A DNA stretch of 64,000 nt from positions 12,435-76,434 of the forward strand of contig CAZVXL010000004.1 of assembly GCA_964631595.1 (NCBI GenBank), read 5' to 3'. This DNA is from an uncultured Lachnospiraceae bacterium (GTDB taxonomy: Bacteria > Bacillota > Clostridia > Oscillospirales > CAG-272). Made by a program: the position numbers and the translations under genes. This document shows, in pieces, positions 1 through 64,000 of the stretch (the stretch's first letter is position 1; each line of letters begins with the position of its first letter). The notes beneath the pieces were generated by a model, which saw nothing but the letters and a program-made list of their open reading frames with translations, was not told the origin of the DNA and searched no databases.

Positions 1-1
1 C

Positions 2-595
2 AGTGACGAGGGAAAGAAGTGGCGTGAGGAGCTTAACGTCTGCCGCGAGATGAGGAACATTCTCTCCCACCACGCAAGTATAGACGGGGAAGCGGTGTTT
101 GAGCCGTCGGAGGGTGTGATATCCGCTCTTGAAAGAATAATCGAGGATGTGAAGAATCCGCCGATGGCAAGGACGATAGCCACGCCGAGCGCGAGGCTTG
201 TGACCTGCCGCCTCTCCGATCTGCTTGACAAGACAGTTGCGGCGATGAAGGAGCGGGGCTATTCCCACGTGCCCGTCGTTGAGCGCGGCAGGCTTTACGG
301 GGTGTTCAGCGTGGGAACTGTTTTTTCGATGCTTGAGAAATACGGGGCGAAAAGGATAGAGGAAAATTCCCACATAAGCGATTTTTCGGAGTTTTTGCCG
401 ATAGACAGGCATATGACGGAGACGTTCGGCTTTGTGCCGGAGGATGCTCCGTACAGCAGTCTTAAGGCGAGCTTCGTTGCGCGGGGCCCAAAGCACAGGA
501 GGATCGCCGCGCTTTTCGTGACTCCGAGCGGCAAGAAGGATGAGCCGCTTTCCGGCATCATCACTCCGTGGGATATGATAAAGGAGAGCAGATGA
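2..595 (+). CDS. CBS-pair domain protein, 5' end cut by the window edge
   Basis: The frame is open from base 2. There are two CBS repeats (GYSHVPVVERGRLYGVFS and RRIAALFVTPSGKKDEPLSGIITPWDMI). The first visible residues contain an R-x4-H string (EMRNILSHH). Confidence 0.6.
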   Translation, partial: SDEGKKWREELNVCREMRNILSHHASIDGEAVFEPSEGVISALERIIEDVKNPPMARTIATPSARLVTCRLSDLLDKTVAAMKERGYSHVPVVERGRLYGVFSVGTVFSMLEKYGAKRIEENSHISDFSEFLPIDRHMTETFGFVPEDAPYSSLKASFVARGPKHRRIAALFVTPSGKKDEPLSGIITPWDMIKESR

Positions 596-741
596 CGGTG
601 CGCCGAGGCTGTGCTTGAGCGGCGTGTGACCGGTGCTCGGCTCCCCGAGTATTTTGAGAAAAAGAAATGTCCTCTCGGGCAAATATCCGAAGGCGGTGTG
701 CCGTCGGTACTGCGCGAGAGGACTTTTTGCGCCTTGATGCT

Positions 742-1416
742 TTACGGATGGGGCAGGGCTTCGACTGCTGTCACTTGCAGAACAGCTCCGTCAACACGGA
801 ACAGAATGTTCAGCCCAGCAAAGTCGAGACCGTACTCTCTGCTCGGATCGTTTTGGTAATGCGGGCGCGGATCCTCGGAGAGGAGGAAAATAAGGGAGTC
901 TCTTTTTTTCGTTGGCACCGCTTCGAGAAGGCGCTCGGGAAAGATCACCTCAAGGTGATCCCCGCGCCGCTCGTCTGCAAAGCCTCCCGAGGCATCGGGG
1001 TGACTGTCGGTGAATGCGAGGTACGGCTTTATGTCGAGTATCGGCGTGCCGTCCATGAGGTCAGCCCCCGATACGCGAAGCACGTCACCCTCGGAGGTCT
1101 TTTCGATCCCGAGAAGACGCACGGAGGACAGCCCGATCGGATTCGGGCGGAACGGTGAGCGGGTGGCGAATACGCCGACTCTTGTGTTTCCGCCGAGCCG
1201 CGGAGGTCGCACCGTGGGAGACCAGCCGTCGCGCTTTGCCTCGGAGAACTCCCAGATCAGCCACAGATGACTGAAGGCTTCGATCCCGCGCAGTGCCTCG
1301 GGGCGGCGGTATTCGGGCTCAAATACTATTACGGCTTCGAGCTCTGTCAGTCCGCTCTGCCGAGGTATTCCGAATTTTGTCGGGAAATCCGTTTGTATTC
1401 TTGCGATCGTTTTCAT
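742..1416 (-). CDS. trmO: tRNA (t6A37-N6)-methyltransferase TrmO (TsaA/YaeB family)
   Basis: 224-aa ORF with family-typical strings FGIPRQSGL, FSHLWLIWEF, RSPFRPNPIGLS and DGTPILDIKPY. Confidence 0.85.
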   Translation of the reverse strand: MKTIARIQTDFPTKFGIPRQSGLTELEAVIVFEPEYRRPEALRGIEAFSHLWLIWEFSEAKRDGWSPTVRPPRLGGNTRVGVFATRSPFRPNPIGLSSVRLLGIEKTSEGDVLRVSGADLMDGTPILDIKPYLAFTDSHPDASGGFADERRGDHLEVIFPERLLEAVPTKKRDSLIFLLSEDPRPHYQNDPSREYGLDFAGLNILFRVDGAVLQVTAVEALPHP

Positions 1417-1500
1417 GTGTCCTCCTCGTTCCCGAAGGAAAGGTGAATTGTGCGCGACAGCTTTGCGGGATCACCGAGAGCTTCGTCTTGTGCTATTATG

Positions 1501-2358
1501 CTATTTGTCGCCGCCGCAGCCGCATGAGGGTGATGCTCCGCCCTCGTATCTTTCCGTATATCCGCTTATTGAGGGAGGGCTGAACTCCGAAACGGGAAAG
1601 GACATATTGCGGAACAGACTGCACGGATCGTCCTCCTTCGGAATCGCACATTCCTTTTTGGGCACGGAATATTCCGCGGCATTGATGAGGTATTGAGCGG
1701 GGCGCTCAATACGCACGACGGAGAAGAAGCCGAGTGAGATGAGCAGCTTGTTTGAGGTGTCGCTGTCACACAGGCTTGCCTCCATACAGCAGCACACGCC
1801 CTCGGGAATATCGTCTACGGTGCAGGGGCAGCAGCAGGCGTGACGCGGCTCTACCACCTTGGAGCCGAGTATTATCGGATCGACTGTTTCGAGAACAGCT
1901 ATCGGGAGATTTGTGGAGCTTTTGCATTTGCCTCTGCCGTCGGCGGGAGGACAAAAGCCGGAGCAGCCCTTTTCGCTCTTGAAAACGCTCACGTTCCCCT
2001 CACTGCCGAAAAGGATCACCTTCTTTTCAACTACCGCAATTCCTTCGAATTCCTGAATATTTGCGGGGCCGATGCAGGCCTCACATACGATTTTTGTGAA
2101 TATCTTTATCGTGAGCTGATAGAACCCACGGTTAAAAGGTACGGCGTCAATATCTATATATGACCAAAGTACCTTTGCGCTTTTAGCTCGGATCGCACAG
2201 GTGCGCTCAATGATCTCCTGCCCGTAGCAGGTGAGATACACGCGAACGTCCTCAAAGCAATCCTTGTCACGGCAGGAGTCGAGGACGCGGTATGTATCAA
2301 TACATACCATTTCCTTCGCAGAGCTCTTGTCGCAAAGTCTGTTTTCCGCCATTTTCAT
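1501..2358 (-). CDS. Cysteine-rich hypothetical protein
   Basis: 285-aa ORF with an AAAGGA RBS 6 nt before the ATG. It is very Cys-rich (CCCPC, CCCME, C-terminal SCGCGG). I recognise no family. Confidence 0.5.
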   Translation of the reverse strand: MKMAENRLCDKSSAKEMVCIDTYRVLDSCRDKDCFEDVRVYLTCYGQEIIERTCAIRAKSAKVLWSYIDIDAVPFNRGFYQLTIKIFTKIVCEACIGPANIQEFEGIAVVEKKVILFGSEGNVSVFKSEKGCSGFCPPADGRGKCKSSTNLPIAVLETVDPIILGSKVVEPRHACCCPCTVDDIPEGVCCCMEASLCDSDTSNKLLISLGFFSVVRIERPAQYLINAAEYSVPKKECAIPKEDDPCSLFRNMSFPVSEFSPPSISGYTERYEGGASPSCGCGGDK

Positions 2359-2545
2359 GACCGATCCTTTCTTGGGAAGTCTCAGACGGCGATACCGTCT
2401 TCTCTAACAGAATATGCCGACAGACGGAAATTGACAGAAAAAGAATACCGTTACGTTGGAGATGCGTGAATATACGAGAGTGCGGACGGCGCGCGGAAAA
2501 ATAAAAAACGAGCTTCATAGGGCATACACCTTATGAAGCTCACTA

Positions 2546-2623
2546 TGGGGTGAGTGATGGGAGTCGAACCCACGGTCTTTAGGGCCACAACCTAACGCTC
2601 TAACCAACTGAGCTACACCCACC
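2546..2623 (-). tRNA. tRNA-His (GUG), with G-1 and encoded CCA
   Basis: Reverse complement is GGTGGGTGTAGCTCAGTTGGTTAGAGCGTTAGGTTGTGGCCCTAAAGACCGTGGGTTCGACTCCCATCACTCACCCCA. The cloverleaf folds, the anticodon loop is TTGTGGC, and an extra 5' G lies opposite C73. Confidence 0.9.
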
Positions 2624-2626
2624 GTG

Positions 2627-2703
2627 TGGCGTACCTTGGGGGATTCGAACCCTCGACCTACTGCTTAGAAGGCAGTTGCTCTATCCGGCTGAGCTAAAGG
2701 TAC
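2627..2703 (-). tRNA. tRNA-Arg (UCU)
   Basis: Reverse complement is GTACCTTTAGCTCAGCCGGATAGAGCAACTGCCTTCTAAGCAGTAGGTCGAGGGTTCGAATCCCCCAAGGTACGCCA. The acceptor stem is GTACCTT/AAGGTAC and the anticodon loop is CTTCTAA. Confidence 0.9.
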
Positions 2704-2744
2704 AGATCCGTATTACTCCTCCGCCGGAGAGGGGTAATAAAAAA

Positions 2745-2818
2745 TGGAGCGGGTGATGGGAATCGAACCCACATGGCCAGCTTGGAAGGCTGGAGTTCTA
2801 CCACTGAACTACACCCGC
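2745..2818 (-). tRNA. tRNA-Gly (UCC)
   Basis: Reverse complement is GCGGGTGTAGTTCAGTGGTAGAACTCCAGCCTTCCAAGCTGGCCATGTGGGTTCGATTCCCATCACCCGCTCCA. The anticodon loop is CTTCCAA. Confidence 0.9.
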
Positions 2819-2846
2819 AAAGGCACTTTTCTTCAAGCGCTCACTT

Positions 2847-2875
2847 ATGATACCATAACTTGCTCGGTTTGTCAA
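2847..2875 (-). promoter_or_regulatory. Sigma-A-type promoter of the Gly-Arg-His tRNA operon
   Basis: On the minus strand: TTGACA, 17-nt spacer, TATCAT preceded by TGG (extended -10). It ends about 30 nt upstream of tRNA-Gly. Confidence 0.6.
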
Positions 2876-2979
2876 CACCTTTTCGGAAATTTTCGAAAAA
2901 TATTGTTCTGCGCTTTTTGCCCCGAAAATAATGTACAAACAATTATTCGAAAACCCTCGATATTTCCAAAAAACCGCAA

Positions 2980-3008
2980 TTGACACGGGAGGATACACAG
3001 GATATAAT
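2980..3008 (+). promoter_or_regulatory. Consensus sigma-A promoter of the mdh-fumC-hdr-flx-frd operon
   Basis: TTGACA (2980-2985), 17-nt spacer, TATAAT (3003-3008). It is the only such element upstream of 11 co-directional, tightly packed genes. Confidence 0.65.
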
Positions 3009-3164
3009 ATATAATGAATATGTGTGGGCTTTGTGACATATTCGGTGTGATCCGACCTACTCGGATCAATGCAGGATACTGCGACCTCGGTATCCGTCCG
3101 CGTGTCGGGCGGATATACGATCCGGCTGTTTTACAGCCGAATTCAAATGAAAGTGAAAATGATT

Positions 3165-4112
3165 ATGAGCAACAAGGTTACTGTAATCGGCTCGGGAAGT
3201 GTCGGCTCCACGATCTCATATACGCTTGCCGTAAACGGGATCGCATCGGAGATAGTTATGATCGACATCAATGAGTCAAAGTCACTTGGCGAGGCTCTTG
3301 ACATCAGACAGGGGATACCCTTCTGCTCCCCCGCCTCAATTTACGCCGGCACATACAGAGATGCCGCCGGCTCGGACATCGTCATTCTTACCTCGGGTGC
3401 CGCGAGAAAGGCGGGGCAGTCGAGAATAGACCTTGCCCAGATCAACGTGGATATTACAAGATCCATAATACCGGAGCTTGTGAGATACGCACCGGACGCG
3501 GTGTACATCATCGTGTCGAATCCGGTCGATATCCTCACCTATCAGTTCTGTAAGACCTCGGGTCTCTCGGAACGCCAGATAATCGGCTCGGGTACGATAC
3601 TTGATACGGCAAGACTCCGCACAAGGCTGTCGGAGTATTACAACATAAGTCAGCAGAACGTTCATGCGTACGTGTTCGGTGAGCACGGCGATTCGTCGTT
3701 CGTGCCGTGGTCGAACGCGACCATTTCCAATATCGCGATAGACAAGTATGTCGATTGCCTCACGGAAAAGGATCAGCTGATCCCGCCCCTTGACTATGAG
3801 GAGGTGGAGACCTACATAAAGAGATCCGGCGGAAAGATCATCGAGCGAAAGGGCGCTACCTTCTACGCCGTTGCGGTGTCGGTGTGCCATATCTGCAAGT
3901 GTATCTTTACCGGCGCGGACACGACGATGACGGTGTCCACCATGATGCACGGCGAATACGGCGTTGAGGACGTGTGCCTCAGCTCACTCTGTATCGTGGG
4001 CAAGGACGGTATCGTCGGAAAGATAGTTGCGCCCCTGACGGCGGAGGAGGAAGAAAAGTTCCGCCACAGCGCACAGTGTCTGAGAGACGTTATAGACAGA
4101 ATAAACATCTGA
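3165..4112 (+). CDS. LDH/MDH-superfamily 2-hydroxyacid dehydrogenase on an LDH scaffold with Arg at the Gln102 specificity position (predicted malate dehydrogenase)
   Basis: VTVIGSGSVGS Rossmann motif, SNPVDILTY, GSGTILDTARLR and catalytic GEHGDS. SGAARKAGQSRIDL aligns to LDH AGANQKPGETRLDL. The start is uncertain: in-frame ATGs lie at 3147, 3159 and 3165, and the track ORF starts at 3069. Confidence 0.8.
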   Translation: MSNKVTVIGSGSVGSTISYTLAVNGIASEIVMIDINESKSLGEALDIRQGIPFCSPASIYAGTYRDAAGSDIVILTSGAARKAGQSRIDLAQINVDITRSIIPELVRYAPDAVYIIVSNPVDILTYQFCKTSGLSERQIIGSGTILDTARLRTRLSEYYNISQQNVHAYVFGEHGDSSFVPWSNATISNIAIDKYVDCLTEKDQLIPPLDYEEVETYIKRSGGKIIERKGATFYAVAVSVCHICKCIFTGADTTMTVSTMMHGEYGVEDVCLSSLCIVGKDGIVGKIVAPLTAEEEEKFRHSAQCLRDVIDRINI

Positions 4113-4140
4113 GCCAAAGACTGAGAGAGGAGAGAATACA

Positions 4141-5517
4141 ATGAACTACCGCATTGAGCACGATTCCATGGGCGAGGTCAAGGTGCCTGCCGATAAGTAT
4201 TGGGGAGCGCAGACGGAGCGAAGCCATCGGAATTTCCCGATCGGCGTGGGACTTGAGGTTATGCCGAGGGAGATAACTGTGGCATTCGGTATATTGAAGA
4301 AGGCGGCGGCGAGAGCGAATAACAGGCTCGTCCCCGAGAGAATGACGGACGAAAAGCTGGCGGTGATCTCCGCTGCCTGCGATGAGGTCATCTCGGGTGA
4401 GCTTTTCCCGCATTTTCCGCTCGTTGTGTGGCAGACCGGAAGCGGCACGCAGTCCAACATGAACGCAAACGAGGTCATTGCCAACAGAGGAAACGAGCTT
4501 GCGGGCAAAAAGCTGCTTCATCCCAATGATGATATAAATATGAGCCAGTCGTCAAACGATACCTTCCCGACCGCCATGCACATATCGGCTGTGTGCGCGA
4601 TCGAGGATAAGGTGCTTCCCGCGGTGCGCCTGCTTATCAGCACGTTTCTGCGGCTTGAAGCCGAGAACGAGGGCATAGTAAAGAGCGGACGTACTCATTT
4701 GCAGGATGCGACTCCCATAAAGTTCTCTCAGGAAATCAGCGGATGGCGTGCATCTCTTGAGAGAGATGCGGAAATGCTTGAGCTCTCCCTCGGCGGACTG
4801 CGCGAGCTTGCGCTCGGCGGCACCGCCGTCGGAACAGGTCTGAATACGCCCGACGGCTTCGATACGGAGGTCGCGCGCGAGGTGTCCGCTCTCACGGGCA
4901 AGAGCTTTGTGACCGCCCCGAATAAGTTCCATGCGCTGACGAGCAAGGACGAGCTTGTGTTTGCACACGGCGCGCTGAAGGCTCTTGCCGCGGATATGAT
5001 GAAGATCGCAAACGACGTGAGATGGCTTGCCAGCGGCCCCAGAGACGGACTCGGAGAGATAACGATACCCGAGAACGAGCCCGGCTCCTCCATTATGCCC
5101 GGCAAGGTGAATCCCACGCAGTGTGAGGCGGTGACGATGGTCGCGGTTCAGGTAATGGGCAACGATACTGCTGTCGGCATTGCGGCATCTCAGGGAAATT
5201 TCGAGCTGAACGTGTTCATGCCGGTCTGTGCCTACAATTTCCTTCAGTCTGCGAGACTTCTTGCGGAGTCGATAGTTTCCTTCAATAACAGTTGTGCCGT
5301 CGGTATCAAGGCGAACAGAGAAAAAATGCACCACAACCTGCACAATTCTCTCATGCTCGTTACCGCGCTGAACCCGTATATCGGATACGAAAATGCGGCA
5401 AAGACCGCGAAAAAAGCATATAAGGACAACATCTCACTGAAGGAGGCCTGCGTCGAGCTCGGATTTTTGAGCGCGGAGCGCTTCGATGAGGTGTTCCATC
5501 CGGAAGAGATGGTCTGA
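4141..5517 (+). CDS. fumC: Class II fumarate hydratase
   Basis: 458 aa with the GSSIMPGKVNPTQCEA signature and the typical FumC N-terminus (RIEHDSMGEVKVPADKYWGAQTERS). Confidence 0.95.
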   Translation: MNYRIEHDSMGEVKVPADKYWGAQTERSHRNFPIGVGLEVMPREITVAFGILKKAAARANNRLVPERMTDEKLAVISAACDEVISGELFPHFPLVVWQTGSGTQSNMNANEVIANRGNELAGKKLLHPNDDINMSQSSNDTFPTAMHISAVCAIEDKVLPAVRLLISTFLRLEAENEGIVKSGRTHLQDATPIKFSQEISGWRASLERDAEMLELSLGGLRELALGGTAVGTGLNTPDGFDTEVAREVSALTGKSFVTAPNKFHALTSKDELVFAHGALKALAADMMKIANDVRWLASGPRDGLGEITIPENEPGSSIMPGKVNPTQCEAVTMVAVQVMGNDTAVGIAASQGNFELNVFMPVCAYNFLQSARLLAESIVSFNNSCAVGIKANREKMHHNLHNSLMLVTALNPYIGYENAAKTAKKAYKDNISLKEACVELGFLSAERFDEVFHPEEMV

Positions 5518-5540
5518 GGTCGGCTTACAAAGGAGAGTAC

Positions 5541-6326
5541 ATGATGACATACAGCTATTATCCGGGGTGTACCCTTAAAACCAAGGCAAAGGAGCTTGAC
5601 CGAAAGGGAAGGCTTGCCGCAGAGGCTCTCGGCATTACGCTTGAGGAGCTGCCGGAGTGGCAGTGCTGCGGCGGAGTATACACCATGGCAAGGGACGAGA
5701 TCGCCTCAAAGCTTGCATCGGTGAGAGCGCTTGCCGCGGCAAGAGAGCGCGGCGGCACTCTTGTCACCCTTTGCTCTGCCTGCCACAATGTTTTGAAGCA
5801 GGTCAACCGAGATATGAAGGAGCAGGGCGACATCTGCGACAGGGCAAATTCGTATATGAAGCTTGACATTCCGTACACCGGAGAGACGCAGGTCATACAT
5901 TATCTTGAGCTGCTCCGCGACAAAGTGGGCTTCGATGCGCTTGCGGAGGCTGTAAAGAAGCCGCTCGGTAAGAAGATCGGCGCATATTACGGTTGTCTCC
6001 TGCTTCGCCCAGCAAAGGTGATGCAGTTCGACGATCCCGAGGATCCGAGACTTATGGAGGAGCTTTTGCGAGCTCTCGGCGCGGAGCCGGTCATCTACGG
6101 TATGCGTAATGAGTGCTGCGGAGGCTATATGGCGACGGAGGATCCCGATGCCGCCGCAAAAAGAAGCGGTGACGTTATGGCGAACGCCGTCGGCGCGGGT
6201 GCCGAGGCGCTTATCACGGCGTGCCCACTCTGCCTCTACAATCTTACGAAAAATTCCGCATCGGGCGTACCGGTGTACTATTTTACGGAGCTTCTGTGCG
6301 AGGCTCTTGCGGCGGAGGTGCAGTGA
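5541..6326 (+). CDS. hdrB: Heterodisulfide-reductase subunit B-like protein (two CCG domains)
   Basis: Two complete C-x(n)-CC-x(n)-CxxC modules (PGC...QCCGG...CSAC and YGC...ECCGG...CPLC). AAGGAGA RBS. Confidence 0.85.
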   Translation: MMTYSYYPGCTLKTKAKELDRKGRLAAEALGITLEELPEWQCCGGVYTMARDEIASKLASVRALAAARERGGTLVTLCSACHNVLKQVNRDMKEQGDICDRANSYMKLDIPYTGETQVIHYLELLRDKVGFDALAEAVKKPLGKKIGAYYGCLLLRPAKVMQFDDPEDPRLMEELLRALGAEPVIYGMRNECCGGYMATEDPDAAAKRSGDVMANAVGAGAEALITACPLCLYNLTKNSASGVPVYYFTELLCEALAAEVQ

Positions 6327-6712
6327 TGAAATTCGAGAAAGAGCGTGAAGCGATAATCCGCATCAGCGGTGTGAACGTTCTGAAATGTATGAGATGCGGC
6401 AAATGCTCGGGCACGTGTCCCTCCTACGATGAGATGGAGTATCATCCTCACCAGTTTGTCTATATGGTGGAGAGGGGCGATATAGGGCCGCTCCTTGAAT
6501 CGGAGTCGATCTACAAGTGCCTCTCCTGCTTTGCCTGCGTGGAGCGCTGTCCGAGAGACGTCGAGCCGGCAAAGGTGATCGAGGCGGTCAGGCTTGTGAA
6601 GATAAGGGCGCAGGGCGCAAATCATATGAAGCCCGAGGACGTGCCCGATATGCTTGATCCCGAGCTCCCTCAGCAGGCGCTCGTAAGCTCCTTCAGAAAG
6701 TATGCGAAGTAG
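6326..6712 (+). CDS. hdrC: Heterodisulfide-reductase subunit C-like 2x[4Fe-4S] ferredoxin
   Basis: CMRCGKCSGTCP and CLSCFACVERCP motifs. Its ATG overlaps the hdrB stop (GTGATGA). The track ORF start at 6221 would overlap hdrB and is rejected. Confidence 0.8.
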   Translation: MKFEKEREAIIRISGVNVLKCMRCGKCSGTCPSYDEMEYHPHQFVYMVERGDIGPLLESESIYKCLSCFACVERCPRDVEPAKVIEAVRLVKIRAQGANHMKPEDVPDMLDPELPQQALVSSFRKYAK

Positions 6713-6730
6713 GAAAGGAAGGTATAGACA

Positions 6731-8722
6731 ATGCAGAGAATAGGCGTATTCGTGTGCCATTGCGGCACAAATATTGCCGGAACGGTCGATGTCGTTGCCG
6801 TTGCCGAGGCTCTGAGGAGCGAGGCGGGAGTCGTGATCTCCGAGGAGTATCAGTATATGTGCTCAGAGGCGGGACAGAACAAGATCAAGGATGCCATTCG
6901 GGATAATGCACTGACAGGTGTCGTGATCTGCTCCTGCTCTCCCAGAATGCATGAGGCAACCTTCCGAAAGACCGCCGCCGCCGCGGGCATCAACCCGTAC
7001 ATGGTGGAGATAGCGAATATCCGCGAGCAGGTATCGTGGATACATAAGGATAAAAACGAGGGAACGGAAAAGGCGATCATTCTCGGTCGCGCCGCTATCG
7101 CGAAGGTGCATCTCAATGCGCCGCTTCACGCGGGCGAGAGCCCCGTGACCAAGAGGGCGCTGGTGATCGGCGGAGGTATCGCCGGAATACAGACCGCGCT
7201 TGATATTGCCGAGGCGGGCTTCCCCGTGGATATAGTGGAAAAGAACCCGACTATAGGCGGCAAGATGACGCAGATAGATAAGACCTTCCCCACGCTTGAC
7301 TGTGCCGCCTGCATACTGACCCCGAAAATGGTGGATTGCGCGCAGAGTGACAAGATCCGCATCCTTGCCTACAGCGAGGTCGAGTCGGTGTCGGGCTTTG
7401 TCGGCAATTTTACCGCGAAGATCAGAAAAAAGGCAAGATACGTAGATGAGGTGAAATGCACCGGCTGCGGACTTTGCACCGAAAAGTGCCCGCAGAAGGC
7501 GATCCCGAACGAGTTCAATCTCGGAATGGATAACAGACGCGCGGTGTACATTCCCTTCGCTCAGGCGGTGCCGAAGGTCGCGACCATAGATCCCATGCAC
7601 TGCACGATGTTGAAAACGGGAAAATGCGGTGTTTGCTCCAAGGTGTGTACCGCAGGTGCGATAGACTATAAGCAGACGGATACGGTGATAAGCGAGCAGT
7701 ACGGCGCTATCGTGGTGGCTACGGGCTATAACCCGATAAAGCTTGACAGATTCGATGAATTTGCCTACAGTACCTCAAAGGACGTGGTGACGTCACTTGA
7801 GTTCGAGAGACTGACCAATGCCGCGGGACCCACCGCCGGCACGCTTCTCCGTCCCTCAGACGGAAAGCATCCGCATACGATAGTGTTCGTGCAGTGTGTC
7901 GGTAGCCGCGATACCTCGGGCTGCGGCAAGCAGTACTGCTCAAAGATATGCTGTATGTATACCGCAAAGCACGCGATGCTGGTGCGCGAGAAGTATCCGG
8001 ATACGGAGGTGTACGTATTCTATATCGACGTGCGTACCCCCGGAAAGAATTTCGATGAATTCTACCGCAGAGCCGTGGAGGAATACGGCGTGCATTACAT
8101 AAAGGGAATGGTCGGAAAGGTCGTGCCGGAGGCGGACGGAACTCTTACCGTTCGGGCATCGGATCTTATAGCGGGCGAGCAGCTCAAGATATCCGCGGAT
8201 ATGGTGGTGCTTGCCGCCGCCATCGAGCCGGACAGCAGTGCGAGACCGCTTGCGACCATGCTCACCGCAAGCATGGATACCAACGATTTCTTTACCGAGG
8301 CTCACCCGAAGCTCAGACCCGTGGAGAGCCCCACGGCGGGTATCTTCCTGTCGGGAGCGTGTCAGGGACCCAAGGATATTCCCGAGACCGTATCTCAGGC
8401 AAGTGCCGCCGCAGCGAAGGTCATAGGACTTCTTGCAAAGGACAGCCTGAAGGGCAATCCCTGTGTGGCACATTCCGATGAAATGATGTGTAACGGCTGC
8501 TCCTCGTGTGAGAGAGTGTGCCCCTACGGCGCTATCTCTTACGAGGATAAGGAATTCCGTATGCCCGACAGAACTACCGCGATACGCCGCGTGGCGGCGG
8601 TCAATCCCGCGGTATGCCAAGGCTGCGGAGCCTGTACCGTGGCGTGCCCGTCGGGTGCCATGGATCTTCGCGGCTTTACCAACAGACAGATCATGGCGGA
8701 GGTAGATGCAATATGCCGATGA
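6731..8722 (+). CDS. hdrA: Heterodisulfide-reductase subunit A-like FAD/Fe-S flavoprotein
   Basis: 663 aa. N-terminal VCHCGTNIAG, FAD fold VIGGGIAGIQTALDIAEAG, HdrA cluster motif CVGSRDTSGCGKQYCSKICC, inserted ferredoxin domain (CTGCGLCTEKCP, CGVCSKVCTAG) and C-terminal ferredoxin domain (CNGCSSCERVCP, CQGCGACTVACP). Confidence 0.9.
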   Translation: MQRIGVFVCHCGTNIAGTVDVVAVAEALRSEAGVVISEEYQYMCSEAGQNKIKDAIRDNALTGVVICSCSPRMHEATFRKTAAAAGINPYMVEIANIREQVSWIHKDKNEGTEKAIILGRAAIAKVHLNAPLHAGESPVTKRALVIGGGIAGIQTALDIAEAGFPVDIVEKNPTIGGKMTQIDKTFPTLDCAACILTPKMVDCAQSDKIRILAYSEVESVSGFVGNFTAKIRKKARYVDEVKCTGCGLCTEKCPQKAIPNEFNLGMDNRRAVYIPFAQAVPKVATIDPMHCTMLKTGKCGVCSKVCTAGAIDYKQTDTVISEQYGAIVVATGYNPIKLDRFDEFAYSTSKDVVTSLEFERLTNAAGPTAGTLLRPSDGKHPHTIVFVQCVGSRDTSGCGKQYCSKICCMYTAKHAMLVREKYPDTEVYVFYIDVRTPGKNFDEFYRRAVEEYGVHYIKGMVGKVVPEADGTLTVRASDLIAGEQLKISADMVVLAAAIEPDSSARPLATMLTASMDTNDFFTEAHPKLRPVESPTAGIFLSGACQGPKDIPETVSQASAAAAKVIGLLAKDSLKGNPCVAHSDEMMCNGCSSCERVCPYGAISYEDKEFRMPDRTTAIRRVAAVNPAVCQGCGACTVACPSGAMDLRGFTNRQIMAEVDAICR

Positions 8723-9159
8723 ATGAAAATAACGAGTTTCGTCCGTTGATAGTGGCATTCTGCTGTAACTGGTGCTCCTACGCCGGCGCAGACCTTGCGG
8801 GAACGAACCGTGCAGGATATCCGGCGGACGTGAAGATCATAAGAGTGCCGTGCTCCTGTCGTGTAAATCCCATGTTCATACTTAGAGCATTTCAGCGCGG
8901 AGCGGACGGCGTGATCGTGTGCGGCTGTCACCCCGGTGACTGCCACTACACGTCGGGCAACTATTATGCCAGAAGAAGAATGACCATGCTGTTCTCCATG
9001 CTTGATTACCTCGGCATCGAGAAGGAGCGCACAAGAGTGGAATGGATCTCCGCCGCCGAGGGCGCAAAGTTTGCCGCGACCATGAACGAATTTGTCGAGA
9101 CGGTGACACAGCTCGGCCCTAACAGGAGATTGGAGGACTTGAGATGCAGGAAAAACTGA
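8713..9159 (+). CDS. mvhD: MvhD/FlpD-like [2Fe-2S] protein (FlxD-like)
   Basis: IVAFCCNWCSY, VPCSCRVNP and VCGCHPGDCHY motifs. The ATG at 8713 overlaps the hdrA 3' end by 10 nt. The track ORF start at 8614 lies inside hdrA. Confidence 0.85.
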   Translation: MPMNENNEFRPLIVAFCCNWCSYAGADLAGTNRAGYPADVKIIRVPCSCRVNPMFILRAFQRGADGVIVCGCHPGDCHYTSGNYYARRRMTMLFSMLDYLGIEKERTRVEWISAAEGAKFAATMNEFVETVTQLGPNRRLEDLRCRKN

Positions 9160-10109
9160 TTTCGAGAGCTTCGGAGCTGCTCTCCTCCGGAGAGGTGGCA
9201 AGAGTTATCGGCTGGAAGCGCGGAGAGCTCGGCTACGATACGACTCCGGCGATATTCGAGAGCGCGGAGGAGCTGGAGAGAGATTTCGTGTACGGCGATT
9301 TCTGCGGCGCGAATCTGTCCAAATATTTGATAAAGAGCATGAGGAGCGAGGGCAAGACTCTTGTGATGCTGAAGCTGTGCGATACCTACAGCTTCAATCA
9401 GCTCCTCACGGAGCACAGGATAAGCCGCGATAAGACATACGTTATTGCGGTGGGCTGCGCCGGAATGGCGGATCCCGAGAGACTGCGTAGGCTCGGGATC
9501 ACCGGAATTACCGGAATCACGGGTGAGGGCGATAGCTTTGCAGTGTCCACCGTATACGGCGAGAGGACTGTGCCGAAGAAGGACTGCCTGTGCATAAAAT
9601 GCCTGTCCTGCAAGGGCGGCGAGCCGGTCGTGTACGATGAGATCATCGGCGGGGACATCACTCCTCCGAAGTTCGACGACCGCTTTGAGCAGGTACACGC
9701 GCTTGAGGCGATGAGCCCCGAGGAGAGATATGGATTCTGGAGAGGGGAGCTGTCACGCTGTATCAGATGTAACGCCTGCCGAAATGTTTGCCCCGCCTGC
9801 TCCTGCGAGAGCTGTGTGTTCGATAACCCGAATTCGGGCGTGGCACAGAAGGCGGCTGCCGACTCCTTTGAGGAGAATATGTTCCATATAATCAGAGCCT
9901 TCCACGTCGCCGGAAGATGCACCGATTGCGGAGAGTGCTCCAGAGTGTGCCCCGAGAGCATACCGCTCCATCTTCTGAACAGGAAGTTTATTTCCGATAT
10001 CGACAGCTATTACGGAAAGTATCAGGCGGGTGAGACCGAAGGGCAGAGAGCACCTCTTGTGGATTACACCGAGGACGATGCGGAGCCCTCCGCCATCTAT
10101 GACAGATAA
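9144..10109 (+). CDS. AsrA/HydB-type Fe-S protein (FlxC/FlxB-like), paralog 1
   Basis: 321 aa with CIRCNACRNVCPACSC (CxxCxxCxxxCPxCxC) and CTDCGECSRVCP. It overlaps the mvhD end by 16 nt and contains a GITGITGITG tract. Confidence 0.65.
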   Translation: MQEKLISRASELLSSGEVARVIGWKRGELGYDTTPAIFESAEELERDFVYGDFCGANLSKYLIKSMRSEGKTLVMLKLCDTYSFNQLLTEHRISRDKTYVIAVGCAGMADPERLRRLGITGITGITGEGDSFAVSTVYGERTVPKKDCLCIKCLSCKGGEPVVYDEIIGGDITPPKFDDRFEQVHALEAMSPEERYGFWRGELSRCIRCNACRNVCPACSCESCVFDNPNSGVAQKAAADSFEENMFHIIRAFHVAGRCTDCGECSRVCPESIPLHLLNRKFISDIDSYYGKYQAGETEGQRAPLVDYTEDDAEPSAIYDR

Positions 10110-10120
10110 GGGGGAGAGAT

Positions 10121-11137
10121 ATGTATTTTCTTAAAAAAGACAGACTGAGCGAGCTTTTTGCGGCTCTCTCCGCAGACTCGGCTCTTTATCTTCCCGCAAA
10201 GAATAAGGACGGCAAGACAGATTACGTGCGGTATACCGACGGGGTGGAATACAGCGATGCGCTCAATACGGAGCGCAGTGCCAAGGATTTCTTCTTCCCC
10301 CAGACGGAGGATATCGCGGATTTCAGAGTGGACGGAAAGAGCATCGAGGTGATAGACATTCGCCGTGAGCACGAGGATTACGTGATCTTCGGTGTGCGCG
10401 CCTGCGATATGGCAAGCTTTGATATTCTTGATTCCGTGTACCTGTCCGAGCCGATCGACAGCTATTATGCCGAGAGGCGCAGTCATGCGACTGTCATGAC
10501 GGTCGCTTGCCGTACTCCCGCGGAGACGTGCTTCTGCCGATGCTTCGGCATAGATCCCGCCGCTCCGGGCGGAGATGTGGCTTGTGCTCTCAGTGACAGC
10601 GGACTTTACCTTGAGGTAAGGACCGAAAAGGGAGAGGCACTGATCGGAAAGGTATCCCATATGCTTGAAGAGACCGACGGCGCGGAGGCGGCGGAGCAGG
10701 GAAAGCGGTGTCATGAGCTGATGGACAGACTCCCCCTTGCCGGACTCACCCCCGATGCCTTCGGCGGCGAGCGAATGATGGAGCATTTTTCCTCGGAGAA
10801 ATGGGCGTCCCTCTCCGAGGCGTGTCTCGGCTGCGGCACCTGCACCTTTGTGTGCCCCACCTGCCAGTGCTACGATATAAGAGATTTCGATACAGGAAGC
10901 GGCATAAGGCGTTTCCGTTGCTGGGATAGCTGTATGTATTCCGATTTCACGAAAATGGCTCACGGCAACTCCCGAAACAGTCAGCTTGAAAGATTCAGAC
11001 AGCGCTTCATGCACAAGCTTATGTACTATCCCGCAAACAACGACGGCAAATTCGGCTGTGTCGGCTGCGGCAGATGCCTGTCCAAGTGCCCCATCTCCAT
11101 GAATATCGTCAAGGTGATGAAGGCGCTTGGAGACTGA
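10121..11137 (+). CDS. Anaerobic sulfite reductase subunit A-like / sulfhydrogenase beta-like Fe-S protein (FlxB/FlxC-like), paralog 2
   Basis: 338 aa with CLGCGTCTFVCPTCQCYD and CVGCGRCLSKCP, and the AsrA-like N-terminal part (VIFGVRACD, FCRCFG). Confidence 0.7.
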   Translation: MYFLKKDRLSELFAALSADSALYLPAKNKDGKTDYVRYTDGVEYSDALNTERSAKDFFFPQTEDIADFRVDGKSIEVIDIRREHEDYVIFGVRACDMASFDILDSVYLSEPIDSYYAERRSHATVMTVACRTPAETCFCRCFGIDPAAPGGDVACALSDSGLYLEVRTEKGEALIGKVSHMLEETDGAEAAEQGKRCHELMDRLPLAGLTPDAFGGERMMEHFSSEKWASLSEACLGCGTCTFVCPTCQCYDIRDFDTGSGIRRFRCWDSCMYSDFTKMAHGNSRNSQLERFRQRFMHKLMYYPANNDGKFGCVGCGRCLSKCPISMNIVKVMKALGD

Positions 11138-11167
11138 TTTCGAGACGGCAACAGAAAGGAGCTAAGT

Positions 11168-11995
11168 ATGTATAACGAAACACTTATTCCGAGTATAGGA
11201 GTCATCACCGATATAAGGCAGGATACTCCGGACGTCAAGACCTTCCGAGTAGTCACGCCCGACGGAAAAAAGCCCTTCGTCCATATCCCCGGACAGTGCG
11301 CCATGCTCTCCGTCCCCGGAGTCGGAGAGGCGATGTTCTCAATAACCTCATCTCCCACGAATACCGAATTCTTTGAATTTTCCATAAAAAAGTGCGGCTG
11401 TCTCACGGATTGGCTTCACCGAATGGAGGTCGGTCAGCAGATAACGATCAGAGGCCCCTACGGAAACGGCTTCCCCGTGGATACCGTCCTCAAGGGCAAG
11501 GATCTGCTTTTCATTGCGGGAGGAATAGGACTTGCGCCCCTGCGCTCCGTGATAAACTATGTCCGCGACAGGAGAGAGAATTACGGTCGGGTGCAGATAG
11601 TCTACGGCTCACGCTCCATGGACGATCTCGTGGATTATGAGGAGATAATCGGTGAGTGGTCGAAGGATCCCGACGTCGAGGTGGCTCTGACGATAGACAG
11701 AGAGCAAGAGGGATGGAACGGACACGTCGGCTTCGTCCCGAGCTATGTGAAGGAGCTCTCCCCCGATATCTCAAGAACGGTGCTTGTCTGCGGCCCTCCG
11801 ATCATGATAAAGTTCACGCTTGCATCTCTGAAGGAGCTGGGCTTTACGGAGACGCAGGTGTTTACCACGATGGAGCTTCGCATGAAGTGCGGTGTCGGCA
11901 AGTGCGGCAGATGCAATATAGGCTCACGGTACGTTTGCAAGGACGGGCCGGTGTTCCGTTATGATGAGCTGTCGGAGCTGCCCGATGAGTATTGA
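11168..11995 (+). CDS. AsrB/PyrK/sulfhydrogenase-gamma-like FAD/NAD(P)H oxidoreductase with C-terminal [2Fe-2S] (FlxA-like)
   Basis: 275 aa. FNR-like fold (FVHIPGQCAMLS, FSITSSP, LLFIAGGIGLAPLRS, VLVCGPPIM) and a C-terminal CGVGKCGRCNIG...C cluster. Confidence 0.8.
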   Translation: MYNETLIPSIGVITDIRQDTPDVKTFRVVTPDGKKPFVHIPGQCAMLSVPGVGEAMFSITSSPTNTEFFEFSIKKCGCLTDWLHRMEVGQQITIRGPYGNGFPVDTVLKGKDLLFIAGGIGLAPLRSVINYVRDRRENYGRVQIVYGSRSMDDLVDYEEIIGEWSKDPDVEVALTIDREQEGWNGHVGFVPSYVKELSPDISRTVLVCGPPIMIKFTLASLKELGFTETQVFTTMELRMKCGVGKCGRCNIGSRYVCKDGPVFRYDELSELPDEY

Positions 11996-12043
11996 TGCGG
12001 CGCTCGGCGCTTGATATATAAAAACAAAGGAGAATGATCCCCT

Positions 12044-12718
12044 ATGGAAAACACGGTAAATATATTTCTTATGGGTAAAAGGTATGCGGTTCCCGAGAGC
12101 CTGACCATAATGAGGGCTATGGAATACGCGGGCTATGAGCTTGTTCGCGGCTGCGGCTGCAGAAACGGCTTCTGCGGAGCCTGCGCGACCGTTTACCGCA
12201 TAAAGGGCGAGAGCGAGCTTCACGCCTGCCTTGCCTGCCAGACGAAGGTCGAGGAGGGTATGTACATAGCGACACTGCCCTTCTTCCCGCTTGTCAAGAA
12301 GGTATATGATATCGAGAAGATCGGCCCCACCGAGCAGATCATGATGCAGCTTTATCCCGAGATATACGCCTGCATAGGCTGTAATGCCTGCACAAAGGCG
12401 TGTACGCAGGGACTTAACGTAATGCAGTATATCGCATATGCGCAGAGGGGCGAGTACGAGAAGTGCGCGGAGGAATCCTTTGACTGCGTAATGTGCGGAG
12501 TATGCTCATCGAGATGCCCTGCCGGAATTTCCCATCCGCAGGTGGCGCTTCTTGCAAGACGTCTTAACGGAAAGTATCTTGCGCCCGCAAGCGAGCATCT
12601 TGAAAACAGAGTTCGCGAGATCGAGAACGGCACCTTTGAGGAGCTTATCGAGGGACTTATGCAGAAGCCCTTGGCTGAGCTGAAGGAGCTGTACAACACA
12701 AGAGATATCGAGAAGTAA
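12044..12718 (+). CDS. Succinate dehydrogenase/fumarate reductase iron-sulfur subunit-like protein ([2Fe-2S] plus two full 4-Cys motifs)
   Basis: 224 aa with CGCRNGFCGACAT...C, CIGCNACTKAC and CVMCGVCSSRCP. Confidence 0.7.
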   Translation: MENTVNIFLMGKRYAVPESLTIMRAMEYAGYELVRGCGCRNGFCGACATVYRIKGESELHACLACQTKVEEGMYIATLPFFPLVKKVYDIEKIGPTEQIMMQLYPEIYACIGCNACTKACTQGLNVMQYIAYAQRGEYEKCAEESFDCVMCGVCSSRCPAGISHPQVALLARRLNGKYLAPASEHLENRVREIENGTFEELIEGLMQKPLAELKELYNTRDIEK

Positions 12719-12730
12719 GGAGGATTCAAA

Positions 12731-14329
12731 ATGTATACTGCCGAAATGCTTGAATCCATGAAAAGGGTGGAGGCGAGGCGCGCCGAAAACGCGGCGCTTG
12801 AGCCGCGCAGAATGACTGCCGAGGAAAAGGAGGCTCTCCTTGCGGCATATCATCCGGATCACAAGAAAAGCGAATTTTCCGTTCTGAAGATCGGAGCGAA
12901 CAAGGGTGAGGAGGTTCCTCACGAGCTTGCAGCACTCCTTCAGGGCAAAAGCCGCATCACCGCATCCTCGGTGAACCTTGATGCGCCCGATTACGATGTT
13001 GACGTGCTTGTGATCGGCGGCGGCGGAGCGGGCTCCTCTGCGGCGATCGAGGCACACGCCGCCGGAGCGAACGTGATGATAGTCACAAAGCTCAGAATAG
13101 GCGATGCGAATACCATGATGGCTGAGGGCGGAATCCAAGCCGCTGACAAGGAGAACGATTCTCCCGCCATTCACTATCTTGATGCCTTCGGAGGCGGACA
13201 CTTTGCCGCCAAGCCCTCACTTCTGAAAAGGCTTGTTACGGAGGCTCCCGAGGCTATTATGTGGCTGAATGAGCTCGGAGTGGAGTTTGACAAGGACGAA
13301 AACGGCACTATGGTCACCACGCACGGCGGCGGCACATCGAGGAAAAGAATGCACGCGGCAAAGGATTATTCCGGCGCCGAGATCATGCGTACTCTCCGCG
13401 ATGAGGTGCTGAACCGCGAGATACCCGTGGTCGATTTCACCTCTGCCATTGAGCTTATTCTTGATGAAAACGGACACGCCGCCGGAGCGGTGCTCCTCAA
13501 TATGGAGACGGATGAGCTTCTTGTGGCGAGAGCGAAAACGGTCATAATCGCCACGGGCGGAGCCGGCAGACTCCATTATCAGGGCTTCCCCACATCGAAT
13601 CATTACGGAGCTACGGCGGACGGACTTGTGCTTGCATACAGAGCGGGCGCAAAGCTCATGTATCCGGATACTCTCCAGTATCACCCCACGGGTGCCGCCT
13701 TCCCCGAGCAGATCTTCGGTGCGCTCGTTACGGAGAAGGTGCGCTCTCTCGGAGCAAAGCTCATCAACGCCAACGGCGAGGCATTCATGCATCCTCTTGA
13801 GACGCGTGACGTCTCGGCGGCTTCGATCATTCGCGAGTGCGGCGACAGAGGAAACGGTGTAAAAACCGCCGACGGCGTGGGAGTTTGGCTTGATACTCCC
13901 ATGATCGAGCTCAAGAACGGCGAGGGAACGATCGAGGCGCGTATCCCCGCGATGATGCGTATGTTCGGAAAGTACGGAATAGATATCAGGCGCGAGCCTA
14001 TCCTCGTTTATCCGACACTGCACTATCAGAACGGCGGAATTGATATCGAGCCCGACGGGCAGAGTGCGATCTCGGGTCTGTTTGTCGCGGGCGAGGCTGT
14101 TGGAGGAATCCACGGACGTAACAGACTTATGGGTAACTCCCTCCTTGACATTATCGTATTCGGAAGAAGCGCCGGCAAGAATGCCGCGGCACTTGCGAAG
14201 GATACGACTCTCGGTGCGCTCACGCTGGAACACATCGAGGCGTTCGAAAAGGAACGCGCAGCGGCAGGTATCACCGATACCGTGGTATCTCCGAAGCTGC
14301 TTCCCTCGTATGCGAGAAAGAAGAACTGA
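12731..14329 (+). CDS. Fumarate reductase/succinate dehydrogenase/L-aspartate oxidase-family flavoprotein; soluble, predicted non-covalent FAD
   Basis: 532 aa with DVLVIGGGGAGSSAA, LQYHPTG, LVTEKVRSLG, LHYQNGGI and GLFVAGEAVGGIHGRNRLMGNSLLD. Asn (13109-13111) replaces the covalent-FAD His. About 88 aa of N-terminal extension. Confidence 0.8.
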   Translation: MYTAEMLESMKRVEARRAENAALEPRRMTAEEKEALLAAYHPDHKKSEFSVLKIGANKGEEVPHELAALLQGKSRITASSVNLDAPDYDVDVLVIGGGGAGSSAAIEAHAAGANVMIVTKLRIGDANTMMAEGGIQAADKENDSPAIHYLDAFGGGHFAAKPSLLKRLVTEAPEAIMWLNELGVEFDKDENGTMVTTHGGGTSRKRMHAAKDYSGAEIMRTLRDEVLNREIPVVDFTSAIELILDENGHAAGAVLLNMETDELLVARAKTVIIATGGAGRLHYQGFPTSNHYGATADGLVLAYRAGAKLMYPDTLQYHPTGAAFPEQIFGALVTEKVRSLGAKLINANGEAFMHPLETRDVSAASIIRECGDRGNGVKTADGVGVWLDTPMIELKNGEGTIEARIPAMMRMFGKYGIDIRREPILVYPTLHYQNGGIDIEPDGQSAISGLFVAGEAVGGIHGRNRLMGNSLLDIIVFGRSAGKNAAALAKDTTLGALTLEHIEAFEKERAAAGITDTVVSPKLLPSYARKKN

Positions 14330-14346
14330 GCCTTATAAATACGAAA

Positions 14347-14374
14347 CGGCGGGAGGACGACTGTCCTCCCGCCG
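14347..14374. terminator. Bidirectional hairpin terminator between the frd-like gene and yigZ
   Basis: CGGCGGGAGGAC-GACT-GTCCTCCCGCCG: a perfect 12-bp GC-rich stem between convergent genes. Confidence 0.7.
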
Positions 14375-14415
14375 TGTTGCTTTGTGACTGTATCACAGGC
14401 GCGTGCGATGTGCGC

Positions 14416-15057
14416 TCAAGCCTTCCGTACAAAGTGTGTCTTGTCGGAGACCTCCACCGTGGCACGGGCGTTTGAGAGATCTCTCAAATACGCCGCATAT
14501 GACTCCGCGTTCCCGTCGGGGATTATCAGCGAAAACGATACGTTTTCACCGAAGACGGGTACATCGACGGCAAAGCCGGAGCTTTCCGCGGCGCGGGAAA
14601 GCTTGCCGTAAAGCTGATAATCCGTGGTGACGGTCACTCTGCGACAGCTGTGCATCGTACATTCGCCTGCATCATCGACGGCACCGACCGCCGCCTTTCC
14701 GTAAGCTCTGACAAGTCCGGGAGCGCCGAGCAGTATTCCCCCGAAATAGCGTACCACCACGACGGCGGTACAGCGAAGCTCCTTCTTCGATATGACATCG
14801 AGGCAGGGAACACCGCCCGTGCCTTGGGGCTCACCGTCGTCGGACATACGGCGTATCTCACTGCCGCCGTCAAGTCCGCCTACGGCATATGCGAAAACGT
14901 GATGCCTTGCATCGGGGTGCAGCTCCTTTATCCTTGAGATAAAGCCGTCCGCCTCCTCTTGCGTCATGCAGGGCGCGGCGTAGGCGATAAAACGCGATTT
15001 CTTTTCGACGAGCTCAAAGGAGCTCTCACCGGCGAGTGTCCTGTATTCTGTGATCAT
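14416..15057 (-). CDS. yigZ: YigZ/IMPACT-family protein
   Basis: 213 aa with EKKSRFIAYAAP, ARHHVFAY and VVVVRYFGGILLG. Confidence 0.8.
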   Translation of the reverse strand: MITEYRTLAGESSFELVEKKSRFIAYAAPCMTQEEADGFISRIKELHPDARHHVFAYAVGGLDGGSEIRRMSDDGEPQGTGGVPCLDVISKKELRCTAVVVVRYFGGILLGAPGLVRAYGKAAVGAVDDAGECTMHSCRRVTVTTDYQLYGKLSRAAESSGFAVDVPVFGENVSFSLIIPDGNAESYAAYLRDLSNARATVEVSDKTHFVRKA

Positions 15058-15093
15058 ATCTTACTCCGTACCTTGGGCGCGATACGCGCGGCT

Positions 15094-16914
15094 TTATTTC
15101 TGCGTGGGCTCAACTATGAACCGCTCCGCCTTTGATATATATTCCTCGGAGAGCCGGCATACCGCCAAGGTGCCCTCCTCTCCGTATTCCTCGGAGATCA
15201 CGGTGCCGTTTTTGTAAAGATACGGCATCACCCACCCCTCGGTATACGGAATGAGAAGCGTCAGCTCTCTTTCGCTCTTTGCAAAGAATGACGATATTTC
15301 CGCGCGGAGTCGGTCGAGCCCCGTGCCGCTCACGGCATCCGTGCAGATCACTGCGGCGGCGGAGCCTCTCGGGTATGACTTCACCGCTCCTGCCTTGTCC
15401 GTCTTGTTGAGTATGAGAAGCTGAGGCCTGTCGCCCGCTCCGATCTCATTCAACAGCTCGTTTACCACGCATATCTTTTCCTCAATATCCTCCGAGTCGC
15501 TTTCGACCACGTGCAGGAGCAGATCCGCCTGAGCCGCCTCCTCAAGAGTTGATTTGAAGGCTTCGATCAGCGTGTGCGGAAGCTTTCTGATAAAGCCCAC
15601 CGTGTCCACCATGAGGAACTCGTGCCCGTCGTCGTCCGTCATTCCGCGGACAGACGGATCGAGGGTGGCGAACAGCATATTCTCCGCAAATACATCCGCA
15701 TCGCAGAGGGTGTTCAGAAGTGTGGATTTTCCCGCATTGGTGTATCCGACGAGGGCTATTACGGGCATATTGCGCCTTGCTCTGTCGGCGCGGAGCATAT
15801 CGCGCCTCTTTGATACCTCGGCAAGCTCCTCCTCAAGATAGTGTATGCGGCGCAAGATGTGCCGCCTGTCGGATTGAAGCTTCGTCTCACCGGGACCTCG
15901 GGTGCCTATGCCTCCGCCGAACCTTGACAGCGCAGTTCCGCTTCCGCTCAGTCGCGGAAGCCTGTATTTTTGCTGGGCAAGCTCGACCTGAAGCGAGCCC
16001 TCTCTTGATTTTGCACGTGCGGCGAATATATCAAGAATGAGCGCGGTGCGGTCGATGACTCTTGCACCGATCAGCTCCTCAAGATTTCGGATCTGCGAGG
16101 GGGAGAGCTCATCGTCGAAAATGAGCAGCTCGGCATCAAGCGCCTGTCTTTCGAGGGTAAGCTCGTCGGCAAGTCCGCGCCCGATGTACAGCCTTGAATC
16201 CGGGGAGGGTCTGCGCTGTACATGATATGCGACCGGTATCGCACCGGCGGTCTTTGTAAGCTCTCCGAGCTCACGAAGCTCCGTCTCGGGACTGCCGCCG
16301 CTTCCTCCGCCGTCGCAGATCACGCCGACGAGGATCGCGCGCGAGCACTTCTCGGCTGTTTCTTCAAAGCGCGAGGGGGCTTCTCTGTCGAGAGCCTCCG
16401 CCTCATCAAAAAGCGGATCGAGAAGCGAGCTTTGTGACGGGAGCACGGGCCCGTGCAGAGCCGTTCTCCTTGAAAATTCGCCGTTCGGCTCTCTCGTCAG
16501 CATCGAGGCGCTGATACCGGTGACGGTCTCCTTCTCGGTGTTTACCCCGATAACGACCATGGAGTCGTATCTCATCGTATACAGTGAATTGAGATCGACC
16601 TCCGACGGCAGTGCGGAGCCGTTGGGGTGCGTGTGAAGAAGCCTGATCCCGCACAGACGCACCGCGGAGCGCTTTCCGTCCGTATCCGGAAGTGATACAC
16701 TGCGGCTGTCTCCGAGAGATATGGCAACAACTCTGTTTTTGCGGTCGAGGCAGACCGCGATCTCACGCGAGAGCGCACAGGTGACCTGCCGCATCATATC
16801 AAGAAGCTCGGTCGGGATATACGAGCCGGACTCATATACCTGCCCGTGGAAGGTTTCGATGTATTCTATGAGGGACTTCTTTATATCCCCGAGGTTGCCT
16901 GTGATTTCAGCCAT
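15094..16914 (-). CDS. hflX: GTPase HflX with an extra N-terminal JAB/RadC-like domain
   Basis: 606 aa. HflX N-domain (LQVELAQQKYRLPRL), G-domain (GYTNAGKST, DTVGF, NKTD). The first ~185 aa carry HTHPNGSALPSEVD (H-x-H-x7-S-x2-D). Confidence 0.85.
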   Translation of the reverse strand: MAEITGNLGDIKKSLIEYIETFHGQVYESGSYIPTELLDMMRQVTCALSREIAVCLDRKNRVVAISLGDSRSVSLPDTDGKRSAVRLCGIRLLHTHPNGSALPSEVDLNSLYTMRYDSMVVIGVNTEKETVTGISASMLTREPNGEFSRRTALHGPVLPSQSSLLDPLFDEAEALDREAPSRFEETAEKCSRAILVGVICDGGGSGGSPETELRELGELTKTAGAIPVAYHVQRRPSPDSRLYIGRGLADELTLERQALDAELLIFDDELSPSQIRNLEELIGARVIDRTALILDIFAARAKSREGSLQVELAQQKYRLPRLSGSGTALSRFGGGIGTRGPGETKLQSDRRHILRRIHYLEEELAEVSKRRDMLRADRARRNMPVIALVGYTNAGKSTLLNTLCDADVFAENMLFATLDPSVRGMTDDDGHEFLMVDTVGFIRKLPHTLIEAFKSTLEEAAQADLLLHVVESDSEDIEEKICVVNELLNEIGAGDRPQLLILNKTDKAGAVKSYPRGSAAAVICTDAVSGTGLDRLRAEISSFFAKSERELTLLIPYTEGWVMPYLYKNGTVISEEYGEEGTLAVCRLSEEYISKAERFIVEPTQK

Positions 16915-17046
16915 AGTGTTTTCCTTTCGGAGGAATTATATAGTATATTGTACCAAAACGCGAGGAAAATTTCAATACCGTAGCCCGCAGACGGGAATAA
17001 TTCCTTTATACTTCAAAAAGAAAGAAGGGTTTTTCGGCAAAACCAC

Positions 17047-17076
17047 TTGACAAGACCGAGGACAATGTTGTATAAT
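17047..17076 (+). promoter_or_regulatory. Sigma-A promoter of rpmH
   Basis: TTGACA (17047-17052), 18-nt spacer, TATAAT (17071-17076). Confidence 0.6.
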
Positions 17077-17159
17077 TACAAATGCGTATGTATGCCGACA
17101 GGGTATACTATGCCCAATGATACCAAAGATTTTAATGTGTATAAAAGGAGGTGCACCCC

Positions 17160-17294
17160 ATGCTCAGAACATATCAGCCGAAAAAGCGTCATCGCAGCAA
17201 GGTTCACGGCTTCAGAAAGAGAATGGCTACAGCAGACGGCAGAAAAGTGCTTAAAAGAAGACGCCAGAAGGGAAGAGCAAGACTTACCCACTGA
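17160..17294 (+). CDS. rpmH: 50S ribosomal protein L34
   Basis: Absent from the ORF track because it is only 44 aa. Hand translation gives [54 protein letters not shown] at 17145-17151. Confidence 0.95.
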
Positions 17295-17418
17295 GACGCT
17301 GCAATTGAATCGCACCTTTAACGGGTAAAGAAACCTCCGGAAAAACGGCGCTCTTGTGCTTTTCTCGGAGGTTTGCTGTATGTTTGCGGAATTGTCGGGC
17401 AGTCAAGCTTGAGCTATT

Positions 17419-17808
17419 GTGAAACAGCTTGCAATTAAAGAAAACCATTTGTTTGCCAAGGCATATTCAAACGGAAAGAGATGCGTTGCAAAAACCATAG
17501 CGGTCTATGTCTTGAAGGATCGCGCGGCGGGAAGACTGCGCCGTGAGAATCCGGAAAAGAAGCTACAGAACCGCTTGGGGATCTCATCCTCAAAGAAGAT
17601 CGGAGGAGCGGTCGAGCGTAACCGCGCACGGCGAGTTGTCAGAGAGGCGTTCCGCCTCTGCGACAGGGAGCTTGCGATAAAACGCGGTTATCTGATCGTC
17701 ATATCATGCAGAGCCGCTGCGGCGGATGTGAAAATGCAGAGTGTGCGACGAGATCTTGAGTACTGTCTGAGGAAGCTTGATATGCTTGGCGGAGGAGAGG
17801 GAAAATGA
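17419..17808 (+). CDS. rnpA: Ribonuclease P protein component
   Basis: 129 aa with a GTG start, basic composition, the [13 protein letters not shown] motif, and a position after rpmH. Confidence 0.85.
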
Positions 17809-18038
17809 TATCCCGTCTTCTCATCCGTTTGATACGTCTGTATCAAAAGTATCTGTCTCCCGCCAAGGGAGCACCGTCATGCAGGTTCACCCCGACCTGC
17901 TCGGAATATGCCGTCCAGGCATTGACCGAGTGGGGCTTTATCGTGGGGACAGCCCTCGCGGTGTGGCGAATACTGAGATGTAATCCCTTCTCAAAGGGAG
18001 GGCACGATCCGGTGCCGTCGCGCCGCAAAAATAACTGA
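17805..18038 (+). CDS. yidD: Membrane protein insertion efficiency factor YidD
   Basis: 77 aa with YQKYLSP...[11 protein letters not shown]...RILRCNPF. It overlaps the rnpA stop by 4 nt. Confidence 0.9.
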
Positions 18039-18055
18039 AAAGGAAAATAATCCAA

Positions 18056-19189
18056 GTGTTTAATGCTATTTATCAGTTTTTCGGTTCTATCATAAGATTT
18101 TTCTTCGATCTGACCGGAAATTATACCGTAGCACTTTTTGCCTTTACGCTTATCATGCAGCTGATCCTTTTGCCGCTCGGTATCAAGCAGCAGAAGAATC
18201 AGGTGAAGCAGGCAAAGCTTGCTCCCAAAATTGCAGCTATCCGTAAGAAGTATGCCGGCAGAACAGATCAGGCTACTCAGCAGAAGATGCAGCAGGAGAC
18301 GATGGATCTGTATCAGCGCGAGAACTTCAATCCCGCGGGCGGCTGTTTGCCGCTTCTTATACAGTTGCCTATTATCATGCTCCTGTATAACGTAGTGTCG
18401 AAGCCTCTCAGCTATATTTTGAAGTACAGCGCGGAGACTATCGCAAGCATTACCGAGATCATCGAAGCGACGGGTGTGACTATTGCAAAATCGTCGGTCG
18501 AGCTTGACATAGCTCACCGTATGTCGACGATGGGTGCGGATAAATTTGCCGGACTTGACCTCGGAGTATTCCCCGATTTCAAGCTTTTCGGCATGGATCT
18601 CACCCAAGCTCCGCTTGTCGGCGGCAAGGTTCCCGACTGGCGACTGCTTATAATACCGGCTGTTACCTTTGTGGCAATGTACGGAAGCCAGATAATAATT
18701 CGCCGCTTCAGCTATCAGTCCCCCGAGGTACAGGAGCAGCAAAAGAGCATGAGCATGAAGATCATGAACATCTCGATGCCGCTTATGTCCGTGTATTTCT
18801 CCGCAATATGGCCCGGAACTCTCGGCGTGTACTGGATACTCAGAAATATTCTTCAGACACTTCAGCAGATACTTCTCGCAAAGACCATTCCCGTTCCCAA
18901 GTTCTCCGAGGAGGATTACAAGGCGGCGGAGCGTGAGCTTGCGGGAAAAAGCGCAAAGAAGAAGAACGGCGAGAAAAAGACAAACGCAGAAAACGGTGGT
19001 AAGAAGGTGCGCTCTCTCCATTATATAGACGCGGATGACGATGAGACCGAGGTGCAGCAGCTCGCGGATAAAAAAGAGGAGCCGAAGCCTTCGGCAGAGG
19101 AAGCAAAGAACGGTGCGGCATCACAGCGCGAATCGGCTGTAGAGCCCGCTCCGCTAAAGGATGACGGCGATAAGCCGAAAAAGAACTGA
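18056..19189 (+). CDS. yidC: YidC/Oxa1-family membrane insertase (SpoIIIJ-like) with a long charged C-terminal tail
   Basis: 377 aa with a GTG start. Motifs are MQQETMDLYQRENFNPAGGCLPLLIQLPI and multiple TM segments. Synteny fits. Confidence 0.9.
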   Translation: MFNAIYQFFGSIIRFFFDLTGNYTVALFAFTLIMQLILLPLGIKQQKNQVKQAKLAPKIAAIRKKYAGRTDQATQQKMQQETMDLYQRENFNPAGGCLPLLIQLPIIMLLYNVVSKPLSYILKYSAETIASITEIIEATGVTIAKSSVELDIAHRMSTMGADKFAGLDLGVFPDFKLFGMDLTQAPLVGGKVPDWRLLIIPAVTFVAMYGSQIIIRRFSYQSPEVQEQQKSMSMKIMNISMPLMSVYFSAIWPGTLGVYWILRNILQTLQQILLAKTIPVPKFSEEDYKAAERELAGKSAKKKNGEKKTNAENGGKKVRSLHYIDADDDETEVQQLADKKEEPKPSAEEAKNGAASQRESAVEPAPLKDDGDKPKKN

Positions 19190-19225
19190 GATTGAAAGGA
19201 CTGCGATTTTTCGTAAGCTTGGAAT

Positions 19226-20401
19226 ATGAAAAAGGAAGTAATAATCACCGCGAAGACGGTCGAAGAAGCAATGTCCGAGGCGTATGCGAAGTATTCCGCC
19301 GAGGGCGAGGTGACCTGTGAAATTCTGGAAATGCCTAAAAAGGGATTTCTCGGCTTTGGCGGAGCTCCCGCAAAGATCAAGGCGATAATTGATGACGGCG
19401 AGGACGATGTCGATATCAGCTCTATCATAAATGATATGAGAGCGATGAAGATGGAGACCGATCGCGGAGGCGACGGAAGCGATTCTGTAAAGGCGCCTCG
19501 GAAGGAGGCAGCTCCGAAGGAGGCAGCTCCAAAGGAGCAGGCGAAGGCGAATAACGCGAAGGAAGGCGCTGCGCCGACACAGAAGAAGGCGGAGCCGAAG
19601 GCACCGAGGGCAGAGAAGACCGAAAAGACGGTAAAGGCGCCCAAGGCGTCAAATACCGAGCCGAAGCCCGTGCCGACTCCCAGACCGACACCTGCCGCCG
19701 AAATGAAGGCGGAGGCTCCTGCCGCTAAGAAAGAGCAGATAAAGGCAAACGCCGATAATGCGTCGAGAAAGGACAGGTACGAGCCTGTGTCCGAGGTCGA
19801 GATGCAGTATGCGGTCGAATTTGTGGAGACCGTTATCCGCGACCTTGAGATAAGCGCAACTGCCGTTCCTGTCAAGGATGACGAGGGCGCGTTTGTCGGG
19901 ATCAATATTGAGGGCGAGAACACCGGAGTGCTCATCGGGCATCACGGCGAGACTCTTGATGCGATCCAGTACCTTGCAAATCTGAGCGCAAGCAGACGCT
20001 CTCCCACACCCAACAGAGAATTCCTCAAGATCACCGTGGATATTGAGAATTACAGAGAGAAGCGCGAGGAGACTCTCCGCGGACTTGCGCGCAGAATGGC
20101 GGCAAAGGCAATCAAGTACAAGAGAAACTTCGTGCTTGAGCCGATGAATCCGTACGAGCGCCGCATAATCCACTCCGAGATACAGCAGATCGAGAACGTA
20201 AATACTCACTCGGTCGGCTCCGACGATAACCGTAAGGTCGTCGTTACCTATGAGGGCGCGGATAAGGTGGATCGCCGTTCCCGTTCAAGAAGAAACAGGG
20301 ATAACTTCAACGCAGGTTCTACAGTTGCCGAATACGATCCGATGTCACCGCGTTCATACGGCTATACCGATACATCCGATTCGACTGCGGAGAAAGAATG
20401 A
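19226..20401 (+). CDS. jag: Jag/KhpB (EloR) RNA-binding protein: Jag_N, KH and R3H domains
   Basis: 391 aa. Jag N-domain, a long K/P/A-rich linker, a KH region (GVLIGHHGETLDAIQYL) and R3H (EPMNPYERRIIHSEI). Confidence 0.85.
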   Translation: MKKEVIITAKTVEEAMSEAYAKYSAEGEVTCEILEMPKKGFLGFGGAPAKIKAIIDDGEDDVDISSIINDMRAMKMETDRGGDGSDSVKAPRKEAAPKEAAPKEQAKANNAKEGAAPTQKKAEPKAPRAEKTEKTVKAPKASNTEPKPVPTPRPTPAAEMKAEAPAAKKEQIKANADNASRKDRYEPVSEVEMQYAVEFVETVIRDLEISATAVPVKDDEGAFVGINIEGENTGVLIGHHGETLDAIQYLANLSASRRSPTPNREFLKITVDIENYREKREETLRGLARRMAAKAIKYKRNFVLEPMNPYERRIIHSEIQQIENVNTHSVGSDDNRKVVVTYEGADKVDRRSRSRRNRDNFNAGSTVAEYDPMSPRSYGYTDTSDSTAEKE

Positions 20402-20405
20402 CGGC

Positions 20406-21284
20406 ATGAAAAAAGTAAGATCCACAATATTTCTTGTACTCACTGCAATGATATGGGGACTTGCTTTCGTGGCACAAAGAGTGGGCGCAGATTATCTGCG
20501 CCCCTTTACCTTTAACGGTATTCGCTTTACCATGGGAGTTTTGTCGCTGATCCCGGTGATACTGATCTTCGAGAGAGACGGCGCTGACAGCCGCAGAAGA
20601 TCGGCAACTGTCAAATACGGTATTCTTGCCGGATTAGTGCTGTTTGCGGCATCGAATCTTCAGCAGTACGGTGTAGAGCTGACGGGAAGCGCGGGTAAAT
20701 CCGGCTTTATTACGGGGCTGTACACGGTGCTCGTCCCCCTCATTTACTTCATATTCGGCAGAAAAACGGGCGTGCTCGTGTGGCTCGGTGCATTTGTGAC
20801 TGTCGGCGGACTTTATCTCCTCTGCGGAGTGGGCTCGTCGGAGCCGTTCGGCGCCGGTGATCTGGTGCTTATTATAGGCGCTGTCCTGTGGGCTTTGCAT
20901 ATCATAGTTCTTGACAGATACGCAAACGAAGTCAGCCCGCTGAAATTCTCCGCGATGCAGTTTACCGTGTGCGCCGTTTTGTCCCTTGCGGCGGCATTCC
21001 TTTTCGAGAGAGGCGATTTCTCGGTGGAGTATGTAAAACAGGCGATCGTACCCCTCCTTTACGGCGGAGTCGGCTCCGTCGGAGTGGCATACACCTGCCA
21101 GCTTCTCGGTCAGAAGGATGCCGAGCCCACCTTCGCGGCAATAATCCTGTCTACCGAGGCGGTATTCTCCGCTGTCGGTGCCGCGTTGATCTTGAAGGAA
21201 TACATGGGATTTGCCGGCTACGTAGGCTGTGCTATGATCTTTGCGGGTATCATACTCTCGCAAATACCGACAAGCAAGAAATAG
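20406..21284 (+). CDS. EamA/DMT-family transporter
   Basis: 292 aa with about 10 TM segments in two EamA halves. The ATG at 20406 lies just after the jag stop; the track start at 20250 overlaps jag. Confidence 0.8.
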   Translation: MKKVRSTIFLVLTAMIWGLAFVAQRVGADYLRPFTFNGIRFTMGVLSLIPVILIFERDGADSRRRSATVKYGILAGLVLFAASNLQQYGVELTGSAGKSGFITGLYTVLVPLIYFIFGRKTGVLVWLGAFVTVGGLYLLCGVGSSEPFGAGDLVLIIGAVLWALHIIVLDRYANEVSPLKFSAMQFTVCAVLSLAAAFLFERGDFSVEYVKQAIVPLLYGGVGSVGVAYTCQLLGQKDAEPTFAAIILSTEAVFSAVGAALILKEYMGFAGYVGCAMIFAGIILSQIPTSKK

Positions 21285-21309
21285 GCACGCGAAAAAGTGC
21301 GTCAAATAA

Positions 21310-21339
21310 GACAGTCCCCTTCTTCGGAAGGGGACTGTC
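21310..21339. terminator. Bidirectional hairpin terminator
   Basis: GACAGTCCCCTT-CTTCGG-AAGGGGACTGTC, a 12-bp stem between convergent genes. Confidence 0.65.
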
Positions 21340-21396
21340 GGACTTTATTAGACGTTTTCGTGCGCGCGGCATGGGCGAATTAGGCAAAAGCCGATA

Positions 21397-21726
21397 TTAC
21401 GGCTGCTTTGCCGTCAGCTCAATGATGAGCTTCATGTCGTCGGGCTGGCATTTCGCCTCATGCGCCGCCTTGTTGCGCCTGACGGCACCGCATTTTGTGC
21501 ATCGGTGAATGATGATAAATCCCTTTTTGCTGTCCGGCAGCGCGGAAACGGGCTCCATAAGACCACCGCAGTCGGAGGCTCTGTCACCGGGATTTATGTC
21601 GAGATGAACCGACCACAGGCAAAACGGGCAGTGATTTCGAGAGGTGTAGCCGAGCGGCTCGACCTCCCTGCCGCAGTGTCCGCAAATAAATGAGCTGTCG
21701 TTTTTTATAAATCTTTTGGTTTCCAT
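21397..21726 (-). CDS. RNHCP domain-containing zinc-ribbon protein
   Basis: 109 aa with a literal SRNHCPFCLWS motif plus CGHCG and CTKCG pairs. Confidence 0.8.
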   Translation of the reverse strand: METKRFIKNDSSFICGHCGREVEPLGYTSRNHCPFCLWSVHLDINPGDRASDCGGLMEPVSALPDSKKGFIIIHRCTKCGAVRRNKAAHEAKCQPDDMKLIIELTAKQP

Positions 21727-21826
21727 ATACCGTGTCGCCTTTCAGACTTTATCTACCCTATATTTTATATTTTTTGCCGCGATTTGTCAACAGGCACCGC
21801 CGTTATCCGTGCCGCGCAAATAGGTG

Positions 21827-21855
21827 TTGAAATTTTTGCCTGAATATGGTATTAT
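21827..21855 (+). promoter_or_regulatory. Sigma-A promoter of the carboxypeptidase gene
   Basis: TTGAAA, 17-nt spacer, TATTAT preceded by TGG. Confidence 0.55.
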
Positions 21856-21897
21856 ATAAAAGTATTAAAAATCCAGTGATAAAAACGGAAATAGGTA

Positions 21898-23247
21898 ATG
21901 AATAATTTTAATAACGACAAACAGCGCATCAGACAGCCTCAAGGCACACCGAAAAGCCCGCAGACGGGTGCAAACGGCGGCACTCGGAGAGCGGCACCGA
22001 CACAAGGAAGCAGATCTGCGAGAACGGCGGCGTCCTCATCACCGAGACGTGTCAGCCCGACAAGAAAGACCGGTCGCTTCGGAAAATTTGTTGCCGTTTG
22101 GGTGGCGGTGCTTGCCGTCCTTCTTCTGATCATTATAATCATTGCCGTGTCCGGCAGAGACGGCGCTCCGTCCGCAAATGACACCACGGATGCTATTGCC
22201 GCCGACGGAGACGGCAGAGAGACTGTTCCGGAGAAGACAGAGCCTCCCGAGACCTATGCGGTGGAATATGCAGTGAGGACAGATGCCACAGCAGCGTTTT
22301 CCTCCGACCGCACCTTTGCAAACGGTATCCTCATCGACCTTGAGAGCGGCACTGTCATTGCCGACCGCGGCGGAGATGAGCGCATATATCCCGCATCAAT
22401 GACCAAGATAATGACACTGATAGTGGCGGCAGAGCAGGCAGAAAGTCTTGACGAGACCTTTACCATGACTGCCGAGATCACCGATCCGCTGTATCTTGCA
22501 AATGCCTCCGTTGCGGGCTTCTCCGTGGGGGAGAAGGTGACGGTGCGTGACCTCATTTACGGTTTGATCCTGCCCTCCGGCGGTGACGGCGCACTCGGTC
22601 TGGCATATCACATAGCAGGCGGGGAGGAGGCGTTCGCGGAGCTGATGAACGCCAAGGCGAAGGAGCTCGGACTGAAGAATACGCACTTCACCAACTGCAC
22701 GGGACTGCATGATGACAGGCACTACAGCACCTGCCACGAGATCGGGCTCATGCTTGAGTATGCCATTCGCGATGAGTTCATGCGAGAGGTGCTTACCACT
22801 TACAGATATACTACCGAGAAAACAGCCGAGCATCCCGACGGTATCGAGCTCACGAGCACGCTTCTGTCCCGAATGAACGGCGATGAATCGGGTACGCTGT
22901 TTGTGCAGGGCGGAAAGACCGGATATACTACGGAGGCAAAGAACTGCCTTGCTTCATTTGCCACCGAGCTTGTGAAGAGTGCCGGCGAGGACAGCCTCAA
23001 GCGGCAGACCACACGCTACATTCTTGTTACGGCGGGCTCACCCGACAAGTGGGATCCCGTGTTCGATGCGATCGAAATATACAAGGGGCTCGGGGCTCAC
23101 TCCGCCGCCGCCGACAGCGCTGAGATCACGGTTGCCGTGCCGGATACGGAGAAAAATGCTCCGAAGGACACGGAAAAGGAGACATCTGCAACGTCAAAGC
23201 CCTCCGGTGAGAGCATAAAAATATACACCGCCGCCGCACCGAGCTGA
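21898..23247 (+). CDS. D-alanyl-D-alanine carboxypeptidase (peptidase S11 family), membrane-anchored
   Basis: 449 aa. N-terminal basic/TM anchor, active-site SxxK (PASMTKIMT), PSGGDGA and GKTGYT (KTG) motifs. Confidence 0.8.
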   Translation: MNNFNNDKQRIRQPQGTPKSPQTGANGGTRRAAPTQGSRSARTAASSSPRRVSPTRKTGRFGKFVAVWVAVLAVLLLIIIIIAVSGRDGAPSANDTTDAIAADGDGRETVPEKTEPPETYAVEYAVRTDATAAFSSDRTFANGILIDLESGTVIADRGGDERIYPASMTKIMTLIVAAEQAESLDETFTMTAEITDPLYLANASVAGFSVGEKVTVRDLIYGLILPSGGDGALGLAYHIAGGEEAFAELMNAKAKELGLKNTHFTNCTGLHDDRHYSTCHEIGLMLEYAIRDEFMREVLTTYRYTTEKTAEHPDGIELTSTLLSRMNGDESGTLFVQGGKTGYTTEAKNCLASFATELVKSAGEDSLKRQTTRYILVTAGSPDKWDPVFDAIEIYKGLGAHSAAADSAEITVAVPDTEKNAPKDTEKETSATSKPSGESIKIYTAAAPS

Positions 23248-23286
23248 TATGATTTGCGTGTTTTCTCATAAATCTTGCAAAAAGAC

Positions 23287-23315
23287 TTGCAAAATGTGCG
23301 GATATGAAGTATAAT
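23287..23315 (+). promoter_or_regulatory. Sigma-A promoter of efp
   Basis: TTGCAA, 17-nt spacer, TATAAT. Confidence 0.55.
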
Positions 23316-23377
23316 TAAGTGTAATTATGCGTATAAAAATTGAAAGGAGCTTCCTGTGAATAGCAGGAGTACAAATT

Positions 23378-23935
23378 ATGGTTATTGCAGGAGATTTTAA
23401 GAACGGCGTTACCTTTGATATGGATGGTAATGTAATGCAGGTTATCGAGTTTCAGCATGTAAAGCCCGGTAAGGGTGCGGCGTTCGTAAGAACAAAGCTT
23501 CGTAACGTTATTACCGGATCCGTGATCGAGACTACCTTTAACCCGACCGATAAGTTTCAGGATGCCCGTATCGACAGACGTGAGATGCAGTATCTCTACA
23601 ATGACGGTGAGCTTTATTACTTCATGGATATGGAGACCTTTGAGCAGCTTCCTCTCAACGAGGATAAGCTTTCCGATTCCTTCAAGTTCGTGAAGGAGGA
23701 GATGATGTGCCGTGTAAATTCCTACAAGGGCAATGTGTTCTCCGTAGAGCCTCCCATGTTCGTAGAGCTCAAGGTCGTTGATACCGAGCCCGGTATCCGC
23801 GGCGATACCGCAACCGGCGCAACCAAGAATGCAACTGTTGAGACCGGCGCAGTAGTACGTGTGCCTCTCTTTATCGAGGTAGACGAGACTATCAAGATAG
23901 ATACCCGTACCGGCGAATATCTTGAGAGAGCGTAA
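23378..23935 (+). CDS. efp: Elongation factor P
   Basis: 185 aa with [20 protein letters not shown] and the full three-domain length. Confidence 0.95.
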
Positions 23936-23977
23936 TTCCGGACAGACTGCCGAATAAAGCTCGGCTTTGCCGAAGAA

Positions 23978-24415
23978 ATGGAGAAAACAGATATGGATAT
24001 CAGAGAAAAAAGCGCGTATTTGAAGGGACTTGCCGAGGGCATGAAGCTTGATGCGGAAAAGAACGAGACCAAGCTTCTGAATGCCATCATCGACCTTCTC
24101 GGAGACATCACCGAGGCTGTCGACGAGATGGACGACGATATGGAGACACTCAACGATTACATCGAGGAGATCGACGAGGATCTCGGATCTCTTGAGGAGT
24201 ACGTTCTTGAGGATCTTGATGATGAGGATTGCGATTGCTGCGATTGCGACGACGACGATGACGATGATTGTGATTGCTGCGATTGTTGCGGTGAGGATTT
24301 CCGTATGCTCATGTGCCCCCACTGCAATGAGGAGATCTACTTCGACGATTCGATCGAGCCCGACGAGCTTGTCTGCCCCTCTTGCGGCAAGCCTGTAGCC
24401 GAGGCTGCCGGTTGA
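23978..24415 (+). CDS. CD1247-N-domain-type acidic protein with an Asp/Cys tract and a C-terminal zinc ribbon
   Basis: 145 aa. An acidic helical N-terminal part, DCDCCDCDDDDDDDCDCCDCC, then CPHC...CPSC. The start may be the ATG at 23993, which has a GGAGA RBS. Confidence 0.65.
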   Translation: MEKTDMDIREKSAYLKGLAEGMKLDAEKNETKLLNAIIDLLGDITEAVDEMDDDMETLNDYIEEIDEDLGSLEEYVLEDLDDEDCDCCDCDDDDDDDCDCCDCCGEDFRMLMCPHCNEEIYFDDSIEPDELVCPSCGKPVAEAAG

Positions 24416-24430
24416 CAATGAAAAAAAGCA

Positions 24431-24464
24431 AGACCGTTCGCAGAGATCTGCGGACGGTCTTTGT
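24431..24464 (+). terminator. Intrinsic terminator
   Basis: AGACCGTTCGCAG-AGAT-CTGCGGACGGTCT followed by TTTGT. Confidence 0.6.
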
Positions 24465-24483
24465 GTAATGAAAGGCTTTTGAT

Positions 24484-25464
24484 ATGACAGATAAGCTGAA
24501 ATTCGGTATTATCGGTACAAATTTTATCAGTCACACGATGGCTGAGGCGATGGAGCTTTCCGACACTGCGGAGCTGTATTCGGTGTATTCGAGACGGCGC
24601 GAGACCGGCGAGGGCTTTGCCGAGAGGTACGGAATTCCGAAAGAGAGGGTGTATACGTCGCCGGAGGAGCTGGCGGGATCGGGGATCGACGCCGTGTATA
24701 TAGCCTCTCCCAACAAATTCCACTGTGAGCAAAGCCTCTTTTTTCTCCGCAGAGGTATTCACGTGCTTGTCGAAAAGCCTGCCGGTGCCGAGCTTGCCGA
24801 ATATAAGCTGATGCGGCGCACCGCCGAGGAAAACGGCGCGGTGCTCATGGAGGGAATGAGGCAGGCGCACGACCCCGCGTGGCAGATCATACGCGAGGCT
24901 CTGCCGAGGATCGGCAGGATACGGCACGCCTCGTTCGAGTTTTGCCAGTATTCGTCACGGTATGACCGCTATAAAGCCGGTGAGCACACCAACACCTTCG
25001 ATCCGTCCTTTGCCAACGCATCAATGCTTGATCTCGGTGTATATCCGCTTCATTGCCTTGTCATGCTGTTCGGTGAGCCGCGGGTCGTGTACGCAAATTC
25101 CGTATTCCTTGAAAACGGCTTTGAGGGCTCGGGGGAAATAACGCTGGCTTACGACGGCTTTACCGCATCCGCGCTCTATTCCAAGGTGTATGATTCTCCG
25201 AGACCGTCCGCTGTATTCGGAGAGGATGGCACGATTATCATAGATAAGCTATCGGTGCCCTCGTCGGCAACGCTGTGCCTTCGAAATGCGGAGCCCGAGG
25301 CTCTGCCCATAGTCGGAGCGGAGAACAACATGGTGTACGAGGTTCGCGATTTTGTCAGGCTCGTGCGCGACGGCAGGATCTTGCATCACTATGCCGATAT
25401 GACCGAAGCTGTCATACGGATAACCGATAGGGCGCGCTCTCTTGCCGGAGTACGCTTTGAATAA
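24484..25464 (+). CDS. Gfo/Idh/MocA-family oxidoreductase
   Basis: 326 aa with the N-terminal Rossmann motif KFGIIGTNFIS and the EKP motif (VLVEKPAG). Confidence 0.8.
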   Translation: MTDKLKFGIIGTNFISHTMAEAMELSDTAELYSVYSRRRETGEGFAERYGIPKERVYTSPEELAGSGIDAVYIASPNKFHCEQSLFFLRRGIHVLVEKPAGAELAEYKLMRRTAEENGAVLMEGMRQAHDPAWQIIREALPRIGRIRHASFEFCQYSSRYDRYKAGEHTNTFDPSFANASMLDLGVYPLHCLVMLFGEPRVVYANSVFLENGFEGSGEITLAYDGFTASALYSKVYDSPRPSAVFGEDGTIIIDKLSVPSSATLCLRNAEPEALPIVGAENNMVYEVRDFVRLVRDGRILHHYADMTEAVIRITDRARSLAGVRFE

Positions 25465-25479
25465 CACATCACAAAAAGA

Positions 25480-25509
25480 CTCCCGAGGCACCGCGCGGTG
25501 CTTCGGGAG
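25480..25509. terminator. Bidirectional hairpin terminator
   Basis: CTCCCGAGGCACC-GCGC-GGTGCTTCGGGAG between convergent genes. Confidence 0.65.
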
Positions 25510-25618
25510 CCTTTATGTATCGGCGGTCGCACGGATTTGCGACTGCCTTTGATTTTGCCGTGTTATGCCTTATGCCTGCGCGGCAGTGTCACTGCAAGCA
25601 AAGGTATGCGGCATCTTT

Positions 25619-26929
25619 TCAGAGCTGTGTGAGCTTTTCGACCTCGGACAGAGCCTCGTGCAGGGCTCTGATCGCCGCGAGATTACGAACAGTCTGCCGT
25701 GAGCGCCTCCGACCGAATTCCACCGTACAGGTGCGCGTTTTTATTCCGCTGTCAGTCAGCACGGCGACCCCGAAGCAAACGTGACCGCACGGGATATCGC
25801 CGTAATCGTCGGGGCCCGCTACCCCTGTTACGGATACCGCGATGTCGGCTCCGTACAGCGTGAGTGCGCCGCTTGCCATCTCGGCGGCACATTCCTCGGA
25901 GATGGGGCCGAAGCTTTCAAGCACCTCGTCCGACACCCCGAGTACGGCGGCCTTTGATGCGGTGGCATACGTGACTGCACTGCCCTTCAGTACGGCAGAT
26001 GCACCGGCAACATCGGCTACGAGCTTTGATACAAGACCCGCGGTACAGCTCTCCGCAAATGCCACCGTCTTGCCGTGCGCTTTGAGAGCCTCCGTGAGTG
26101 TGCGTGCAGCGGAGCAGCCTCCGTCGGGGACAGCCTTGTCTCTGACGGCGTAAATGTACCGTCCTGCCTCTGTATTGCGGATATCCTCAACTGTTTTGTC
26201 GCACAGCGCGGCGGCGTGTGCTGCGTCATCCGCGGCGGCGGTGACTCTGATACGAACCTCTCCTGTTTCGCAATACGGAGCGACGGTGGGATTCTCCGAA
26301 TCCATAAAGCCTCTGAGAAGCTCCTCGGCGGCGGATTCGCCTATTCCGTACATACATATGTTGCGGCTCACAAAGGTCTTGCCGGTGTGGTGCGACAGAT
26401 ACGGTATGATGTGCTCCTCGGTCATGCGTTCAAATTCCGAGGGAGGCCCCGGCATCAGTATTGCCAGCTTTTCGCGGCCGTCTCGCCCGAGCCCGTGAAC
26501 CGCAAGAGCGGGGGCGGTTCCGACGGAATTGATGAATACATCGGCGCCCTCGGGCACCATTGCCTGACGGGTATTGTTGGCTGTGACATTTCGGCGGTTG
26601 AGAGAGCTCATATACTGCCGAATGTGCCCCATCACATTATCATCGTATTTCAGCTCAAGGCGGAAATATTCCGCCACACACTCTCTCGTTATGTCATCGC
26701 AGGTTGGGCCGAGCCCGCCGGTGAGAAAAACGGTATCGCATCTTGAAAATGAGCCGTCGAGCTCTGCGAGAATACGTGTGCGGTTGTCTCCGACAACACT
26801 CTGTCGGTATACCGATATACCGAGCGCGGCAAGCTCACGGGAGAGATATGCCGCATCAGTGTTGACGATGTCCCCCAAGAGAAGCTCCGTACCAACGCTG
26901 ATTATTTCGGCGCGATCGATTTTGTTCAT
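25619..26929 (-). CDS. cinA: Competence/damage-inducible protein CinA (MoCF-like N-domain plus PncC nicotinamide-nucleotide amidase C-domain)
   Basis: 436 aa with AEIISVGTELLLGDIVNTDA, TGGLGPTCDDIT and the C-terminal AESCTAGL motif. Confidence 0.9.
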   Translation of the reverse strand: MNKIDRAEIISVGTELLLGDIVNTDAAYLSRELAALGISVYRQSVVGDNRTRILAELDGSFSRCDTVFLTGGLGPTCDDITRECVAEYFRLELKYDDNVMGHIRQYMSSLNRRNVTANNTRQAMVPEGADVFINSVGTAPALAVHGLGRDGREKLAILMPGPPSEFERMTEEHIIPYLSHHTGKTFVSRNICMYGIGESAAEELLRGFMDSENPTVAPYCETGEVRIRVTAAADDAAHAAALCDKTVEDIRNTEAGRYIYAVRDKAVPDGGCSAARTLTEALKAHGKTVAFAESCTAGLVSKLVADVAGASAVLKGSAVTYATASKAAVLGVSDEVLESFGPISEECAAEMASGALTLYGADIAVSVTGVAGPDDYGDIPCGHVCFGVAVLTDSGIKTRTCTVEFGRRRSRQTVRNLAAIRALHEALSEVEKLTQL

Positions 26930-27121
26930 AGTGCTCCTTCCTCCTCGGAGAGATTTCGGTGAAATTTTATTCGGGCGACAGGCTTCGCGGATTAAAGCGC
27001 TGTTTTCGGAATATAATAGTATCAGCGCCCGTAGTCCGAGGAAGTATTACAGATCCTTATCGAATGACCACGCCGGGTTCGTGCTCTTTTGTAATACTTC
27101 AAACGGACGGGGCGCTTTTTG

Positions 27122-27550
27122 TCAGCGAACGGTCATGTCAAAGCGCTCACTGCATTTCGGGCACCGAACGGTATGCGACCCCTTGGTTCTGGGCAGGCGC
27201 AGTACCGCCTTGCATTTGGGACAGTGCTTGTATACGTGGGTTTTGCGGTCGCGGAATCTGTCACGCATAAGAGTAAATGTACCCTTGTGCTTGCCGATGA
27301 ATTTGACGAACTGCCTGTTTTCGGCACTTCTTTTATAGGTGTTCCTTGAGAAAAAGCGAAAAACGGCAAGGACGAGAATCACGGTGCTCAGAAAATTCAG
27401 AATGTTTGCTATCAAGCCAAGATGCAGTACGGAAAGGACAGCTCTGACGACCCAAAGCACGAGGATCGCGCCGAGCGACCACCAATACAGGGTATCCGCA
27501 CCGTTTCTGCCGTACATGAAGGCTGCGAATTTTTGTCTGAAATTGCTCAT
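27122..27550 (-). CDS. Membrane protein with a C-terminal zinc ribbon
   Basis: 142 aa with two TM helices, then CPKC...CPKC. Confidence 0.6.
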   Translation of the reverse strand: MSNFRQKFAAFMYGRNGADTLYWWSLGAILVLWVVRAVLSVLHLGLIANILNFLSTVILVLAVFRFFSRNTYKRSAENRQFVKFIGKHKGTFTLMRDRFRDRKTHVYKHCPKCKAVLRLPRTKGSHTVRCPKCSERFDMTVR

Positions 27551-27727
27551 TTATTACACCTCATTTCTTATATATATTATATTACCCCGACGGTGTATCT
27601 TCAAGAATAAACGGTACTGTACTTAGTTAATTTATTATGAATTGAGAGGGGCGAGTGAATAGATGCGGCGCGCGCCTCATACAAATGATATAAGCCATAA
27701 TTGCCGCGAAGCGGTACGGAGGAGATC

Positions 27728-28312
27728 ATGCTTGTACATATAAAACACGGAATCTGTCGGGCGGTGTGCGTGATGCTTGCCGTCGGGATCACGGCGCTTG
27801 TGTCATGTGAGCAAGACGGTGAGGTCGGACTTCTCGGGTATCAGGATCGGCTTGAGAGAGTATCGGTCAAGTGGGAATACGGCGGCACCGAGTATGAGGG
27901 GAGCGTGATCCTCGAGGAGGGCGTTCCGCCCGATGCGGAGAGATACCGCAGGGCATACGTGAATATATCCTCTCCCGCAGAGCTTGACGGGGTGTCTGTG
28001 GAATATTCGCCCGATGCGGCAACGGTCAGCGTCGGAAAGGTGTCCTTTGCCATGCCCGAGAACGCGGCGAATACGCTGTACACGCTCGTGAGGTCGCTGT
28101 CGCTGTATAAGAGTGAGATAAAGGGTGCGGGGAGCGGCGGCGCAGTTACCGCCGTGAGCTTCGAGGCGGCTGTAGGCGGCGTGCCTGCCGAATACAATAT
28201 CGTGTACGGCGATGAAAAATATCCGCTCTCCGCGGAGGTCACGTGGGACGGTGAGATGAAAATGAAGATCGGCTACGGAGAGCTGATACTGCGTGAGGCG
28301 GACGGAGAATAG
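27728..28312 (+). CDS. Hypothetical lipoprotein
   Basis: Signal peptide with lipobox ALVSC. GGAGG RBS upstream of the ATG at 27728. Confidence 0.55.
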   Translation: MLVHIKHGICRAVCVMLAVGITALVSCEQDGEVGLLGYQDRLERVSVKWEYGGTEYEGSVILEEGVPPDAERYRRAYVNISSPAELDGVSVEYSPDAATVSVGKVSFAMPENAANTLYTLVRSLSLYKSEIKGAGSGGAVTAVSFEAAVGGVPAEYNIVYGDEKYPLSAEVTWDGEMKMKIGYGELILREADGE

Positions 28313-28353
28313 CATCGCTCGGAGCGGGTACGCCCGAAGACTTATCCGGATAC

Positions 28354-28384
28354 AAAAAAGGAGCTTCAAGAGAAGCTCCTTTTC
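28354..28384. terminator. Bidirectional terminator
   Basis: AAAAAAGGAGCTTC-AAGA-GAAGCTCCTTTT between convergent genes. Confidence 0.7.
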
Positions 28385-28429
28385 GGAATTTTGAATTATT
28401 CTGCGATAGGCTTGCGGACAAGCATCGGC

Positions 28430-29035
28430 TTATCTTGAAAGCTGCTCAACAACGGTTGCTTCCTTGTTGTAGTATGCCAGCTTTTCTACGATCTTGTTTA
28501 CAGCCTCAAAGATGATAACGGTCTTGGAGCCGTCCTTCTCGGAGAACATTGCAAAGTAGATGTCATCGATCTTCTTTGCGCTGGAGCGGAAGTCGATGGT
28601 GTTCTTGACATCTGCGGCGGCGTATTTGTCTGCGAAGGCCTCGGTGTAGGGAGCAAAGAGCTCAGCCTCCTTGATGGGACGCTCGTAAACTATATCTCTC
28701 TTGTCAGGATCCTTCTTCTTCTTGTCCTTGATGATCTCAAAGGAGATAACGGTGTGAGGGATCTGATCCATGGTTACGTTGGGGGTGAAGATCGAGTATT
28801 TTCTGTCGAAGTTGCAGATGGTGCGTGTAGCGTGATAGGAGATAAGGAATACGGGAACGGCAAGTCCCATGCCGGCAACGGCTGCCATTATTCCGGGAAT
28901 AAAGAGACTCATCACAACAAAAACACCGATTGTAAGAACCGCAATAAGAAGGTATATGAGGATCTGACCGATAAGGTACTTGCCCTCTTTCTTTTGCGTT
29001 ACAACATAGTCGATCGCATTGTTACCAGAATTCAT
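28430..29035 (-). CDS. Hypothetical membrane protein (2 TM)
   Basis: 201-aa ORF with two adjacent hydrophobic helices near the N-terminus and a Lys-rich soluble C-domain. I recognise no family. Confidence 0.5.
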   Translation of the reverse strand: MNSGNNAIDYVVTQKKEGKYLIGQILIYLLIAVLTIGVFVVMSLFIPGIMAAVAGMGLAVPVFLISYHATRTICNFDRKYSIFTPNVTMDQIPHTVISFEIIKDKKKKDPDKRDIVYERPIKEAELFAPYTEAFADKYAAADVKNTIDFRSSAKKIDDIYFAMFSEKDGSKTVIIFEAVNKIVEKLAYYNKEATVVEQLSR

Positions 29036-29155
29036 AAAAAGCTCCTTTATGTAAAATACATAGAATTAATATCCTCATAAGTATACCACAGTATGCGCCC
29101 GATTTCAAGTGGATTTTTCATTTTATCGCTTAAAAGTCCGCGAGCGCGGGCAGAC

Positions 29156-29184
29156 TTGACACGGAGGGCGTTTTGAGGTATACT
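29156..29184 (+). promoter_or_regulatory. Sigma-A promoter
   Basis: TTGACA, 17-nt spacer, TATACT. Confidence 0.55.
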
Positions 29185-29255
29185 AATGTAGACAAATACA
29201 GCTCGGGTGCGAGTGCGACCTTTGCTGTTATCATCCAAACGAAAGAGATGCTTAT

Positions 29256-30383
29256 ATGAAAAGATCAATTATTCGTATGACTGCGGCGGTCTGCATTGCG
29301 GCACTTGCCGTCTCGTCCCTCGGTGCGTGCAGTCTCGGAAAAATGAAGGAGTTTGACGGAGACCTTCGCGAGAGATATGACTACAACCTGAAGGAGTATT
29401 TGAAGGAGGGAAAGTACAAAGGCTGTGAGGTCTGTGTCGGAAGCGACGAGATGTCGAAGCGAGAGCTTAGCGCGGCGATCATGGAGTACAGAGTCCTTTA
29501 CACCGCCACTCAGACGAGGTGGACAAGTGTCGGAGAGGGTGTGCCCGCCGAGGAGGGCAATATTGCCGACGTTGTATTTCAGGGATACCTTGACGGAGAG
29601 CCTCTCTCCGATCTTGTGAACGTCAAGGATGAGGGCTACTCCATGTCTATCGGCTCCGATAAGCTGATAGAGGGAGTCGATGAGGAACTGATCGGCATGA
29701 AGATCGGTGACAAGAAGACCTTCGAGCTGACTGTGCCGGATCCCTGCTTTGACTACCCGTATTATGCGGGTAAGACCATTACGATGGATGTTGAAATAAA
29801 GGATATCCGAAGCGCCGAGCTTGAGGAGTACGACCATGAGATGGCGGAATACTTCGGAACGGACAGCACGGACAGCTTCGAGGCTCAGCTCATAAGCGAG
29901 TGGAAGCGCCATCGCTCCGAGGATCTTGAGGGATACGTAAAGAAGAAGGCTGTCGAGCAGATACTCGGATCCTTTGAGGTGAAGAAATATCCGGAGGCGG
30001 AGCTCGATGAGGTGATCAAGTCTCTCACGGAAGCCGACAAGGCTGCCGCAGAGCAGGCGGATATGGAGCTTGATGAGTACATAAAGACGGAGCTGGGCTT
30101 GTCGAAGGAGGAGTACGATTCCGAGCTTGAGGAATACGCAAAGCAGCTCGTGTTCGAGGAAATGGTGATGTACTACATTGCCAGAAAAGAACAGCTTGCG
30201 CTGACAAATGCGGAATTTGACGAAAAGGCAACGGAGCTTGCACAGGAAAACGATATGAACACTCCGGCGGAGTACGTAAGCTACATGGCATCGTACGGCT
30301 ATTCGGAATACAATGTCCGAGAGCAGATATGGTACGACATGGTAATGGATTTCGTATACGAGAACGCCGTACAGAAAAACTGA
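29256..30383 (+). CDS. Lipoprotein with an FKBP-type PPIase / trigger-factor-like architecture
   Basis: Lipobox SLGAC. FKBP-like core (VVFQGYLDGEPL...IEGVDEELIGMKIGDKKTFELTVP). Helical trigger-factor-C-like tail. Confidence 0.65.
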   Translation: MKRSIIRMTAAVCIAALAVSSLGACSLGKMKEFDGDLRERYDYNLKEYLKEGKYKGCEVCVGSDEMSKRELSAAIMEYRVLYTATQTRWTSVGEGVPAEEGNIADVVFQGYLDGEPLSDLVNVKDEGYSMSIGSDKLIEGVDEELIGMKIGDKKTFELTVPDPCFDYPYYAGKTITMDVEIKDIRSAELEEYDHEMAEYFGTDSTDSFEAQLISEWKRHRSEDLEGYVKKKAVEQILGSFEVKKYPEAELDEVIKSLTEADKAAAEQADMELDEYIKTELGLSKEEYDSELEEYAKQLVFEEMVMYYIARKEQLALTNAEFDEKATELAQENDMNTPAEYVSYMASYGYSEYNVREQIWYDMVMDFVYENAVQKN

Positions 30384-30390
30384 GACAAAT

Positions 30391-30429
30391 AAAAACGGTA
30401 CGCAGGTCAAAGACCTGCGTACCGTTTTT
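30391..30429. terminator. Bidirectional terminator
   Basis: AAAAACGGTACGCAGGTC-AAA-GACCTGCGTACCGTTTTT. Confidence 0.8.
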
Positions 30430-30449
30430 GTACGTGCGGTAGGTGGGAC

Positions 30450-31619
30450 TCAGTTGAAATCGGGCTCAATGATGAGCACGGCGGTGTCATGCTTTGCCAC
30501 CTTGAGGGAGTACTCACCGTTCTTGATATGCGCGACCGTGTTTCCTGTCCAAGCATCGGTGAGCTTGACGGGCAAGCCCGCAGACAGACCGATCTCATCG
30601 AGGGTAAAGCCGAGCTCACAGCTGTCGGCACTGCGGTTTACGAGAGCTACTGCCCACTTGAAATCGTTCATGGGCTTGAACCACAGATCATGGTGCTGAT
30701 TGTCGTGATGGATACGGCGCGCGGGTATGCAGAGCGGATCCTGATCTATGGCGATCATTCCGCGCGATTTGAGTATCTCAAGACCGGCACTGCCCTCAAG
30801 CCTTCTGAGATCCGCACCGATAAGGAGCGGAGCGGAGAGCATACACCAGAGAGCCATTACGGAGCGGTATTCCTCGGTGGTACAGCCGGTTCCCATCCAC
30901 TCGTTTTGGTTGCTCATGCCGACGATGAGCATATCGGGATCGTTGTAGCCGCCGATATGACCGTATTTAGCCGCCTCAAAGACCACCATGTCGAGCATAT
31001 CGAGGATGCCGTTTCCGCTCTCGGGTCTTTCGCAGTATCTCCAGTTGTCGCGAATGTCCTTGCCGGTGCGCCAAAGCTGACCGACGGGCTGAGCCCATCT
31101 CCAAGGGCTTGAGGTTCCGTGCTCACAGAGATTGTAGATAATGTCGCGACCGCAATTTTTTACCGCAAGTCCCATTTTCGTGTAGTTGGCAACGATGTCC
31201 GTGCACGGATCGTCATACGAAGGGTGACGGTCGTATTTCAGATAGTCAAAGCCCCACTCGGCTATTGAGCGTGCGTCCTCAAATTCATGTCCGAGAGAGC
31301 CGGCATCGCCGTTCCACGTGGTTATTCCGGCACCGAGATAAATGCCCGCCTTCAGCCCCTTTGAGTGTATGTAATCTGTCATGTATTTCATGCCGTGAGG
31401 GAAGATATCGTCTCTGTACTGAAGTCTGCCGTCGGCATCGCGGTCGGGCTTCAGCCAGCCGTCATCGAGATTCACATAGGTGTATCCGACCTCGGCAAGA
31501 CCGAGGTCCACAAGAAGATCGGCTGAGGACAGCATGAGCTCCTCCGTGGGGGAGCAGTTACAGGTACAGTAGGAATTCCAACCCATGGGAGGGGTGGGAA
31601 GCTTGATTTTGTTGTTCAT
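30450..31619 (-). CDS. GH27-family alpha-galactosidase
   Basis: PTPPMGWNSY...GYTYVNLDDGW and the following DDGW/KLGIY-type motifs. The ATG at 31619 has an AAAGGA RBS; the track start at 31766 adds a 49-aa hydrophobic artefact. Confidence 0.8.
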   Translation of the reverse strand: MNNKIKLPTPPMGWNSYCTCNCSPTEELMLSSADLLVDLGLAEVGYTYVNLDDGWLKPDRDADGRLQYRDDIFPHGMKYMTDYIHSKGLKAGIYLGAGITTWNGDAGSLGHEFEDARSIAEWGFDYLKYDRHPSYDDPCTDIVANYTKMGLAVKNCGRDIIYNLCEHGTSSPWRWAQPVGQLWRTGKDIRDNWRYCERPESGNGILDMLDMVVFEAAKYGHIGGYNDPDMLIVGMSNQNEWMGTGCTTEEYRSVMALWCMLSAPLLIGADLRRLEGSAGLEILKSRGMIAIDQDPLCIPARRIHHDNQHHDLWFKPMNDFKWAVALVNRSADSCELGFTLDEIGLSAGLPVKLTDAWTGNTVAHIKNGEYSLKVAKHDTAVLIIEPDFN

Positions 31620-31762
31620 AAGAATAATCCTTTCCGAAAAGATCCTTGATACTATGATACCATACACGGCACCAAAAAGCAATAACGGCGCGTGAAATAA
31701 AAGAAAATACGGGATATCGAAATTCCGATATCCCGCATGATTTTCGCGATCCTTTGGAAAGA

Positions 31763-31936
31763 TCACTGCTTTGCGCTTTTGTGACTGTCATTACAGCAAC
31801 AGCACGAGCTCTTGGAGCATGAGCCGCCGTCGGGACAGCCTATACACTTTTTTCCGCTTTTCTTGGACTTGTAGATGTAGAAGCCCGCAAAGCCCACAAG
31901 TATGCAGATCACTGCAATTACAATAACGTTTCCCAT
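31763..31936 (-). CDS. FeoB-associated Cys-rich membrane micro-protein
   Basis: Absent from the ORF track (57 aa). Hand translation gives MGNVIVIAVICILVGFAGFYIYKSKKSGKKCIGCPDGGSCSKSSCCCCNDSHKSAKQ. It starts 41 nt downstream of the feoB stop. Confidence 0.7.
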   Translation of the reverse strand: MGNVIVIAVICILVGFAGFYIYKSKKSGKKCIGCPDGGSCSKSSCCCCNDSHKSAKQ

Positions 31937-31976
31937 ATCATACCGTCCTGTGTAATTTTTGGGTACCGGGAGCCGA

Positions 31977-34007
31977 TCATTTCGCGAGCGTGTACTCCGA
32001 GCTCAGCTTTTTGTCGGCGCGTACACATAAGTATACCACAAATGCCACCATGATTGCAACCGCTATCAGTCCGCCGACAAATCCCGCACCGAGCTTGCCT
32101 GTGGTGATGAGAGTTCCGATCTGATATACAAGGAAGCCTACCGTGTAGCCTACGCCGAGCTGGAGACCGATACCGCCCCACAGCCATTTCTTGTTCTTTA
32201 TCTCGGAATTCATTGCACCGAGAGCGGCGAAGCAGGGAGGAGTAAAGAGGTTGAACATCAAGTATGCAAGAGCGGCGACCTTAGTAATGCCGAGTATTGC
32301 GGCGACCTCCGCGCCTGCGCCCTCAACCATTTCAAGAGCATCTGTATCAATGAGGCTTGAAATACCGTAGCATACCGCAAGTGTGCCGACTACGTTCTCC
32401 TTGGCGATAAAGCCGGTGACTGCGGCTGCGGCAAGCTGCCAAGCGGCAACACCGATGATGGGAACGAGGATCACCGCGATAGGACCTGCAATGCTTGCAA
32501 GAATAGAGGTGTTCTCGGCCCCCTCCTCAACAAGACGGAAGCTCCAGTCGAAGGACTGCATGATATATACTGCGGCGTTGCAGAGCAGGATTATGGTACC
32601 TGCCTTGACGATGTATGCCCATCCGCGGCTGAGCATATCCATGCAGGCACGCTTCAGCGAGGGGAGCTTGTATTCGGGAAGCTCCATGATGAAGAAGGAT
32701 TTGCGATTCTTGTAGCCTGCGATCTTGTTTACGAGCAGGGCTCCGAGCAGGATAAGCGCGATGCCCACGAAGTACATGAGCGTACCGACCCACGATGCCT
32801 CATTGAAGAATGCACCGGCAAACAGAGCAATAACGGGAAGCTTTGCGCCGCAGGGCATGAAAGGTGTGAGCATTGCGGTCGCATTGCGCTCACGCTCGTT
32901 GCGGATAGTACGGGCTGCCATGACACCGGGAATAGCACAGCCTGTACCGATGACAAAGGGAATGACCGATTTGCCGGAGAGACCGACCTTCTTGAAGATC
33001 GGGTCGAGAACGACCGTGGCACGTGCCATGTAACCGCAATCCTCAAGCAGGGCGATGAGGAAGTACATGACCATGACGAGCGGCAGGAAGCCGACAACGG
33101 CGCTTACACCGCCGATTATGCCCTCGGTGAGCAATGCAGTCAGGAAGGAATTCGTACCCGATGACTCCAGCAGACCTGTGATGAAGTCCTTGAACATATC
33201 AATGAGCGTGACCAGACCGGGGATAGTGAAGCTCTCGCCCTCGTAGCCCTCCGCGATGAACGGGCCTACCCAAGCCTGAGATATCTGGAATACGAGGAAC
33301 ATTACCACCGCGAATATCGGCAGTCCCGCGATCGGATGGGTGATGATCTCGTCGATTTTGTCTTGGAAGTTCTTGTTCTTGGTGAATACCTTACGTGTTT
33401 CGACCTCGGAAACTATGCCGTTTACAAATTCAAATCTCTTTCGGTCTGACGCCTCAACTGCCTTCTTGTCGGTCAGATCCACGTTCCCCTCATTGTATGG
33501 TGCACGCTGAACTGCTCCCGCATGGGCGGTCGCGGCGCTTATTACCTCAAGCAGACCGTCGTGTGTGGTGGAGGTGGTGTTCACCACGGGACAGCACAGC
33601 TTCTCGGACAGCAGAGCGGTGTCGATCTTTGTCTGCTTTTTCTTGTTGATATCCGTCTTGTTCAGCGCGACGACAACGGGAATACCGAGCTCCAGAAGCT
33701 GGGTGGTGAAGAAAAGGCTTCTGCTCAGATTCGTGGCGTCCACGATGTTTACGATAACATCGGGCTGCTCGTTGCGGACATACGAGCTTGTGATGCTCTC
33801 CTCCGAGGTGAAGGGAGACATCGAGTATGCGCCGGGAAGATCGACGGCGGTGAGGCGCTCGTCACCGGCATAGGCCTTTTTTATAAGAGCCTCCTTCTTG
33901 TCGATGGTAACGCCCGCCCAGTTTCCGACCTTTTCGTTTCGTCCGGTCAAAGCATTATACATAGTGGTCTTGCCGGAGTTCGGATTGCCTGCGAAAGCAA
34001 TTCTCAT
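31977..34007 (-). CDS. feoB: Ferrous iron transporter FeoB
   Basis: G-domain GNPNSGKTT and DLPG, followed by a polytopic membrane domain. AAGGAGG RBS before the ATG at 34007. Confidence 0.95.
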   Translation of the reverse strand: MRIAFAGNPNSGKTTMYNALTGRNEKVGNWAGVTIDKKEALIKKAYAGDERLTAVDLPGAYSMSPFTSEESITSSYVRNEQPDVIVNIVDATNLSRSLFFTTQLLELGIPVVVALNKTDINKKKQTKIDTALLSEKLCCPVVNTTSTTHDGLLEVISAATAHAGAVQRAPYNEGNVDLTDKKAVEASDRKRFEFVNGIVSEVETRKVFTKNKNFQDKIDEIITHPIAGLPIFAVVMFLVFQISQAWVGPFIAEGYEGESFTIPGLVTLIDMFKDFITGLLESSGTNSFLTALLTEGIIGGVSAVVGFLPLVMVMYFLIALLEDCGYMARATVVLDPIFKKVGLSGKSVIPFVIGTGCAIPGVMAARTIRNERERNATAMLTPFMPCGAKLPVIALFAGAFFNEASWVGTLMYFVGIALILLGALLVNKIAGYKNRKSFFIMELPEYKLPSLKRACMDMLSRGWAYIVKAGTIILLCNAAVYIMQSFDWSFRLVEEGAENTSILASIAGPIAVILVPIIGVAAWQLAAAAVTGFIAKENVVGTLAVCYGISSLIDTDALEMVEGAGAEVAAILGITKVAALAYLMFNLFTPPCFAALGAMNSEIKNKKWLWGGIGLQLGVGYTVGFLVYQIGTLITTGKLGAGFVGGLIAVAIMVAFVVYLCVRADKKLSSEYTLAK

Positions 34008-34102
34008 TTTTTTATCCTCCTTGAAATGCATTGCTGTATTGTAAAAGGTTAGCTACGGCCAACTCCTTTCCGTAATTAAACGGCTCACAGGGGAGGGGGC
34101 GA

Positions 34103-34318
34103 TCACTCGACAGAAATCGCCTCGGTCAACCGATCGTCGATGCTGTAGCGACCGTCCTTGACGGAAACGGTGCAACTGCCTCTGCGACGGGACACCACCG
34201 TTATGGGCTCACCGCTGTAACAGCCGAGAGTGAACAGGAAGCTGTTGAGCTCCTCGTCATCTGTATTGATGCTTTTGATAATGTATTCTTTTCCTAACGT
34301 AGTCTTGTTTAAGTTCAT
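34103..34318 (-). CDS. feoA: FeoA-family protein
   Basis: 71-aa SH3-like FeoA, located upstream of feoB. Confidence 0.85.
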   Translation of the reverse strand: MNLNKTTLGKEYIIKSINTDDEELNSFLFTLGCYSGEPITVVSRRRGSCTVSVKDGRYSIDDRLTEAISVE

Positions 34319-34338
34319 AGTATAACCTCTTTTCGATA

Positions 34339-34394
34339 CAGGGTAGTCTTAACTAACCCTGTGGCATCAAAATAAGTTAGACTCATCTAACCTT
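34339..34394 (-). promoter_or_regulatory. Two GGTTAG-N6-CTAAC-type inverted repeats (putative metalloregulator operators)
   Basis: On the minus strand: AAGGTTAGATGAGTCTAACTT (34374-34394, abutting the -10) and CAGGGTTAGTTAAGACTACCCTG (34339-34361). Confidence 0.45.
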
Positions 34395-34398
34395 CTAT

Positions 34399-34427
34399 AT
34401 AATACACCCATTTACGATCTTTGTCAA
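34399..34427 (-). promoter_or_regulatory. Sigma-A promoter of feoAB
   Basis: On the minus strand: TTGACA (34422-34427), 17-nt spacer, TATTAT (34399-34404). Confidence 0.6.
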
Positions 34428-34598
34428 GGAAAAATCAGCCATAAAATCAGATTCGGCGTTTTTGTCACCGAAGTTAGCCGGTACTAACACCGATTTGTGC
34501 AAGATAACCGATGAGGCATCTCGGACGTGGAACGGAGCGCCGATGCACGGGCAAAAAAACATGGCACAGCGAGCTGCTGTGCCATGAAATGCTCGGAA

Positions 34599-36341
34599 TT
34601 ACCACCAAAGTGCATATCCGTGGAAGTCGGGAACCTTGGTGAAGTCCACGTGATTGAATTCGCGGTTCTCATGAACGCCGTATTCACGCATAAGAACGAA
34701 CTGCTGGCGGTTGTTCTCTACGATGTAACGCTCGATCATGTCCTTCATCTCCTCGTTGGGAGCCTTGGTGAGCATACTCTTCAAAATGAAGTTGTTGAAG
34801 TTGTAGAGGCAGATGCGGCTGCGACGGATATTGCTGTAGGCAAACTTGTTGTCGGCAGTCCAAGCCGCTGCTTCCGCATTGTCAAAGAGCTCACAGGCTC
34901 TGTCGTAGAATGCGAAGGAGCCGGAGAGGTGATCCTTGTAGCCGGGGATAGCGAGGAACTTTGAGGAATTGTCAAAGTAGATCGTCATGTACTCGTCATT
35001 GGCGCAGGACTGCATGAAGTTGATGTACTCAAGGATATACTTGCCGCCCTCACCGTAGTAGCCGTTGCAGAAGTCTGCCATGTGGCCTTGGAATTCGTTC
35101 TCGCTCATGTAGGGATTCCACTGAAGCTTTGCGAGGAGGTAAGCTCTGAGCTCACCGAACTCACCGTTCAGGTTGGAGATGTTACCCTGAGAGAACATAC
35201 CGACGACACCGTTCTCTGCGAAGAAGCGCATATTGGGTCTGATCGCGGCAAAGTTGGGGAACAGAGTGGTCATGTTCGCGAAGTTAGTGGTGTAGTCCCA
35301 GATGTACAGACGGTTGGAGATCTCGTTCCACTTCTTGATGTTTTCAACGAAGGAGCCGAATTCCTCGGTGCCCTCGTTGCAGGACTGCTCAAGGGGCTGG
35401 AGGAAGGAGCACTCGATGTTGCAGAGACGGACGATAAGATCCTTATGGGGCTTTGTGACAACGGGGGGCTTTCTCGTGTAACGATATGCGAGAGTGTCAA
35501 CGACAACGTCGGGGAACTCTGCCTTGATATCCTCTTGGATGCGGTTTACAAAGCGGAGCAGAGTACCCATGTGGCTCTTTTCTTCCTCGTATACCTTGCG
35601 GCACTTTTCGCAGGAGCACTCACCGTTGAGTCCGTCTACCTGAGATACGGAGATGATCTTCTTGTCGGGATTTGCGCGGAGATTCTCCTTTACGTTCTTC
35701 AGAGTAGTCTGATAGATGTTCTCGTCACAGAGACAGGGCATATTCCAGTGATCGAAGGTCTCGGCAAGAACGGGAATGGTGTGGCAGAAATCGCCGTTGT
35801 AATGGATCGCGCCGCCGACCTTGTCGGATATCTCATGACCCATGCCGCCGTTGTTCTTGAGCTTTGCACAGATCATCTCGTTTTTCATGGAATACCAGTA
35901 TACGTTACGGTATTCGAAAGCGGGAACCTCGGTGTGGTCGATGGTGGAGTCGATTATAAAATCGCGCTTTGCGACGGGTACGATCTCACAGTCATCGGTG
36001 AAGAAGCGACAGCCGCAGAACTTCTCAAGGAAGGTGTATACGCCGTAAAGAGCGCCGCGAACCTCGGAGCCGAGAATGAGCAGACGCTTGTTGTCCGCCT
36101 TGATGTTGAAGCCCTCGTCACCGAGCTTCTTCTGGGGCTTGCAGCCGGGGCGATTTGCGTATCCGATTACGATCTCAAGATCTGCCTTGGGGGTATCGTC
36201 TGTTACGATGGGATACTCTGCGCCGGTGATCTGCTTCAGATATTTTGCAAGCTCATTGGCGGCAGTCTCCTCGGACTGCGAGTGATCCTTGCGGTAAACT
36301 ATTACGTATTCCGTTTGTTTGTTGTCAGCTAAGTAGAGCAT
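34599..36341 (-). CDS. DUF4838-like putative glycoside hydrolase
   Basis: 580 aa. The N-terminal beta-alpha module (EYVIVY...AANELAKYLKQITG) is typical of that family. The assignment is by recollection only. Confidence 0.55.
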   Translation of the reverse strand: MLYLADNKQTEYVIVYRKDHSQSEETAANELAKYLKQITGAEYPIVTDDTPKADLEIVIGYANRPGCKPQKKLGDEGFNIKADNKRLLILGSEVRGALYGVYTFLEKFCGCRFFTDDCEIVPVAKRDFIIDSTIDHTEVPAFEYRNVYWYSMKNEMICAKLKNNGGMGHEISDKVGGAIHYNGDFCHTIPVLAETFDHWNMPCLCDENIYQTTLKNVKENLRANPDKKIISVSQVDGLNGECSCEKCRKVYEEEKSHMGTLLRFVNRIQEDIKAEFPDVVVDTLAYRYTRKPPVVTKPHKDLIVRLCNIECSFLQPLEQSCNEGTEEFGSFVENIKKWNEISNRLYIWDYTTNFANMTTLFPNFAAIRPNMRFFAENGVVGMFSQGNISNLNGEFGELRAYLLAKLQWNPYMSENEFQGHMADFCNGYYGEGGKYILEYINFMQSCANDEYMTIYFDNSSKFLAIPGYKDHLSGSFAFYDRACELFDNAEAAAWTADNKFAYSNIRRSRICLYNFNNFILKSMLTKAPNEEMKDMIERYIVENNRQQFVLMREYGVHENREFNHVDFTKVPDFHGYALWW

Positions 36342-36525
36342 TGGATTTCCTCCGTGTGATCGTCGAATAAGACCGACGTGTTATATTAAGTTTACAATAA
36401 ACGGGTATGGTTGTCAATGCTTTTTGAGGAAAATCGGAAATAATTCGGCGTTTTGCGGCGGATACGGAGCATTACGGACTATCGGAGAGGCTTTTGTGCG
36501 TGAGCCGCTCTGTCACTGCGGTAAG

Positions 36526-36559
36526 ACAAAAAATCAGCCGCACGGTTGTACGGCTGATC
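36526..36559 (-). terminator. Intrinsic terminator of putP
   Basis: On the minus strand: GGATCAGCCG-TACAACCGTG-CGGCTGAT followed by TTTTTT. Confidence 0.7.
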
Positions 36560-36576
36560 CTTATGTTAAGATGAGG

Positions 36577-38136
36577 TTATTTTGCTCCGCCGGCCTTTAC
36601 CTCGTCAAACTCTCTGCATATCTCCTCGGAGGGAGCGGGTGAGAGAAGTGACACAACAACGATGCACAGGCAGGAGAAGATGAACGCGGGGAGAAGCTCG
36701 TAAATATCGAAGATACCGCCGATGGGACGGATGAGCAGATTCCAGACGAATACCATTATGCCGCCGCCGAGCATACCGGCGATGGCACCGGATCTCGTGG
36801 TGCGCTTCCAGAAAAGGCTGAACAGCATCAAAGGTCCGAAGGTCGCTCCGAAGCCCGCCCAAGCAAAGCTTACAATGGTGAATATTACGCTGTCCTCGTC
36901 AAGGGAGATGAGGATCGCGATGACGGCGATAAGCGCAAGCGTTATACGTGATACGGTCATAACGCGCTTGTCGGAGGCATCCTTCTTGAAGATACCCTGA
37001 TATATGTTTTTGGCAAATGCCGATGCCGCGATCAGCAGATACGAGTCGGAGGAGCTGATCGTAGCGGCGAGGATACCCGCCATAACGAAGCCCGCGAGCA
37101 GGGGAGGAAGAAGATGCGTGGAAAGGGTGATGAATACGCTCTCCGCATCGGACTTCGTGAGAAGCTCAACGGGGAACAGCGTGCGTCCGACAAGACCGAT
37201 GAACACCGCAACTGTAAGGGAGATGACTACCCAAACGGTGGCGATGCGGCGCGAGCGGGTGAGCTCCTTCTCACTGCGGATAGCCATAAAGCGCAGGAGC
37301 ACCTGAGGCATACCGAAGTAGCCGAGGCCCCAAGCAGTGGTGGAGAGAATGGTCAGCAGACCGTACTGACCCGCCTCACCGAACAGCGGAGCATTGTTTG
37401 CTATCTGCTGAGTACCGTCGACCACGGTGGGAGTTGCTATTCCGAAGAAATCGAGGAAGCCGGGGATAGACCTTGCGTTGTCGAGGACTGCGCCGAGACC
37501 TCCGGCGGATATTGTTCCGAGAATGACGATGACGGTAAGCGCGATTATCATAACGATAGCCTGCATGAAGTCGGAGGCGCTCTCCGCGAGGAAGCCGCCG
37601 ATGAGGGTGTACAGCAGTACAAATACCGCACCGAGGATCATCATGGGAATGTAGGGCTGACCGAACAGAGTGGAGAACAGCTTACCGCAGGTGACAAAGC
37701 AGCTTGCGGCGTAAACCGTGAAGAATATCAGAATAAATGCCGCGGAGATGGTCATAACGATCTTCTTCTTCTCATGGAAACGGTTGGAGAAGAACTCGGG
37801 CAGGGTGATTGCTTCTCCCGCCTTTTCACTGTAGCGTCTGAGCCTCTTTGAAACTATCAGCCAGTTGAGATATGTACCGAGTGCGAGTCCGATGGCGGTC
37901 CATGCGGCGTCGGCTATACCGCACCAATAAGCAACTCCGGGAAGTCCCATGAGAAGCCAGCCTGACATATCCGAGGCTTCGGCACTCATAGCCGTTACCC
38001 ACGGGCCGAGGCTTCTGCCGCCGAGGAAAAACTCTCCCGAATTTTTGTTGGCACGCTTTGCGAATGCAAATCCGATAACGATGACCGATGCCATGTAGAG
38101 GAACATGGCAAACATGATCTGTGTCTTACTTCCCAT
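36577..38136 (-). CDS. putP: Sodium:solute symporter (SSF), PutP-like sodium/proline symporter
   Basis: 519 aa with about 13 TM segments and the SSF motifs FFLGGRSLGPWVTAMSAEASDMSGW. Confidence 0.8.
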   Translation of the reverse strand: MGSKTQIMFAMFLYMASVIVIGFAFAKRANKNSGEFFLGGRSLGPWVTAMSAEASDMSGWLLMGLPGVAYWCGIADAAWTAIGLALGTYLNWLIVSKRLRRYSEKAGEAITLPEFFSNRFHEKKKIVMTISAAFILIFFTVYAASCFVTCGKLFSTLFGQPYIPMMILGAVFVLLYTLIGGFLAESASDFMQAIVMIIALTVIVILGTISAGGLGAVLDNARSIPGFLDFFGIATPTVVDGTQQIANNAPLFGEAGQYGLLTILSTTAWGLGYFGMPQVLLRFMAIRSEKELTRSRRIATVWVVISLTVAVFIGLVGRTLFPVELLTKSDAESVFITLSTHLLPPLLAGFVMAGILAATISSSDSYLLIAASAFAKNIYQGIFKKDASDKRVMTVSRITLALIAVIAILISLDEDSVIFTIVSFAWAGFGATFGPLMLFSLFWKRTTRSGAIAGMLGGGIMVFVWNLLIRPIGGIFDIYELLPAFIFSCLCIVVVSLLSPAPSEEICREFDEVKAGGAK

Positions 38137-38193
38137 AGGGAACCTCCTTGAAGTACGGTTCGTTCACACGAAATGTATTTATTATTAAAAATA

Positions 38194-38222
38194 ATGATAC
38201 CATTTATCGCGGGATTTGTCAA
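38194..38222 (-). promoter_or_regulatory. Sigma-A promoter of putP
   Basis: On the minus strand: TTGACA, 17-nt spacer, TATCAT preceded by TGG. Confidence 0.55.
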
Positions 38223-38349
38223 TACGTTTTGCCGAGAAACGGCATCCTTCAAGCGAAATGAGAGGGTCGGTGCACTGCGAAAATGAGTGATAAATATAAG
38301 AAAATATGAATTTTTCATGAAAAACTTCGCAACACCGCGATAAAGGGCA

Positions 38350-38378
38350 TTGACACGGGCGCCGATATATGGTAGAAT
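38350..38378 (+). promoter_or_regulatory. Sigma-A promoter of the TetR-family gene
   Basis: TTGACA, 17-nt spacer, TAGAAT preceded by TGG. Confidence 0.55.
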
Positions 38379-38412
38379 TTATTAAACGCAATACATGATA
38401 AGGAGTATCGAA

Positions 38413-39027
38413 ATGGCAGGAAGAACTCGTAACGAGGTAGAATGGAACAACAGAAGAAATGAGATTATGGAGCAATGCTATGAGTGCTATGCCGAGCACG
38501 GTCTGCACGGTACTGGTATAAAGCTGCTTGCTACATATTGCGGCTGTACCTCTGCGAATCTTTATGCTTATTTTAAGAGTATAGATGACATTATAATCGA
38601 GTCTACCGAATACTGCATGGGCAAGGTGGAGAGCGATTTCATGCAAAAGGCTCCCACCGATATCGAGGAGCTGTGGCGCTTCATAGATGAGATCCCGTAC
38701 TGGACTGCACGTACTCACGGCAGGAAGTACCGCTTGATGTATCAGATATACACGCATCCGAAGTACAGAGAGTACGGCAAAGAGTTCTTTGCGGGAGTGG
38801 ATCAAAGATACACGGAATATGCAAAGCAGCTTGAGGGCAAGCTCGGTATCCCGTATCAAAAGCTGACTTCCCTCATATTTATCCTCATCCGCGCCTGCGT
38901 TCATTACGCGCTGTTTGAGGATGAGTTTTACCTGAAGGCACAGGTCGAGGTGCTGAAGGAGAGTCTTGAGATGTTCGTGATGAAGTACAATCCCAAGGCT
39001 TCCGAAGCCGTAGCTGCCGCAAAATAA
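38413..39027 (+). CDS. TetR/AcrR-family transcriptional regulator
   Basis: N-terminal HTH (GLHGTGIKLLATYCGCTSANLYAYFKS). AAGGAG RBS before the ATG at 38413. Confidence 0.75.
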   Translation: MAGRTRNEVEWNNRRNEIMEQCYECYAEHGLHGTGIKLLATYCGCTSANLYAYFKSIDDIIIESTEYCMGKVESDFMQKAPTDIEELWRFIDEIPYWTARTHGRKYRLMYQIYTHPKYREYGKEFFAGVDQRYTEYAKQLEGKLGIPYQKLTSLIFILIRACVHYALFEDEFYLKAQVEVLKESLEMFVMKYNPKASEAVAAAK

Positions 39028-39085
39028 GAATATTTTGAGATCTTCACGTCAAGGCTTCGGCTTGAGGATCTCCCGCGAATAGCAG

Positions 39086-39126
39086 CGCCTCCCGCGACAC
39101 GGCAGAACCGTCACGGGAGGCGTTTT
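39086..39126 (+). terminator. Intrinsic terminator (tetR-family gene)
   Basis: CGCCTCCCG...CGGGAGGCG stem followed by TTTT. Confidence 0.6.
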
Positions 39127-39279
39127 CCGTAAGCACGAGGATCCCGATGAGGATCGGATGAGCTCGCAAAAGCGCCTCGGGAGAGGGAATTTCCGAGCTC
39201 GGTCTGTCGGAGCGTGTCTGCCGCATTGCTTGCGACTCGGTACGGCTTCTCTGTAATGCTTTGAATATTTTCGGTAAAG

Positions 39280-39311
39280 TGCACTCTGCAGCCTCCGCAG
39301 AGTGCATTTTT
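39280..39311 (+). terminator. Second, strong intrinsic terminator in the same spacer
   Basis: TGCACTCTGC-AGCCTCC-GCAGAGTGCA: a perfect 10-bp stem followed by TTTTT. Confidence 0.65.
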
Positions 39312-39418
39312 GGTATCCGCCTTTCCGTAAAGGATCCGCCTGCCCCATCCGTTTCGTGAGATGCATAAGCCTTGCACGGCGGGGAACAATAACAAAAACA
39401 GTTGTCGGGGGATATGCG

Positions 39419-40846
39419 ATGAAGGGGACGGGCGATACGCTTTGCGGCGATTTTTCGGCGGATACGGAAAAGCTTGACAGTATGCTACGCGTCAAGGAGA
39501 GCTTTGACATAATCAAGCGTGAGCTGTGCATTGCCGAAAAAAGGATAGCCATGTACTATATTGACGGCTTCGTGAAGGCGGAGATGATGCAGAAGCTGAT
39601 GCTCTATCTGGTGACGGTGAAGGATTTCGGAGACGGCTCGGATACGGCGGCGAAGCGCTTTGCCGAGACCTCGGTGCCGAGCGTTGAGGTCGATGTCTCA
39701 GATTCGCTTGACGCACTCATCACGGCGGTGCTTGCGGGATGCACGGCGTTTTTGGCGGAGGGCTTTGGAAAAAACGCGATAATCATCGATGCTCGGACGT
39801 ATCCGGCGAGAAGCCCCGATGAGCCCGAAAACGACCGAGTGATGCGCGGCAGTCGCGACGGCTTTGTGGAGACGATGATATTCAACACCGCGCTTATCCG
39901 CAGGAGGATAAGAGATCCGGAGCTGACTGTCGAATATATATCCGCGGGTACAAAGAGCAGGACGGATATGGCGCTGTGCTATATGGCGGGCACGGCTGAT
40001 GCGGAATATGTGAATGAGCTGCGCGAGAGGCTTAGGGGGCTGGAGACTGATTCACTTGTTATGGGACACCGAAGCGTGGCGGAGAGCCTTATTCGCAAAA
40101 AGTGGTATAATCCGTTTCCGAAGCTGCGCTCCACAGAGCGCCCCGATGCGGCAGCGGCATCTATCCTCGAGGGGAGCGTTGTGCTGATCTGCGATAACAG
40201 TCCGGAGGCGATGATATTCCCGACCACGATATTCGATTTTCTTCAGGAGACCGACGATTACTATTTCCCGCCGCTGACGGGAACATACCTGCGTATCGTA
40301 AGACACGTAGTATTTCTGATGACGATGCTCCTTACGCCGCTGTGGTATCTGCTCCTCGTGAACGAGGCGTATCTGCCGGAGTGGATGAGCTTTATTATCC
40401 CGAGAGATTCCGGAGAGATTCCGATAATAATACAGCTATTTCTGACCGAATTTGCCCTCGACGGCTTAAAGCTTGCCTCGCTCAATACGCCGAGCGTGCT
40501 GTCGAATTCGCTGTCCGTGGTGGGTGCGCTCCTTTTGGGGGATTTCGCAGTGCAGGTGGGGTGGCTTTCGGCGGATGTCATTTTTTATATGGCGTTCGTG
40601 TCCATCGCAAACTTTACGCAGTCGAGCTATGAGCTCGGCTATGCCTTCAAGTATATCCGAATGCTGCTCCTGCTTCTCACCGCACTTCTCGGCACGTGGG
40701 GCTTTGTGCTCGGTATCGCGGTCGCTATCGTTCTTGCGGCGACAAACAATAACACGGTGAACGGCAAAAGAAGCTATCTCTATCCGCTGATACCGTTCAA
40801 TAAGGAAGCTATGGCGCGCCTTTTGTTCCGACTGAAAAAGCGCTGA
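39419..40846 (+). CDS. GerA-family spore germination protein (A subunit / SpoVAF-like)
   Basis: About 475 aa. A soluble N-domain (YYIDGF..., DARTYPARSPDEPENDRVMRGSRDGFVE) followed by 5-6 TM segments. The ATG at 39419 is preferred over the track start at 39302. Confidence 0.8.
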   Translation: MKGTGDTLCGDFSADTEKLDSMLRVKESFDIIKRELCIAEKRIAMYYIDGFVKAEMMQKLMLYLVTVKDFGDGSDTAAKRFAETSVPSVEVDVSDSLDALITAVLAGCTAFLAEGFGKNAIIIDARTYPARSPDEPENDRVMRGSRDGFVETMIFNTALIRRRIRDPELTVEYISAGTKSRTDMALCYMAGTADAEYVNELRERLRGLETDSLVMGHRSVAESLIRKKWYNPFPKLRSTERPDAAAASILEGSVVLICDNSPEAMIFPTTIFDFLQETDDYYFPPLTGTYLRIVRHVVFLMTMLLTPLWYLLLVNEAYLPEWMSFIIPRDSGEIPIIIQLFLTEFALDGLKLASLNTPSVLSNSLSVVGALLLGDFAVQVGWLSADVIFYMAFVSIANFTQSSYELGYAFKYIRMLLLLLTALLGTWGFVLGIAVAIVLAATNNNTVNGKRSYLYPLIPFNKEAMARLLFRLKKR

Positions 40847-40850
40847 AAAA

Positions 40851-40879
40851 AGCAGGTACACCGTGCTTCGGTGTACCTG
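40851..40879. terminator. Bidirectional terminator
   Basis: GCAGGTACACC-GTGCTTC-GGTGTACCTGC. Confidence 0.7.
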
Positions 40880-40887
40880 CCTTCGTT

Positions 40888-41268
40888 TTAACTGTCACCC
40901 TCCGGAAAAGCCATGTCAAAGAGCTCAACCGCACGGCTGAAGCGCTGTGTGAGCCACAGATGACCCATAAGAGCCTCAAGTCCGGTGGCACGTCTGTAAT
41001 CCGCGGCGGTGGCGCTTTTCGGTACATTGCCGTGAACGCAGTTGCGCCCGCGCTTGTACACCGCCAGCTCCTCCTCGGTCAGCGCCTCCTCTATCCTTCC
41101 GAATGCGGCAGATTGCGCCGCCGCCGTGACAAAGGGAAGCACGTAATTTCCGGGATGACCTGCCCCGAGCGGTGCTGTGATGAGCCTTTGACGTGCGATC
41201 AGCTCATAAACGGCGTCGCCTATGTAGGCAAGGCTTGCCGCGGAAACGGATTCCGGTTTAATCTCCAT
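40888..41268 (-). CDS. mrnC: Mini-ribonuclease 3
   Basis: 126 aa with LAYIGDAVYEL and YRRATGLEALMG. Confidence 0.85.
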   Translation of the reverse strand: MEIKPESVSAASLAYIGDAVYELIARQRLITAPLGAGHPGNYVLPFVTAAAQSAAFGRIEEALTEEELAVYKRGRNCVHGNVPKSATAADYRRATGLEALMGHLWLTQRFSRAVELFDMAFPEGDS

Positions 41269-41270
41269 TG

Positions 41271-44200
41271 TTATATGATCCTCTTTATGTATCTGTACTT
41301 GATTTTTTCGAAAACGCTCAGTCCGGCATAAGCGGAGACGGTGAGCCTGTCGGTGAAATCGGCAAGAACGTACATCTCCTCGGGGGTGAGTCCGTGACCG
41401 AACTCTACCTTGGCGATAAGCTCGAATATCCGGGAGACGGAGTAGCTTGTGATTCCGCCGAAATCGTTTTCAAGCCGAGCGGCGTAGCTGCTGTACTGCT
41501 CACCCGTGTTCGGGGGATATCCCAAAAGCCTCAGCAGACGGAGCACCGTGTCGTCAAATTCCTTCGCGATCGGCAGAGTATCAAGCTTGCCGCTTCGCAG
41601 AAGCTCCGTGTCCATCGCCGTTATTATGTGGCGATGCCTGTCGGCAACGGCGTTTTCCGCCTTTTTGACAATGTGGCGGATTACGAGCTTTGCGACGAGG
41701 AACAGCAGTGCGGCGGCGAGGGCACATATGATGACTATTGCCGCAATATAAAGCGGGTTCGTGGGCTCCTCCTCCACTTCCTCCTCGGGTACCACGATCT
41801 CGTCGGGAAGCTCCTCCACGACGTCGTCCGGCACCTCGGGCTCGGGCTCGGGAATCGGCTCCTCCTCGGGTACCTCGGGCTCGGGCGGAGTCGGGTCTGC
41901 GATCTCACCGCCGTCGCTCTCCTCGGCTTCGATCGGCTTATACATCTGCTCCATGTAATCGGGCACAGTTTCATAAGCGACCCAGCCGATCATGGGGTAG
42001 TATACCTCGATCCAAGCATGAGCGTTGCTGTCAAGTGCAAAGCCCTTGTATTTGGCGGGAGCACCCTCGGAATAATTGCGGGCAAAATCGTTTACGAGAT
42101 AGCCCTCACAGTACCTTACGGAATAGCCGTATTCGCGCAGAAGCGCGGCTGCCGCAGTGGCAAAGTGGGAGCAGTATCCGTTCTTGGTCTCGGAGAGGAA
42201 GGAGTCAAGCACTGTCATCTCGGTCTCACCTGTATACGGAGTCGGCTCAAGCGTGTAGGTGTAGCCCTCGCTCAGATGATCTATCACCGTCATGACAACA
42301 TCGTGCTGATTTACAGTCGCACCGTGCTTGTTCTCGTAGATCGGAGTGCTGCCGCTCACCCTTGTGTTGCGGGTGTAGCCCGCATCGTCAAGCAGCTTTT
42401 CGGCAAGCTGTGTTACGGTAGCGCTGTATACGGGACTGCTGTAGTGGAGATATGCCCACTCACGGTAGTCATCCTCGATCTCCGTGAATTTCAGAAGCCG
42501 CTCTACTTCCGCCGCGCGCTCCTCGGGAGACATTGCGATGTATTGGGCGAGAAGCGAATCTCCGACGCGCTCGGGATAGCCGTAGCGCTTACATTCCTCA
42601 AGGAACAGTCTGTCAAGGTCGGACAGATCCGTCATGGAGATGTTGACCGTGCCCCTGCCGGTGTCGTATTTCCGCAGCTCCTCCGATTTTTGAGCCTCAA
42701 GCACGCGAACCGCATCGTCGCATATCTCCGTGTACTTTAAGAACAGCTTGAAATATTCGATGCTTCCGGTGAGACCGGCGCTGACGTTTGCGCCGTTCAG
42801 CTTCGATGTGAAGGATACGGTGCTGTAATCCACGTCGGACTTGAAGAAGCGTGAGGAATAGATCGAATCGAAGTAGGGAGAGTATTTTGCGGCGTTGCTC
42901 TCGAGAGAGTCATAGCCGAGTATGCCGAGATCGCTGTTGACAGTGGGCGGAGCGTAGATTATAAGGCTCTCCCCGTTGATCCGCCTGATGTGTATCTGAC
43001 GGACGTCGAAGCCGTAGTTTGAGAATCTCAGCGCGGGATTCTTGTCGGTAATGTTTACCGAGGTCGGGAACATATATCCGAGAAATTCGGTTTTAAGCGT
43101 ATCGGGCGTAAAGCTTTTTCCGAACAGCTTGCGGTATTCCACAACATCCTCCGACGTGCCGGAGGTCCACGTGCCCGTGTCTCTGTCAAAGCTCATGCCG
43201 ATCCAGCCTCGGAGATACACGGGATCCGCGCGTTCCGTTTCCACGGCGAGCATCTGGATCTCCTTGTACTCGGGAGAATCGTAGGTGAGCGTACGCGGAG
43301 TGAGCTCCGCCACGTTGCCCATGTTGTTGAGGTCTATGTCATCGCCTCGGAGATATGCGGTGACATACTCACGGGCGACCGATACGGGATCGTTTATGAA
43401 ATCAATTGTGAGAAAATTACCCGAGACGGTGGCAAAGGGAAGCCATACCGCGCAAGCCGCGAGGATCACGGCGGTGCCTCCCGCATATCCGCTGGCGGAC
43501 AGTGTTTTGCGTACAAGAGATTCGGCGCTGTTTCTTTCGCGGCGCTTTTCGCGCTCTGCGTCGGCTTTGACTTTTTTCTCCGCCTTTCTTTCGGCGGCAC
43601 GGCGAGCCTTGGCTTCCTTCGGGAGCGCGGCAAATTCCTTCTTTTCCCTGCGACGCGCGAGCTTTTCCGCCTTTCTTTCGGCAACCTTTGCTTTTGCGGC
43701 GGCTCTCTTTTCGCTCTTTTCTTTCTTTTTGATATCCTTTAGGCGGTCCTTTTCCGCTTTACGTGCAGCCGCCTTCTTCTTTTTGTCGAGAGTGTATACG
43801 GAGGAACGGGCAAGACGTGCCTCCTTTTTCTCTCCGGTCAGCTCAAGGGAGATGGCGTATGCCTTGGCGGCGGCGCGCTTGAGGGCGGCTTTTTCCGCCT
43901 TTTTCGCAAGACGCTTTTCGCGCTTTGCCTTCTTTTTCGCCGCCTTCCTTTCCTTGCGCTCGATGCGCCTTGCCTCATAATTGCTGAATTTTCTCTCGTA
44001 GAGGAGCAGAGCTATCTCACCGAGAATAAATATCAGAACGAGCGATACGCCGGCGTTCCCGCGTGTCAGGTTGTACATGAATACGGGGACGATCACGACG
44101 ACACTCAAAATGACGGCGAAGACGGTATGCACCTTGCGGAGAAGGGAGAATGCGAGAATTATCGCTATGACTGCGGCAAGCACGGCACAGCCGACATCGG

Positions 44201-44723
44201 TCACAAGCGAATCCGCCGCGCAGTATGAGGCGGATCCGACGGTGTATTCACCGAAGGCAGTGTAGCCGAGCTCCACCATGTGCATCAGCGCGGTGTTGAT
44301 GAGACAGCGCACACCGTCGTATATCAGCAGAAACGGATTTGACGACAGTGCGGCGAGCACGGCGACCCCGAAAACGGCGCCGCCGAGCGGAACGAGAAGC
44401 CGTGTACGGCTGTTCCACGCAGATGCGGAGCAGAGAACGGTCAAAATGAGAGATGCGAGTGCAAGAGCGGGAATACTTCCGCTGCCGCCGTCTCCGTAGA
44501 TGCCGATTCCGTCTCCGACAAACAGTGTGAGCCCGAATACGCCGCAGAACAGCACGAGCGAGCGAAGCACCCAGCCGATGAGATAGAGGGGCAGGGACAG
44601 CTCCGCGCCCGGCCTGCACAGGATCGGCAGGAGGGGCGAGGGCTTTGCGCCTCTGCGAGCCTTCTTGACCGAGGTGCGGCGGCGCTTGTCTGCGGTCTTC
44701 TTTCGTGTTTTTATATTCTTCAT
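41271..44723 (-). CDS. Large transglutaminase-like (TgpA-type) membrane protein
   Basis: 1150 aa. N-terminal TM bundle, a ~150-aa K/R/A/E-rich insert, a Cys-His-Asp core (NGYCSHFATAAA...AHAWIEVY), an acidic Pro/Glu tract and a C-terminal TM. Confidence 0.8.
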   Translation of the reverse strand: MKNIKTRKKTADKRRRTSVKKARRGAKPSPLLPILCRPGAELSLPLYLIGWVLRSLVLFCGVFGLTLFVGDGIGIYGDGGSGSIPALALASLILTVLCSASAWNSRTRLLVPLGGAVFGVAVLAALSSNPFLLIYDGVRCLINTALMHMVELGYTAFGEYTVGSASYCAADSLVTDVGCAVLAAVIAIILAFSLLRKVHTVFAVILSVVVIVPVFMYNLTRGNAGVSLVLIFILGEIALLLYERKFSNYEARRIERKERKAAKKKAKREKRLAKKAEKAALKRAAAKAYAISLELTGEKKEARLARSSVYTLDKKKKAAARKAEKDRLKDIKKKEKSEKRAAAKAKVAERKAEKLARRREKKEFAALPKEAKARRAAERKAEKKVKADAEREKRRERNSAESLVRKTLSASGYAGGTAVILAACAVWLPFATVSGNFLTIDFINDPVSVAREYVTAYLRGDDIDLNNMGNVAELTPRTLTYDSPEYKEIQMLAVETERADPVYLRGWIGMSFDRDTGTWTSGTSEDVVEYRKLFGKSFTPDTLKTEFLGYMFPTSVNITDKNPALRFSNYGFDVRQIHIRRINGESLIIYAPPTVNSDLGILGYDSLESNAAKYSPYFDSIYSSRFFKSDVDYSTVSFTSKLNGANVSAGLTGSIEYFKLFLKYTEICDDAVRVLEAQKSEELRKYDTGRGTVNISMTDLSDLDRLFLEECKRYGYPERVGDSLLAQYIAMSPEERAAEVERLLKFTEIEDDYREWAYLHYSSPVYSATVTQLAEKLLDDAGYTRNTRVSGSTPIYENKHGATVNQHDVVMTVIDHLSEGYTYTLEPTPYTGETEMTVLDSFLSETKNGYCSHFATAAAALLREYGYSVRYCEGYLVNDFARNYSEGAPAKYKGFALDSNAHAWIEVYYPMIGWVAYETVPDYMEQMYKPIEAEESDGGEIADPTPPEPEVPEEEPIPEPEPEVPDDVVEELPDEIVVPEEEVEEEPTNPLYIAAIVIICALAAALLFLVAKLVIRHIVKKAENAVADRHRHIITAMDTELLRSGKLDTLPIAKEFDDTVLRLLRLLGYPPNTGEQYSSYAARLENDFGGITSYSVSRIFELIAKVEFGHGLTPEEMYVLADFTDRLTVSAYAGLSVFEKIKYRYIKRII

Positions 44724-44749
44724 TTACAGATAGTGCCTTTCAGTTAAGC

Positions 44750-46414
44750 TCAAATGGCGGAGGTGAAGCGAAGTCCTCCGTCGGCTCCCGCTTCCGCCGA
44801 GAATTGCCTTGTACCGATGCCGCTTCGCGCGAGCTCCGCGCTCATCGCTCTTGCGGAGACCGCTCTGTCGGCTTCATTTGCCCAAATGCCGCTCGGAGAG
44901 GCGATAAGCACCTCTGCGATACATCCCGAGCCGGCACCGCCGAAGGCGGCGGGAATTTGAGAAAATACGGCGGCGGAGTTGAGATCGGTGTTGGCGCTGA
45001 CGATGCGGAGCGTGACTCCCGACGATTGATCTATCGCCATGGCGAGCTTTGAGAATACAAGACTGTCCCTGCACACCGGCGCGGTGTAGAATCGCAGGAG
45101 AGACGGATCCTCGTGGATATCACTTGCGCTTGACAGCACGCCGATCCCGTTTTCCGAGCGACTGTCGGGGTACAGAACGGTACACGCCGAGCCGCGTCTG
45201 ACCTCGTGGCGCATAACGGAGAGAGCAAGCTCTATCGCACTGTCGGCGGCAAGCTCACCTGCATACGGCAGCTTATCCCGATCGAACTTGGACGGCTTCT
45301 TTCGGATCACGTCGCCGTCACCGTCGCATATCGCAACGGCAAGTCGCGCTATCCGCTCGGCATTGCCGCGACGGATGTGGCGGGCACCCCTTCGGGTGGC
45401 GATCTCGGAGACGTTCATCCCGTCTTCCGTGTCGGTATCCGCTATAAGGGCGAGCTTCTCGTCGGTAACGCCGAGTGCGGCAAGCCTGTCGGCTATATCG
45501 CCCGAGCCGCCCGTGCTCTCACTTCCTCCGGCATCTCCGACGGATTTTGCCGATGCGACGGCGGCACTTTGCTCCGCCTTGCCTCTGCGCCGCCGCTTCC
45601 GCTTGCCCGTGTCCGATTGCTTCTTCGGGGCGGCGGGGGCGTAGGCATCCTCTCCCGCAAAGGAAAGGTCACAGAGTATGTAGGTGTGATTGTCGGTATT
45701 TGAGGAAAAGCTTTTTACCTGAAGCTCATCCGATTTTGAGGACAGCTTCCAGTGTATGTTCTTTATGGGGTCGCCGGCGACGTAGCCTCGGATATCCGAG
45801 GGCTCGGCGTATTCCGCCGAATCGGAGCGTTTGACCGCCGAGGTCGGCAGATCCGTGTCGGAGCTGTCGGAATCCGCCGCCATCGCGATGCTTCTCGGAT
45901 AAACGATGACGGTGCGGTGAAGCTCAAGCTTCAGCTCGGTGCGGAACAGCCCGAATACGTCACCGATGTAGAGGTATTTCACGCCGATATCGTATGAGCC
46001 TCTGAGAGGAAAGCTGACCTTGCTGCTGATAATGTGCGCTCCCATAGGCACAAGAGTGATCCGCATAAGCTCATCGCGGCATACCGCCGCATTCTCCGAC
46101 GGCAGAGTGACCACCGTCTCAACAAACGGGAAGGGAATAGGGGTTTCATTGATGAGCTTTATCTCGTAGCTGACGGGCTGCCCCTTGTCTACCCGAGTGT
46201 TGTCACATTCCGTGTAGACCTTGATGCCGGCTCTTGCGATAATAAGGTAGAGGATCGACAGCACGGGAATGATGAGCAGGAATATAAACAGTATCGCGGA
46301 GGCGGGAGAGCGGAGCGCCTGAGTGAAGACGAGGCTCACCGCAAGCAGCAATACGTATATAAGAGTGCCGACTCTCGGTGCGAGAAACCGTGGTTTTTTG
46401 TTCTTTGTGTTCAT
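44750..46414 (-). CDS. DUF58-family protein
   Basis: 554 aa. N-terminal 2 TM, IRGYVAGDPIKNIHWKLSSKSDELQVKSF motif. It lies between the MoxR and transglutaminase genes. Confidence 0.8.
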   Translation of the reverse strand: MNTKNKKPRFLAPRVGTLIYVLLLAVSLVFTQALRSPASAILFIFLLIIPVLSILYLIIARAGIKVYTECDNTRVDKGQPVSYEIKLINETPIPFPFVETVVTLPSENAAVCRDELMRITLVPMGAHIISSKVSFPLRGSYDIGVKYLYIGDVFGLFRTELKLELHRTVIVYPRSIAMAADSDSSDTDLPTSAVKRSDSAEYAEPSDIRGYVAGDPIKNIHWKLSSKSDELQVKSFSSNTDNHTYILCDLSFAGEDAYAPAAPKKQSDTGKRKRRRRGKAEQSAAVASAKSVGDAGGSESTGGSGDIADRLAALGVTDEKLALIADTDTEDGMNVSEIATRRGARHIRRGNAERIARLAVAICDGDGDVIRKKPSKFDRDKLPYAGELAADSAIELALSVMRHEVRRGSACTVLYPDSRSENGIGVLSSASDIHEDPSLLRFYTAPVCRDSLVFSKLAMAIDQSSGVTLRIVSANTDLNSAAVFSQIPAAFGGAGSGCIAEVLIASPSGIWANEADRAVSARAMSAELARSGIGTRQFSAEAGADGGLRFTSAI

Positions 46415-46449
46415 GTGCTATTATCCGCTTTTCTTAGGATTTTGGGCAC

Positions 46450-47406
46450 TCATCTGCCGGTCACGAAGGGAACCTCCACCGAGGCGAGGATATCCTTCAG
46501 TATATCGGTCTTGGATTCGCGGTTGATCCTTGCCTCTTGGCTGAGGATTATGCGGTGCGCCGTTGCGGGCAGGAACAGAGCGGATACGTCCTCGGGGGTA
46601 ACGTAGTCTCTGCCGGATACGAATGCGTAGGCTCTTGCAAGGCGCATCAGTGCAACGGAGGCACGGGGAGATGCGCCGAGAGAGATCGAGGGGCTCTTGC
46701 GCGTAGCCTGAATAAGAGACACTATGTATTTGCAGATGGCGGTGTCCATGCGTATGGATTCAACCGCACCGATGATCTCCTTGATCTCGGCGGCGTTCGA
46801 GACTGCGACAACGGAGGAAAGCGGGTTCTGCTCACGTCTGCCGACGACGATGGAAAGCTCCTCCGCCTCACTGGGATAGCCCATGGAGAGCCTGAGTGAG
46901 AAACGGTCAAGCTGTGCCTCGGGAAGCGGATACGTGCCGACGTAGCCCGAGGGGTTCTGAGTTGCGATGACGATAAAGGGAGAGGGAAGGGGATGCGTGT
47001 TTCCGTCAACGGTCACACTGCCCTCCTCCATTGCCTCCAAAAGAGAGGACTGCGTCTTGGGAGATGCGCGGTTGATCTCGTCTGCCAAGAGAAGATTGCA
47101 CATCGCAAGTCCCTCACGGAATTCGAATTTTTCCGTGCCCTTGTTGTACATATAAAAGCCGGTGATGTCCGATGCCATAACATCGGGGGTAAACTGCGCG
47201 CGGCGGAAATCAAGCCCCGCGGCACGGGAGATCGCCGCGACCATAGTCGTTTTTCCGACGCCGGGAACGTCCTCTATCAGAACGTGTCCGCCCGCAAGCA
47301 TTGCGGAAAGCAGGAGAACAAGCTCTCCTCTTTTGCCTACAACGACCTTTTCGGTCTGTTCGATTATTGCATTGACCTTGCTCTGGAGCTCGCGTATTTC
47401 ACTCAT
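46450..47406 (-). CDS. MoxR-family AAA+ ATPase
   Basis: 318 aa with Walker A EDVPGVGKT and Walker B LLADEINRASPKTQSSLLEAM. Confidence 0.9.
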   Translation of the reverse strand: MSEIRELQSKVNAIIEQTEKVVVGKRGELVLLLSAMLAGGHVLIEDVPGVGKTTMVAAISRAAGLDFRRAQFTPDVMASDITGFYMYNKGTEKFEFREGLAMCNLLLADEINRASPKTQSSLLEAMEEGSVTVDGNTHPLPSPFIVIATQNPSGYVGTYPLPEAQLDRFSLRLSMGYPSEAEELSIVVGRREQNPLSSVVAVSNAAEIKEIIGAVESIRMDTAICKYIVSLIQATRKSPSISLGASPRASVALMRLARAYAFVSGRDYVTPEDVSALFLPATAHRIILSQEARINRESKTDILKDILASVEVPFVTGR

Positions 47407-47731
47407 GTGATTTGTCCTTTCGTACTCTTTTTGAAAAGAATGTCGGTGTATGTTTGTTATATTTCACCATAACAAGCTAATTTTATCATGAATGAGAGGA
47501 AAACGCAATATAAAAAAACGCGCCGGTGCGGCTGTGGGAGGCTCTTGCGAAAAAGTTTACATATTCGGCACAATTCATTTGAAATTGAGACCTTCCCGCC
47601 GAGCCTCTCGTGCCGTGCCGAGACCGATCGGGCGACAAGGGCACGGAGGTGCGGCGAAAACGCGCCGGAACGGCAGCACGGGAGGAGCGAGGAGGGGAGA
47701 GGTGCTCTTTTTACAAAACCGCCAAAACCAC

Positions 47732-47760
47732 TTGCAAAGATGAGCGGATTGTGTTATAAT
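47732..47760 (+). promoter_or_regulatory. Sigma-A promoter upstream of SRP RNA/dnaX
   Basis: TTGCAA, 17-nt spacer, TATAAT with an extended TGT. Confidence 0.55.
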
Positions 47761-47877
47761 GTACGCATAAAGCTCGGCTTGACCGGTCTGTGCGGCGGCA
47801 TATGATGCGTCGGTCGCATAAGGGACTATTGCAGGCAGATGCTTTTACTCTATATTGAAGCGTCGATCTATGTGCGC

Positions 47878-48190
47878 CGAGGCTCGGCGGACAAATAAGG
47901 CCATACCAGTCGGGGAGGCAGCGGATCCCTGTACCCGCAATCCGCTTAGCGGGGATGGCATCCTCGGGTGAGAGCAGGCGTTGTTCTCAGCGCCCGCGTA
48001 TTCCGTGTTGATAAATGGGTCTTGTGCAATTTGCGGCTGTGAATCATGTCAGGTGGGGAACCAAGCAGCATTAAGCAGTGCGGCGAATGTGCCACAAGGC
48101 TGCCTGTTTTGAGCGGGAGCGAGGGAAGGCGGGTGGAACGCCTTGCCCGAGCCCGAGGTGTATGGTCTTATTTGGGTGCCGAGCCGATCT
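47878..48190 (+). ncRNA. ffs: Signal recognition particle RNA, long Bacillus type with Alu domain (ends +/-15 nt)
   Basis: The domain IV string ATGTCAGGTGGGGAACCAAGCAGCATTAAG matches B. subtilis scRNA AUGUCAGGUCCGGAAGGAAGCAGCAUUAAG. The Alu-domain string CGGGGAGGCAGCGGATCCCTGTACCCGCAATCCGCT is present. The 5' GGCTCGGC...AAATAAGGCCATACC pairs with the 3' GGTGTATGGTCTTATTT...GCCGAGCC. The position upstream of dnaX is classical. Confidence 0.85.
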
Positions 48191-48225
48191 GCGGAGCACC
48201 GGTCGAGCGCGCCTGTCAGCCTGTG

Positions 48226-48252
48226 AAACCGTGCATATCGGCGCGGTTTTTT
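48226..48252 (+). terminator. Hairpin plus T-run after the SRP RNA
   Basis: AAACCGTGC-ATATCG-GCGCGGTTT followed by TTTTTT. Confidence 0.55.
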
Positions 48253-48275
48253 CCTGACTTTATCTTGCGGAAGGG

Positions 48276-49889
48276 GTGAGCGCCGTGCATCTTGCATTAT
48301 ACCGAAAATACCGTCCACAGGTATTTGACGACGTGGTCGGTCAGGAGCATATCACCTCCGTGCTGAAGTATCAGGCGGCGCAGGACAAGGTGTCCCACGC
48401 ATACCTTTTCTGCGGCTCAAGGGGAACCGGAAAGACCTCCTCGGCAAAGATACTTGCAAAGGCGGTGAACTGCCTCTCTCCGGAGAACGGAAATCCCTGC
48501 GGCAAATGCGAGGCGTGCCTTGCGGTGGATTCGGGTACTGCCACGGACGTGGTGGAGATGGACGCCGCATCGAATAACGGTGTTGACAATATACGTGAGC
48601 TTCGCGACGAGGTCACCTACGCACCTGCGATGCTTCGCAGACGTGTGTATATCATAGATGAGGTGCATATGCTCTCCACCAGCGCCTTTAATGCGCTTCT
48701 CAAGACTCTTGAGGAGCCGCCGGAGCATGTGCTTTTTATTCTTGCGACAACGGAGCTTCATAAGCTTCCCGCGACGATAATATCCCGCTGTCAGCGGTTT
48801 GATTTCCGTAGGATAGGAATAGACGACATAGTCGGTCGGCTTTCGTATATAGCGGAGCAGGAGAGGATATCGCTTGAGCGCAGTGCCGCGGAGCGCATCG
48901 CGAGGATCGCGGAGGGCGGCATGAGAGATGCGGTCAGCCTTCTTGAGCTTTGCGCCGGAGGCGGAGCCGAGGTGAATGAGGCTCATGTCGAAGAAATACT
49001 CGGTGTTTCCGGCTATACGGCGGTGTGCGATACCGCGAGATATGTGGCAAAGGGAGACATGAAGGCTCTGTTCGGAGCAGTTGCCAAGGCTTGCGAGAAT
49101 AAGGATATCTCCGTTTTTTGGCAGGAGCTTCTTTCCTTTTGGCGAGATATGCTCGTTGCGAAATACGCGGACGATTTCAGAGAATATCTTGATATTACCG
49201 AGAGCGAGGCGGAGCTTCTGGCGGATACCGCCGCTCTGTTCCCGCTCGGAACGCTTGTGTATCAGTCGGGCATCATGGACGAGGCGATGAGGGCGATGAC
49301 GCGCTCACCGCAGACCAAGAGAGTGACGGCGGAGCTTGCGTTTGTGAGAATGTGCAGACCGGAGGCGGATTCCTCCGCCGAGGCGCTTGCCGCTCGTGTG
49401 TCCGAGCTTGAGGATAAAATAAGACTTCTCGGTGCCGGTGTCGTCCCGATGACTGCGCGGGACAGCGTGAATGTCACCTCCCCCGCCGAGGAGAAGCCCG
49501 CGCGCGCGGACGCTGCGGCGGAGAGAGCGCGTGCCGACGACCCATCAAAGGTCGAGACTGTGCAAAAAACGCAGGTCGCGGCGGGGACTACGGAGTATTC
49601 GCCTGTTCCCGATATGAGCGGCGTGATCGAAAAGCTGACGAGAACGAGCCCGATGGCAGTGGACTTCTTGCGGATGTCGAGGGTGGAGATATCCGCCGAC
49701 GGCGGCAAGATAAGAGTTATCCCCGAAAACGATTTTGCAGGGCAGATGCTCTCGGGGGAGGATACCCTGCGGGCTGTGGCGGAGGCATTTTTGCTTACCG
49801 GAGTTTGCGATGTTCTGCCGTCGGTAGCTGTCGAAAAGGCAGTGCCAAAGAAAAAGAGCATTGCGGCGGATGAGCTGTTCGGACTGTAA
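48276..49889 (+). CDS. dnaX: DNA polymerase III subunit gamma/tau
   Basis: LYRKYRPQVFDDVVGQ, GSRGTGKTS, the Zn module CGKCEAC and IIDEVHMLS. The start is a GTG at 48276 or, more likely given the GGAAGGGG RBS, the GTG at 48285. Confidence 0.95.
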   Translation: MSAVHLALYRKYRPQVFDDVVGQEHITSVLKYQAAQDKVSHAYLFCGSRGTGKTSSAKILAKAVNCLSPENGNPCGKCEACLAVDSGTATDVVEMDAASNNGVDNIRELRDEVTYAPAMLRRRVYIIDEVHMLSTSAFNALLKTLEEPPEHVLFILATTELHKLPATIISRCQRFDFRRIGIDDIVGRLSYIAEQERISLERSAAERIARIAEGGMRDAVSLLELCAGGGAEVNEAHVEEILGVSGYTAVCDTARYVAKGDMKALFGAVAKACENKDISVFWQELLSFWRDMLVAKYADDFREYLDITESEAELLADTAALFPLGTLVYQSGIMDEAMRAMTRSPQTKRVTAELAFVRMCRPEADSSAEALAARVSELEDKIRLLGAGVVPMTARDSVNVTSPAEEKPARADAAAERARADDPSKVETVQKTQVAAGTTEYSPVPDMSGVIEKLTRTSPMAVDFLRMSRVEISADGGKIRVIPENDFAGQMLSGEDTLRAVAEAFLLTGVCDVLPSVAVEKAVPKKKSIAADELFGL

Positions 49890-49937
49890 CGGCTCCGCGC
49901 CATATAATAATGTAATAATTTAAGGAGAAAACAGGCA

Positions 49938-50285
49938 ATGAAAGCAAGACTTCCCAAGGGTATGGGCGGCGGCCCTACCGATATGAACAGCATGATAAAG
50001 CAGGCTCAGAAGATGCAGGAGGATATGACCGCACTTCAAGAGGAGCTTGATCTGAAGGAGTACGAGGTCGCCGCAGGCGGCGGCGCCGTGACCGTCAGGA
50101 TCAACGGCAAGTCCGAGGTGCTCGGCATCGAGATCGACCCCGAGATCGTCGACCCAGATGATATCGAGACCCTGCAGGATATCCTCGTGGCGGGTGTCAA
50201 CGAGGCGATAAAGAGAGTGAATGAGACAAATTCCTCCGAAATGTCGAAGATCACCGGATCGCTCAATATGGCGGAGCTTTTCTGA
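49938..50285 (+). CDS. ybaB: YbaB/EbfC nucleoid-associated protein
   Basis: 115 aa with MIKQAQKMQEDM... and synteny between dnaX and recR. Confidence 0.9.
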   Translation: MKARLPKGMGGGPTDMNSMIKQAQKMQEDMTALQEELDLKEYEVAAGGGAVTVRINGKSEVLGIEIDPEIVDPDDIETLQDILVAGVNEAIKRVNETNSSEMSKITGSLNMAELF

Positions 50286-50288
50286 TAA

Positions 50289-50888
50289 ATGGCTGAGTAT
50301 ATAGAGCAGATAGAGCATCTTGCGGACTGCTTCAGACATCTTGACGGAGTAGGGCGCAAGAGCGCACTCAGAATGGTGTTTTCCGTGCTTGATATGTCGG
50401 AGGATGAGGTGCGCGAGTTTGCCGAGGCGCTGACGGCACTGAAGACCGATATCGGCTACTGCCCAGACTGCTGTAATATCTCCGACGGCGGGCTTTGCCC
50501 CGTGTGTGCCGATCCGGAGAGAGACCGCACTCAGCTTTGCGTTGTCGAGGATTTCCGTGCGGTGGCGGCTGTCGAGCGCGCCAAGGGCTATAACGGGCTT
50601 TACCACGTGCTGCACGGCTCCATATCCCCGATGAAGGGAGTGGGACCGGACGATCTCACCGTAAAGGAGCTCATCTCACGCCTGAAAAAGGGCGGTATAG
50701 ACGAGGTGATACTTGCCACAAATCCGACCGTAGAGGGCGAAACAACGGCAATGTATCTCTCAAGGCTCATCTCTCCTCTCGGGATACGGACAAGCCGAAT
50801 AGCAAACGGCGTCCCTGTGGGTGGAGATCTTGAATATACCGATGAGATAACTATGCGAAAGGCACTTGAAGGAAGATACGAGCTTTAG
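50289..50888 (+). CDS. recR: Recombination protein RecR
   Basis: 199 aa with the C4 zinc finger CPDCCNISDGGLCPVC and a Toprim domain. Confidence 0.95.
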   Translation: MAEYIEQIEHLADCFRHLDGVGRKSALRMVFSVLDMSEDEVREFAEALTALKTDIGYCPDCCNISDGGLCPVCADPERDRTQLCVVEDFRAVAAVERAKGYNGLYHVLHGSISPMKGVGPDDLTVKELISRLKKGGIDEVILATNPTVEGETTAMYLSRLISPLGIRTSRIANGVPVGGDLEYTDEITMRKALEGRYEL

Positions 50889-51056
50889 CGACGAAAATTC
50901 GACATTATTTTCGATGTTTACAAAATATGATATAATTTTGCTTCGCTTGTGAATATAATTAGAAAGGCTTGTCCCGATTTTTCGGGGATCCGCGACCGCT
51001 TACGGAGCGCGGAGCCGATTTCGTAATGACGCATTTTTGCGCGTTAATATATATCA

Positions 51057-53384
51057 ATGAAAGGGAGGAAAAGACCGCGATGCGGTCTGGAAGCGATTTT
51101 GGAAAGATTATTCGAATACCTCAAGAGAAGTCTGAAGATCGCCAGAAAGAGTATCTTTTTTAACTTCAAGCAGTACATATATTTCTTTATTGCATTGCTT
51201 ATAGTTCAGATGTTCTACGGCATCATGACTATCTCCGCGTACAACAACAGAGTTGTTGAGCGTGATTCCGCGGTGAGCGAGTATAACTATGATATAATGC
51301 TGTCTCACCTCAACGAATCGCAGTATCTGAAGGTCAAGAATTACGGCGGTTCGGAGTTCTCCGGCGATAAGTACTACAAGCTGCTTGAGGGCGGCACCGC
51401 AGAGTACACCGACGGAGGAGACAAGTACTACGACGTCCGTCTCGTATTTACCGAGAAGGATACGGGGGCATGTCTCAACAAGTTTACCGATCAGTATTAC
51501 AATGTCAAGGAGCAGAAGGGTGCACTTCTGACCGGCGCCGACGCTAATAATAAATTCTATTATTACGAGTCGCCGCGTATGCAGATCGACAGCAACATAA
51601 TCGCAAATCAGGCAAGCTATTACGCAATATCCGGACTTCTGCTTGCTCTGTCGATATTCCTTATGACCTCACTTTACAATATCCGTGTGAACCAGTACAA
51701 GTTCACCTACGGTGTGTATATGACCTACGGTGCGGACTTCAAGAAGCTGTTCGGTACGGCTTTTTGGGAAATGTTCATGATCTCATGCATAACCTTTATC
51801 CCGTCCGTTATCATTTCGACCGTTGTCGTATACCTCATCTACCTGCCGTCCGGCTTTGCGTTCGCGTTTAATCCGCTCGTATTCTTGCAGGTATTCGTGT
51901 TCAGCCTTATCGTAGTGCTGTTTGCCGTGTTCTTCCCTATGAGAATCATGGCTATCCGTCAGCCTATGTCGCTTATAGTAACACAGGATAACTCAAACCT
52001 CGTTATATCCCCGAAGTATTCGATCAATGTGTTCAAGAAGAAGTTCCCGACGATGTACGAGCTGTATTCGTCTTGGAGATTCCGCAAGTACAGCGTAAAC
52101 CTGCTTGCGACGGCGATCGTCTTCTGTGCATTCTTTATCATGGGACTTTACCTTGCCGATATCTATACGACGGATCTCGAGTACAACAGACCCGACTTCA
52201 GGATAGATCTTGAGGACTCCTACGCTGATTACGATCAGGATATGAGCGATGAGCTTTATGCCATTGAAGGTATCGAGGCGGTGCAGGTGGCAGACAACTC
52301 CGTTGAGGCGACCGAGCTCGGTACGCATATCCTTGTCGGCAAGTCCGACGTAAAGCTCTTTGCTTCGAGCGTAGTCAACTACAAGGGCGACGATTTCGAC
52401 GGCGAGGGCGATATGAGAGCCTGCAACTCAGTAGCGTTCAATGCGACGAGCGAGGAGCAGATAAAGGTGCTTGAGGAGTTCTACAACTACGAGGGCGACC
52501 TTCTCTCTGCCGTAAAGAACGAAAACACCGTCATCATCGGAGAATCCGTTTCCAATATCTCCACCTTCAAGTATGAGGTCGGAGACAAGATCTGGGTGGG
52601 CGTCCGCAAGGATAACAAATCCATTGACGGAAATCTCACCGGCAAGACCCTGCTCCGTGAGCAGATCGAAAAGTTCAGCTTCGAGTACGAGGAATTCACC
52701 ATCGGTGCCATCCTTACGGATATCCCCTCGGGCGATATGCCGATATTCTTCAGCGAGTCCGACTATAAGACGGTGACCGGAAAGGATGCAAAGGCTTATA
52801 ACCTTAACGTCTATATAGATCAGAGCATCGAGGGCGAGAAGCTTTCCTCTCTTGATAACTCACTGCGTGAGTGGAGCAGAGGCTACGGTAACGTAAATGT
52901 TGAGAACACCTACCAGATCTCAAAGAACAGCGTTGCCTACGATAAGCACAACAACGAGCTCTATATCTGTATCTCCATTCTGCTTCTCGGAATTTCCCCG
53001 ATCATGTGGTTCTTCTCCCAGTCTCTCTACTATCTCAAGCGCGAGTCCGAGTTCAATATCCTTCAGGCTCTCGGCGCAATGGTAAAGGAGATCAGACAGA
53101 TATACGTTCAGGGCGGTCTTATTATGGCGGGTCTGTCCCTGATAGTCAGCTTTATCCTCAGCTTCCTCGGAAGCTATGCACTGTTCTATGTGTATAACGT
53201 AATGATGCCTTACTTTACCGGTGAGAATGTACGCTACGCGTTCTATATGCCGTGGTACGCTCTCCTCACAAGTATCGTGGTGTCCGTAGGCTGCGGCTTC
53301 CTGTCTGCGTACTTCCCCTTCAGAAGCTACATAAAGAACCGCTTCACACTCCAGAACGGTGGCGGCGGCGAATACGGCGACTGA
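51057..53384 (+). CDS. ABC transporter permease, FtsX/MacB-like with duplicated 4-TM modules
   Basis: 775 aa with two FtsX-type TM bundles separated by a large extracytoplasmic domain. An ATPase gene follows. Confidence 0.75.
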   Translation: MKGRKRPRCGLEAILERLFEYLKRSLKIARKSIFFNFKQYIYFFIALLIVQMFYGIMTISAYNNRVVERDSAVSEYNYDIMLSHLNESQYLKVKNYGGSEFSGDKYYKLLEGGTAEYTDGGDKYYDVRLVFTEKDTGACLNKFTDQYYNVKEQKGALLTGADANNKFYYYESPRMQIDSNIIANQASYYAISGLLLALSIFLMTSLYNIRVNQYKFTYGVYMTYGADFKKLFGTAFWEMFMISCITFIPSVIISTVVVYLIYLPSGFAFAFNPLVFLQVFVFSLIVVLFAVFFPMRIMAIRQPMSLIVTQDNSNLVISPKYSINVFKKKFPTMYELYSSWRFRKYSVNLLATAIVFCAFFIMGLYLADIYTTDLEYNRPDFRIDLEDSYADYDQDMSDELYAIEGIEAVQVADNSVEATELGTHILVGKSDVKLFASSVVNYKGDDFDGEGDMRACNSVAFNATSEEQIKVLEEFYNYEGDLLSAVKNENTVIIGESVSNISTFKYEVGDKIWVGVRKDNKSIDGNLTGKTLLREQIEKFSFEYEEFTIGAILTDIPSGDMPIFFSESDYKTVTGKDAKAYNLNVYIDQSIEGEKLSSLDNSLREWSRGYGNVNVENTYQISKNSVAYDKHNNELYICISILLLGISPIMWFFSQSLYYLKRESEFNILQALGAMVKEIRQIYVQGGLIMAGLSLIVSFILSFLGSYALFYVYNVMMPYFTGENVRYAFYMPWYALLTSIVVSVGCGFLSAYFPFRSYIKNRFTLQNGGGGEYGD

Positions 53385-53426
53385 TATAGCCGATAATAAA
53401 TTTAAGAAAGAAAAGGATTTACGAAC

Positions 53427-54146
53427 ATGGCTGAATATATGCTTCAAACCGAAAGCGTGATTAAGCAGTACAAGCAGTCCGATTCCGTTATCACTGCTGT
53501 AAACCGCGCCAGCATAAAAGTTGAAAAGGGCGAGTTTGTCGCCATTATCGGTACCTCGGGATCCGGTAAATCGACCTTCCTTCATATCTGTGCGGGACTT
53601 GATAAGCCCGACGCGGGAAGCGTCACCATCAACGGAACCGAGATCACAAAGCTCTCTCATGATGCACTCGGTCGCTTCCGCGGCGAGAATATGGGCTTCA
53701 TCTTCCAGAAGCACAACCTTATCCCTCAGTTTACCGCACTTGAGAACATCCTCATTCCCACAATGATGTGTAATAAGGCGGATATGGAATATCAGGAGAA
53801 CCTCCGTCACTTGGTAGAAACGCTTGATCTCGGTGAGAGACTCAATCACCTGCCGAGCGAGCTGTCGGGCGGTCAGCAGCAGCGTGTTGCAATTGCCCGT
53901 GCGCTTATCAACAATCCCGATATAATCATGGCGGACGAGCCTACCGGAGCTCTTGACAGAAAGAACGCCGATGAGGTGCTGAACCTTCTCTTTAAGACGA
54001 GAGAGGAGTTCGGAATGACACTTGTAATGGTTACACACGATTTGGCGATCGCGGACAGAGCTGACCGTATCTTCCGTATGGAAGCGGGCGAGCTGAAGCT
54101 TGAGCGTGACTATATCACGGGTAACAGAAAAACTCAGGAGTATTAA
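53427..54146 (+). CDS. ABC transporter ATP-binding protein (MacB/LolD-type)
   Basis: Walker A GTSGSGKST, signature LSGGQQQRVAIARAL, Walker B IIMADEPT. Confidence 0.9.
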   Translation: MAEYMLQTESVIKQYKQSDSVITAVNRASIKVEKGEFVAIIGTSGSGKSTFLHICAGLDKPDAGSVTINGTEITKLSHDALGRFRGENMGFIFQKHNLIPQFTALENILIPTMMCNKADMEYQENLRHLVETLDLGERLNHLPSELSGGQQQRVAIARALINNPDIIMADEPTGALDRKNADEVLNLLFKTREEFGMTLVMVTHDLAIADRADRIFRMEAGELKLERDYITGNRKTQEY

Positions 54147-54239
54147 GACACATAGACAGCCCAGATGATTCTGGGCTGTCTCATACTGTGTTTCGGAAAG
54201 TGAGTTACACAAACAGTTCTTTCCGTAAGAGGAGCTTTT

Positions 54240-55118
54240 ATGCAAAACGATATACTTGATCTAATAAAGGAAAAGCACGCCGGAATGTCGAAGGGGCATC
54301 GCTTGGTGGCGGATTATGTGTGGGAGCATTTCGAATCTGCCGCATATATGACCGCCCAGAGCCTCGGTGCGGCGGCGGGAGTATCTGAATCGACCGTGGT
54401 GCGCTTCGCATCTGAAATGGGACTTGACGGATATCCGGAGCTTCAGCAGAAGATACAGGAGGCGGCAAGACACCGTCTAACCTCCGTCCAGCGGATCAGA
54501 CTGTCGGAGGCGCGTCTCGGTGAGGATATCCCCGGAAGCGTGCTGTCCTCGGATATGGAAAAGATACGGTACACCATGGAGCATTTGTCGCGCGAGAGCT
54601 TTTCGAGGGCGATGGATGCGATAGCCACGGCGGGAAATATATATATAACGGGTGCGCGCTCGTCTGCGGCGCTTGCCCAGTTTATGTATTATTATTTTGA
54701 TATTATTTTCGATAACGTAAAGCTGATCAGATATTCCGGCGGAAGCGAGATATTCGAGAAGCTGATGAAGATCGGTAAGAACGACGTGATGATCGCGATA
54801 AGCTTCCCGAGATATTCCGCAAACATAGCGAAGGCGGCGGATTTCGCGGCATCTGCGGGAGCGAGCGTGATAGCTATCACGGACAGCCCGTCGGCGCCTG
54901 TTGCAAGATGTGCCGCCGAGGTGCTCACCGCGAGAAGTGATATGGCATCCTTTGCCGATTCGCTCGTAGCTCCGCTCAGCATCATCAATGCGATGATAGC
55001 GGCGGCGGCGAGCCGCAAGGAGGGCGAGCTCTCGTCCACTCTCACCCGACTTGAGGAGGTCTGGGAGGAATACAACGTGTACGGAACGTCAGGAAATGCC
55101 GATAGGGAAGATAAATAA
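54240..55118 (+). CDS. MurR/RpiR-family transcriptional regulator (HTH plus SIS)
   Basis: N-terminal HTH_6-like region (SKGHRLVADYV...TAQSLGAAAGVSESTVVRF) and an SIS domain (IYITGARSSAALA). Confidence 0.8.
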   Translation: MQNDILDLIKEKHAGMSKGHRLVADYVWEHFESAAYMTAQSLGAAAGVSESTVVRFASEMGLDGYPELQQKIQEAARHRLTSVQRIRLSEARLGEDIPGSVLSSDMEKIRYTMEHLSRESFSRAMDAIATAGNIYITGARSSAALAQFMYYYFDIIFDNVKLIRYSGGSEIFEKLMKIGKNDVMIAISFPRYSANIAKAADFAASAGASVIAITDSPSAPVARCAAEVLTARSDMASFADSLVAPLSIINAMIAAAASRKEGELSSTLTRLEEVWEEYNVYGTSGNADREDK

Positions 55119-56377
55119 TGAAGCGTGATCTTGATGTTGCCGTGATCGGCGCGGGAGCTGCCGGAATGATGGCGGCGATAAGCGCGGCGCGCGAGGGAGC
55201 GTCGGTCGCGGTGTTTGAAAAGAATACCCGAACGGGAAGAAAGCTGCGGATCACGGGCAAGGGACGGTGCAATGTCACAAACAACTGCACCGTGCAGGAG
55301 TTTATGAGCGCCGTGCCGGAAAACTCCAAATTCCTGTACAGCGCCCTTGCGGGATTTTCGCCCTCGGATACAATGAGCTTTTTCGAGGAGCACGGAGTAC
55401 CGCTGAAAACGGAGCGTGGCAGGAGAGTGTTTCCCGTGTCCGACAATGCCCACGATATAGCGGGTGCGCTTGAGCGCGCGGCGGCTGAGGTGGGCGTGGA
55501 AACGGTGCTCGGATGTGATGTGACCTCACTGCTCAGTGAGGAGGCGGACGGCAAGGTGCGCGTTACGGGAATCGTCGCGGGCGGCAGAAGGATAGACGCG
55601 CGCGCGGTGATCGTCGCGACCGGCGGCGTGTCGTATCCCGCAACGGGCTCCACGGGAGACGGCTACCGATTTGCGGAAAGGCTCGGGCTGAAGGTGATCC
55701 CGCCGATGCCGTCACTGATACCGATCGTTACGGCGGAGCCGACCTCACATCTCTCAGGGCTGACGCTGAAAAACGTGGTGCTGTCCGTGAATGACAGAAG
55801 AGGTCGCGCCGTCTTTTCGGAGATGGGCGAGATGCTGTTTACTCATTTCGGACTGTCCGGTCCGCTTGTTTTGTCCGCATCGGCGCATATGCGTGACGGC
55901 GCGGAGGCTTATACGGTGCATATCGACCTGAAGCCCGCGCTTGACGAAAAAACGCTTGATGCCAGATTGGTGTCCGATTTTTCGCAGTGCTCTGCGAAGA
56001 ATTTCTCGAATTCTCTCTCAAAGCTCCTGCCGCGAACGCTTATCCCCGAGGTGATCGAGCGATCGGGCATATCTCCGTACAAAAAGACCTCGGAGGTGAC
56101 CAAGGCGGAGCGGCGCAGACTTTTGGAGCTACTGAAGGATCTTGAATTTACTCCCACGGGCTTTCGACCCGTCGATGAGGCGATAGTCACCCGAGGCGGA
56201 ATTGATACTGCGGCGATAAAGCCCTCCACGATGGAGTCAAGAGCTGTCGGCGGACTGTATTTTGCCGGCGAGGTGATAGATACGGATGCTTATACCGGCG
56301 GATATAACCTTCAGATCGCATTTGCCACGGGCAGACTTGCGGGAAGGTCTGCCGGCAGGCAGAGTACGGGCGAATAG
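55118..56377 (+). CDS. HI0933/BaiN-like NAD(P)/FAD-dependent oxidoreductase
   Basis: VAVIGAGAAGMMAA, ITGKGRCNVTN, and the C-terminal GGLYFAGEVIDTDAYTGGYNLQIAF. Confidence 0.8.
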   Translation: MKRDLDVAVIGAGAAGMMAAISAAREGASVAVFEKNTRTGRKLRITGKGRCNVTNNCTVQEFMSAVPENSKFLYSALAGFSPSDTMSFFEEHGVPLKTERGRRVFPVSDNAHDIAGALERAAAEVGVETVLGCDVTSLLSEEADGKVRVTGIVAGGRRIDARAVIVATGGVSYPATGSTGDGYRFAERLGLKVIPPMPSLIPIVTAEPTSHLSGLTLKNVVLSVNDRRGRAVFSEMGEMLFTHFGLSGPLVLSASAHMRDGAEAYTVHIDLKPALDEKTLDARLVSDFSQCSAKNFSNSLSKLLPRTLIPEVIERSGISPYKKTSEVTKAERRRLLELLKDLEFTPTGFRPVDEAIVTRGGIDTAAIKPSTMESRAVGGLYFAGEVIDTDAYTGGYNLQIAFATGRLAGRSAGRQSTGE

Positions 56378-56414
56378 CGCTCTGCGGCAAACGCCGCTTC
56401 ATACGGGATAACAG

Positions 56415-56451
56415 AAAAACGCACCCCTGTCACGAACGGGAGTGCGTTTTT
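56415..56451 (+). terminator. Intrinsic terminator
   Basis: AAAAACGCACCCC...GGGAGTGCGTTTTT. Confidence 0.6.
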
Positions 56452-56618
56452 GCGATATGAGTGAGCGCATTTACTGAACGCGAGCGGCGAGCAGTGCACG
56501 TATTCGCATCACTTGACGTGCCGCAGGCACACCGAGCCTGCCTTGCTTTCCGAGACACCGAGATATTTTCGGTGAAAAGTGAAAAAGTAAGATCCCGAGC
56601 ATGAGTGCTCGGGATCTT

Positions 56619-56693
56619 TGGCTGGGTATGCTGGATTTGAACCAGCGAATGCAGGAGTCAAAGTCCTGTGCCTTACCGCTTGGCTAATACCCA
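56619..56693 (-). tRNA. tRNA-Gln (UUG)
   Basis: Reverse complement is TGGGTATTAGCCAAGCGGTAAGGCACAGGACTTTGACTCCTGCATTCGCTGGTTCAAATCCAGCATACCCAGCCA. The anticodon loop is CTTTGAC. A hairpin at 56589-56618 follows on the minus strand. Confidence 0.9.
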
Positions 56694-56946
56694 ATGCGTA
56701 CTATAGTATATCATACCCCAAATATTCTGTCAAGGAAAAAACAAAAATCCGACGGATAAAATCCGAGGCTGCGCCCCGAACTGCCGCGGGCGGTATGGCG
56801 CTCACACCTTTTATTATACACTTTTTTCGGGAGCACTTCAATTAGCCGAATAAACAAGGTTGAGGCACCGCACTTGTGCAAATATGACAATAAATTGTTT
56901 GCTTATCAAATTTATTTGAAACACTATATACATACATCGGATTCTG

Positions 56947-56955
56947 TGATATAAT
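56947..56955 (+). promoter_or_regulatory. Extended -10 element (TGATATAAT) upstream of hpf
   Basis: TGnTATAAT match about 50 nt upstream of the hpf ATG. The -35 is poor. Confidence 0.4.
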
Positions 56956-57007
56956 GATATTGCCGACGGATAACCGTCTGTTAGCTTAGAAAAAAGGTGG
57001 TTTGGGT

Positions 57008-57523
57008 ATGAATATTTCCATTATCGGCAGACAGATGACAGTCAGTGATGACCTGAAGCTTCAGGTCGAGCGCAAGCTTGCCAGATTTGACAAATTCTTC
57101 CCAGAGGGGGCTGATGCCACTGTGACCTTCAGCCGTCTCAGGGAGAAGGAATGCTTGGAGCTGACGATCTCATACAAGGGTATGCTGCTTCGCAGTGAGG
57201 AAAAGGAGCTAACCTTCCTCAATGCCCTTGATGAATGTGTCGAGATCATAGACGGGCAGATCCGAAAGAACAAGACGCGCCTTGAAAAGCGCATAAAAAG
57301 CGGCATGACTATCCCCGATGACGGCGACGTTATCGAGGAGGAGGGCGAGTTCAATATACGCACAAAGGCGTTCCCGATGCGCCCGATGTCGCCGGAGGAG
57401 GCGATACTTCAAATGAATCTCCTCGGTCATTCGTTCTTTATGTTTTCCAATGCGGAGACGGGCGATATTTGCGTGGTATACAAGCGCAGAGATAACGATT
57501 ACGGAATGATAACTCCCGTGTGA
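57008..57523 (+). CDS. hpf: Ribosome hibernation promoting factor, long form
   Basis: N-terminal RaiA/S30AE domain (ISIIGRQMTVSDDLK) and a C-terminal dimerisation domain (KAFPMRPMSPEEAILQMNLLGHSFFMFSN). Confidence 0.9.
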   Translation: MNISIIGRQMTVSDDLKLQVERKLARFDKFFPEGADATVTFSRLREKECLELTISYKGMLLRSEEKELTFLNALDECVEIIDGQIRKNKTRLEKRIKSGMTIPDDGDVIEEEGEFNIRTKAFPMRPMSPEEAILQMNLLGHSFFMFSNAETGDICVVYKRRDNDYGMITPV

Positions 57524-57621
57524 GCTTCGGCGACACTCTCCGCCGGAGAGTGCCGCCGTCGGGCGGGCTTGCCGTGCTTGGCAAGCCCGCTTTTGTATTA
57601 CCGTATATCCGGCACGCTCGG

Positions 57622-58776
57622 TCATTCTCCGTGCAGGCACTCATATACGAGATTACGCAGAGTCGGAGTTATAAGCGGCTCCTTGTTGTTCAGCATATGA
57701 CGGGCGCAGAATATCGACAGATGCTCTGTCGGGTCGCACAGCATATAGGCGCCCGCGGCGCCTGCCCAGCCGAACTCACCTATGCTTGAGAGCGCACCGA
57801 ATTCTTTTGTGATAAGAGTTCTTACGCCGAGCCCGTAGCTGTAGCCGCGGTACTGCGACCAGTCGAAGGAGGCGAGCTTTTCTTCGCTCAGAGCGTTCGT
57901 GCTCATCATGCGTACCGTGTTCTCACGGATCAGCACGGTACCGTCGGGAGCGGTGCCGCCGCAGGCGAGCATATCGGCAAAGCGTGCCATATCCTCCGTT
58001 GTCGATATTATGCCCGCTCCGCCGCTGTCGTATTCGGAGCCGAATATGTATTCATTTTCCTTTTCTACCGGTCGGAAGGCTTTCTCATCGTCATAATACA
58101 TATACTGCGGTGCGATCCGCGGCAGTATGGAGCTGTCGTAGCCGAAATATGAGTTTTCCATTTTGAGCGGAGCAAATATATTGTCCGAAACAAATTTGCG
58201 GAAGGGAACCCCCGCCACTGTCTCCGCCAGAGCGGCAAGCACGTCGTGACAAAGGCTGTACTGCCATCTCTCGTCGGGATCGAAGGACAGCGGCACCTTC
58301 GCTATCGCGCGGACGATCTCACGGGTCGGACATTCGGGAGCGTATTTTGTGCGTGCCTCCCTTATCGGAGCCGCCTCGGTGTTGTAATTGAGACCGGCGG
58401 TCATGGAAAAGAGATGCCGTATGAGGATCGGTGAGCGCGCGGGGCGGTTCTTCTTTTTGCCGTCGGTGTCGGTGAAGGTCACGAGCATGTCCCTGAACTC
58501 GGGCAGATACAGATACAGCGGATCGTCGAGGGAGAAAAGCCCCCGCTCCCACAGCATCAGAGCGGCGGTACAGGTGATCGGCTTGGATGCCGAGTACATG
58601 AAGTACAGCGTGTCCTCACTCGGCGGAGACTGCGTCTCCCAATCGGAACAGCCGCAGATGTAGCGGTGAAGAAGTCGGTGATCCTTCATTATGATGAGAT
58701 CGTTTGACGGGACGAGACTGCCGCAAAGCCCGTCGAGAAACAGATCCGCTCTTTTGAAATTTGTGTCTTTCAGCAT
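57622..58776 (-). CDS. Serine hydrolase (beta-lactamase/PBP4*-like family)
   Basis: SxxK motif (YSASKPIT) in the class-C beta-lactamase-like context. The ATG at 58776 (GGAGGG RBS) is preferred over the track GTG at 58815. Confidence 0.75.
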   Translation of the reverse strand: MLKDTNFKRADLFLDGLCGSLVPSNDLIIMKDHRLLHRYICGCSDWETQSPPSEDTLYFMYSASKPITCTAALMLWERGLFSLDDPLYLYLPEFRDMLVTFTDTDGKKKNRPARSPILIRHLFSMTAGLNYNTEAAPIREARTKYAPECPTREIVRAIAKVPLSFDPDERWQYSLCHDVLAALAETVAGVPFRKFVSDNIFAPLKMENSYFGYDSSILPRIAPQYMYYDDEKAFRPVEKENEYIFGSEYDSGGAGIISTTEDMARFADMLACGGTAPDGTVLIRENTVRMMSTNALSEEKLASFDWSQYRGYSYGLGVRTLITKEFGALSSIGEFGWAGAAGAYMLCDPTEHLSIFCARHMLNNKEPLITPTLRNLVYECLHGE

Positions 58777-58847
58777 ATAGATCCTGCCCTCCGGATAAGC
58801 ATTGGGGAGAAGCACCGCTCCTCCCCCTGTAGTGTGTTATTCGGTTA

Positions 58848-60044
58848 TTATTTGAGAATGTAGACTCTCATTGCTCTGCGCCCGAAGTTTTGCGCGAGCG
58901 GATTGTCGCGGTCGAAGCATATGTCGATGATGTTGCCCTTGATCGCAGTTCCGGTGTCTGCCGCCGTTCTCACGCCGATATCGGCATAAGATCCCGTGAT
59001 ATATACCTGAGAGCCGAGCGGAATGACCGACGGATCCACGGCGATGATGTTCTCGTCGGCAGGGAGACCGATGCGGGTGCCGCCGCCCGAGTAATACATT
59101 ACTGCGCTGACATCAACGTAATATGAGTAGGTGTAGGTCTTGCCGTCGCCGCCCACGAAGGTACCGCCGTCCTTGCCGCCGTATTCCACGACTGCGGACG
59201 AGGTCTGAGGCTTATACACGGCGGTGCCGCGCCTGATGACCTGCTCCACGGGATTTTTCGCGGTGTAGGAGGATACCTCGGTTCGCGATTCCTCAACGCC
59301 GTTGACATACTTGACACTGTACTCGGTGATCGTCTCACCGTTCTGTCCGTATTGTGAGACCTTTGTGGTTCCGGAGCGGAGAGAGGAATCGTCTATGTAT
59401 TTGGTGGTATAAGCGATAGCCGTGCTGACCCTTTCCGTTCCGTAGGTCACCTTGTCGGTGGTTACCACCGTGTCCTCCGAGATCACCGTGTCTGCGGAAA
59501 TGTTCAGTACATCGGTATCCCCGAAGGTAATGCCGAGCCTCTCGGCAAGCTCACCGACGGAGGCGGGCTTTTCCGCCGAGCAGGAAATGCTCTCACGGCT
59601 GTGGAATGCAAAGGTCACGGTGTACCTTGTATCATCGGTACTGCTTTGCGCAGACAGAGCCGTATCGGACGCCGCGTCGGCGGAGGCATCACTGCCCGCT
59701 TCACCCGACGGCGAGGCTTCCGTACCCGAGCTTTGAGCCTCATCGGAGGTCTCCGTAAATCTTCCGGCACCGCCGGATAAGGAGCCCGAGAGCTCCGTCT
59801 CGGCACCGATGTTGATGTCGGCTGCCTTGACCGGCATACTCCGTCCGCCCAACACGGATATGAGGACTATCGCCGCGCATACGGCGATAGAGGATGCCGT
59901 AACTGCGAGCGTCCTTGCCGAGGGTCTCGGCAAACGGAGCTTCTTTGAAATTTCGGTTAAATATTTTCGGCATACTTTGAAATTTCGTTTGACTTTCTGC
60001 CCCTTGAGGGGACTTCGGTCTGTTGTTTTCATAGTTTGAGCCAT
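58848..60044 (-). CDS. Cell-wall protein with TM anchor, DUF348-like repeat, G5 domain and C-terminal 3D domain (YabE/RpfB-architecture)
   Basis: G5-like segment (VSQYGQNGETITEYSVKYVNGVEESRTEVSSYTAKNPVEQVIRRGT). 3D segment (IIAVDPSVIPLGSQVYI...AADTGTAIKGNIIDICFD). Confidence 0.75.
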   Translation of the reverse strand: MAQTMKTTDRSPLKGQKVKRNFKVCRKYLTEISKKLRLPRPSARTLAVTASSIAVCAAIVLISVLGGRSMPVKAADINIGAETELSGSLSGGAGRFTETSDEAQSSGTEASPSGEAGSDASADAASDTALSAQSSTDDTRYTVTFAFHSRESISCSAEKPASVGELAERLGITFGDTDVLNISADTVISEDTVVTTDKVTYGTERVSTAIAYTTKYIDDSSLRSGTTKVSQYGQNGETITEYSVKYVNGVEESRTEVSSYTAKNPVEQVIRRGTAVYKPQTSSAVVEYGGKDGGTFVGGDGKTYTYSYYVDVSAVMYYSGGGTRIGLPADENIIAVDPSVIPLGSQVYITGSYADIGVRTAADTGTAIKGNIIDICFDRDNPLAQNFGRRAMRVYILK

Positions 60045-60326
60045 ACCTTTCTAAAAGCTTCTGAAGCTTGTATGTCTCCGCGCCTCGGCGGACCGACGGA
60101 CGGTGACATTTTGTCCGGACTCCGTAATACCGAGCCTCGGATACTCTGCTAACTTTCTTGGGGTACAGGCTGTTGCCTGTGATTGCCCGTCAACACCGAC
60201 AGACGGGCACGTCTCGGTAAAGGACTGTGAGAGCGGCGCGATCATTCGTGGCGGGTGCGTTTGCACCGATGCCGAAATGCCCGAAAACAGCGCTTTTTCC
60301 CACGTCTTTTTATCCAAAACGTATTT

Positions 60327-60335
60327 ATTATACCA
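60327..60335 (-). promoter_or_regulatory. Extended -10 element TGGTATAAT (P1) facing the 3D/G5 gene
   Basis: The reverse complement of ATTATACCA is a perfect TGnTATAAT. It lies about 283 nt upstream of the ATG at 60044. Confidence 0.5.
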
Positions 60336-60436
60336 TGAAGCAAAAATGCTTGCTTGCAAGGGTATTTTTGCGAAGCCGTCAGTGGCGCAGCCGCGCAAAT
60401 TGCGCGGACGTGCGGGAGCACGTGAAAGCTTGCTTG
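60327..60436. repeat. 110-bp direct repeat, copy 1
   Basis: Identical to 60536-60645 except for 2 mismatches (offset 209 bp). It contains the palindrome CCGCGCAAATTGCGCGG (60391-60407). Confidence 0.9.
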
Positions 60437-60535
60437 GCACACACGGTGCGCGTGAGTGCATTATACGGGGCAAACGAGTGTCTTAGAAAGACTTTGTCAG
60501 TCTGCCTGTCGGGGCATCCCGACATTTCCTGCGCT

Positions 60536-60544
60536 ATTATACCA
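60536..60544 (-). promoter_or_regulatory. Extended -10 element TGGTATAAT (P2), duplicated with the repeat
   Basis: Same sequence as P1, 209 bp further upstream. Confidence 0.4.
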
Positions 60545-60645
60545 TGAAGCAAAAATGCTTGCTTGCAATGGCATTTTTGCGAAGCCGTCAGTGGCGCAGC
60601 CGCGCAAATTGCGCGGACGTGCGGGAGCACGTGAAAGCTTGCTTG
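60536..60645. repeat. 110-bp direct repeat, copy 2
   Basis: See copy 1. Its palindrome is at 60600-60616. The 18-nt string ATTTCCTGCGCTATTATA preceding this copy recurs after it (60650-60667). Confidence 0.9.
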
Positions 60646-60661
60646 CAAGATTTCCTGCGCT

Positions 60662-60670
60662 ATTATAACA
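60662..60670 (-). promoter_or_regulatory. Extended -10 element TGTTATAAT (P3)
   Basis: Reverse complement of ATTATAACA. It sits in the third copy of the GCGCTATTATA string. Confidence 0.35.
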
Positions 60671-60698
60671 CATTTGTTCGGAAAATGCAACCCCCCTG

Positions 60699-61352
60699 CT
60701 ATATACGGCGGTTTTTGGGACTGCCGACACCTCCCCGAACAGCCTCATCCGGGAGGATATTATCCCAGTCGGCTTGCCTCAAATATGCGTCGGCATAGCC
60801 GGCAATATCGCCGCCCCAGCGGTCTAAATATGCGTGCTCCCACAGATCAATGCACATTATCGGACGCAGAGTCGAAAGATCCGGCAGGGTGCAGAGCGGC
60901 AGCCTTGCAATGCCGAGCATTTTGCGGCGCGCCCTCTCACGGCGGTAAAGCCACAGAAAGGCGGGAGTCGGTGCGGCGCCCGCGAGCGTTCGCACAAGAT
61001 AGAAGAAATTGTCGGTACTCCCGAAGCTCTCACTCAATAGCTCCGCGCTCCTGCCCTGCGGCAGTGAGGGAAAGCGGTCGGAGGGGAGAAGATTCTCAAA
61101 ATACAGCTCATGGCAATACACCGCGCAGGCGGCGCCGAATACAGCTCGGTATTGTCCACCTCTCCCTGACCTCCTCTGTAGAAGACGGCATATCTCCGAT
61201 GCCTCCGCTCCCCTAAGCCGAGCGAAACCGTCGGCGGCTATTTTCAGCTCAAGTCGGAGCGAATCGAGGATCTCCATGTGGCGAAGCATCGCCGCCTTGC
61301 CCGACAGGGGCATATGCTCCGCGATACCTCCGAGCGGTCCTGTGTCTATCAT
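60699..61352 (-). CDS. Divergent Fe/Mn superoxide dismutase-family protein
   Basis: 217 aa. C-terminal IDLWEHAYLD (SOD DxWEHAYY motif) and VYCHELYFENL (SOD NHxxYWxxL). GGAGGTG RBS. Confidence 0.6.
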   Translation of the reverse strand: MIDTGPLGGIAEHMPLSGKAAMLRHMEILDSLRLELKIAADGFARLRGAEASEICRLLQRRSGRGGQYRAVFGAACAVYCHELYFENLLPSDRFPSLPQGRSAELLSESFGSTDNFFYLVRTLAGAAPTPAFLWLYRRERARRKMLGIARLPLCTLPDLSTLRPIMCIDLWEHAYLDRWGGDIAGYADAYLRQADWDNILPDEAVRGGVGSPKNRRI

Positions 61353-61547
61353 AAAGCACCTCCGTTGTTTGATACGGCATTATATGCAAGGACGGCGGAT
61401 AATAGTAATTTTCGGCGGACGGAGAGGCGACTGCCCGATTGTTTGTCATAAGTTCATAATGAATTCATTTGTTTGTGGTAAAATAAGGATATTGATATTA
61501 TCCATAAGGAGTGATATGTTCGAAATTTGCCCAAAGGAGGAATAGCA

Positions 61548-62915
61548 ATGGCAAAAAATGAATTTTCCGAAATTACACCGTATATAAGCGATCTTGCACA
61601 GAAGTGCAAGGCCGATGGACTGATAGATGCAGAGCTGTATAAAAAGTACGAGGTCAACCGCGGACTTCGCGATATAAGGGGTAGGGGAGTGCTCACGGGA
61701 CTTACGGAGGTATCCGAGGTCGAGGCGTATGAGGAGCATGACGGCGAGCTTGTTCCGTGCGAGGGAAGACTTTTCTACCGCGGCGTGAATATAAAGGAGC
61801 TTGTGAAGGGCGCCGCAGTGAACGGTCATAACGGCTTTGAGGAGTGCGTGTATCTCCTGCTTTTCGGAAAGCTTCCGACGGCGGCACAGCTTGAGGGATT
61901 TTGCGGAGTCCTCGGCGGTTACCGCTCTCTCCCCACGAGCTTTGTCAGAGATATCATCATGAAGGCACCCAGTCGCGACATGATGAACGTGCTTGCACGC
62001 TCCGTGCTGACAATGTATTCGTATGACGATAACGCCGACGATATATCAGTGGAGAATACGCTCAGGCAGTGTTTGCAGCTTATCTCACTGTTCCCGCTGT
62101 TTGCCGTTTACGGCTATCAGGCGTATGCGCATTATCACGACAATCAAAGCCTGTTTATCCATCCGTCACGCCCCGAGCTTTCCACTGCGGAAAACCTGCT
62201 CAGTATCCTGAGAAAGGACAGCAGCTATACGAGCCTTGAGGCGGCGACACTTGACATGGCGCTGATACTTCATGCCGAGCACGGCGGCGGAAATAACTCC
62301 ACGTTTACAAATCACGTGGTAACGTCCTCGGGCACGGATACCTATTCCGCGATGGCGGCATCAATAGGCTCACTCAAGGGACCGCGCCACGGCGGAGCGA
62401 ATATCAAGGTCGTGCATATGTTTGACGATATGAAGGAAAATATCGGAAATTGCCCCGACGATGCAAAAATCAAGGCGTATCTGTCCGATGTGCTTGATAA
62501 AAAGGCATTTGACGGAGCGGGGCTTATATACGGCATGGGACACGCGGTGTATTCCGTATCCGATCCCAGAGCCGATGTGCTGAAGGAGTACGCACGCCGT
62601 CTCTCCGAGGAGAAGGGACTCTCCGAGGAGTACGATATGTACTGCCGTACCGCGAAGATCGCCTCCGAGCTTATTGCCGAGAGGCGCAGGATATACAAGG
62701 GTGTCAGCCCGAACGTGGATTTCTACAGCGGCTTTGTTTACAGAATGCTCGGACTTCCCGAGGAGCTGTTCACGCCGATATTTGCCGTGGCGCGTGTTGC
62801 CGGCTGGAGCGCGCACCGCATCGAGGAGATCATAAATACGGGAAAGATAATAAGACCCGCATACCGCGCAGTAAAGGAAAGAGTTGAATATGTGAGGATC
62901 GAGGACAGAGTGTGA
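61548..62915 (+). CDS. Citrate synthase (Si-type family)
   Basis: GPRHGGAN, YGMGHAVY and NVDFYSG motifs. AAGGAGG RBS before the ATG at 61548. Confidence 0.9.
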   Translation: MAKNEFSEITPYISDLAQKCKADGLIDAELYKKYEVNRGLRDIRGRGVLTGLTEVSEVEAYEEHDGELVPCEGRLFYRGVNIKELVKGAAVNGHNGFEECVYLLLFGKLPTAAQLEGFCGVLGGYRSLPTSFVRDIIMKAPSRDMMNVLARSVLTMYSYDDNADDISVENTLRQCLQLISLFPLFAVYGYQAYAHYHDNQSLFIHPSRPELSTAENLLSILRKDSSYTSLEAATLDMALILHAEHGGGNNSTFTNHVVTSSGTDTYSAMAASIGSLKGPRHGGANIKVVHMFDDMKENIGNCPDDAKIKAYLSDVLDKKAFDGAGLIYGMGHAVYSVSDPRADVLKEYARRLSEEKGLSEEYDMYCRTAKIASELIAERRRIYKGVSPNVDFYSGFVYRMLGLPEELFTPIFAVARVAGWSAHRIEEIINTGKIIRPAYRAVKERVEYVRIEDRV

Positions 62916-62950
62916 CCCGTTGTGGGGTACGCCCGAGCCGATCCGAGATT

Positions 62951-62989
62951 GCCCCCGAGAAGATAATGCTTTTCGGGGGCTTGATTTTT
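62951..62989 (+). terminator. Intrinsic terminator of citrate synthase
   Basis: GCCCCCGA...TCGGGGGC followed by TTGATTTTT. Confidence 0.65.
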
Positions 62990-63092
62990 CCGTGTGTCGG
63001 GTGTACAATATGATTGCGTGAAAAAACGGCGGATCTGTCGGTACACCAAGGTGTGCCGCCTGCAAATAAAACGCATTTGAAAGGACAGTGTC

Positions 63093-63866
63093 ATGAGCGA
63101 AAGAACACTTAATGAGAGAACTCTCGTATGGGCACACAGAGGAAGCTCTGCGTATGCTCCCGAAAATACTTTACCCGCATTTGCTCTTGCGGTGGAAATG
63201 AAGGCGGACGGCGTTGAGCTTGACGTGCATCTCTCGAAGGATAAAAAGATAGTCGTGTGCCATAACGGAACGATCAATGACACCTCCGACGGTAGGGGCG
63301 CGATCTGCGATATGGAGTACAGCGAGATACTGAAGTACAACTTCGCGCACCGCTATGAGCATACAAGATGGGTGGAGCAGTACGGCTTTGTAAAAGCTCC
63401 GCTTCTTGACGAGGTATATGAGCTTCTTGCACCCACGGGACTTACGGTAAATGTTGAGATAAAGTCCGACGAGGAGGAACTTCCCGCAATGCTCATCGAG
63501 CTTGCAAAGAGATACGGCATGAGCGACCGCGTGACCTACTCCGCCTTCAATCATGCAAATCTCATGCGCCTTCACGATACGGATATCTCCGTACCCACCG
63601 CGCCTCTCTATGCGCAGAATCTCCTGTTCCCGTGGCTGTACGCCGGACTTATCGGCGCATCTGCGATACACCCCGAGGCCACTCAGGTGTTCACGGTGGA
63701 TGGAATCATTCGCGAGTGCCATACAAGAGGCATCAGAGTGAATCCTTGGACGCTGGACGGCGAGGAGAGAATCGTGAAATGTATTGAGGCGGGCGTTGAC
63801 GCGCTTATAACGGATGTGCCCGACCTTGCGAGACGGCTCGTGCTTGAGCACTTCGGAGAGAAATAA
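63093..63866 (+). CDS. Glycerophosphodiester phosphodiesterase (GDPD family)
   Basis: VWAHRGSSAYAPENTLPAFALAV...GVELDVHLSKDKKIVVCHN. Confidence 0.9.
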   Translation: MSERTLNERTLVWAHRGSSAYAPENTLPAFALAVEMKADGVELDVHLSKDKKIVVCHNGTINDTSDGRGAICDMEYSEILKYNFAHRYEHTRWVEQYGFVKAPLLDEVYELLAPTGLTVNVEIKSDEEELPAMLIELAKRYGMSDRVTYSAFNHANLMRLHDTDISVPTAPLYAQNLLFPWLYAGLIGASAIHPEATQVFTVDGIIRECHTRGIRVNPWTLDGEERIVKCIEAGVDALITDVPDLARRLVLEHFGEK

Positions 63867-63955
63867 GACCACGGTCTCGGTGAGATCCTTTGCGGCATAC
63901 CGACGTGTGCTGCAAAGCGGAAAACCGAAATACCATATTTGAAAGGAAAAACACA

Positions 63956-64000
63956 TGAGCGAAAGAACACTTAATGAGAGAACTCTTGTCTGGGCGCACA
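63956..64000 (+). CDS. Second GDPD paralog, 3' end beyond the window
   Basis: MSERTLNERTLVWAH is identical at protein level to the start of the preceding gene, and 42 of 45 nt are identical. Confidence 0.7.

What the first reader, a model, noticed from the sequence alone, without database searches (positions are those of the whole stretch)
2980..14374. An 11-gene operon joins MDH and fumarase to HdrBCA-MvhD, a Flx-like NAD(P)H module and an anchor-less FrdAB: candidate electron-bifurcating soluble fumarate reductase
Seen in sequence: eleven co-directional genes run from one consensus promoter (TTGACA-17-TATAAT, 2980-3008) to one 12-bp GC hairpin (14347-14374). Intergenic gaps are at most 48 nt, and three junctions overlap (hdrB/hdrC ATGA at 6323-6326, hdrA/mvhD at 8713-8722, mvhD/next gene at 9144-9159). 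The order is: LDH-scaffold dehydrogenase with the MDH-type Arg, class II fumarase, HdrB (two intact CCG modules), HdrC, HdrA (FAD fold plus CVGSRD...CSKICC plus four ferredoxin motifs), MvhD, two AsrA/HydB-type Fe-S proteins, an AsrB/PyrK-type FAD/NAD(P)H protein, a FrdB-like protein and a FrdA-like protein.

Established knowledge: the HdrA FAD is the bifurcating centre of Mvh-HdrABC. FlxABCD-HdrABC of Desulfovibrio is proposed to couple NADH oxidation to reduction of ferredoxin and a high-potential acceptor. Methanogen thiol:fumarate reductase TfrB fuses a FrdB-like Fe-S part to HdrB-type CCG motifs.

Inference: here the high-potential acceptor would be fumarate (about +30 mV), made in situ from oxaloacetate by the first two gene products. 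NADH (-320 mV) could then reduce both fumarate and ferredoxin (roughly 2 NADH + Fd_ox + fumarate -> 2 NAD+ + Fd_red + succinate), or the reaction could run in reverse. No FrdC/D-type membrane anchor or quinone-related gene lies in the operon. I know of no biochemically characterised complex with this composition, but I cannot verify novelty without database and literature searches.
Basis: partly seen in the sequence, partly recalled or inferred. Interest (0 to 1): 0.88.

Follow-up and report, generated by a model that had tools for sequence, protein, structure and literature searches.

The report
Flx-Hdr-linked soluble fumarate reductase operon
This is a real 11-gene operon of a gut Clostridium that converts oxaloacetate to succinate using a membrane-free fumarate reductase wired to an NADH-oxidising, heterodisulfide-reductase-type module that probably also reduces ferredoxin; the same operon and the same idea have been published for other bacteria, but no one has yet shown the activity.

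Summary
Eleven co-directional genes (3147/3165-14329, + strand) lie between a perfect sigma-70 promoter, unique in the window, and a 13-bp GC hairpin. Gaps are at most 48 nt and three junctions overlap. HMMs confirm the gene order: LDH-family dehydrogenase with the MDH-type Arg, FumC, HdrB, HdrC, HdrA, MvhD/FlxD, two Fe-S proteins, a FAD/NAD(P)H protein, and a FrdB-like and a FrdA-like protein.

The FrdA-like protein keeps every fumarate-reductase catalytic residue. It has Asn in place of the flavinylated His, lacks the C-terminal domain, and carries an 87-residue N-terminal extension. None of the 11 proteins has a membrane segment.

The nine-gene core hdrBCA-mvhD-flxCBA-frdBA is collinear in 53 of 54 related genomes, mostly gut or rumen Clostridia. 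fumC precedes it in 51 and mdh in 39.

It is not new. The same operon is the 'succinate operon' of Pseudoclostridium thermosuccinogenes (PMC7282089), proposed there as an electron-bifurcating fumarate reductase. tfrAB-flx-hdr clusters were also described in tubeworm symbionts (PMC6315080). Verdict: new member of a known but uncharacterised kind; moderate interest.

The parts
2980..3008 (+). Sigma-70-type promoter, TTGACA-17-TATAAT
   Evidence: 12/12 match. It is the only exact match in the window and occurred in 0/100 shuffles.
3015..3164 (+). About 150-nt structured 5' leader (inferred untranslated region)
   Evidence: MFE -56.1 kcal/mol, z = -3.7 against shuffles. There is no Rfam match. It is not conserved in related loci by blastn.
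3165..4112 (+). mdh: LDH-family NAD-dependent dehydrogenase with the malate-type Arg (alternative starts at 3147 and 3069)
   Evidence: Ldh_1_N and Ldh_1_C. It passes the NCBIfam L-LDH cut-offs but not the MDH cut-offs. The Q102-equivalent residue is Arg (GAARKAGQSR) in 42/42 operon-linked orthologues.
4141..5517 (+). fumC: class II fumarate hydratase
   Evidence: TIGR00979 scores 693.2 bits, above the 664.75 cut-off. The aspartase models score below their cut-offs.
5541..6326 (+). hdrB: two CCG domains (sites of noncubane [4Fe-4S] clusters)
   Evidence: PF02754 matches twice. The protein aligns with HdrB structures at E about 1e-34. All 10 CCG cysteines are conserved in 50/50 orthologues. It also matches SdhE (E = 9e-37) and the C-terminal half of TfrB.
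6326..6712 (+). hdrC: 2x[4Fe-4S] ferredoxin-like subunit (1-nt overlap with the hdrB stop codon)
   Evidence: TIGR03290 and the HdrC models match. Eight Cys are conserved in 54/54 orthologues. The start codon is discussed under.
6731..8722 (+). hdrA: FAD plus multi-[4Fe-4S] subunit, the bifurcating flavoprotein in characterised Hdr complexes
   Evidence: 787.7 bits to the HdrA2 model over positions 1-640. 689 bits to 5odc_A over residues 3-661. All cluster cysteines are conserved in 57-58 of 58 orthologues.
8713..9159 (+). mvhD/flxD: [2Fe-2S] adaptor
   Evidence: PF02662 FlpD, E = 2e-56. It matches HdrA2 model positions 642-774. Eight Cys are conserved in 61/61 orthologues.
9144..10109 (+). 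FlxC-like Fe-S protein (name assigned from mirrored gene order, tentative)
   Evidence: Fer4 families match residues 202-273. The C-terminal half is homologous to the FdhB C-terminus in the Fdh-Hdr supercomplex structures 7bkb_E and 8rvu_E. The cysteines are conserved.
10121..11137 (+). FlxB-like Fe-S protein (HydB/AsrA type)
   Evidence: Matches ShyB, HydB and AsrA models. Matches the P. furiosus sulfhydrogenase I beta subunit 9nez_B at E = 9e-42.
11168..11995 (+). FlxA-like FAD/NAD(P)H protein with a PyrK-type [2Fe-2S] cluster
   Evidence: FAD_binding_6, NAD_binding_1 and DHODB_Fe-S_bind. Matches HydG and AsrB models. C241, C246, C249 and C257 are conserved in 71/71 orthologues.
12044..12718 (+). 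frdB-like: [2Fe-2S] domain plus two complete CxxCxxCxxxC motifs, so two [4Fe-4S] are predicted and no [3Fe-4S]
   Evidence: Fer2_4/Fer2_3 plus Fer4 families. It matches positions 19-149 of the TfrB model. The Cys pattern is conserved in 77-78 of 78 orthologues. A natural FrdB-FrdA fusion exists elsewhere.
12731..14329 (+). frdA-like: soluble fumarate reductase flavoprotein with non-covalent FAD, an N-terminal 87-aa extension and no C-terminal domain
   Evidence: The best NCBIfam match is TfrA (343.6 bits, below the 718 cut-off). Catalytic residues were mapped on E. coli FrdA and SdhA and are invariant in 81/81 orthologues; the His44 equivalent is Asn in 81/81. The AF2 model has pLDDT 88.7. The top Foldseek hit is E. 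coli FrdA 1kf6_A, TM 0.72.
14346..14375 (.). GC-rich hairpin, a candidate bidirectional terminator between convergent genes
   Evidence: 13 pairs (10 G-C) and a 4-nt loop, reported on both strands.

Best explanation
The operon encodes the reductive branch oxaloacetate -> malate -> fumarate -> succinate, together with a cytoplasmic nine-subunit fumarate reductase.

Inferred electron path: NAD(P)H is oxidised at FlxA (FAD, [2Fe-2S]). Electrons pass through the FlxB and FlxC Fe-S proteins and the MvhD/FlxD [2Fe-2S] cluster to the HdrA FAD. There the electron pair is split. One electron goes uphill through the HdrA ferredoxin domains to ferredoxin. The other goes downhill through HdrC and the HdrB CCG clusters into FrdB ([2Fe-2S] and 2x[4Fe-4S]) and the non-covalently bound FAD of FrdA, which reduces fumarate. 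The net reaction is about 2 NADH + Fd(ox) + fumarate -> 2 NAD+ + Fd(red) + succinate. Reduced ferredoxin is then available to Rnf or to hydrogenases, which would give a quinone-free equivalent of fumarate respiration.

Shown here: gene identities, cofactor motifs, catalytic residues, the absence of membrane segments, and strong conservation of the gene linkage.

Inferred: that the proteins form a complex, the route through HdrB, the bifurcation, and the stoichiometry.
For: Family assignments.

HdrA plus MvhD together cover positions 1-774 of the 777-position HdrA2 model, and all cluster cysteines are conserved.

The Flx-like module resembles the NAD(P)H-diaphorase beta and gamma subunits of sulfhydrogenase. 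Its FlxC-like member resembles the FdhB C-terminus in Fdh-Hdr supercomplex structures.

FrdB-like, HdrC and HdrB tile the thiol:fumarate reductase TfrB model at positions 19-149, 131-218 and 264-486. FrdA's best family match is TfrA. HdrB, FrdB and FrdA therefore look like a split Tfr.

In FrdA, the equivalents of H232, T244, E245, R248, R287, H355 and R390 are invariant, and the His44 equivalent is Asn, in 81/81 sequences. Its predicted fold is closest to E. coli FrdA.

None of the 11 proteins has a stretch that reaches the usual 1.6 hydropathy threshold for a membrane helix.

The nine-gene core is collinear in 53/54 loci, with fumC in 51 and mdh in 39. It is also present in [Clostridium] leptum.

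The hdr-frd linkage recurs in a second architecture, korDABC-hdrA-mvhD-hdrC-hdrB-frdB-frdA, at 54% FrdA identity.

The P. thermosuccinogenes operon has the same gene order and sizes. It is highly expressed and co-regulated, and was proposed to couple succinate formation to ferredoxin reduction.

Thermodynamics: fumarate is at +33 mV and NADH at -320 mV (PMC5861303). This leaves ample driving force to lift one electron to ferredoxin, as with crotonyl-CoA at -10 mV in Bcd-Etf. That last step is an inference.
Against: No biochemical data exist for any member.

In characterised enzymes, the HdrB CCG clusters are substrate (disulfide) sites, not relays. Electron transfer from HdrB to FrdB has no precedent apart from the analogy with TfrB and SdhE.

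The FrdBA module also occurs without Hdr: with a NuoF-like protein, alone next to a transporter, or as a fusion. Hdr is therefore not needed for fumarate reduction as such.

FlxABCD-HdrABC itself has never been shown in vitro to bifurcate. NADH versus NADPH specificity cannot be read from the sequence. A single transcript in this organism is inferred only from spacing.
Confidence: 0.6

Rival explanations
1. Two enzymes are linked by a diffusible thiol/disulfide. Flx-HdrABC bifurcates NADH electrons to ferredoxin and to an unknown disulfide at HdrB. The resulting thiol is then re-oxidised by a Tfr-like fumarate reductase.
For: The characterised function of HdrB is disulfide reduction, and Tfr oxidises thiols at CCG clusters. 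PMC7282089 describes Flx-Hdr as transferring electrons 'to ferredoxin (and thiols)'. PMC11636981 mentions a DsrC-like carrier as an alternative.
Against: FrdB-like has no CCG domain, so FrdAB alone has no known thiol-oxidising site. The operon has only one CCG protein. No DsrC-like or other small thiol-protein gene lies in the operon or its flanks. CoM and CoB are not expected in Clostridia (general knowledge).
Confidence: 0.15
2. A plain, non-bifurcating NAD(P)H:fumarate oxidoreductase. Flx and Hdr subunits only wire NADH to FrdAB, and ferredoxin is not involved.
For: A related FrdBA pair (47% identity) sits in a three-gene unit with a NuoF-like NADH module and no Hdr. This shows that simple NADH-linked versions probably exist.
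Against: A full-length HdrA, with every cluster ligand of the bifurcating methanogen enzyme, is kept in 53/54 loci at 73-85% identity. It is hard to see why this would be retained if a one-subunit NADH module were enough.
Confidence: 0.15
3. The FrdA-like flavoprotein acts on another substrate, for example as an L-aspartate oxidase (several databases annotate it so) or on another enoate.
For: Some homologues are annotated 'L-aspartate oxidase'. The nadB models score only somewhat below TfrA. Fumarate reductases and LASPO share the same catalytic residues.
Against: It scores below the nadB cut-off (270.5 against 452.75). The position of the LASPO-specific Glu121 is His in 81/81 sequences (the role of Glu121 is from memory). 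Fumarate reductase structures rank above LASPO in Foldseek, rank 1 against rank 45. fumC is adjacent in 51/54 loci.
Confidence: 0.05
4. The complex runs in reverse: succinate oxidation driven by reduced ferredoxin (confurcation), producing NADH.
Against: The His that carries covalent FAD is replaced by Asn in 81/81 sequences. Covalent flavinylation is required for succinate oxidation but not for fumarate reduction in E. coli FrdA (established knowledge, from memory). The mdh and fumC context, and the succinate-producing relatives P. thermosuccinogenes and Ruminococcus flavefaciens (loci L063 and L082), point to the reductive direction.
Confidence: 0.03

Closest known systems
'Succinate operon' of Pseudoclostridium (Hungateiclostridium) thermosuccinogenes (CDQ83_RS03320-RS03365; PMC7282089 and preprint 10.20944/preprints201912.0288.v1)
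   Same: The order and gene sizes match: fumC (1366 nt), an hdrB-sized gene (784 nt), an hdrC-sized gene, a five-gene block of 5348 nt, an frdB-sized gene (676 nt) and an frdA-sized gene (1603 nt). The published hypothesis is also the same: fumarate reduction coupled to ferredoxin reduction through Flx-Hdr.
   Different: Here an LDH-family MDH gene is added upstream in the same operon; there, the gene next to fumC is poorly expressed. Here there is no small downstream hypothetical gene. I could not align the sequences directly, because that genome was not retrievable with the tools.
FlxABCD-HdrABC of Desulfovibrio vulgaris (Ramos et al. 2015, as cited in PMC7282089 and PMC5861303)
   Same: The same seven domain types are present: a FAD/NAD(P)H protein with [2Fe-2S], two Fe-S proteins, an MvhD-like protein, and HdrA, HdrB and HdrC.
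   Different: The gene order is mirrored (hdrBCA-flxDCBA). The proposed high-potential acceptor there is a DsrC-type disulfide, whereas here a FrdBA module is attached. Orthology to the D. vulgaris proteins was not tested.
Thiol:fumarate reductase TfrAB of Methanothermobacter (Heim et al. 1998, as cited in PMC6315080)
   Same: It is the best-scoring family for the flavoprotein. It is soluble, has non-covalent-type FAD, and combines Fe-S and CCG modules with a fumarate-reducing flavoprotein. FrdB, HdrC and HdrB together tile TfrB.
   Different: The TfrA model scores 343.6 bits against a 718 cut-off. The CCG domain is on a separate HdrB that belongs to an HdrABC set. The FrdA-like protein lacks about 130 C-terminal residues of TfrA and has an N-terminal extension. 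CoM-SH and CoB-SH are unlikely donors here.
tfrAB interspersed with flxABCD-hdrABC and korABCD in rTCA clusters of tubeworm symbionts and Thioflavicoccus (PMC6315080, PMC11636981)
   Same: The same association of a Tfr-like soluble fumarate reductase with Flx-Hdr, and the same proposal of direct electron delivery. Locus L085, found here, has kor-hdrA-mvhD-hdrCB-frdBA.
   Different: The context there is autotrophic rTCA in Gammaproteobacteria with OGOR interleaved. Here it is a fermentative succinate branch in Clostridia with mdh and fumC.
Membrane-bound quinol:fumarate reductase FrdABCD, and type E SdhABEF/MFR
   Same: The flavoprotein fold and catalytic residues are shared. Type E enzymes also use an HdrB-like CCG subunit (SdhE), to which the HdrB here scores E = 9e-37.
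   Different: Here there is no covalent-FAD His, no [3Fe-4S] motif, no membrane anchor and no quinone genes.

Membership tests
FlxABCD-HdrABC-type NADH dehydrogenase/heterodisulfide reductase | HdrA (FAD plus multiple [4Fe-4S]), HdrB (two CCG motifs) and HdrC (2x[4Fe-4S]) encoded together | tested here: met
   All ligand cysteines are conserved.
FlxABCD-HdrABC-type NADH dehydrogenase/heterodisulfide reductase | Flx module: a FAD/NAD(P)H/[2Fe-2S] protein, two Fe-S proteins and an MvhD-like protein adjacent to hdr | tested here: met
   Domain composition. Sequence orthology to D. vulgaris FlxA-D was not tested.
FlxABCD-HdrABC-type NADH dehydrogenase/heterodisulfide reductase | NADH-dependent, ferredoxin-coupled reduction of a high-potential acceptor (flavin-based bifurcation) | not testable with these tools
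   This needs an anaerobic enzyme assay. It has not been shown in vitro for any Flx-Hdr in the papers I read.
Thiol:fumarate reductase TfrAB | TfrA equivalog score (NF004900 cut-off 718 bits) | tested here: not met
   343.6 bits. The match covers model positions 6-413 of 546.
Thiol:fumarate reductase TfrAB | TfrB: Fe-S part and CCG domains fused in one polypeptide | tested here: not met
   FrdB-like (224 aa) matches only positions 19-149 of TfrB. The CCG part lies on the separate HdrB.
Quinol:fumarate reductase / succinate:quinone reductase (FrdABCD/SdhABCD) | His for covalent 8-alpha-FAD attachment (E. coli FrdA His44) | tested here: not met
   Asn127 occupies this position in 81/81 sequences.
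Quinol:fumarate reductase / succinate:quinone reductase (FrdABCD/SdhABCD) | Membrane anchor subunit(s) and a quinone site | tested here: not met
   No stretch reaches the usual 1.6 hydropathy threshold in any of the 11 proteins (maximum KD19 of 1.57, in the MDH core). The flanking genes are unrelated.
Quinol:fumarate reductase / succinate:quinone reductase (FrdABCD/SdhABCD) | Catalytic residues for fumarate/succinate interconversion (equivalents of H232, T244, E245, R248, R287, H355 and R390) | tested here: met
   All are present and invariant in 81/81 sequences.
L-aspartate oxidase (NadB) | nadB equivalog score (TIGR00551 cut-off 452.75) and the LASPO-specific Glu121 | tested here: not met
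   270.5 bits. The Glu121 position is His198 in 81/81 sequences. The role of Glu121 is from memory.
LDH-like malate dehydrogenase | Arg at the substrate-discriminating position 102 (Gln in L-LDH) | tested here: met
   GAARKAGQSR; Arg in 42/42 orthologues. By HMM the protein passes the L-LDH cut-offs (348.1 against 339; 324.8 against 303.55) and misses the MDH cut-off (269.2 against 283). It is therefore an MDH on an LDH scaffold by inference; the activity is untested.
Class II fumarate hydratase (FumC) | TIGR00979 equivalog cut-off of 664.75 bits | tested here: met
   693.2 bits over the full length.

The most novel reading that the evidence does not exclude
The complex would be a distinct class of flavin-based electron-bifurcating enzyme, an NADH-dependent ferredoxin:fumarate oxidoreductase. 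In it, the HdrB noncubane clusters would act as an electron relay into FrdBA rather than as a disulfide-reducing site. It would be the main fumarate reductase of quinone-free, succinate-forming gut and rumen Clostridia, such as Ruminococcus flavefaciens and the C. leptum group.
Probability: 0.45. Interest if true: 0.75.

Novelty: new member of a known kind. Interest (0 to 1): 0.45.

Why it matters
If the mechanism is right, many gut and rumen Clostridia gain extra energy from succinate formation without quinones or cytochromes, by turning fumarate reduction into a source of reduced ferredoxin for Rnf or H2 production. That would change the redox and ATP balances used in models of gut and rumen fermentation, and the accounting of succinate, propionate and H2 fluxes. 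It would add fumarate to the short list of high-potential acceptors known to drive flavin-based bifurcation. It would also give HdrB a role beyond disulfide chemistry.

The operon is compact, very widespread (at least 596 matching stretches in species-representative genomes) and present in cultured strains, so the question can be tested directly. The idea is already in the literature. What this window adds is one more example, with mdh included, from an uncultured species.

Tried and rejected
(1) The first AlphaFold run used 27 close homologues (82-96% identity) and gave pLDDT 56.7. I discarded it. A 12-sequence alignment with more divergent members gave 88.7.

(2) I tried to read the 2019 preprint (10.20944/preprints201912.0288.v1); it is not held.

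(3) A search for the phrase 'bifurcating fumarate reductase' returned 0 papers. Searches on Flx-Hdr, on thermosuccinogenes and on HdrA/MvhD with fumarate reductase found no biochemical characterisation.

(4) The 5' leader has no Rfam match at gathering thresholds and no blastn conservation in 82 related loci. It is structured, but I did not pursue it.

(5) I considered and rejected an L-aspartate oxidase assignment, a membrane QFR/SQR assignment and a succinate-oxidising direction. The reasons are given under the membership tests and the rival explanations.

The comparison with that operon therefore rests on gene order, gene lengths and the paper's annotation.

(7) Internal promoter-like sites (7743, 13287) and weak terminator-like sites inside genes (6258, 8518, 10832) are within the numbers expected by chance. 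I did not take them as evidence for sub-operons.

(8) No multimer prediction was possible with the tools.

Full report
**1. Observation.**

The window carries eleven co-directional + strand ORFs between 3069/3147 and 14329.
- The promoter TTGACA-17-TATAAT at 2980-3008 is a 12/12 match. It is the only exact match in the 64 kb, and none occurred in 100 shuffles.
- Downstream, a 13-bp stem (10 G-C pairs, 4-nt loop) at 14346-14375 lies between the last gene and a convergent UPF0029-family gene.
- Intergenic gaps are 28, 23, 18, 11, 30, 48 and 12 nt. hdrA/mvhD overlap by 10 nt and mvhD/flxC-like by 16 nt.
- The hdrB/hdrC junction is GTGATG, not ATGA. The likely hdrC start is ATG 6326, one base into the hdrB stop codon, with a GGAGG 7 nt upstream. 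This gives 128 aa, as in [Clostridium] leptum.
- The first gene probably starts at ATG 3165 (315 aa). That leaves a leader of about 150 nt that folds well beyond shuffled controls (z = -3.7). The leader matches no Rfam family and is not conserved in relatives.
- Internal promoter-like and terminator-like hits are no more frequent than chance predicts.

**2. Gene identities.**

- **Gene 1** is an Ldh_1 family protein. It passes the NCBIfam L-LDH cut-offs but carries Arg at the Gln102 discriminator position (GAARKAGQSR). This Arg is present in all 42 operon-linked orthologues, so it is an MDH on an LDH scaffold by inference.
- **Gene 2** passes the fumC_II equivalog cut-off.
- **Genes 3-6** are HdrB, HdrC, HdrA and MvhD.
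  - HdrB has two CCG domains and matches HdrB structures at E about 1e-34.
  - HdrA scores 689 bits to the M. wolfeii HdrA structure over residues 3-661.
  - HdrA and MvhD together cover positions 1-774 of the 777-position HdrA2 model.
- **Gene 7** (321 aa) has a C-terminal Fe-S domain homologous to the FdhB C-terminus in the Fdh-Hdr supercomplex structures 7bkb and 8rvu.
- **Gene 8** is HydB/AsrA-like and matches the sulfhydrogenase I beta subunit 9nez_B at E = 9e-42.
- **Gene 9** is a HydG/AsrB/PyrK-like FAD/NAD(P)H protein with a [2Fe-2S] cluster.
- Genes 6-9 together have the composition described for FlxD, FlxC, FlxB and FlxA, in mirrored order.
- **Gene 10** has a [2Fe-2S] fold followed by two complete CxxCxxCxxxC motifs. 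This predicts two [4Fe-4S] clusters rather than a [4Fe-4S] plus a [3Fe-4S].
- **Gene 11** has FAD_binding_2 only. Its best family is TfrA (343.6 bits, below the 718 cut-off), ahead of Sdh/Frd and NadB models.
- Every predicted cluster ligand is conserved in 50-81 orthologues.
- No protein has a stretch that reaches the usual 1.6 hydropathy threshold for a membrane helix.
- The flanking genes (tRNAs, TrmO, UPF0029, HflX, an EamA-family transporter and others) include no quinone or cytochrome functions.

**3. The flavoprotein.**

I mapped the HMMER alignments to E. coli FrdA and SdhA.
- The equivalents of H232, T244, E245, R248, R287, H355 and R390 are all present and invariant in 81 sequences.
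- The His that carries covalent FAD (FrdA His44) is Asn127 in 81/81 sequences. It remains Asn in homologues as distant as 39-54% identity.
- The position of the aspartate-oxidase-specific Glu is His.
- The protein ends about 40 residues after the FAD domain, so the helical and C-terminal domains are missing. In their place it has a conserved 87-residue N-terminal extension.
- A usable AlphaFold model (pLDDT 88.7) is closest to E. coli FrdA (1kf6_A, TM 0.72). L-aspartate oxidase ranks only 45th.
- Non-covalent FAD is expected to favour fumarate reduction over succinate oxidation (established knowledge for FrdA His44 variants, from memory).

**4. Comparative evidence.**

- The flavoprotein has more than 8000 close relatives. 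These include proteins from [Clostridium] leptum, Phocea, Solibaculum, Anaerotruncus and Neobittarella, variously annotated as FAD-dependent oxidoreductase, L-aspartate oxidase or fumarate reductase.
The best 80 are nearly all gut or rumen Clostridia.
- In my tblastn survey, 53 of 54 loci with enough upstream DNA have the nine-gene core hdrB-hdrC-hdrA-mvhD-flxC-flxB-flxA-frdB-frdA in the same order. fumC precedes it in 51 and the Arg102 MDH in 39. All 26 truncated loci are consistent with this order as far as their DNA reaches.
- C. leptum has the identical 11-gene layout.
- More distant members show that FrdBA is a portable module:
  - korDABC-hdrA-mvhD-hdrC-hdrB-frdB-frdA in a metagenome contig, at 54% FrdA identity;
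  - frdB-frdA followed by a NuoF-like gene in marine Gammaproteobacteria, at 47% identity;
  - a CitMHS transporter followed by frdBA, without hdr, in a Congzhengia MAG;
  - a natural FrdB-FrdA fusion.
- The recurrence of hdr next to frdBA in two different gene orders argues for a functional Hdr-Frd link. The Hdr-free versions argue that Hdr adds something beyond electron supply.

**5. Mechanism.**

- NAD(P)H is oxidised by the Flx module, and electrons reach the HdrA flavin through MvhD.
- The flavin bifurcates. The low-potential electron goes to ferredoxin.
- The high-potential electron goes through HdrC and HdrB to FrdB and FrdA, and on to fumarate.
- The HMM tiling of TfrB by FrdB-like (positions 19-149), HdrC (131-218) and HdrB (264-486), together with the TfrA-like flavoprotein, suggests that HdrB, FrdB and FrdA form a split thiol:fumarate reductase plugged into HdrA.
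- Fumarate (+33 mV) against NADH (-320 mV) gives a larger driving force than crotonyl-CoA (-10 mV) in the established Bcd-Etf system (values from PMC5861303). The energetics are my inference.
- Complex formation, the route through HdrB, ferredoxin coupling, stoichiometry and nucleotide specificity are all inferred.
- Rivals:
  - a diffusible thiol/disulfide shuttle, weakened by the lack of a second CCG protein or a carrier gene;
  - a non-bifurcating wire, weakened by the strict retention of a full HdrA;
  - a non-fumarate substrate, and a reverse direction; both are poorly supported.

**6. What is known.**

- The same operon was published as the 'succinate operon' of Pseudoclostridium thermosuccinogenes: fumarate hydratase, seven Flx-Hdr genes, two fumarate reductase genes and a small hypothetical gene. 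[quoted passage not shown]
- Its RNA-seq table gives gene lengths that match this window gene for gene. All of those genes are highly expressed and co-regulated, and five of them are merged into one transcript model.
- Independently, tfrAB interleaved with flxABCD-hdrABC and korABCD was described in rTCA clusters of tubeworm symbionts and Thioflavicoccus. Direct electron delivery was proposed (PMC6315080) and expression support was added later (PMC11636981).
- Passing mentions of HdrA next to Sdh/Frd genes exist for Ruminococcus champanellensis and Thiomargarita.
- I found no biochemical or structural characterisation. No Flx-Hdr or Hdr-Frd complex appears among PDB sequences.

**7. Verdict.**

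It is another member of an already recognised, still uncharacterised kind, so it is not a discovery. This window's particular features are the inclusion of an Arg102 MDH in the operon (shared with 39/54 relatives) and its origin in an uncultured spore-forming Clostridium (GerA and SRP RNA in the window; best FrdA identity to any species-representative genome is 84%).

Interest is moderate (0.45). The open question, whether an electron-bifurcating fumarate reductase exists, is worthwhile and directly testable in cultured carriers.

Noticed in passing
window 3015-3164: The roughly 150-nt leader between the promoter and the first gene folds into four or five hairpins (MFE -56.1 kcal/mol, z = -3.7). 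One hairpin, at 3110-3124, is followed by a T-rich run and was flagged as terminator-like. There is no Rfam match and no sequence conservation in related loci. It could be an attenuator or another regulatory leader.
   Followed up: partly
L083/L084 9366-12891: In marine Gammaproteobacteria MAGs, a FrdB-like and a FrdA-like pair (47% identical to the window protein, N-terminal extension kept) is followed by a NuoF-like gene (Complex1_51K, SLBB, NADH_4Fe-4S). No hdr or flx genes are nearby. This looks like a three-subunit soluble NADH:fumarate reductase.
   Followed up: partly
L085 811-9771: A metagenome contig carries korDABC-hdrA-mvhD-hdrC-hdrB-frdB-frdA, with 54% FrdA identity. This is a second, differently ordered Hdr-Frd architecture, with 2-oxoglutarate:ferredoxin oxidoreductase attached. 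It resembles the published rTCA clusters.
   Followed up: partly
L087 5250-7433: P0122 is a natural 727-aa fusion of the FrdB-like protein (41% identity) and the FrdA-like protein (56% identity). It stands alone, without hdr or flx upstream.
   Followed up: partly
L078 8079-11605: A Congzhengia MAG has a CitMHS-family transporter gene directly upstream of frdB-frdA and no hdr or flx within 10 kb. It is the single exception among 54 loci.
   Followed up: partly
L013, L064, L069: Contigs binned as Treponema, Bacteroides uniformis and Bacteroidaceae carry the complete Clostridia-type operon at 75-82% FrdA identity. Mis-binning is the likely cause, and horizontal transfer is the alternative.
   Followed up: no
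window 2546-2875: A tRNA-His/Arg/Gly cluster on the - strand has its own 11/12 promoter-like site at 2875-2847. It is divergent from the operon promoter, about 100 nt away.
   Followed up: no
window 17047-17076: A second 12/12 promoter-like site (TTGACA-18-TATAAT, + strand) lies upstream of short ORFs with no family assignment.
   Followed up: no
window 61527-62915: A citrate synthase gene (PF00285, E = 6e-116) lies in the same window. It is a further TCA-branch enzyme that draws on the same oxaloacetate pool.
   Followed up: no
window 47901-49889: The large bacterial SRP RNA (163 bits) is directly followed by dnaX. A GerA spore-germination gene at 39302-40846 marks the organism as a spore former.
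   Followed up: no
window 54240-56377: An RpiR-type regulator is followed by a HI0933-like flavoprotein (419 aa), which also matches FAD_binding_2 weakly. It is unrelated to the operon.
   Followed up: no

Follow-up and report, generated by a model that had tools for sequence, protein, structure and literature searches.

A fumarate-reductase-like pair, FrdB and FrdA, encoded at the end of a cluster of Flx-Hdr genes raises the question of what kind of fumarate reductase this is and where its electrons come from. The window analysed, a stretch of 64,000 nucleotides, comes from an uncultured Lachnospiraceae bacterium (GenBank assembly GCA_964631595.1, contig CAZVXL010000004.1, positions 12,435 to 76,434). 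Eleven genes were found on its plus strand in the order mdh-fumC-hdrB-hdrC-hdrA-mvhD-flxC-flxB-flxA-frdB-frdA (Table 1). The genes are closely spaced between a single promoter and a single terminator, and the genes beyond the terminator run on the opposite strand. Overall, hdrBCA-mvhD-flxCBA, frdBA and mdh-fumC form one predicted operon, with frdBA at its end. The start of mdh was our choice; its ORF opens at 3069 and the internal methionine that was used (MSNKV...) lies just before the Pfam Ldh_1_N match.

Table 1. Positions in the window of the predicted operon, its genes and the sites discussed in the text.
Feature	Position	Strand	Basis or remark
Promoter-like site TTGACA-17-TATAAT	2980..3008	+	12/12 matches; upstream of mdh
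Malate/lactate dehydrogenase family protein (mdh)	3165..4112	+	Ldh_1_N and Ldh_1_C
Class II fumarate hydratase (fumC)	4141..5517	+	Lyase_1 and FumaraseC_C
HdrB-like protein, two complete CCG domains	5541..6326	+	Domain and profile matches
HdrC-like 2x[4Fe-4S] ferredoxin subunit	6326..6712	+	Domain and profile matches
HdrA-like flavoprotein, presumed bifurcating FAD subunit	6731..8722	+	HdrA2 model match
MvhD/FlxD-like [2Fe-2S] subunit	8713..9159	+	Pfam FlpD
FlxC-like Fe-S protein	9144..10109	+	Domain and profile matches
FlxB-like Fe-S protein	10121..11137	+	Fer4_22; resembles AsrA and sulfhydrogenase beta
FlxA-like NAD(P)H-binding flavoprotein	11168..11995	+	FAD_binding_6, NAD_binding_1, DHODB Fe-S domain
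FrdB-like Fe-S subunit, 224 aa	12044..12718	+	ORF, domain and profile matches
FrdB [2Fe-2S] cysteines	12152-12238	+	Homologue alignment
FrdB first 4-Cys motif	12371-12403	+	Homologue alignment
FrdB second 4-Cys motif	12485-12517	+	Homologue alignment
FrdA-like flavoprotein, 532 aa	12731..14329	+	FAD_binding_2 at residues 91-471
FrdA N-terminal extension, 88 aa	12731..12994	+	Clade-specific, conserved, predicted folded
Asn127 codon, at the covalent-FAD histidine position	13109..13111	+	HMMER alignment
Terminator-like hairpin, 13-bp stem with 10 GC pairs	14346..14375	+	Closes the operon after frdA

The sequence-only reading of this locus had assigned dicarboxylate-site residues to the flavoprotein and an asparagine to the position of the covalent-FAD histidine, and both assignments held. 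His318-Pro-Thr, Thr334-Glu335, Arg338 (proton shuttle), His431 (HYxxGGI) and Arg465 (HGxNRL) were all correctly aligned with solved SdhA/FrdA chains, and H318, E335, R338, H431, R465 and N127 were invariant across nine clade representatives with identity down to 39%. Asn127 aligned by HMMER with the covalent-FAD histidine of the solved chains, 'gdaNtmmaegg' in FrdA standing against 'gkaHtvmaegg' in 7d6v and 'trsHtvsaqgg' in 1nek, and FrdA is predicted to bind FAD non-covalently. The protein does not have the C-terminal helical and C-terminal domains; its match to the TfrA profile covered no more than positions 6-413 of 546, and that to E. coli FrdA no more than residues 4-416. An AlphaFold2 model built from a 38-row alignment (a single-sequence model with pLDDT 33 was discarded) had its best Foldseek matches with E. 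coli FrdA (1kf6_A) and M. smegmatis Sdh1 (7d6v_A), at TM 0.64-0.67. The N-terminal extension of about 88 residues that had been pointed out is genuine. Its ATG start codon lies 7 nt downstream of an AGGAGG ribosome-binding site; the extension is conserved in homologues with the motif HPD(Y/H), and was folded by AlphaFold2 with an alignment at pLDDT 77-96.

For FrdB, 13 cysteines (C37/39/44/47/65, C110/113/116/120 and C148/151/154/158) were conserved in 16-17 of 17 diverse homologues, and these are predicted to suffice for one [2Fe-2S] and two full [4Fe-4S] clusters. The three full clusters proposed earlier were thus kept with one correction; the distal [2Fe-2S] ligand is C65 and not C62, because C62 was kept in only 3/17 homologues. 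The last motif, CxxCxxCxxxCP, had its four cysteines in 17/17 homologues, and the C-terminal tail, which ends in RDIE, was also conserved. The earlier claim that no membrane anchor is encoded was confirmed, as no 19-residue stretch with a Kyte-Doolittle mean ≥1.6 was found in any operon protein and no anchor gene was found downstream of frdA. These features support FrdBA as a putative membrane-free fumarate-reductase module with all-4-Cys clusters.

Compared with E. coli FrdABCD/SdhABCD, the pair shares the flavoprotein fold, all dicarboxylate-site residues and the N-terminal [2Fe-2S] domain of the Fe-S subunit. However, the covalent-FAD histidine, the anchor, the C-terminal helical domain and the 3-Cys motif that provides the [3Fe-4S] cluster of the classical complex II Fe-S subunit are all missing, and the gene order is B then A. 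In addition, no UbiA/MenA-type prenyltransferase for quinone synthesis was found in the source genome, which is 87% complete so that all absences from it are provisional. A classical QFR was rejected on Asn127, the 4-Cys third motif, the missing anchor and the prenyltransferase search.

Annotation of the homologues is inconsistent; 'FAD-dependent oxidoreductase', 'L-aspartate oxidase' and other names were all found. An L-aspartate oxidase, the name given in the records of some close relatives, or a reductase of another enoate is an extremely unlikely identity for the flavoprotein. The nadB model did give 270.5 bits, and a search of the 87% complete genome found no further full-length FAD_binding_2 protein, but the cut-off of that model (TIGR00551) is 452.75 and the AU test rejected a clade with NadB (p = 0.0075). 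The Glu of the motif xE(G/A)(G/A)HS, which we take to be E121 of E. coli NadB, was present in 10/10 NadB-clade representatives, whereas His198 is found here and the position varies across the clade. Neither NadA nor NadC (QRPTase) was found in the genome at its 87% completeness, and in the 80 best loci the gene always came with one for an Fe-S subunit and was linked with those of fumarase and Mdh. NadB was rejected on these scores, the His198 substitution, the missing partners and the AU test.

The pair had also been described as a split TfrAB, and this description was borne out for its layout and not for its descent. Being anchor-less, with non-covalent FAD, all-4-Cys motifs and the CCG domains on HdrB, the module agrees with it. 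However, the flavoprotein (P0002) reached 343.6 bits against a cut-off of 718 for the TfrA equivalog NF004900, and FrdB (P0001) reached 38.6 bits against 385 for TfrB NF004898, over profile positions 19-149 only. In the phylogeny the flavoprotein was placed in a separate clade (SH-aLRT 96), and the AU test, with tree groups named only after the tree was seen, rejected a clade with TfrA (p = 2.6e-5). On these three results TfrA membership was rejected. By alignment and tree, the flavoprotein is assigned to a distinct clade defined by the N-terminal extension and is neither TfrA, NadB nor classical FrdA, while the pair is predicted to resemble Tfr in function. Marine gammaproteobacterial members of this clade also exist.

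TfrB carries one [2Fe-2S] and two [4Fe-4S] clusters. The TfrB profile was tiled by three proteins of the operon; FrdB (positions 19-149), HdrC (127-218) and HdrB (264-486). The TfrAB of Methanothermobacter (Heim et al. 1998) is likewise soluble, is associated with CCG-domain chemistry and, as judged from a TfrA-equivalog representative (P0217, 765 bits against the cut-off of 718), has no histidine at the covalent-FAD site, where Gly/Cys was found. In contrast, its Fe-S subunit TfrB includes the CCG domains as a fusion and in the window they are on a separate HdrB; TfrA has a C-terminal domain and no N-terminal extension, and FrdA here is the reverse. CoM-SH and CoB-SH, which serve Tfr as donors, would not be expected in Clostridia.

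FrdB itself has no CCG domain, and no CCG-domain protein besides the operon HdrB was found in the 87% complete genome. HdrB scored 140 bits to HdrB, 127 bits to the MFR subunit SdhE, the HdrB-like partner of SdhAB in methylmenaquinol:fumarate reductase, and 35 bits to the TfrB C-terminus. The suggestion that the CCG function is supplied by a separate HdrB 6 kb upstream fits a co-encoded protein that was the sole CCG partner found, but this HdrB is not a stray gene. Since it belongs to the seven-gene Flx-Hdr set within the operon of frdBA, the electrons of the pair probably come from NADH through the putative bifurcating, NADH-oxidising Flx-Hdr complex encoded just upstream and not from free thiols.

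A Tfr-like thiol shuttle is quite improbable. In it, Flx-Hdr would split the electrons from NADH between ferredoxin and some disulfide, either a protein or a small molecule; re-oxidation of the resulting thiols at a CCG site would then drive FrdAB, and Hdr and Frd would not be wired directly through Fe-S clusters. HdrB does keep both complete CCG motifs, which bind the disulfide-reducing clusters in methanogen Hdr, but CCG proteins such as SdhE function without disulfides. Neither DsrC (in the 87% complete genome) nor a thiol/disulfide carrier gene (within the operon) was found. Because FrdB lacks a CCG domain, reduction and re-oxidation of the carrier would both fall to the single HdrB, a futile arrangement. 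Clostridia are not known to possess CoM or CoB. On the side of the shuttle stand the HdrA-less hdrCB-frdBA clusters of Desulfofundulus and a published description of Flx-Hdr passing electrons 'to ferredoxin (and thiols)' (PMC7282089).

At least 579 species-level genomes were found to carry a relative, and protein clusters at 90% identity numbered more than 8000. All 80 of the 80 best genome loci (77-84% identity) kept the 11-gene order wherever the contig reached far enough. A profile search for diverse relatives gave mostly about 74-99% identity and a few at 66-70%. In Desulfofundulus spp. the relatives form a bare hdrC-hdrB-frdB-frdA cluster without HdrA, the literal 'split Tfr' layout, and those of Natranaerobius adjoin hdrBCA-mvhD; these neighbours point to HdrB/C as the putative direct partner. 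Many other relatives (in Megasphaera, Natranaerofaba and others) have frdBA without Hdr nearby and therefore the module is not tied to Hdr; some of these carry a cytochrome-b/Fe-S membrane protein instead. Docking to Hdr by the N-terminal extension or by the FrdB C-terminal tail was rejected, since both are kept in relatives without Hdr nearby. The neighbours of the relatives included fumarases, malic enzyme, SucC and DctM. The full operon was also present in Phascolarctobacterium succinatutens, a known succinate consumer, in which a pathway that forms succinate is unexpected.

We consider it reasonably likely that FrdBA ends an Flx-Hdr-linked succinate operon as a soluble reductase that is fed by NADH through bifurcation, with co-reduction of ferredoxin. 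The operon would lead from oxaloacetate to malate, fumarate and succinate. NADH would be oxidised by FlxA and the electrons passed to HdrA, where the flavin would split the electron pair; the low-potential electron would go to ferredoxin, and the high-potential electron would reach FrdB by way of HdrC and the HdrB CCG clusters. FrdB would pass electrons via its one [2Fe-2S] and two [4Fe-4S] clusters to FrdA, and fumarate would be reduced there at the non-covalent FAD. The bifurcation stoichiometry would be 2 NADH + fumarate + 2 Fd(ox) -> succinate + 2 Fd(red). In this arrangement the FrdBA module would stand where other Hdr systems have heterodisulfide or DsrC. Finally, Rnf would re-oxidise the reduced ferredoxin, and a quinone-free fermenter would conserve energy from fumarate reduction; RnfD of Rnf and GTP-PEPCK were both present in the genome.

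The same genes could also serve a non-bifurcating soluble NADH:fumarate reductase, with Flx-Hdr as a mere conduit from NADH to FrdAB and no reduction of ferredoxin. Electron transfer from NADH to fumarate is strongly exergonic alone, no ferredoxin gene was found within the operon, and the HdrA-like protein gave 788 bits to the HdrA2 model, under its curated cut-off of 1100. This account is nevertheless improbable; a seven-subunit HdrA/MvhD module is costly next to simple NADH:fumarate reductases, few proteins of the operon were conserved as well as HdrA and MvhD (74-91% identity), and Rnf is available to use reduced ferredoxin.

An oxidative direction, with the pair as a succinate dehydrogenase handing electrons to Hdr, is very unlikely even though relatives occur in Desulfofundulus, which oxidises propionate, and in Phascolarctobacterium, which consumes succinate. 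At +33 mV, succinate can reduce NAD+ or ferredoxin only if much energy is put in, and His44 variants of E. coli FrdA, in which FAD is non-covalent, still reduce fumarate but no longer oxidise succinate. In addition, the operon opens with mdh and fumC, and the genome has a PEPCK of the GTP type, while ATP-PEPCK and methylmalonyl-CoA mutase were not found in it at 87% completeness.

The bifurcating, fumarate-reducing reading can be carried further in a form that we hold tentatively and would not quite call probable. The non-cubane clusters of HdrB would feed the FrdB Fe-S chain directly, so that an Hdr would work without a disulfide substrate and a new class of flavin-based electron bifurcation would have fumarate as its high-potential acceptor; with its distinct flavoprotein clade, the system might be a major uncounted energy-conserving route to succinate in quinone-free gut bacteria. 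In the literature searched, no demonstration of NADH-dependent fumarate reduction coupled to ferredoxin reduction was found, and the phrase 'bifurcating fumarate reductase' was found in no paper.

The idea itself has precedents. For Pseudoclostridium thermosuccinogenes, fumarate reduction coupled to ferredoxin reduction was proposed from a 'succinate operon' that combines fumarate hydratase with seven Flx-Hdr genes and a fumarate reductase of two genes (Koendjbiharie et al. 2020, PMC7282089; preprint 10.20944/preprints201912.0288.v1). Fumarase, the seven Flx-Hdr genes, the two-gene Frd, the GTP-PEPCK feed and Rnf are shared with the window, whereas the window operon also opens with mdh and has no downstream transporter gene; the likeness is one of architecture, set by the published description. 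In tubeworm symbionts and Thioflavicoccus mobilis, tfrAB is interspersed with flxABCD-hdrABC in rTCA clusters and direct electron shuttling was proposed for Flx-Hdr and the TfrAB-like pair (Rubin-Blum et al. 2019, PMC6315080). Both cases have in common a putative soluble pair that resembles thiol:fumarate reductase and is genomically linked to Flx-Hdr; the symbionts are autotrophic Gammaproteobacteria with rTCA and OGOR in the cluster, while the window holds a fermentative reductive branch in Clostridia. NADH-dependent bifurcation to ferredoxin has reportedly been proposed for the FlxABCD-HdrABC of Desulfovibrio vulgaris. That complex (Ramos et al. 2015) has the same seven subunit types, but its gene order is reversed relative to hdrBCA-flxDCBA in the window and its proposed high-potential acceptor is DsrC, in place of which the window operon encodes FrdBA.

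Overall, the design of a soluble Frd linked to Flx-Hdr is common in gut Clostridia and was already proposed in 2019-2020; the value of this locus is confirmation and a sharper anatomy of FrdBA. The operon is carried by hundreds of gut and rumen Oscillospirales species, and because it is very common but inconsistently annotated, metabolic reconstructions probably underestimate succinate production in these taxa. If the proposed mechanism is true, an Hdr complex would have an enzyme-bound Fe-S chain and not a disulfide as its acceptor, and quinone-free gut Clostridia would gain energy from fumarate as butyrate producers do from crotonyl-CoA, by bifurcation and then Rnf.

The plus-strand run from promoter to terminator comprised mdh, fumC, hdrB, hdrC, hdrA, mvhD (flxD), flxC, flxB, flxA, frdB and frdA. 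Since hdrB and the frdBA pair lie within this single run, they form one operon; the sequence-only reading had placed HdrB 6 kb upstream, and the gene was present there but was not apart from frdBA. The start ATG of the FrdB-like Fe-S protein (P0001) had an AAGGAG ribosome-binding site 10 nt upstream and that of the FrdA-like flavoprotein (P0002) an AGGAGG site 7 nt upstream. No transmembrane-grade hydrophobic stretch was found in any operon protein, and the genes past the terminator, among them a UPF0029/IMPACT-like gene, were on the opposite strand, which bore out the reported absence of an anchor.

Coordinates of the operon features in the window and of the compared genome loci (L-numbers)
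Feature	Position	Strand	Remark
Promoter, perfect TTGACA-17-TATAAT	2980-3008		upstream of mdh
P0001 ORF, Fe-S protein, 224 aa	12044-12718	+	
P0002 ORF, flavoprotein, 532 aa	12731-14329	+	
Hairpin terminator, strong	14346-14375		directly after frdA
Complete hdrBCA-mvhD-flxCBA-frdBA set, Phascolarctobacterium succinatutens	L115:5503-14599		FrdA 68% identical to P0002
Four-gene hdrC-hdrB-frdB-frdA cluster	L118:3992-7576, L121:3992-7597	minus	no HdrA/Flx nearby
328-aa protein, 4Fe-4S dicluster and cytochrome b561 (Ni_hydr_CYTB) membrane domain	L130:2972-3958; also L131, L132, L133		adjoining FrdBA, some Bacillota

At least 579 stretches of the species-level genome collection encoded a relative. In the best 80 of these, mostly gut or rumen Oscillospirales MAGs, the gene order was unchanged in all 80 wherever the contig reached, with FrdA identity of 77-84%. 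FrdA, FrdB, HdrA, MvhD and FumC were the most conserved proteins (about 74-91% identity). Conservation within the operon was uneven (window 5541-11137 versus 11168-14329), with HdrB, FlxC and FlxB more variable at 50-70%. By gene content, the locus belongs to the already proposed kind of Flx-Hdr-linked fumarate reductase. In the 'succinate operon' of P. thermosuccinogenes, a gene for fumarate hydratase stands with seven Flx-Hdr genes and two genes for a fumarate reductase (Koendjbiharie et al. 2020, PMC7282089); that paper cites its authors' 2019 preprint, in which bifurcation was proposed. For rTCA clusters with tfrAB interspersed with flxABCD-hdrABC, direct electron shuttling was proposed (Rubin-Blum et al. 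2019, PMC6315080). Neither proposal had a biochemical test in the literature searched.

The FAD_binding_2 domain of P0002 spanned residues 91-471 (E = 2.8e-69). HMMER alignments against solved structures placed Asn127 (codon 13109-13111) in the column of the covalent-FAD His in SdhA from E. coli and from M. smegmatis Sdh1, and His318-Pro-Thr, Thr334-Glu335, Arg338, His431 and Arg465 in the dicarboxylate-binding and proton-shuttle columns, so that every active-site residue named earlier was confirmed. N127, H318, E335, R338, H431 and R465 were invariant in nine clade representatives with identity down to 39%. On the 546-position TfrA profile, P0002 covered only positions 6-413, and on E. coli FrdA only residues 4-416; it ends about 40 residues past the FAD domain and is therefore without the helical domain and the C-terminal one. 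The N-terminal extension of about 88 residues also held: it was conserved among homologues, with motifs HPD(Y/H) and G-x-N-x-G-E, and an AlphaFold2 model from a 38-row alignment (pLDDT 77.8, pTM 0.81) predicted residues 1-88 to be folded (pLDDT 77-96). The top structural matches of the model were E. coli FrdA and M. smegmatis Sdh1 SdhA (TM 0.64-0.67). P0002 was the sole full-length FAD_binding_2 protein found in its own genome assembly (1.87 Mb, 87% complete). A second, partial match in a 420-aa ORF (window 55133-55702, 46.8 bits, profile positions 1-244) was by score not a Frd/Sdh-type flavoprotein.

In P0001, 13 Cys (C37/C39/C44/C47/C65, C110/C113/C116/C120 and C148/C151/C154/C158) were kept in 16-17 of 17 diverse homologues, a pattern consistent with a single [2Fe-2S] site plus two complete [4Fe-4S] sites. 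The three clusters described earlier were thus retained, except for C62 if read as a ligand; C65 is taken as the distal [2Fe-2S] ligand because C62 was conserved in only 3 of 17. The C-terminal tail ending RDIE was also conserved. Among these homologues was P0124, a natural 727-aa fusion from the representative library, 56% identical to P0002, with the FrdB-like part N-terminal to the FrdA-like part and all 13 positions occupied, His replacing C37. This fusion supports the two proteins acting as one unit.

P0002 scored below every NCBIfam cut-off (TfrA, 344 of 718 bits; sdhA_frdA, 283 of 567; nadB, 270 of 453), as did P0001 for TfrB (39 of 385 bits). In a maximum-likelihood tree of P0002 and 62 full-length sequences, each representing a 50%-identity cluster, with clades labelled by NCBIfam, P0002 sat in a clade of N-terminal-extension proteins. 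Its sister consisted of flavoproteins of about 405 aa without the extension or the C-terminal domain, and together they formed a 21-row group (SH-aLRT 96) distinct from both the NadB clade and the Sdh/Frd/Tfr clade, the latter holding a true TfrA (P0217, 765 bits). In most of the sister members (P0159, P0160, P0167, P0186, P0189-P0191, P0194, P0208 and P0238) the covalent-FAD position was occupied by Asn or Lys, and none of them reached an NCBIfam cut-off. With groups named after inspection of the tree, AU tests rejected uniting the N-extension clade with the TfrA-like rows (p = 2.6e-5) or with NadB (p = 0.0075). The 'split TfrAB' of the sequence-only reading therefore stands as a functional analogy and not as family membership; non-covalent FAD as a Tfr trait agreed with P0217, which also lacks the covalent-FAD His. 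The rival that P0002 is NadB, or acts on another substrate, was opposed for NadB by the score, by the separate clade, with no nesting inside L-aspartate oxidase, and by His198, where all NadB-clade representatives have Glu. NadA and QRPTase were not found in the 87% complete own genome.

Full-length homologues (51-77% identity) occurred in about 40 of 401 sampled genomes of the phylum, and the next-best matches dropped sharply to at most 41%, with alignments starting at about residue 85. The N-extension clade also included marine Gammaproteobacteria/Thiotrichales MAGs and Prochlorococcus sp. MIT 1201 (clusters P0129 and P0136), and these members may correspond to what Rubin-Blum et al. 2019 called 'tfrAB'. 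The frdB-frdA pairing held in 18 of the 20 more distant loci fetched. The full Flx-Hdr set adjoined frdBA in P. succinatutens, and frdBA-hdrBCA-mvhD was found in Natranaerobius thermophilus and one other genome. Desulfofundulus spp. and one other genome had hdrC-hdrB as the sole Hdr partner, the literal 'split Tfr' layout. Other partners were FMN_bind/Fe-S membrane proteins or a cytochrome b561/4Fe-4S membrane protein, the latter apparently making a membrane-anchored form of the module. Genes for class I fumarase, malic enzyme, SucC or DctM were often nearby. FrdBA is thus a portable fumarate/succinate module; among its recurring soluble partners, HdrB/HdrC is, by gene neighbourhood, the most direct. 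Natranaerofaba carboxydovora (L126:2317-7330) and one other genome (L128) each encode a second N-extension FrdA paralogue that has no FrdB beside it and adjoins MmgE/PrpD-family and AtuA-like genes, so it may act on a different substrate.

The best-supported model is a bifurcating route in which electrons would pass from NADH through FlxA and FlxB/C/D to the FAD of HdrA, where they would bifurcate; one electron would reduce ferredoxin, recycled by Rnf, and the second would pass through HdrC and HdrB to FrdB, the FrdA FAD and fumarate. The standard potentials (NADH -320 mV, fumarate +33 mV, ferredoxin about -450 mV) allow this. An HdrB-like partner of an SdhAB module has a precedent in SdhE of methylmenaquinol:fumarate reductase, which the window HdrB matched at 127 bits. 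A rival has Flx-Hdr as a non-bifurcating conduit. Another has a thiol shuttle carrying electrons to FrdBA; DsrC was not found in the own genome (87% complete), where the operon HdrB was the sole CCG-domain protein found. In a third, FrdBA would run as succinate oxidation; P. succinatutens is described as a succinate consumer, and carriers of the Desulfofundulus-type cluster are sulfate reducers and propionate oxidisers.

RnfD and GTP-PEPCK were present in the own genome, which at 87% completeness yielded no UbiA/MenA, ATP-PEPCK or methylmalonyl-CoA mutase. Overall, the organism is pictured as a quinone-free fermenter converting PEP to succinate, with an Rnf complex using reduced ferredoxin. 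What the analysis adds to the proposed enzyme kind is the anatomy of FrdBA: its distinct clade, N-terminal extension and missing C-terminal domain, together with the Cys ligands and the partner range.
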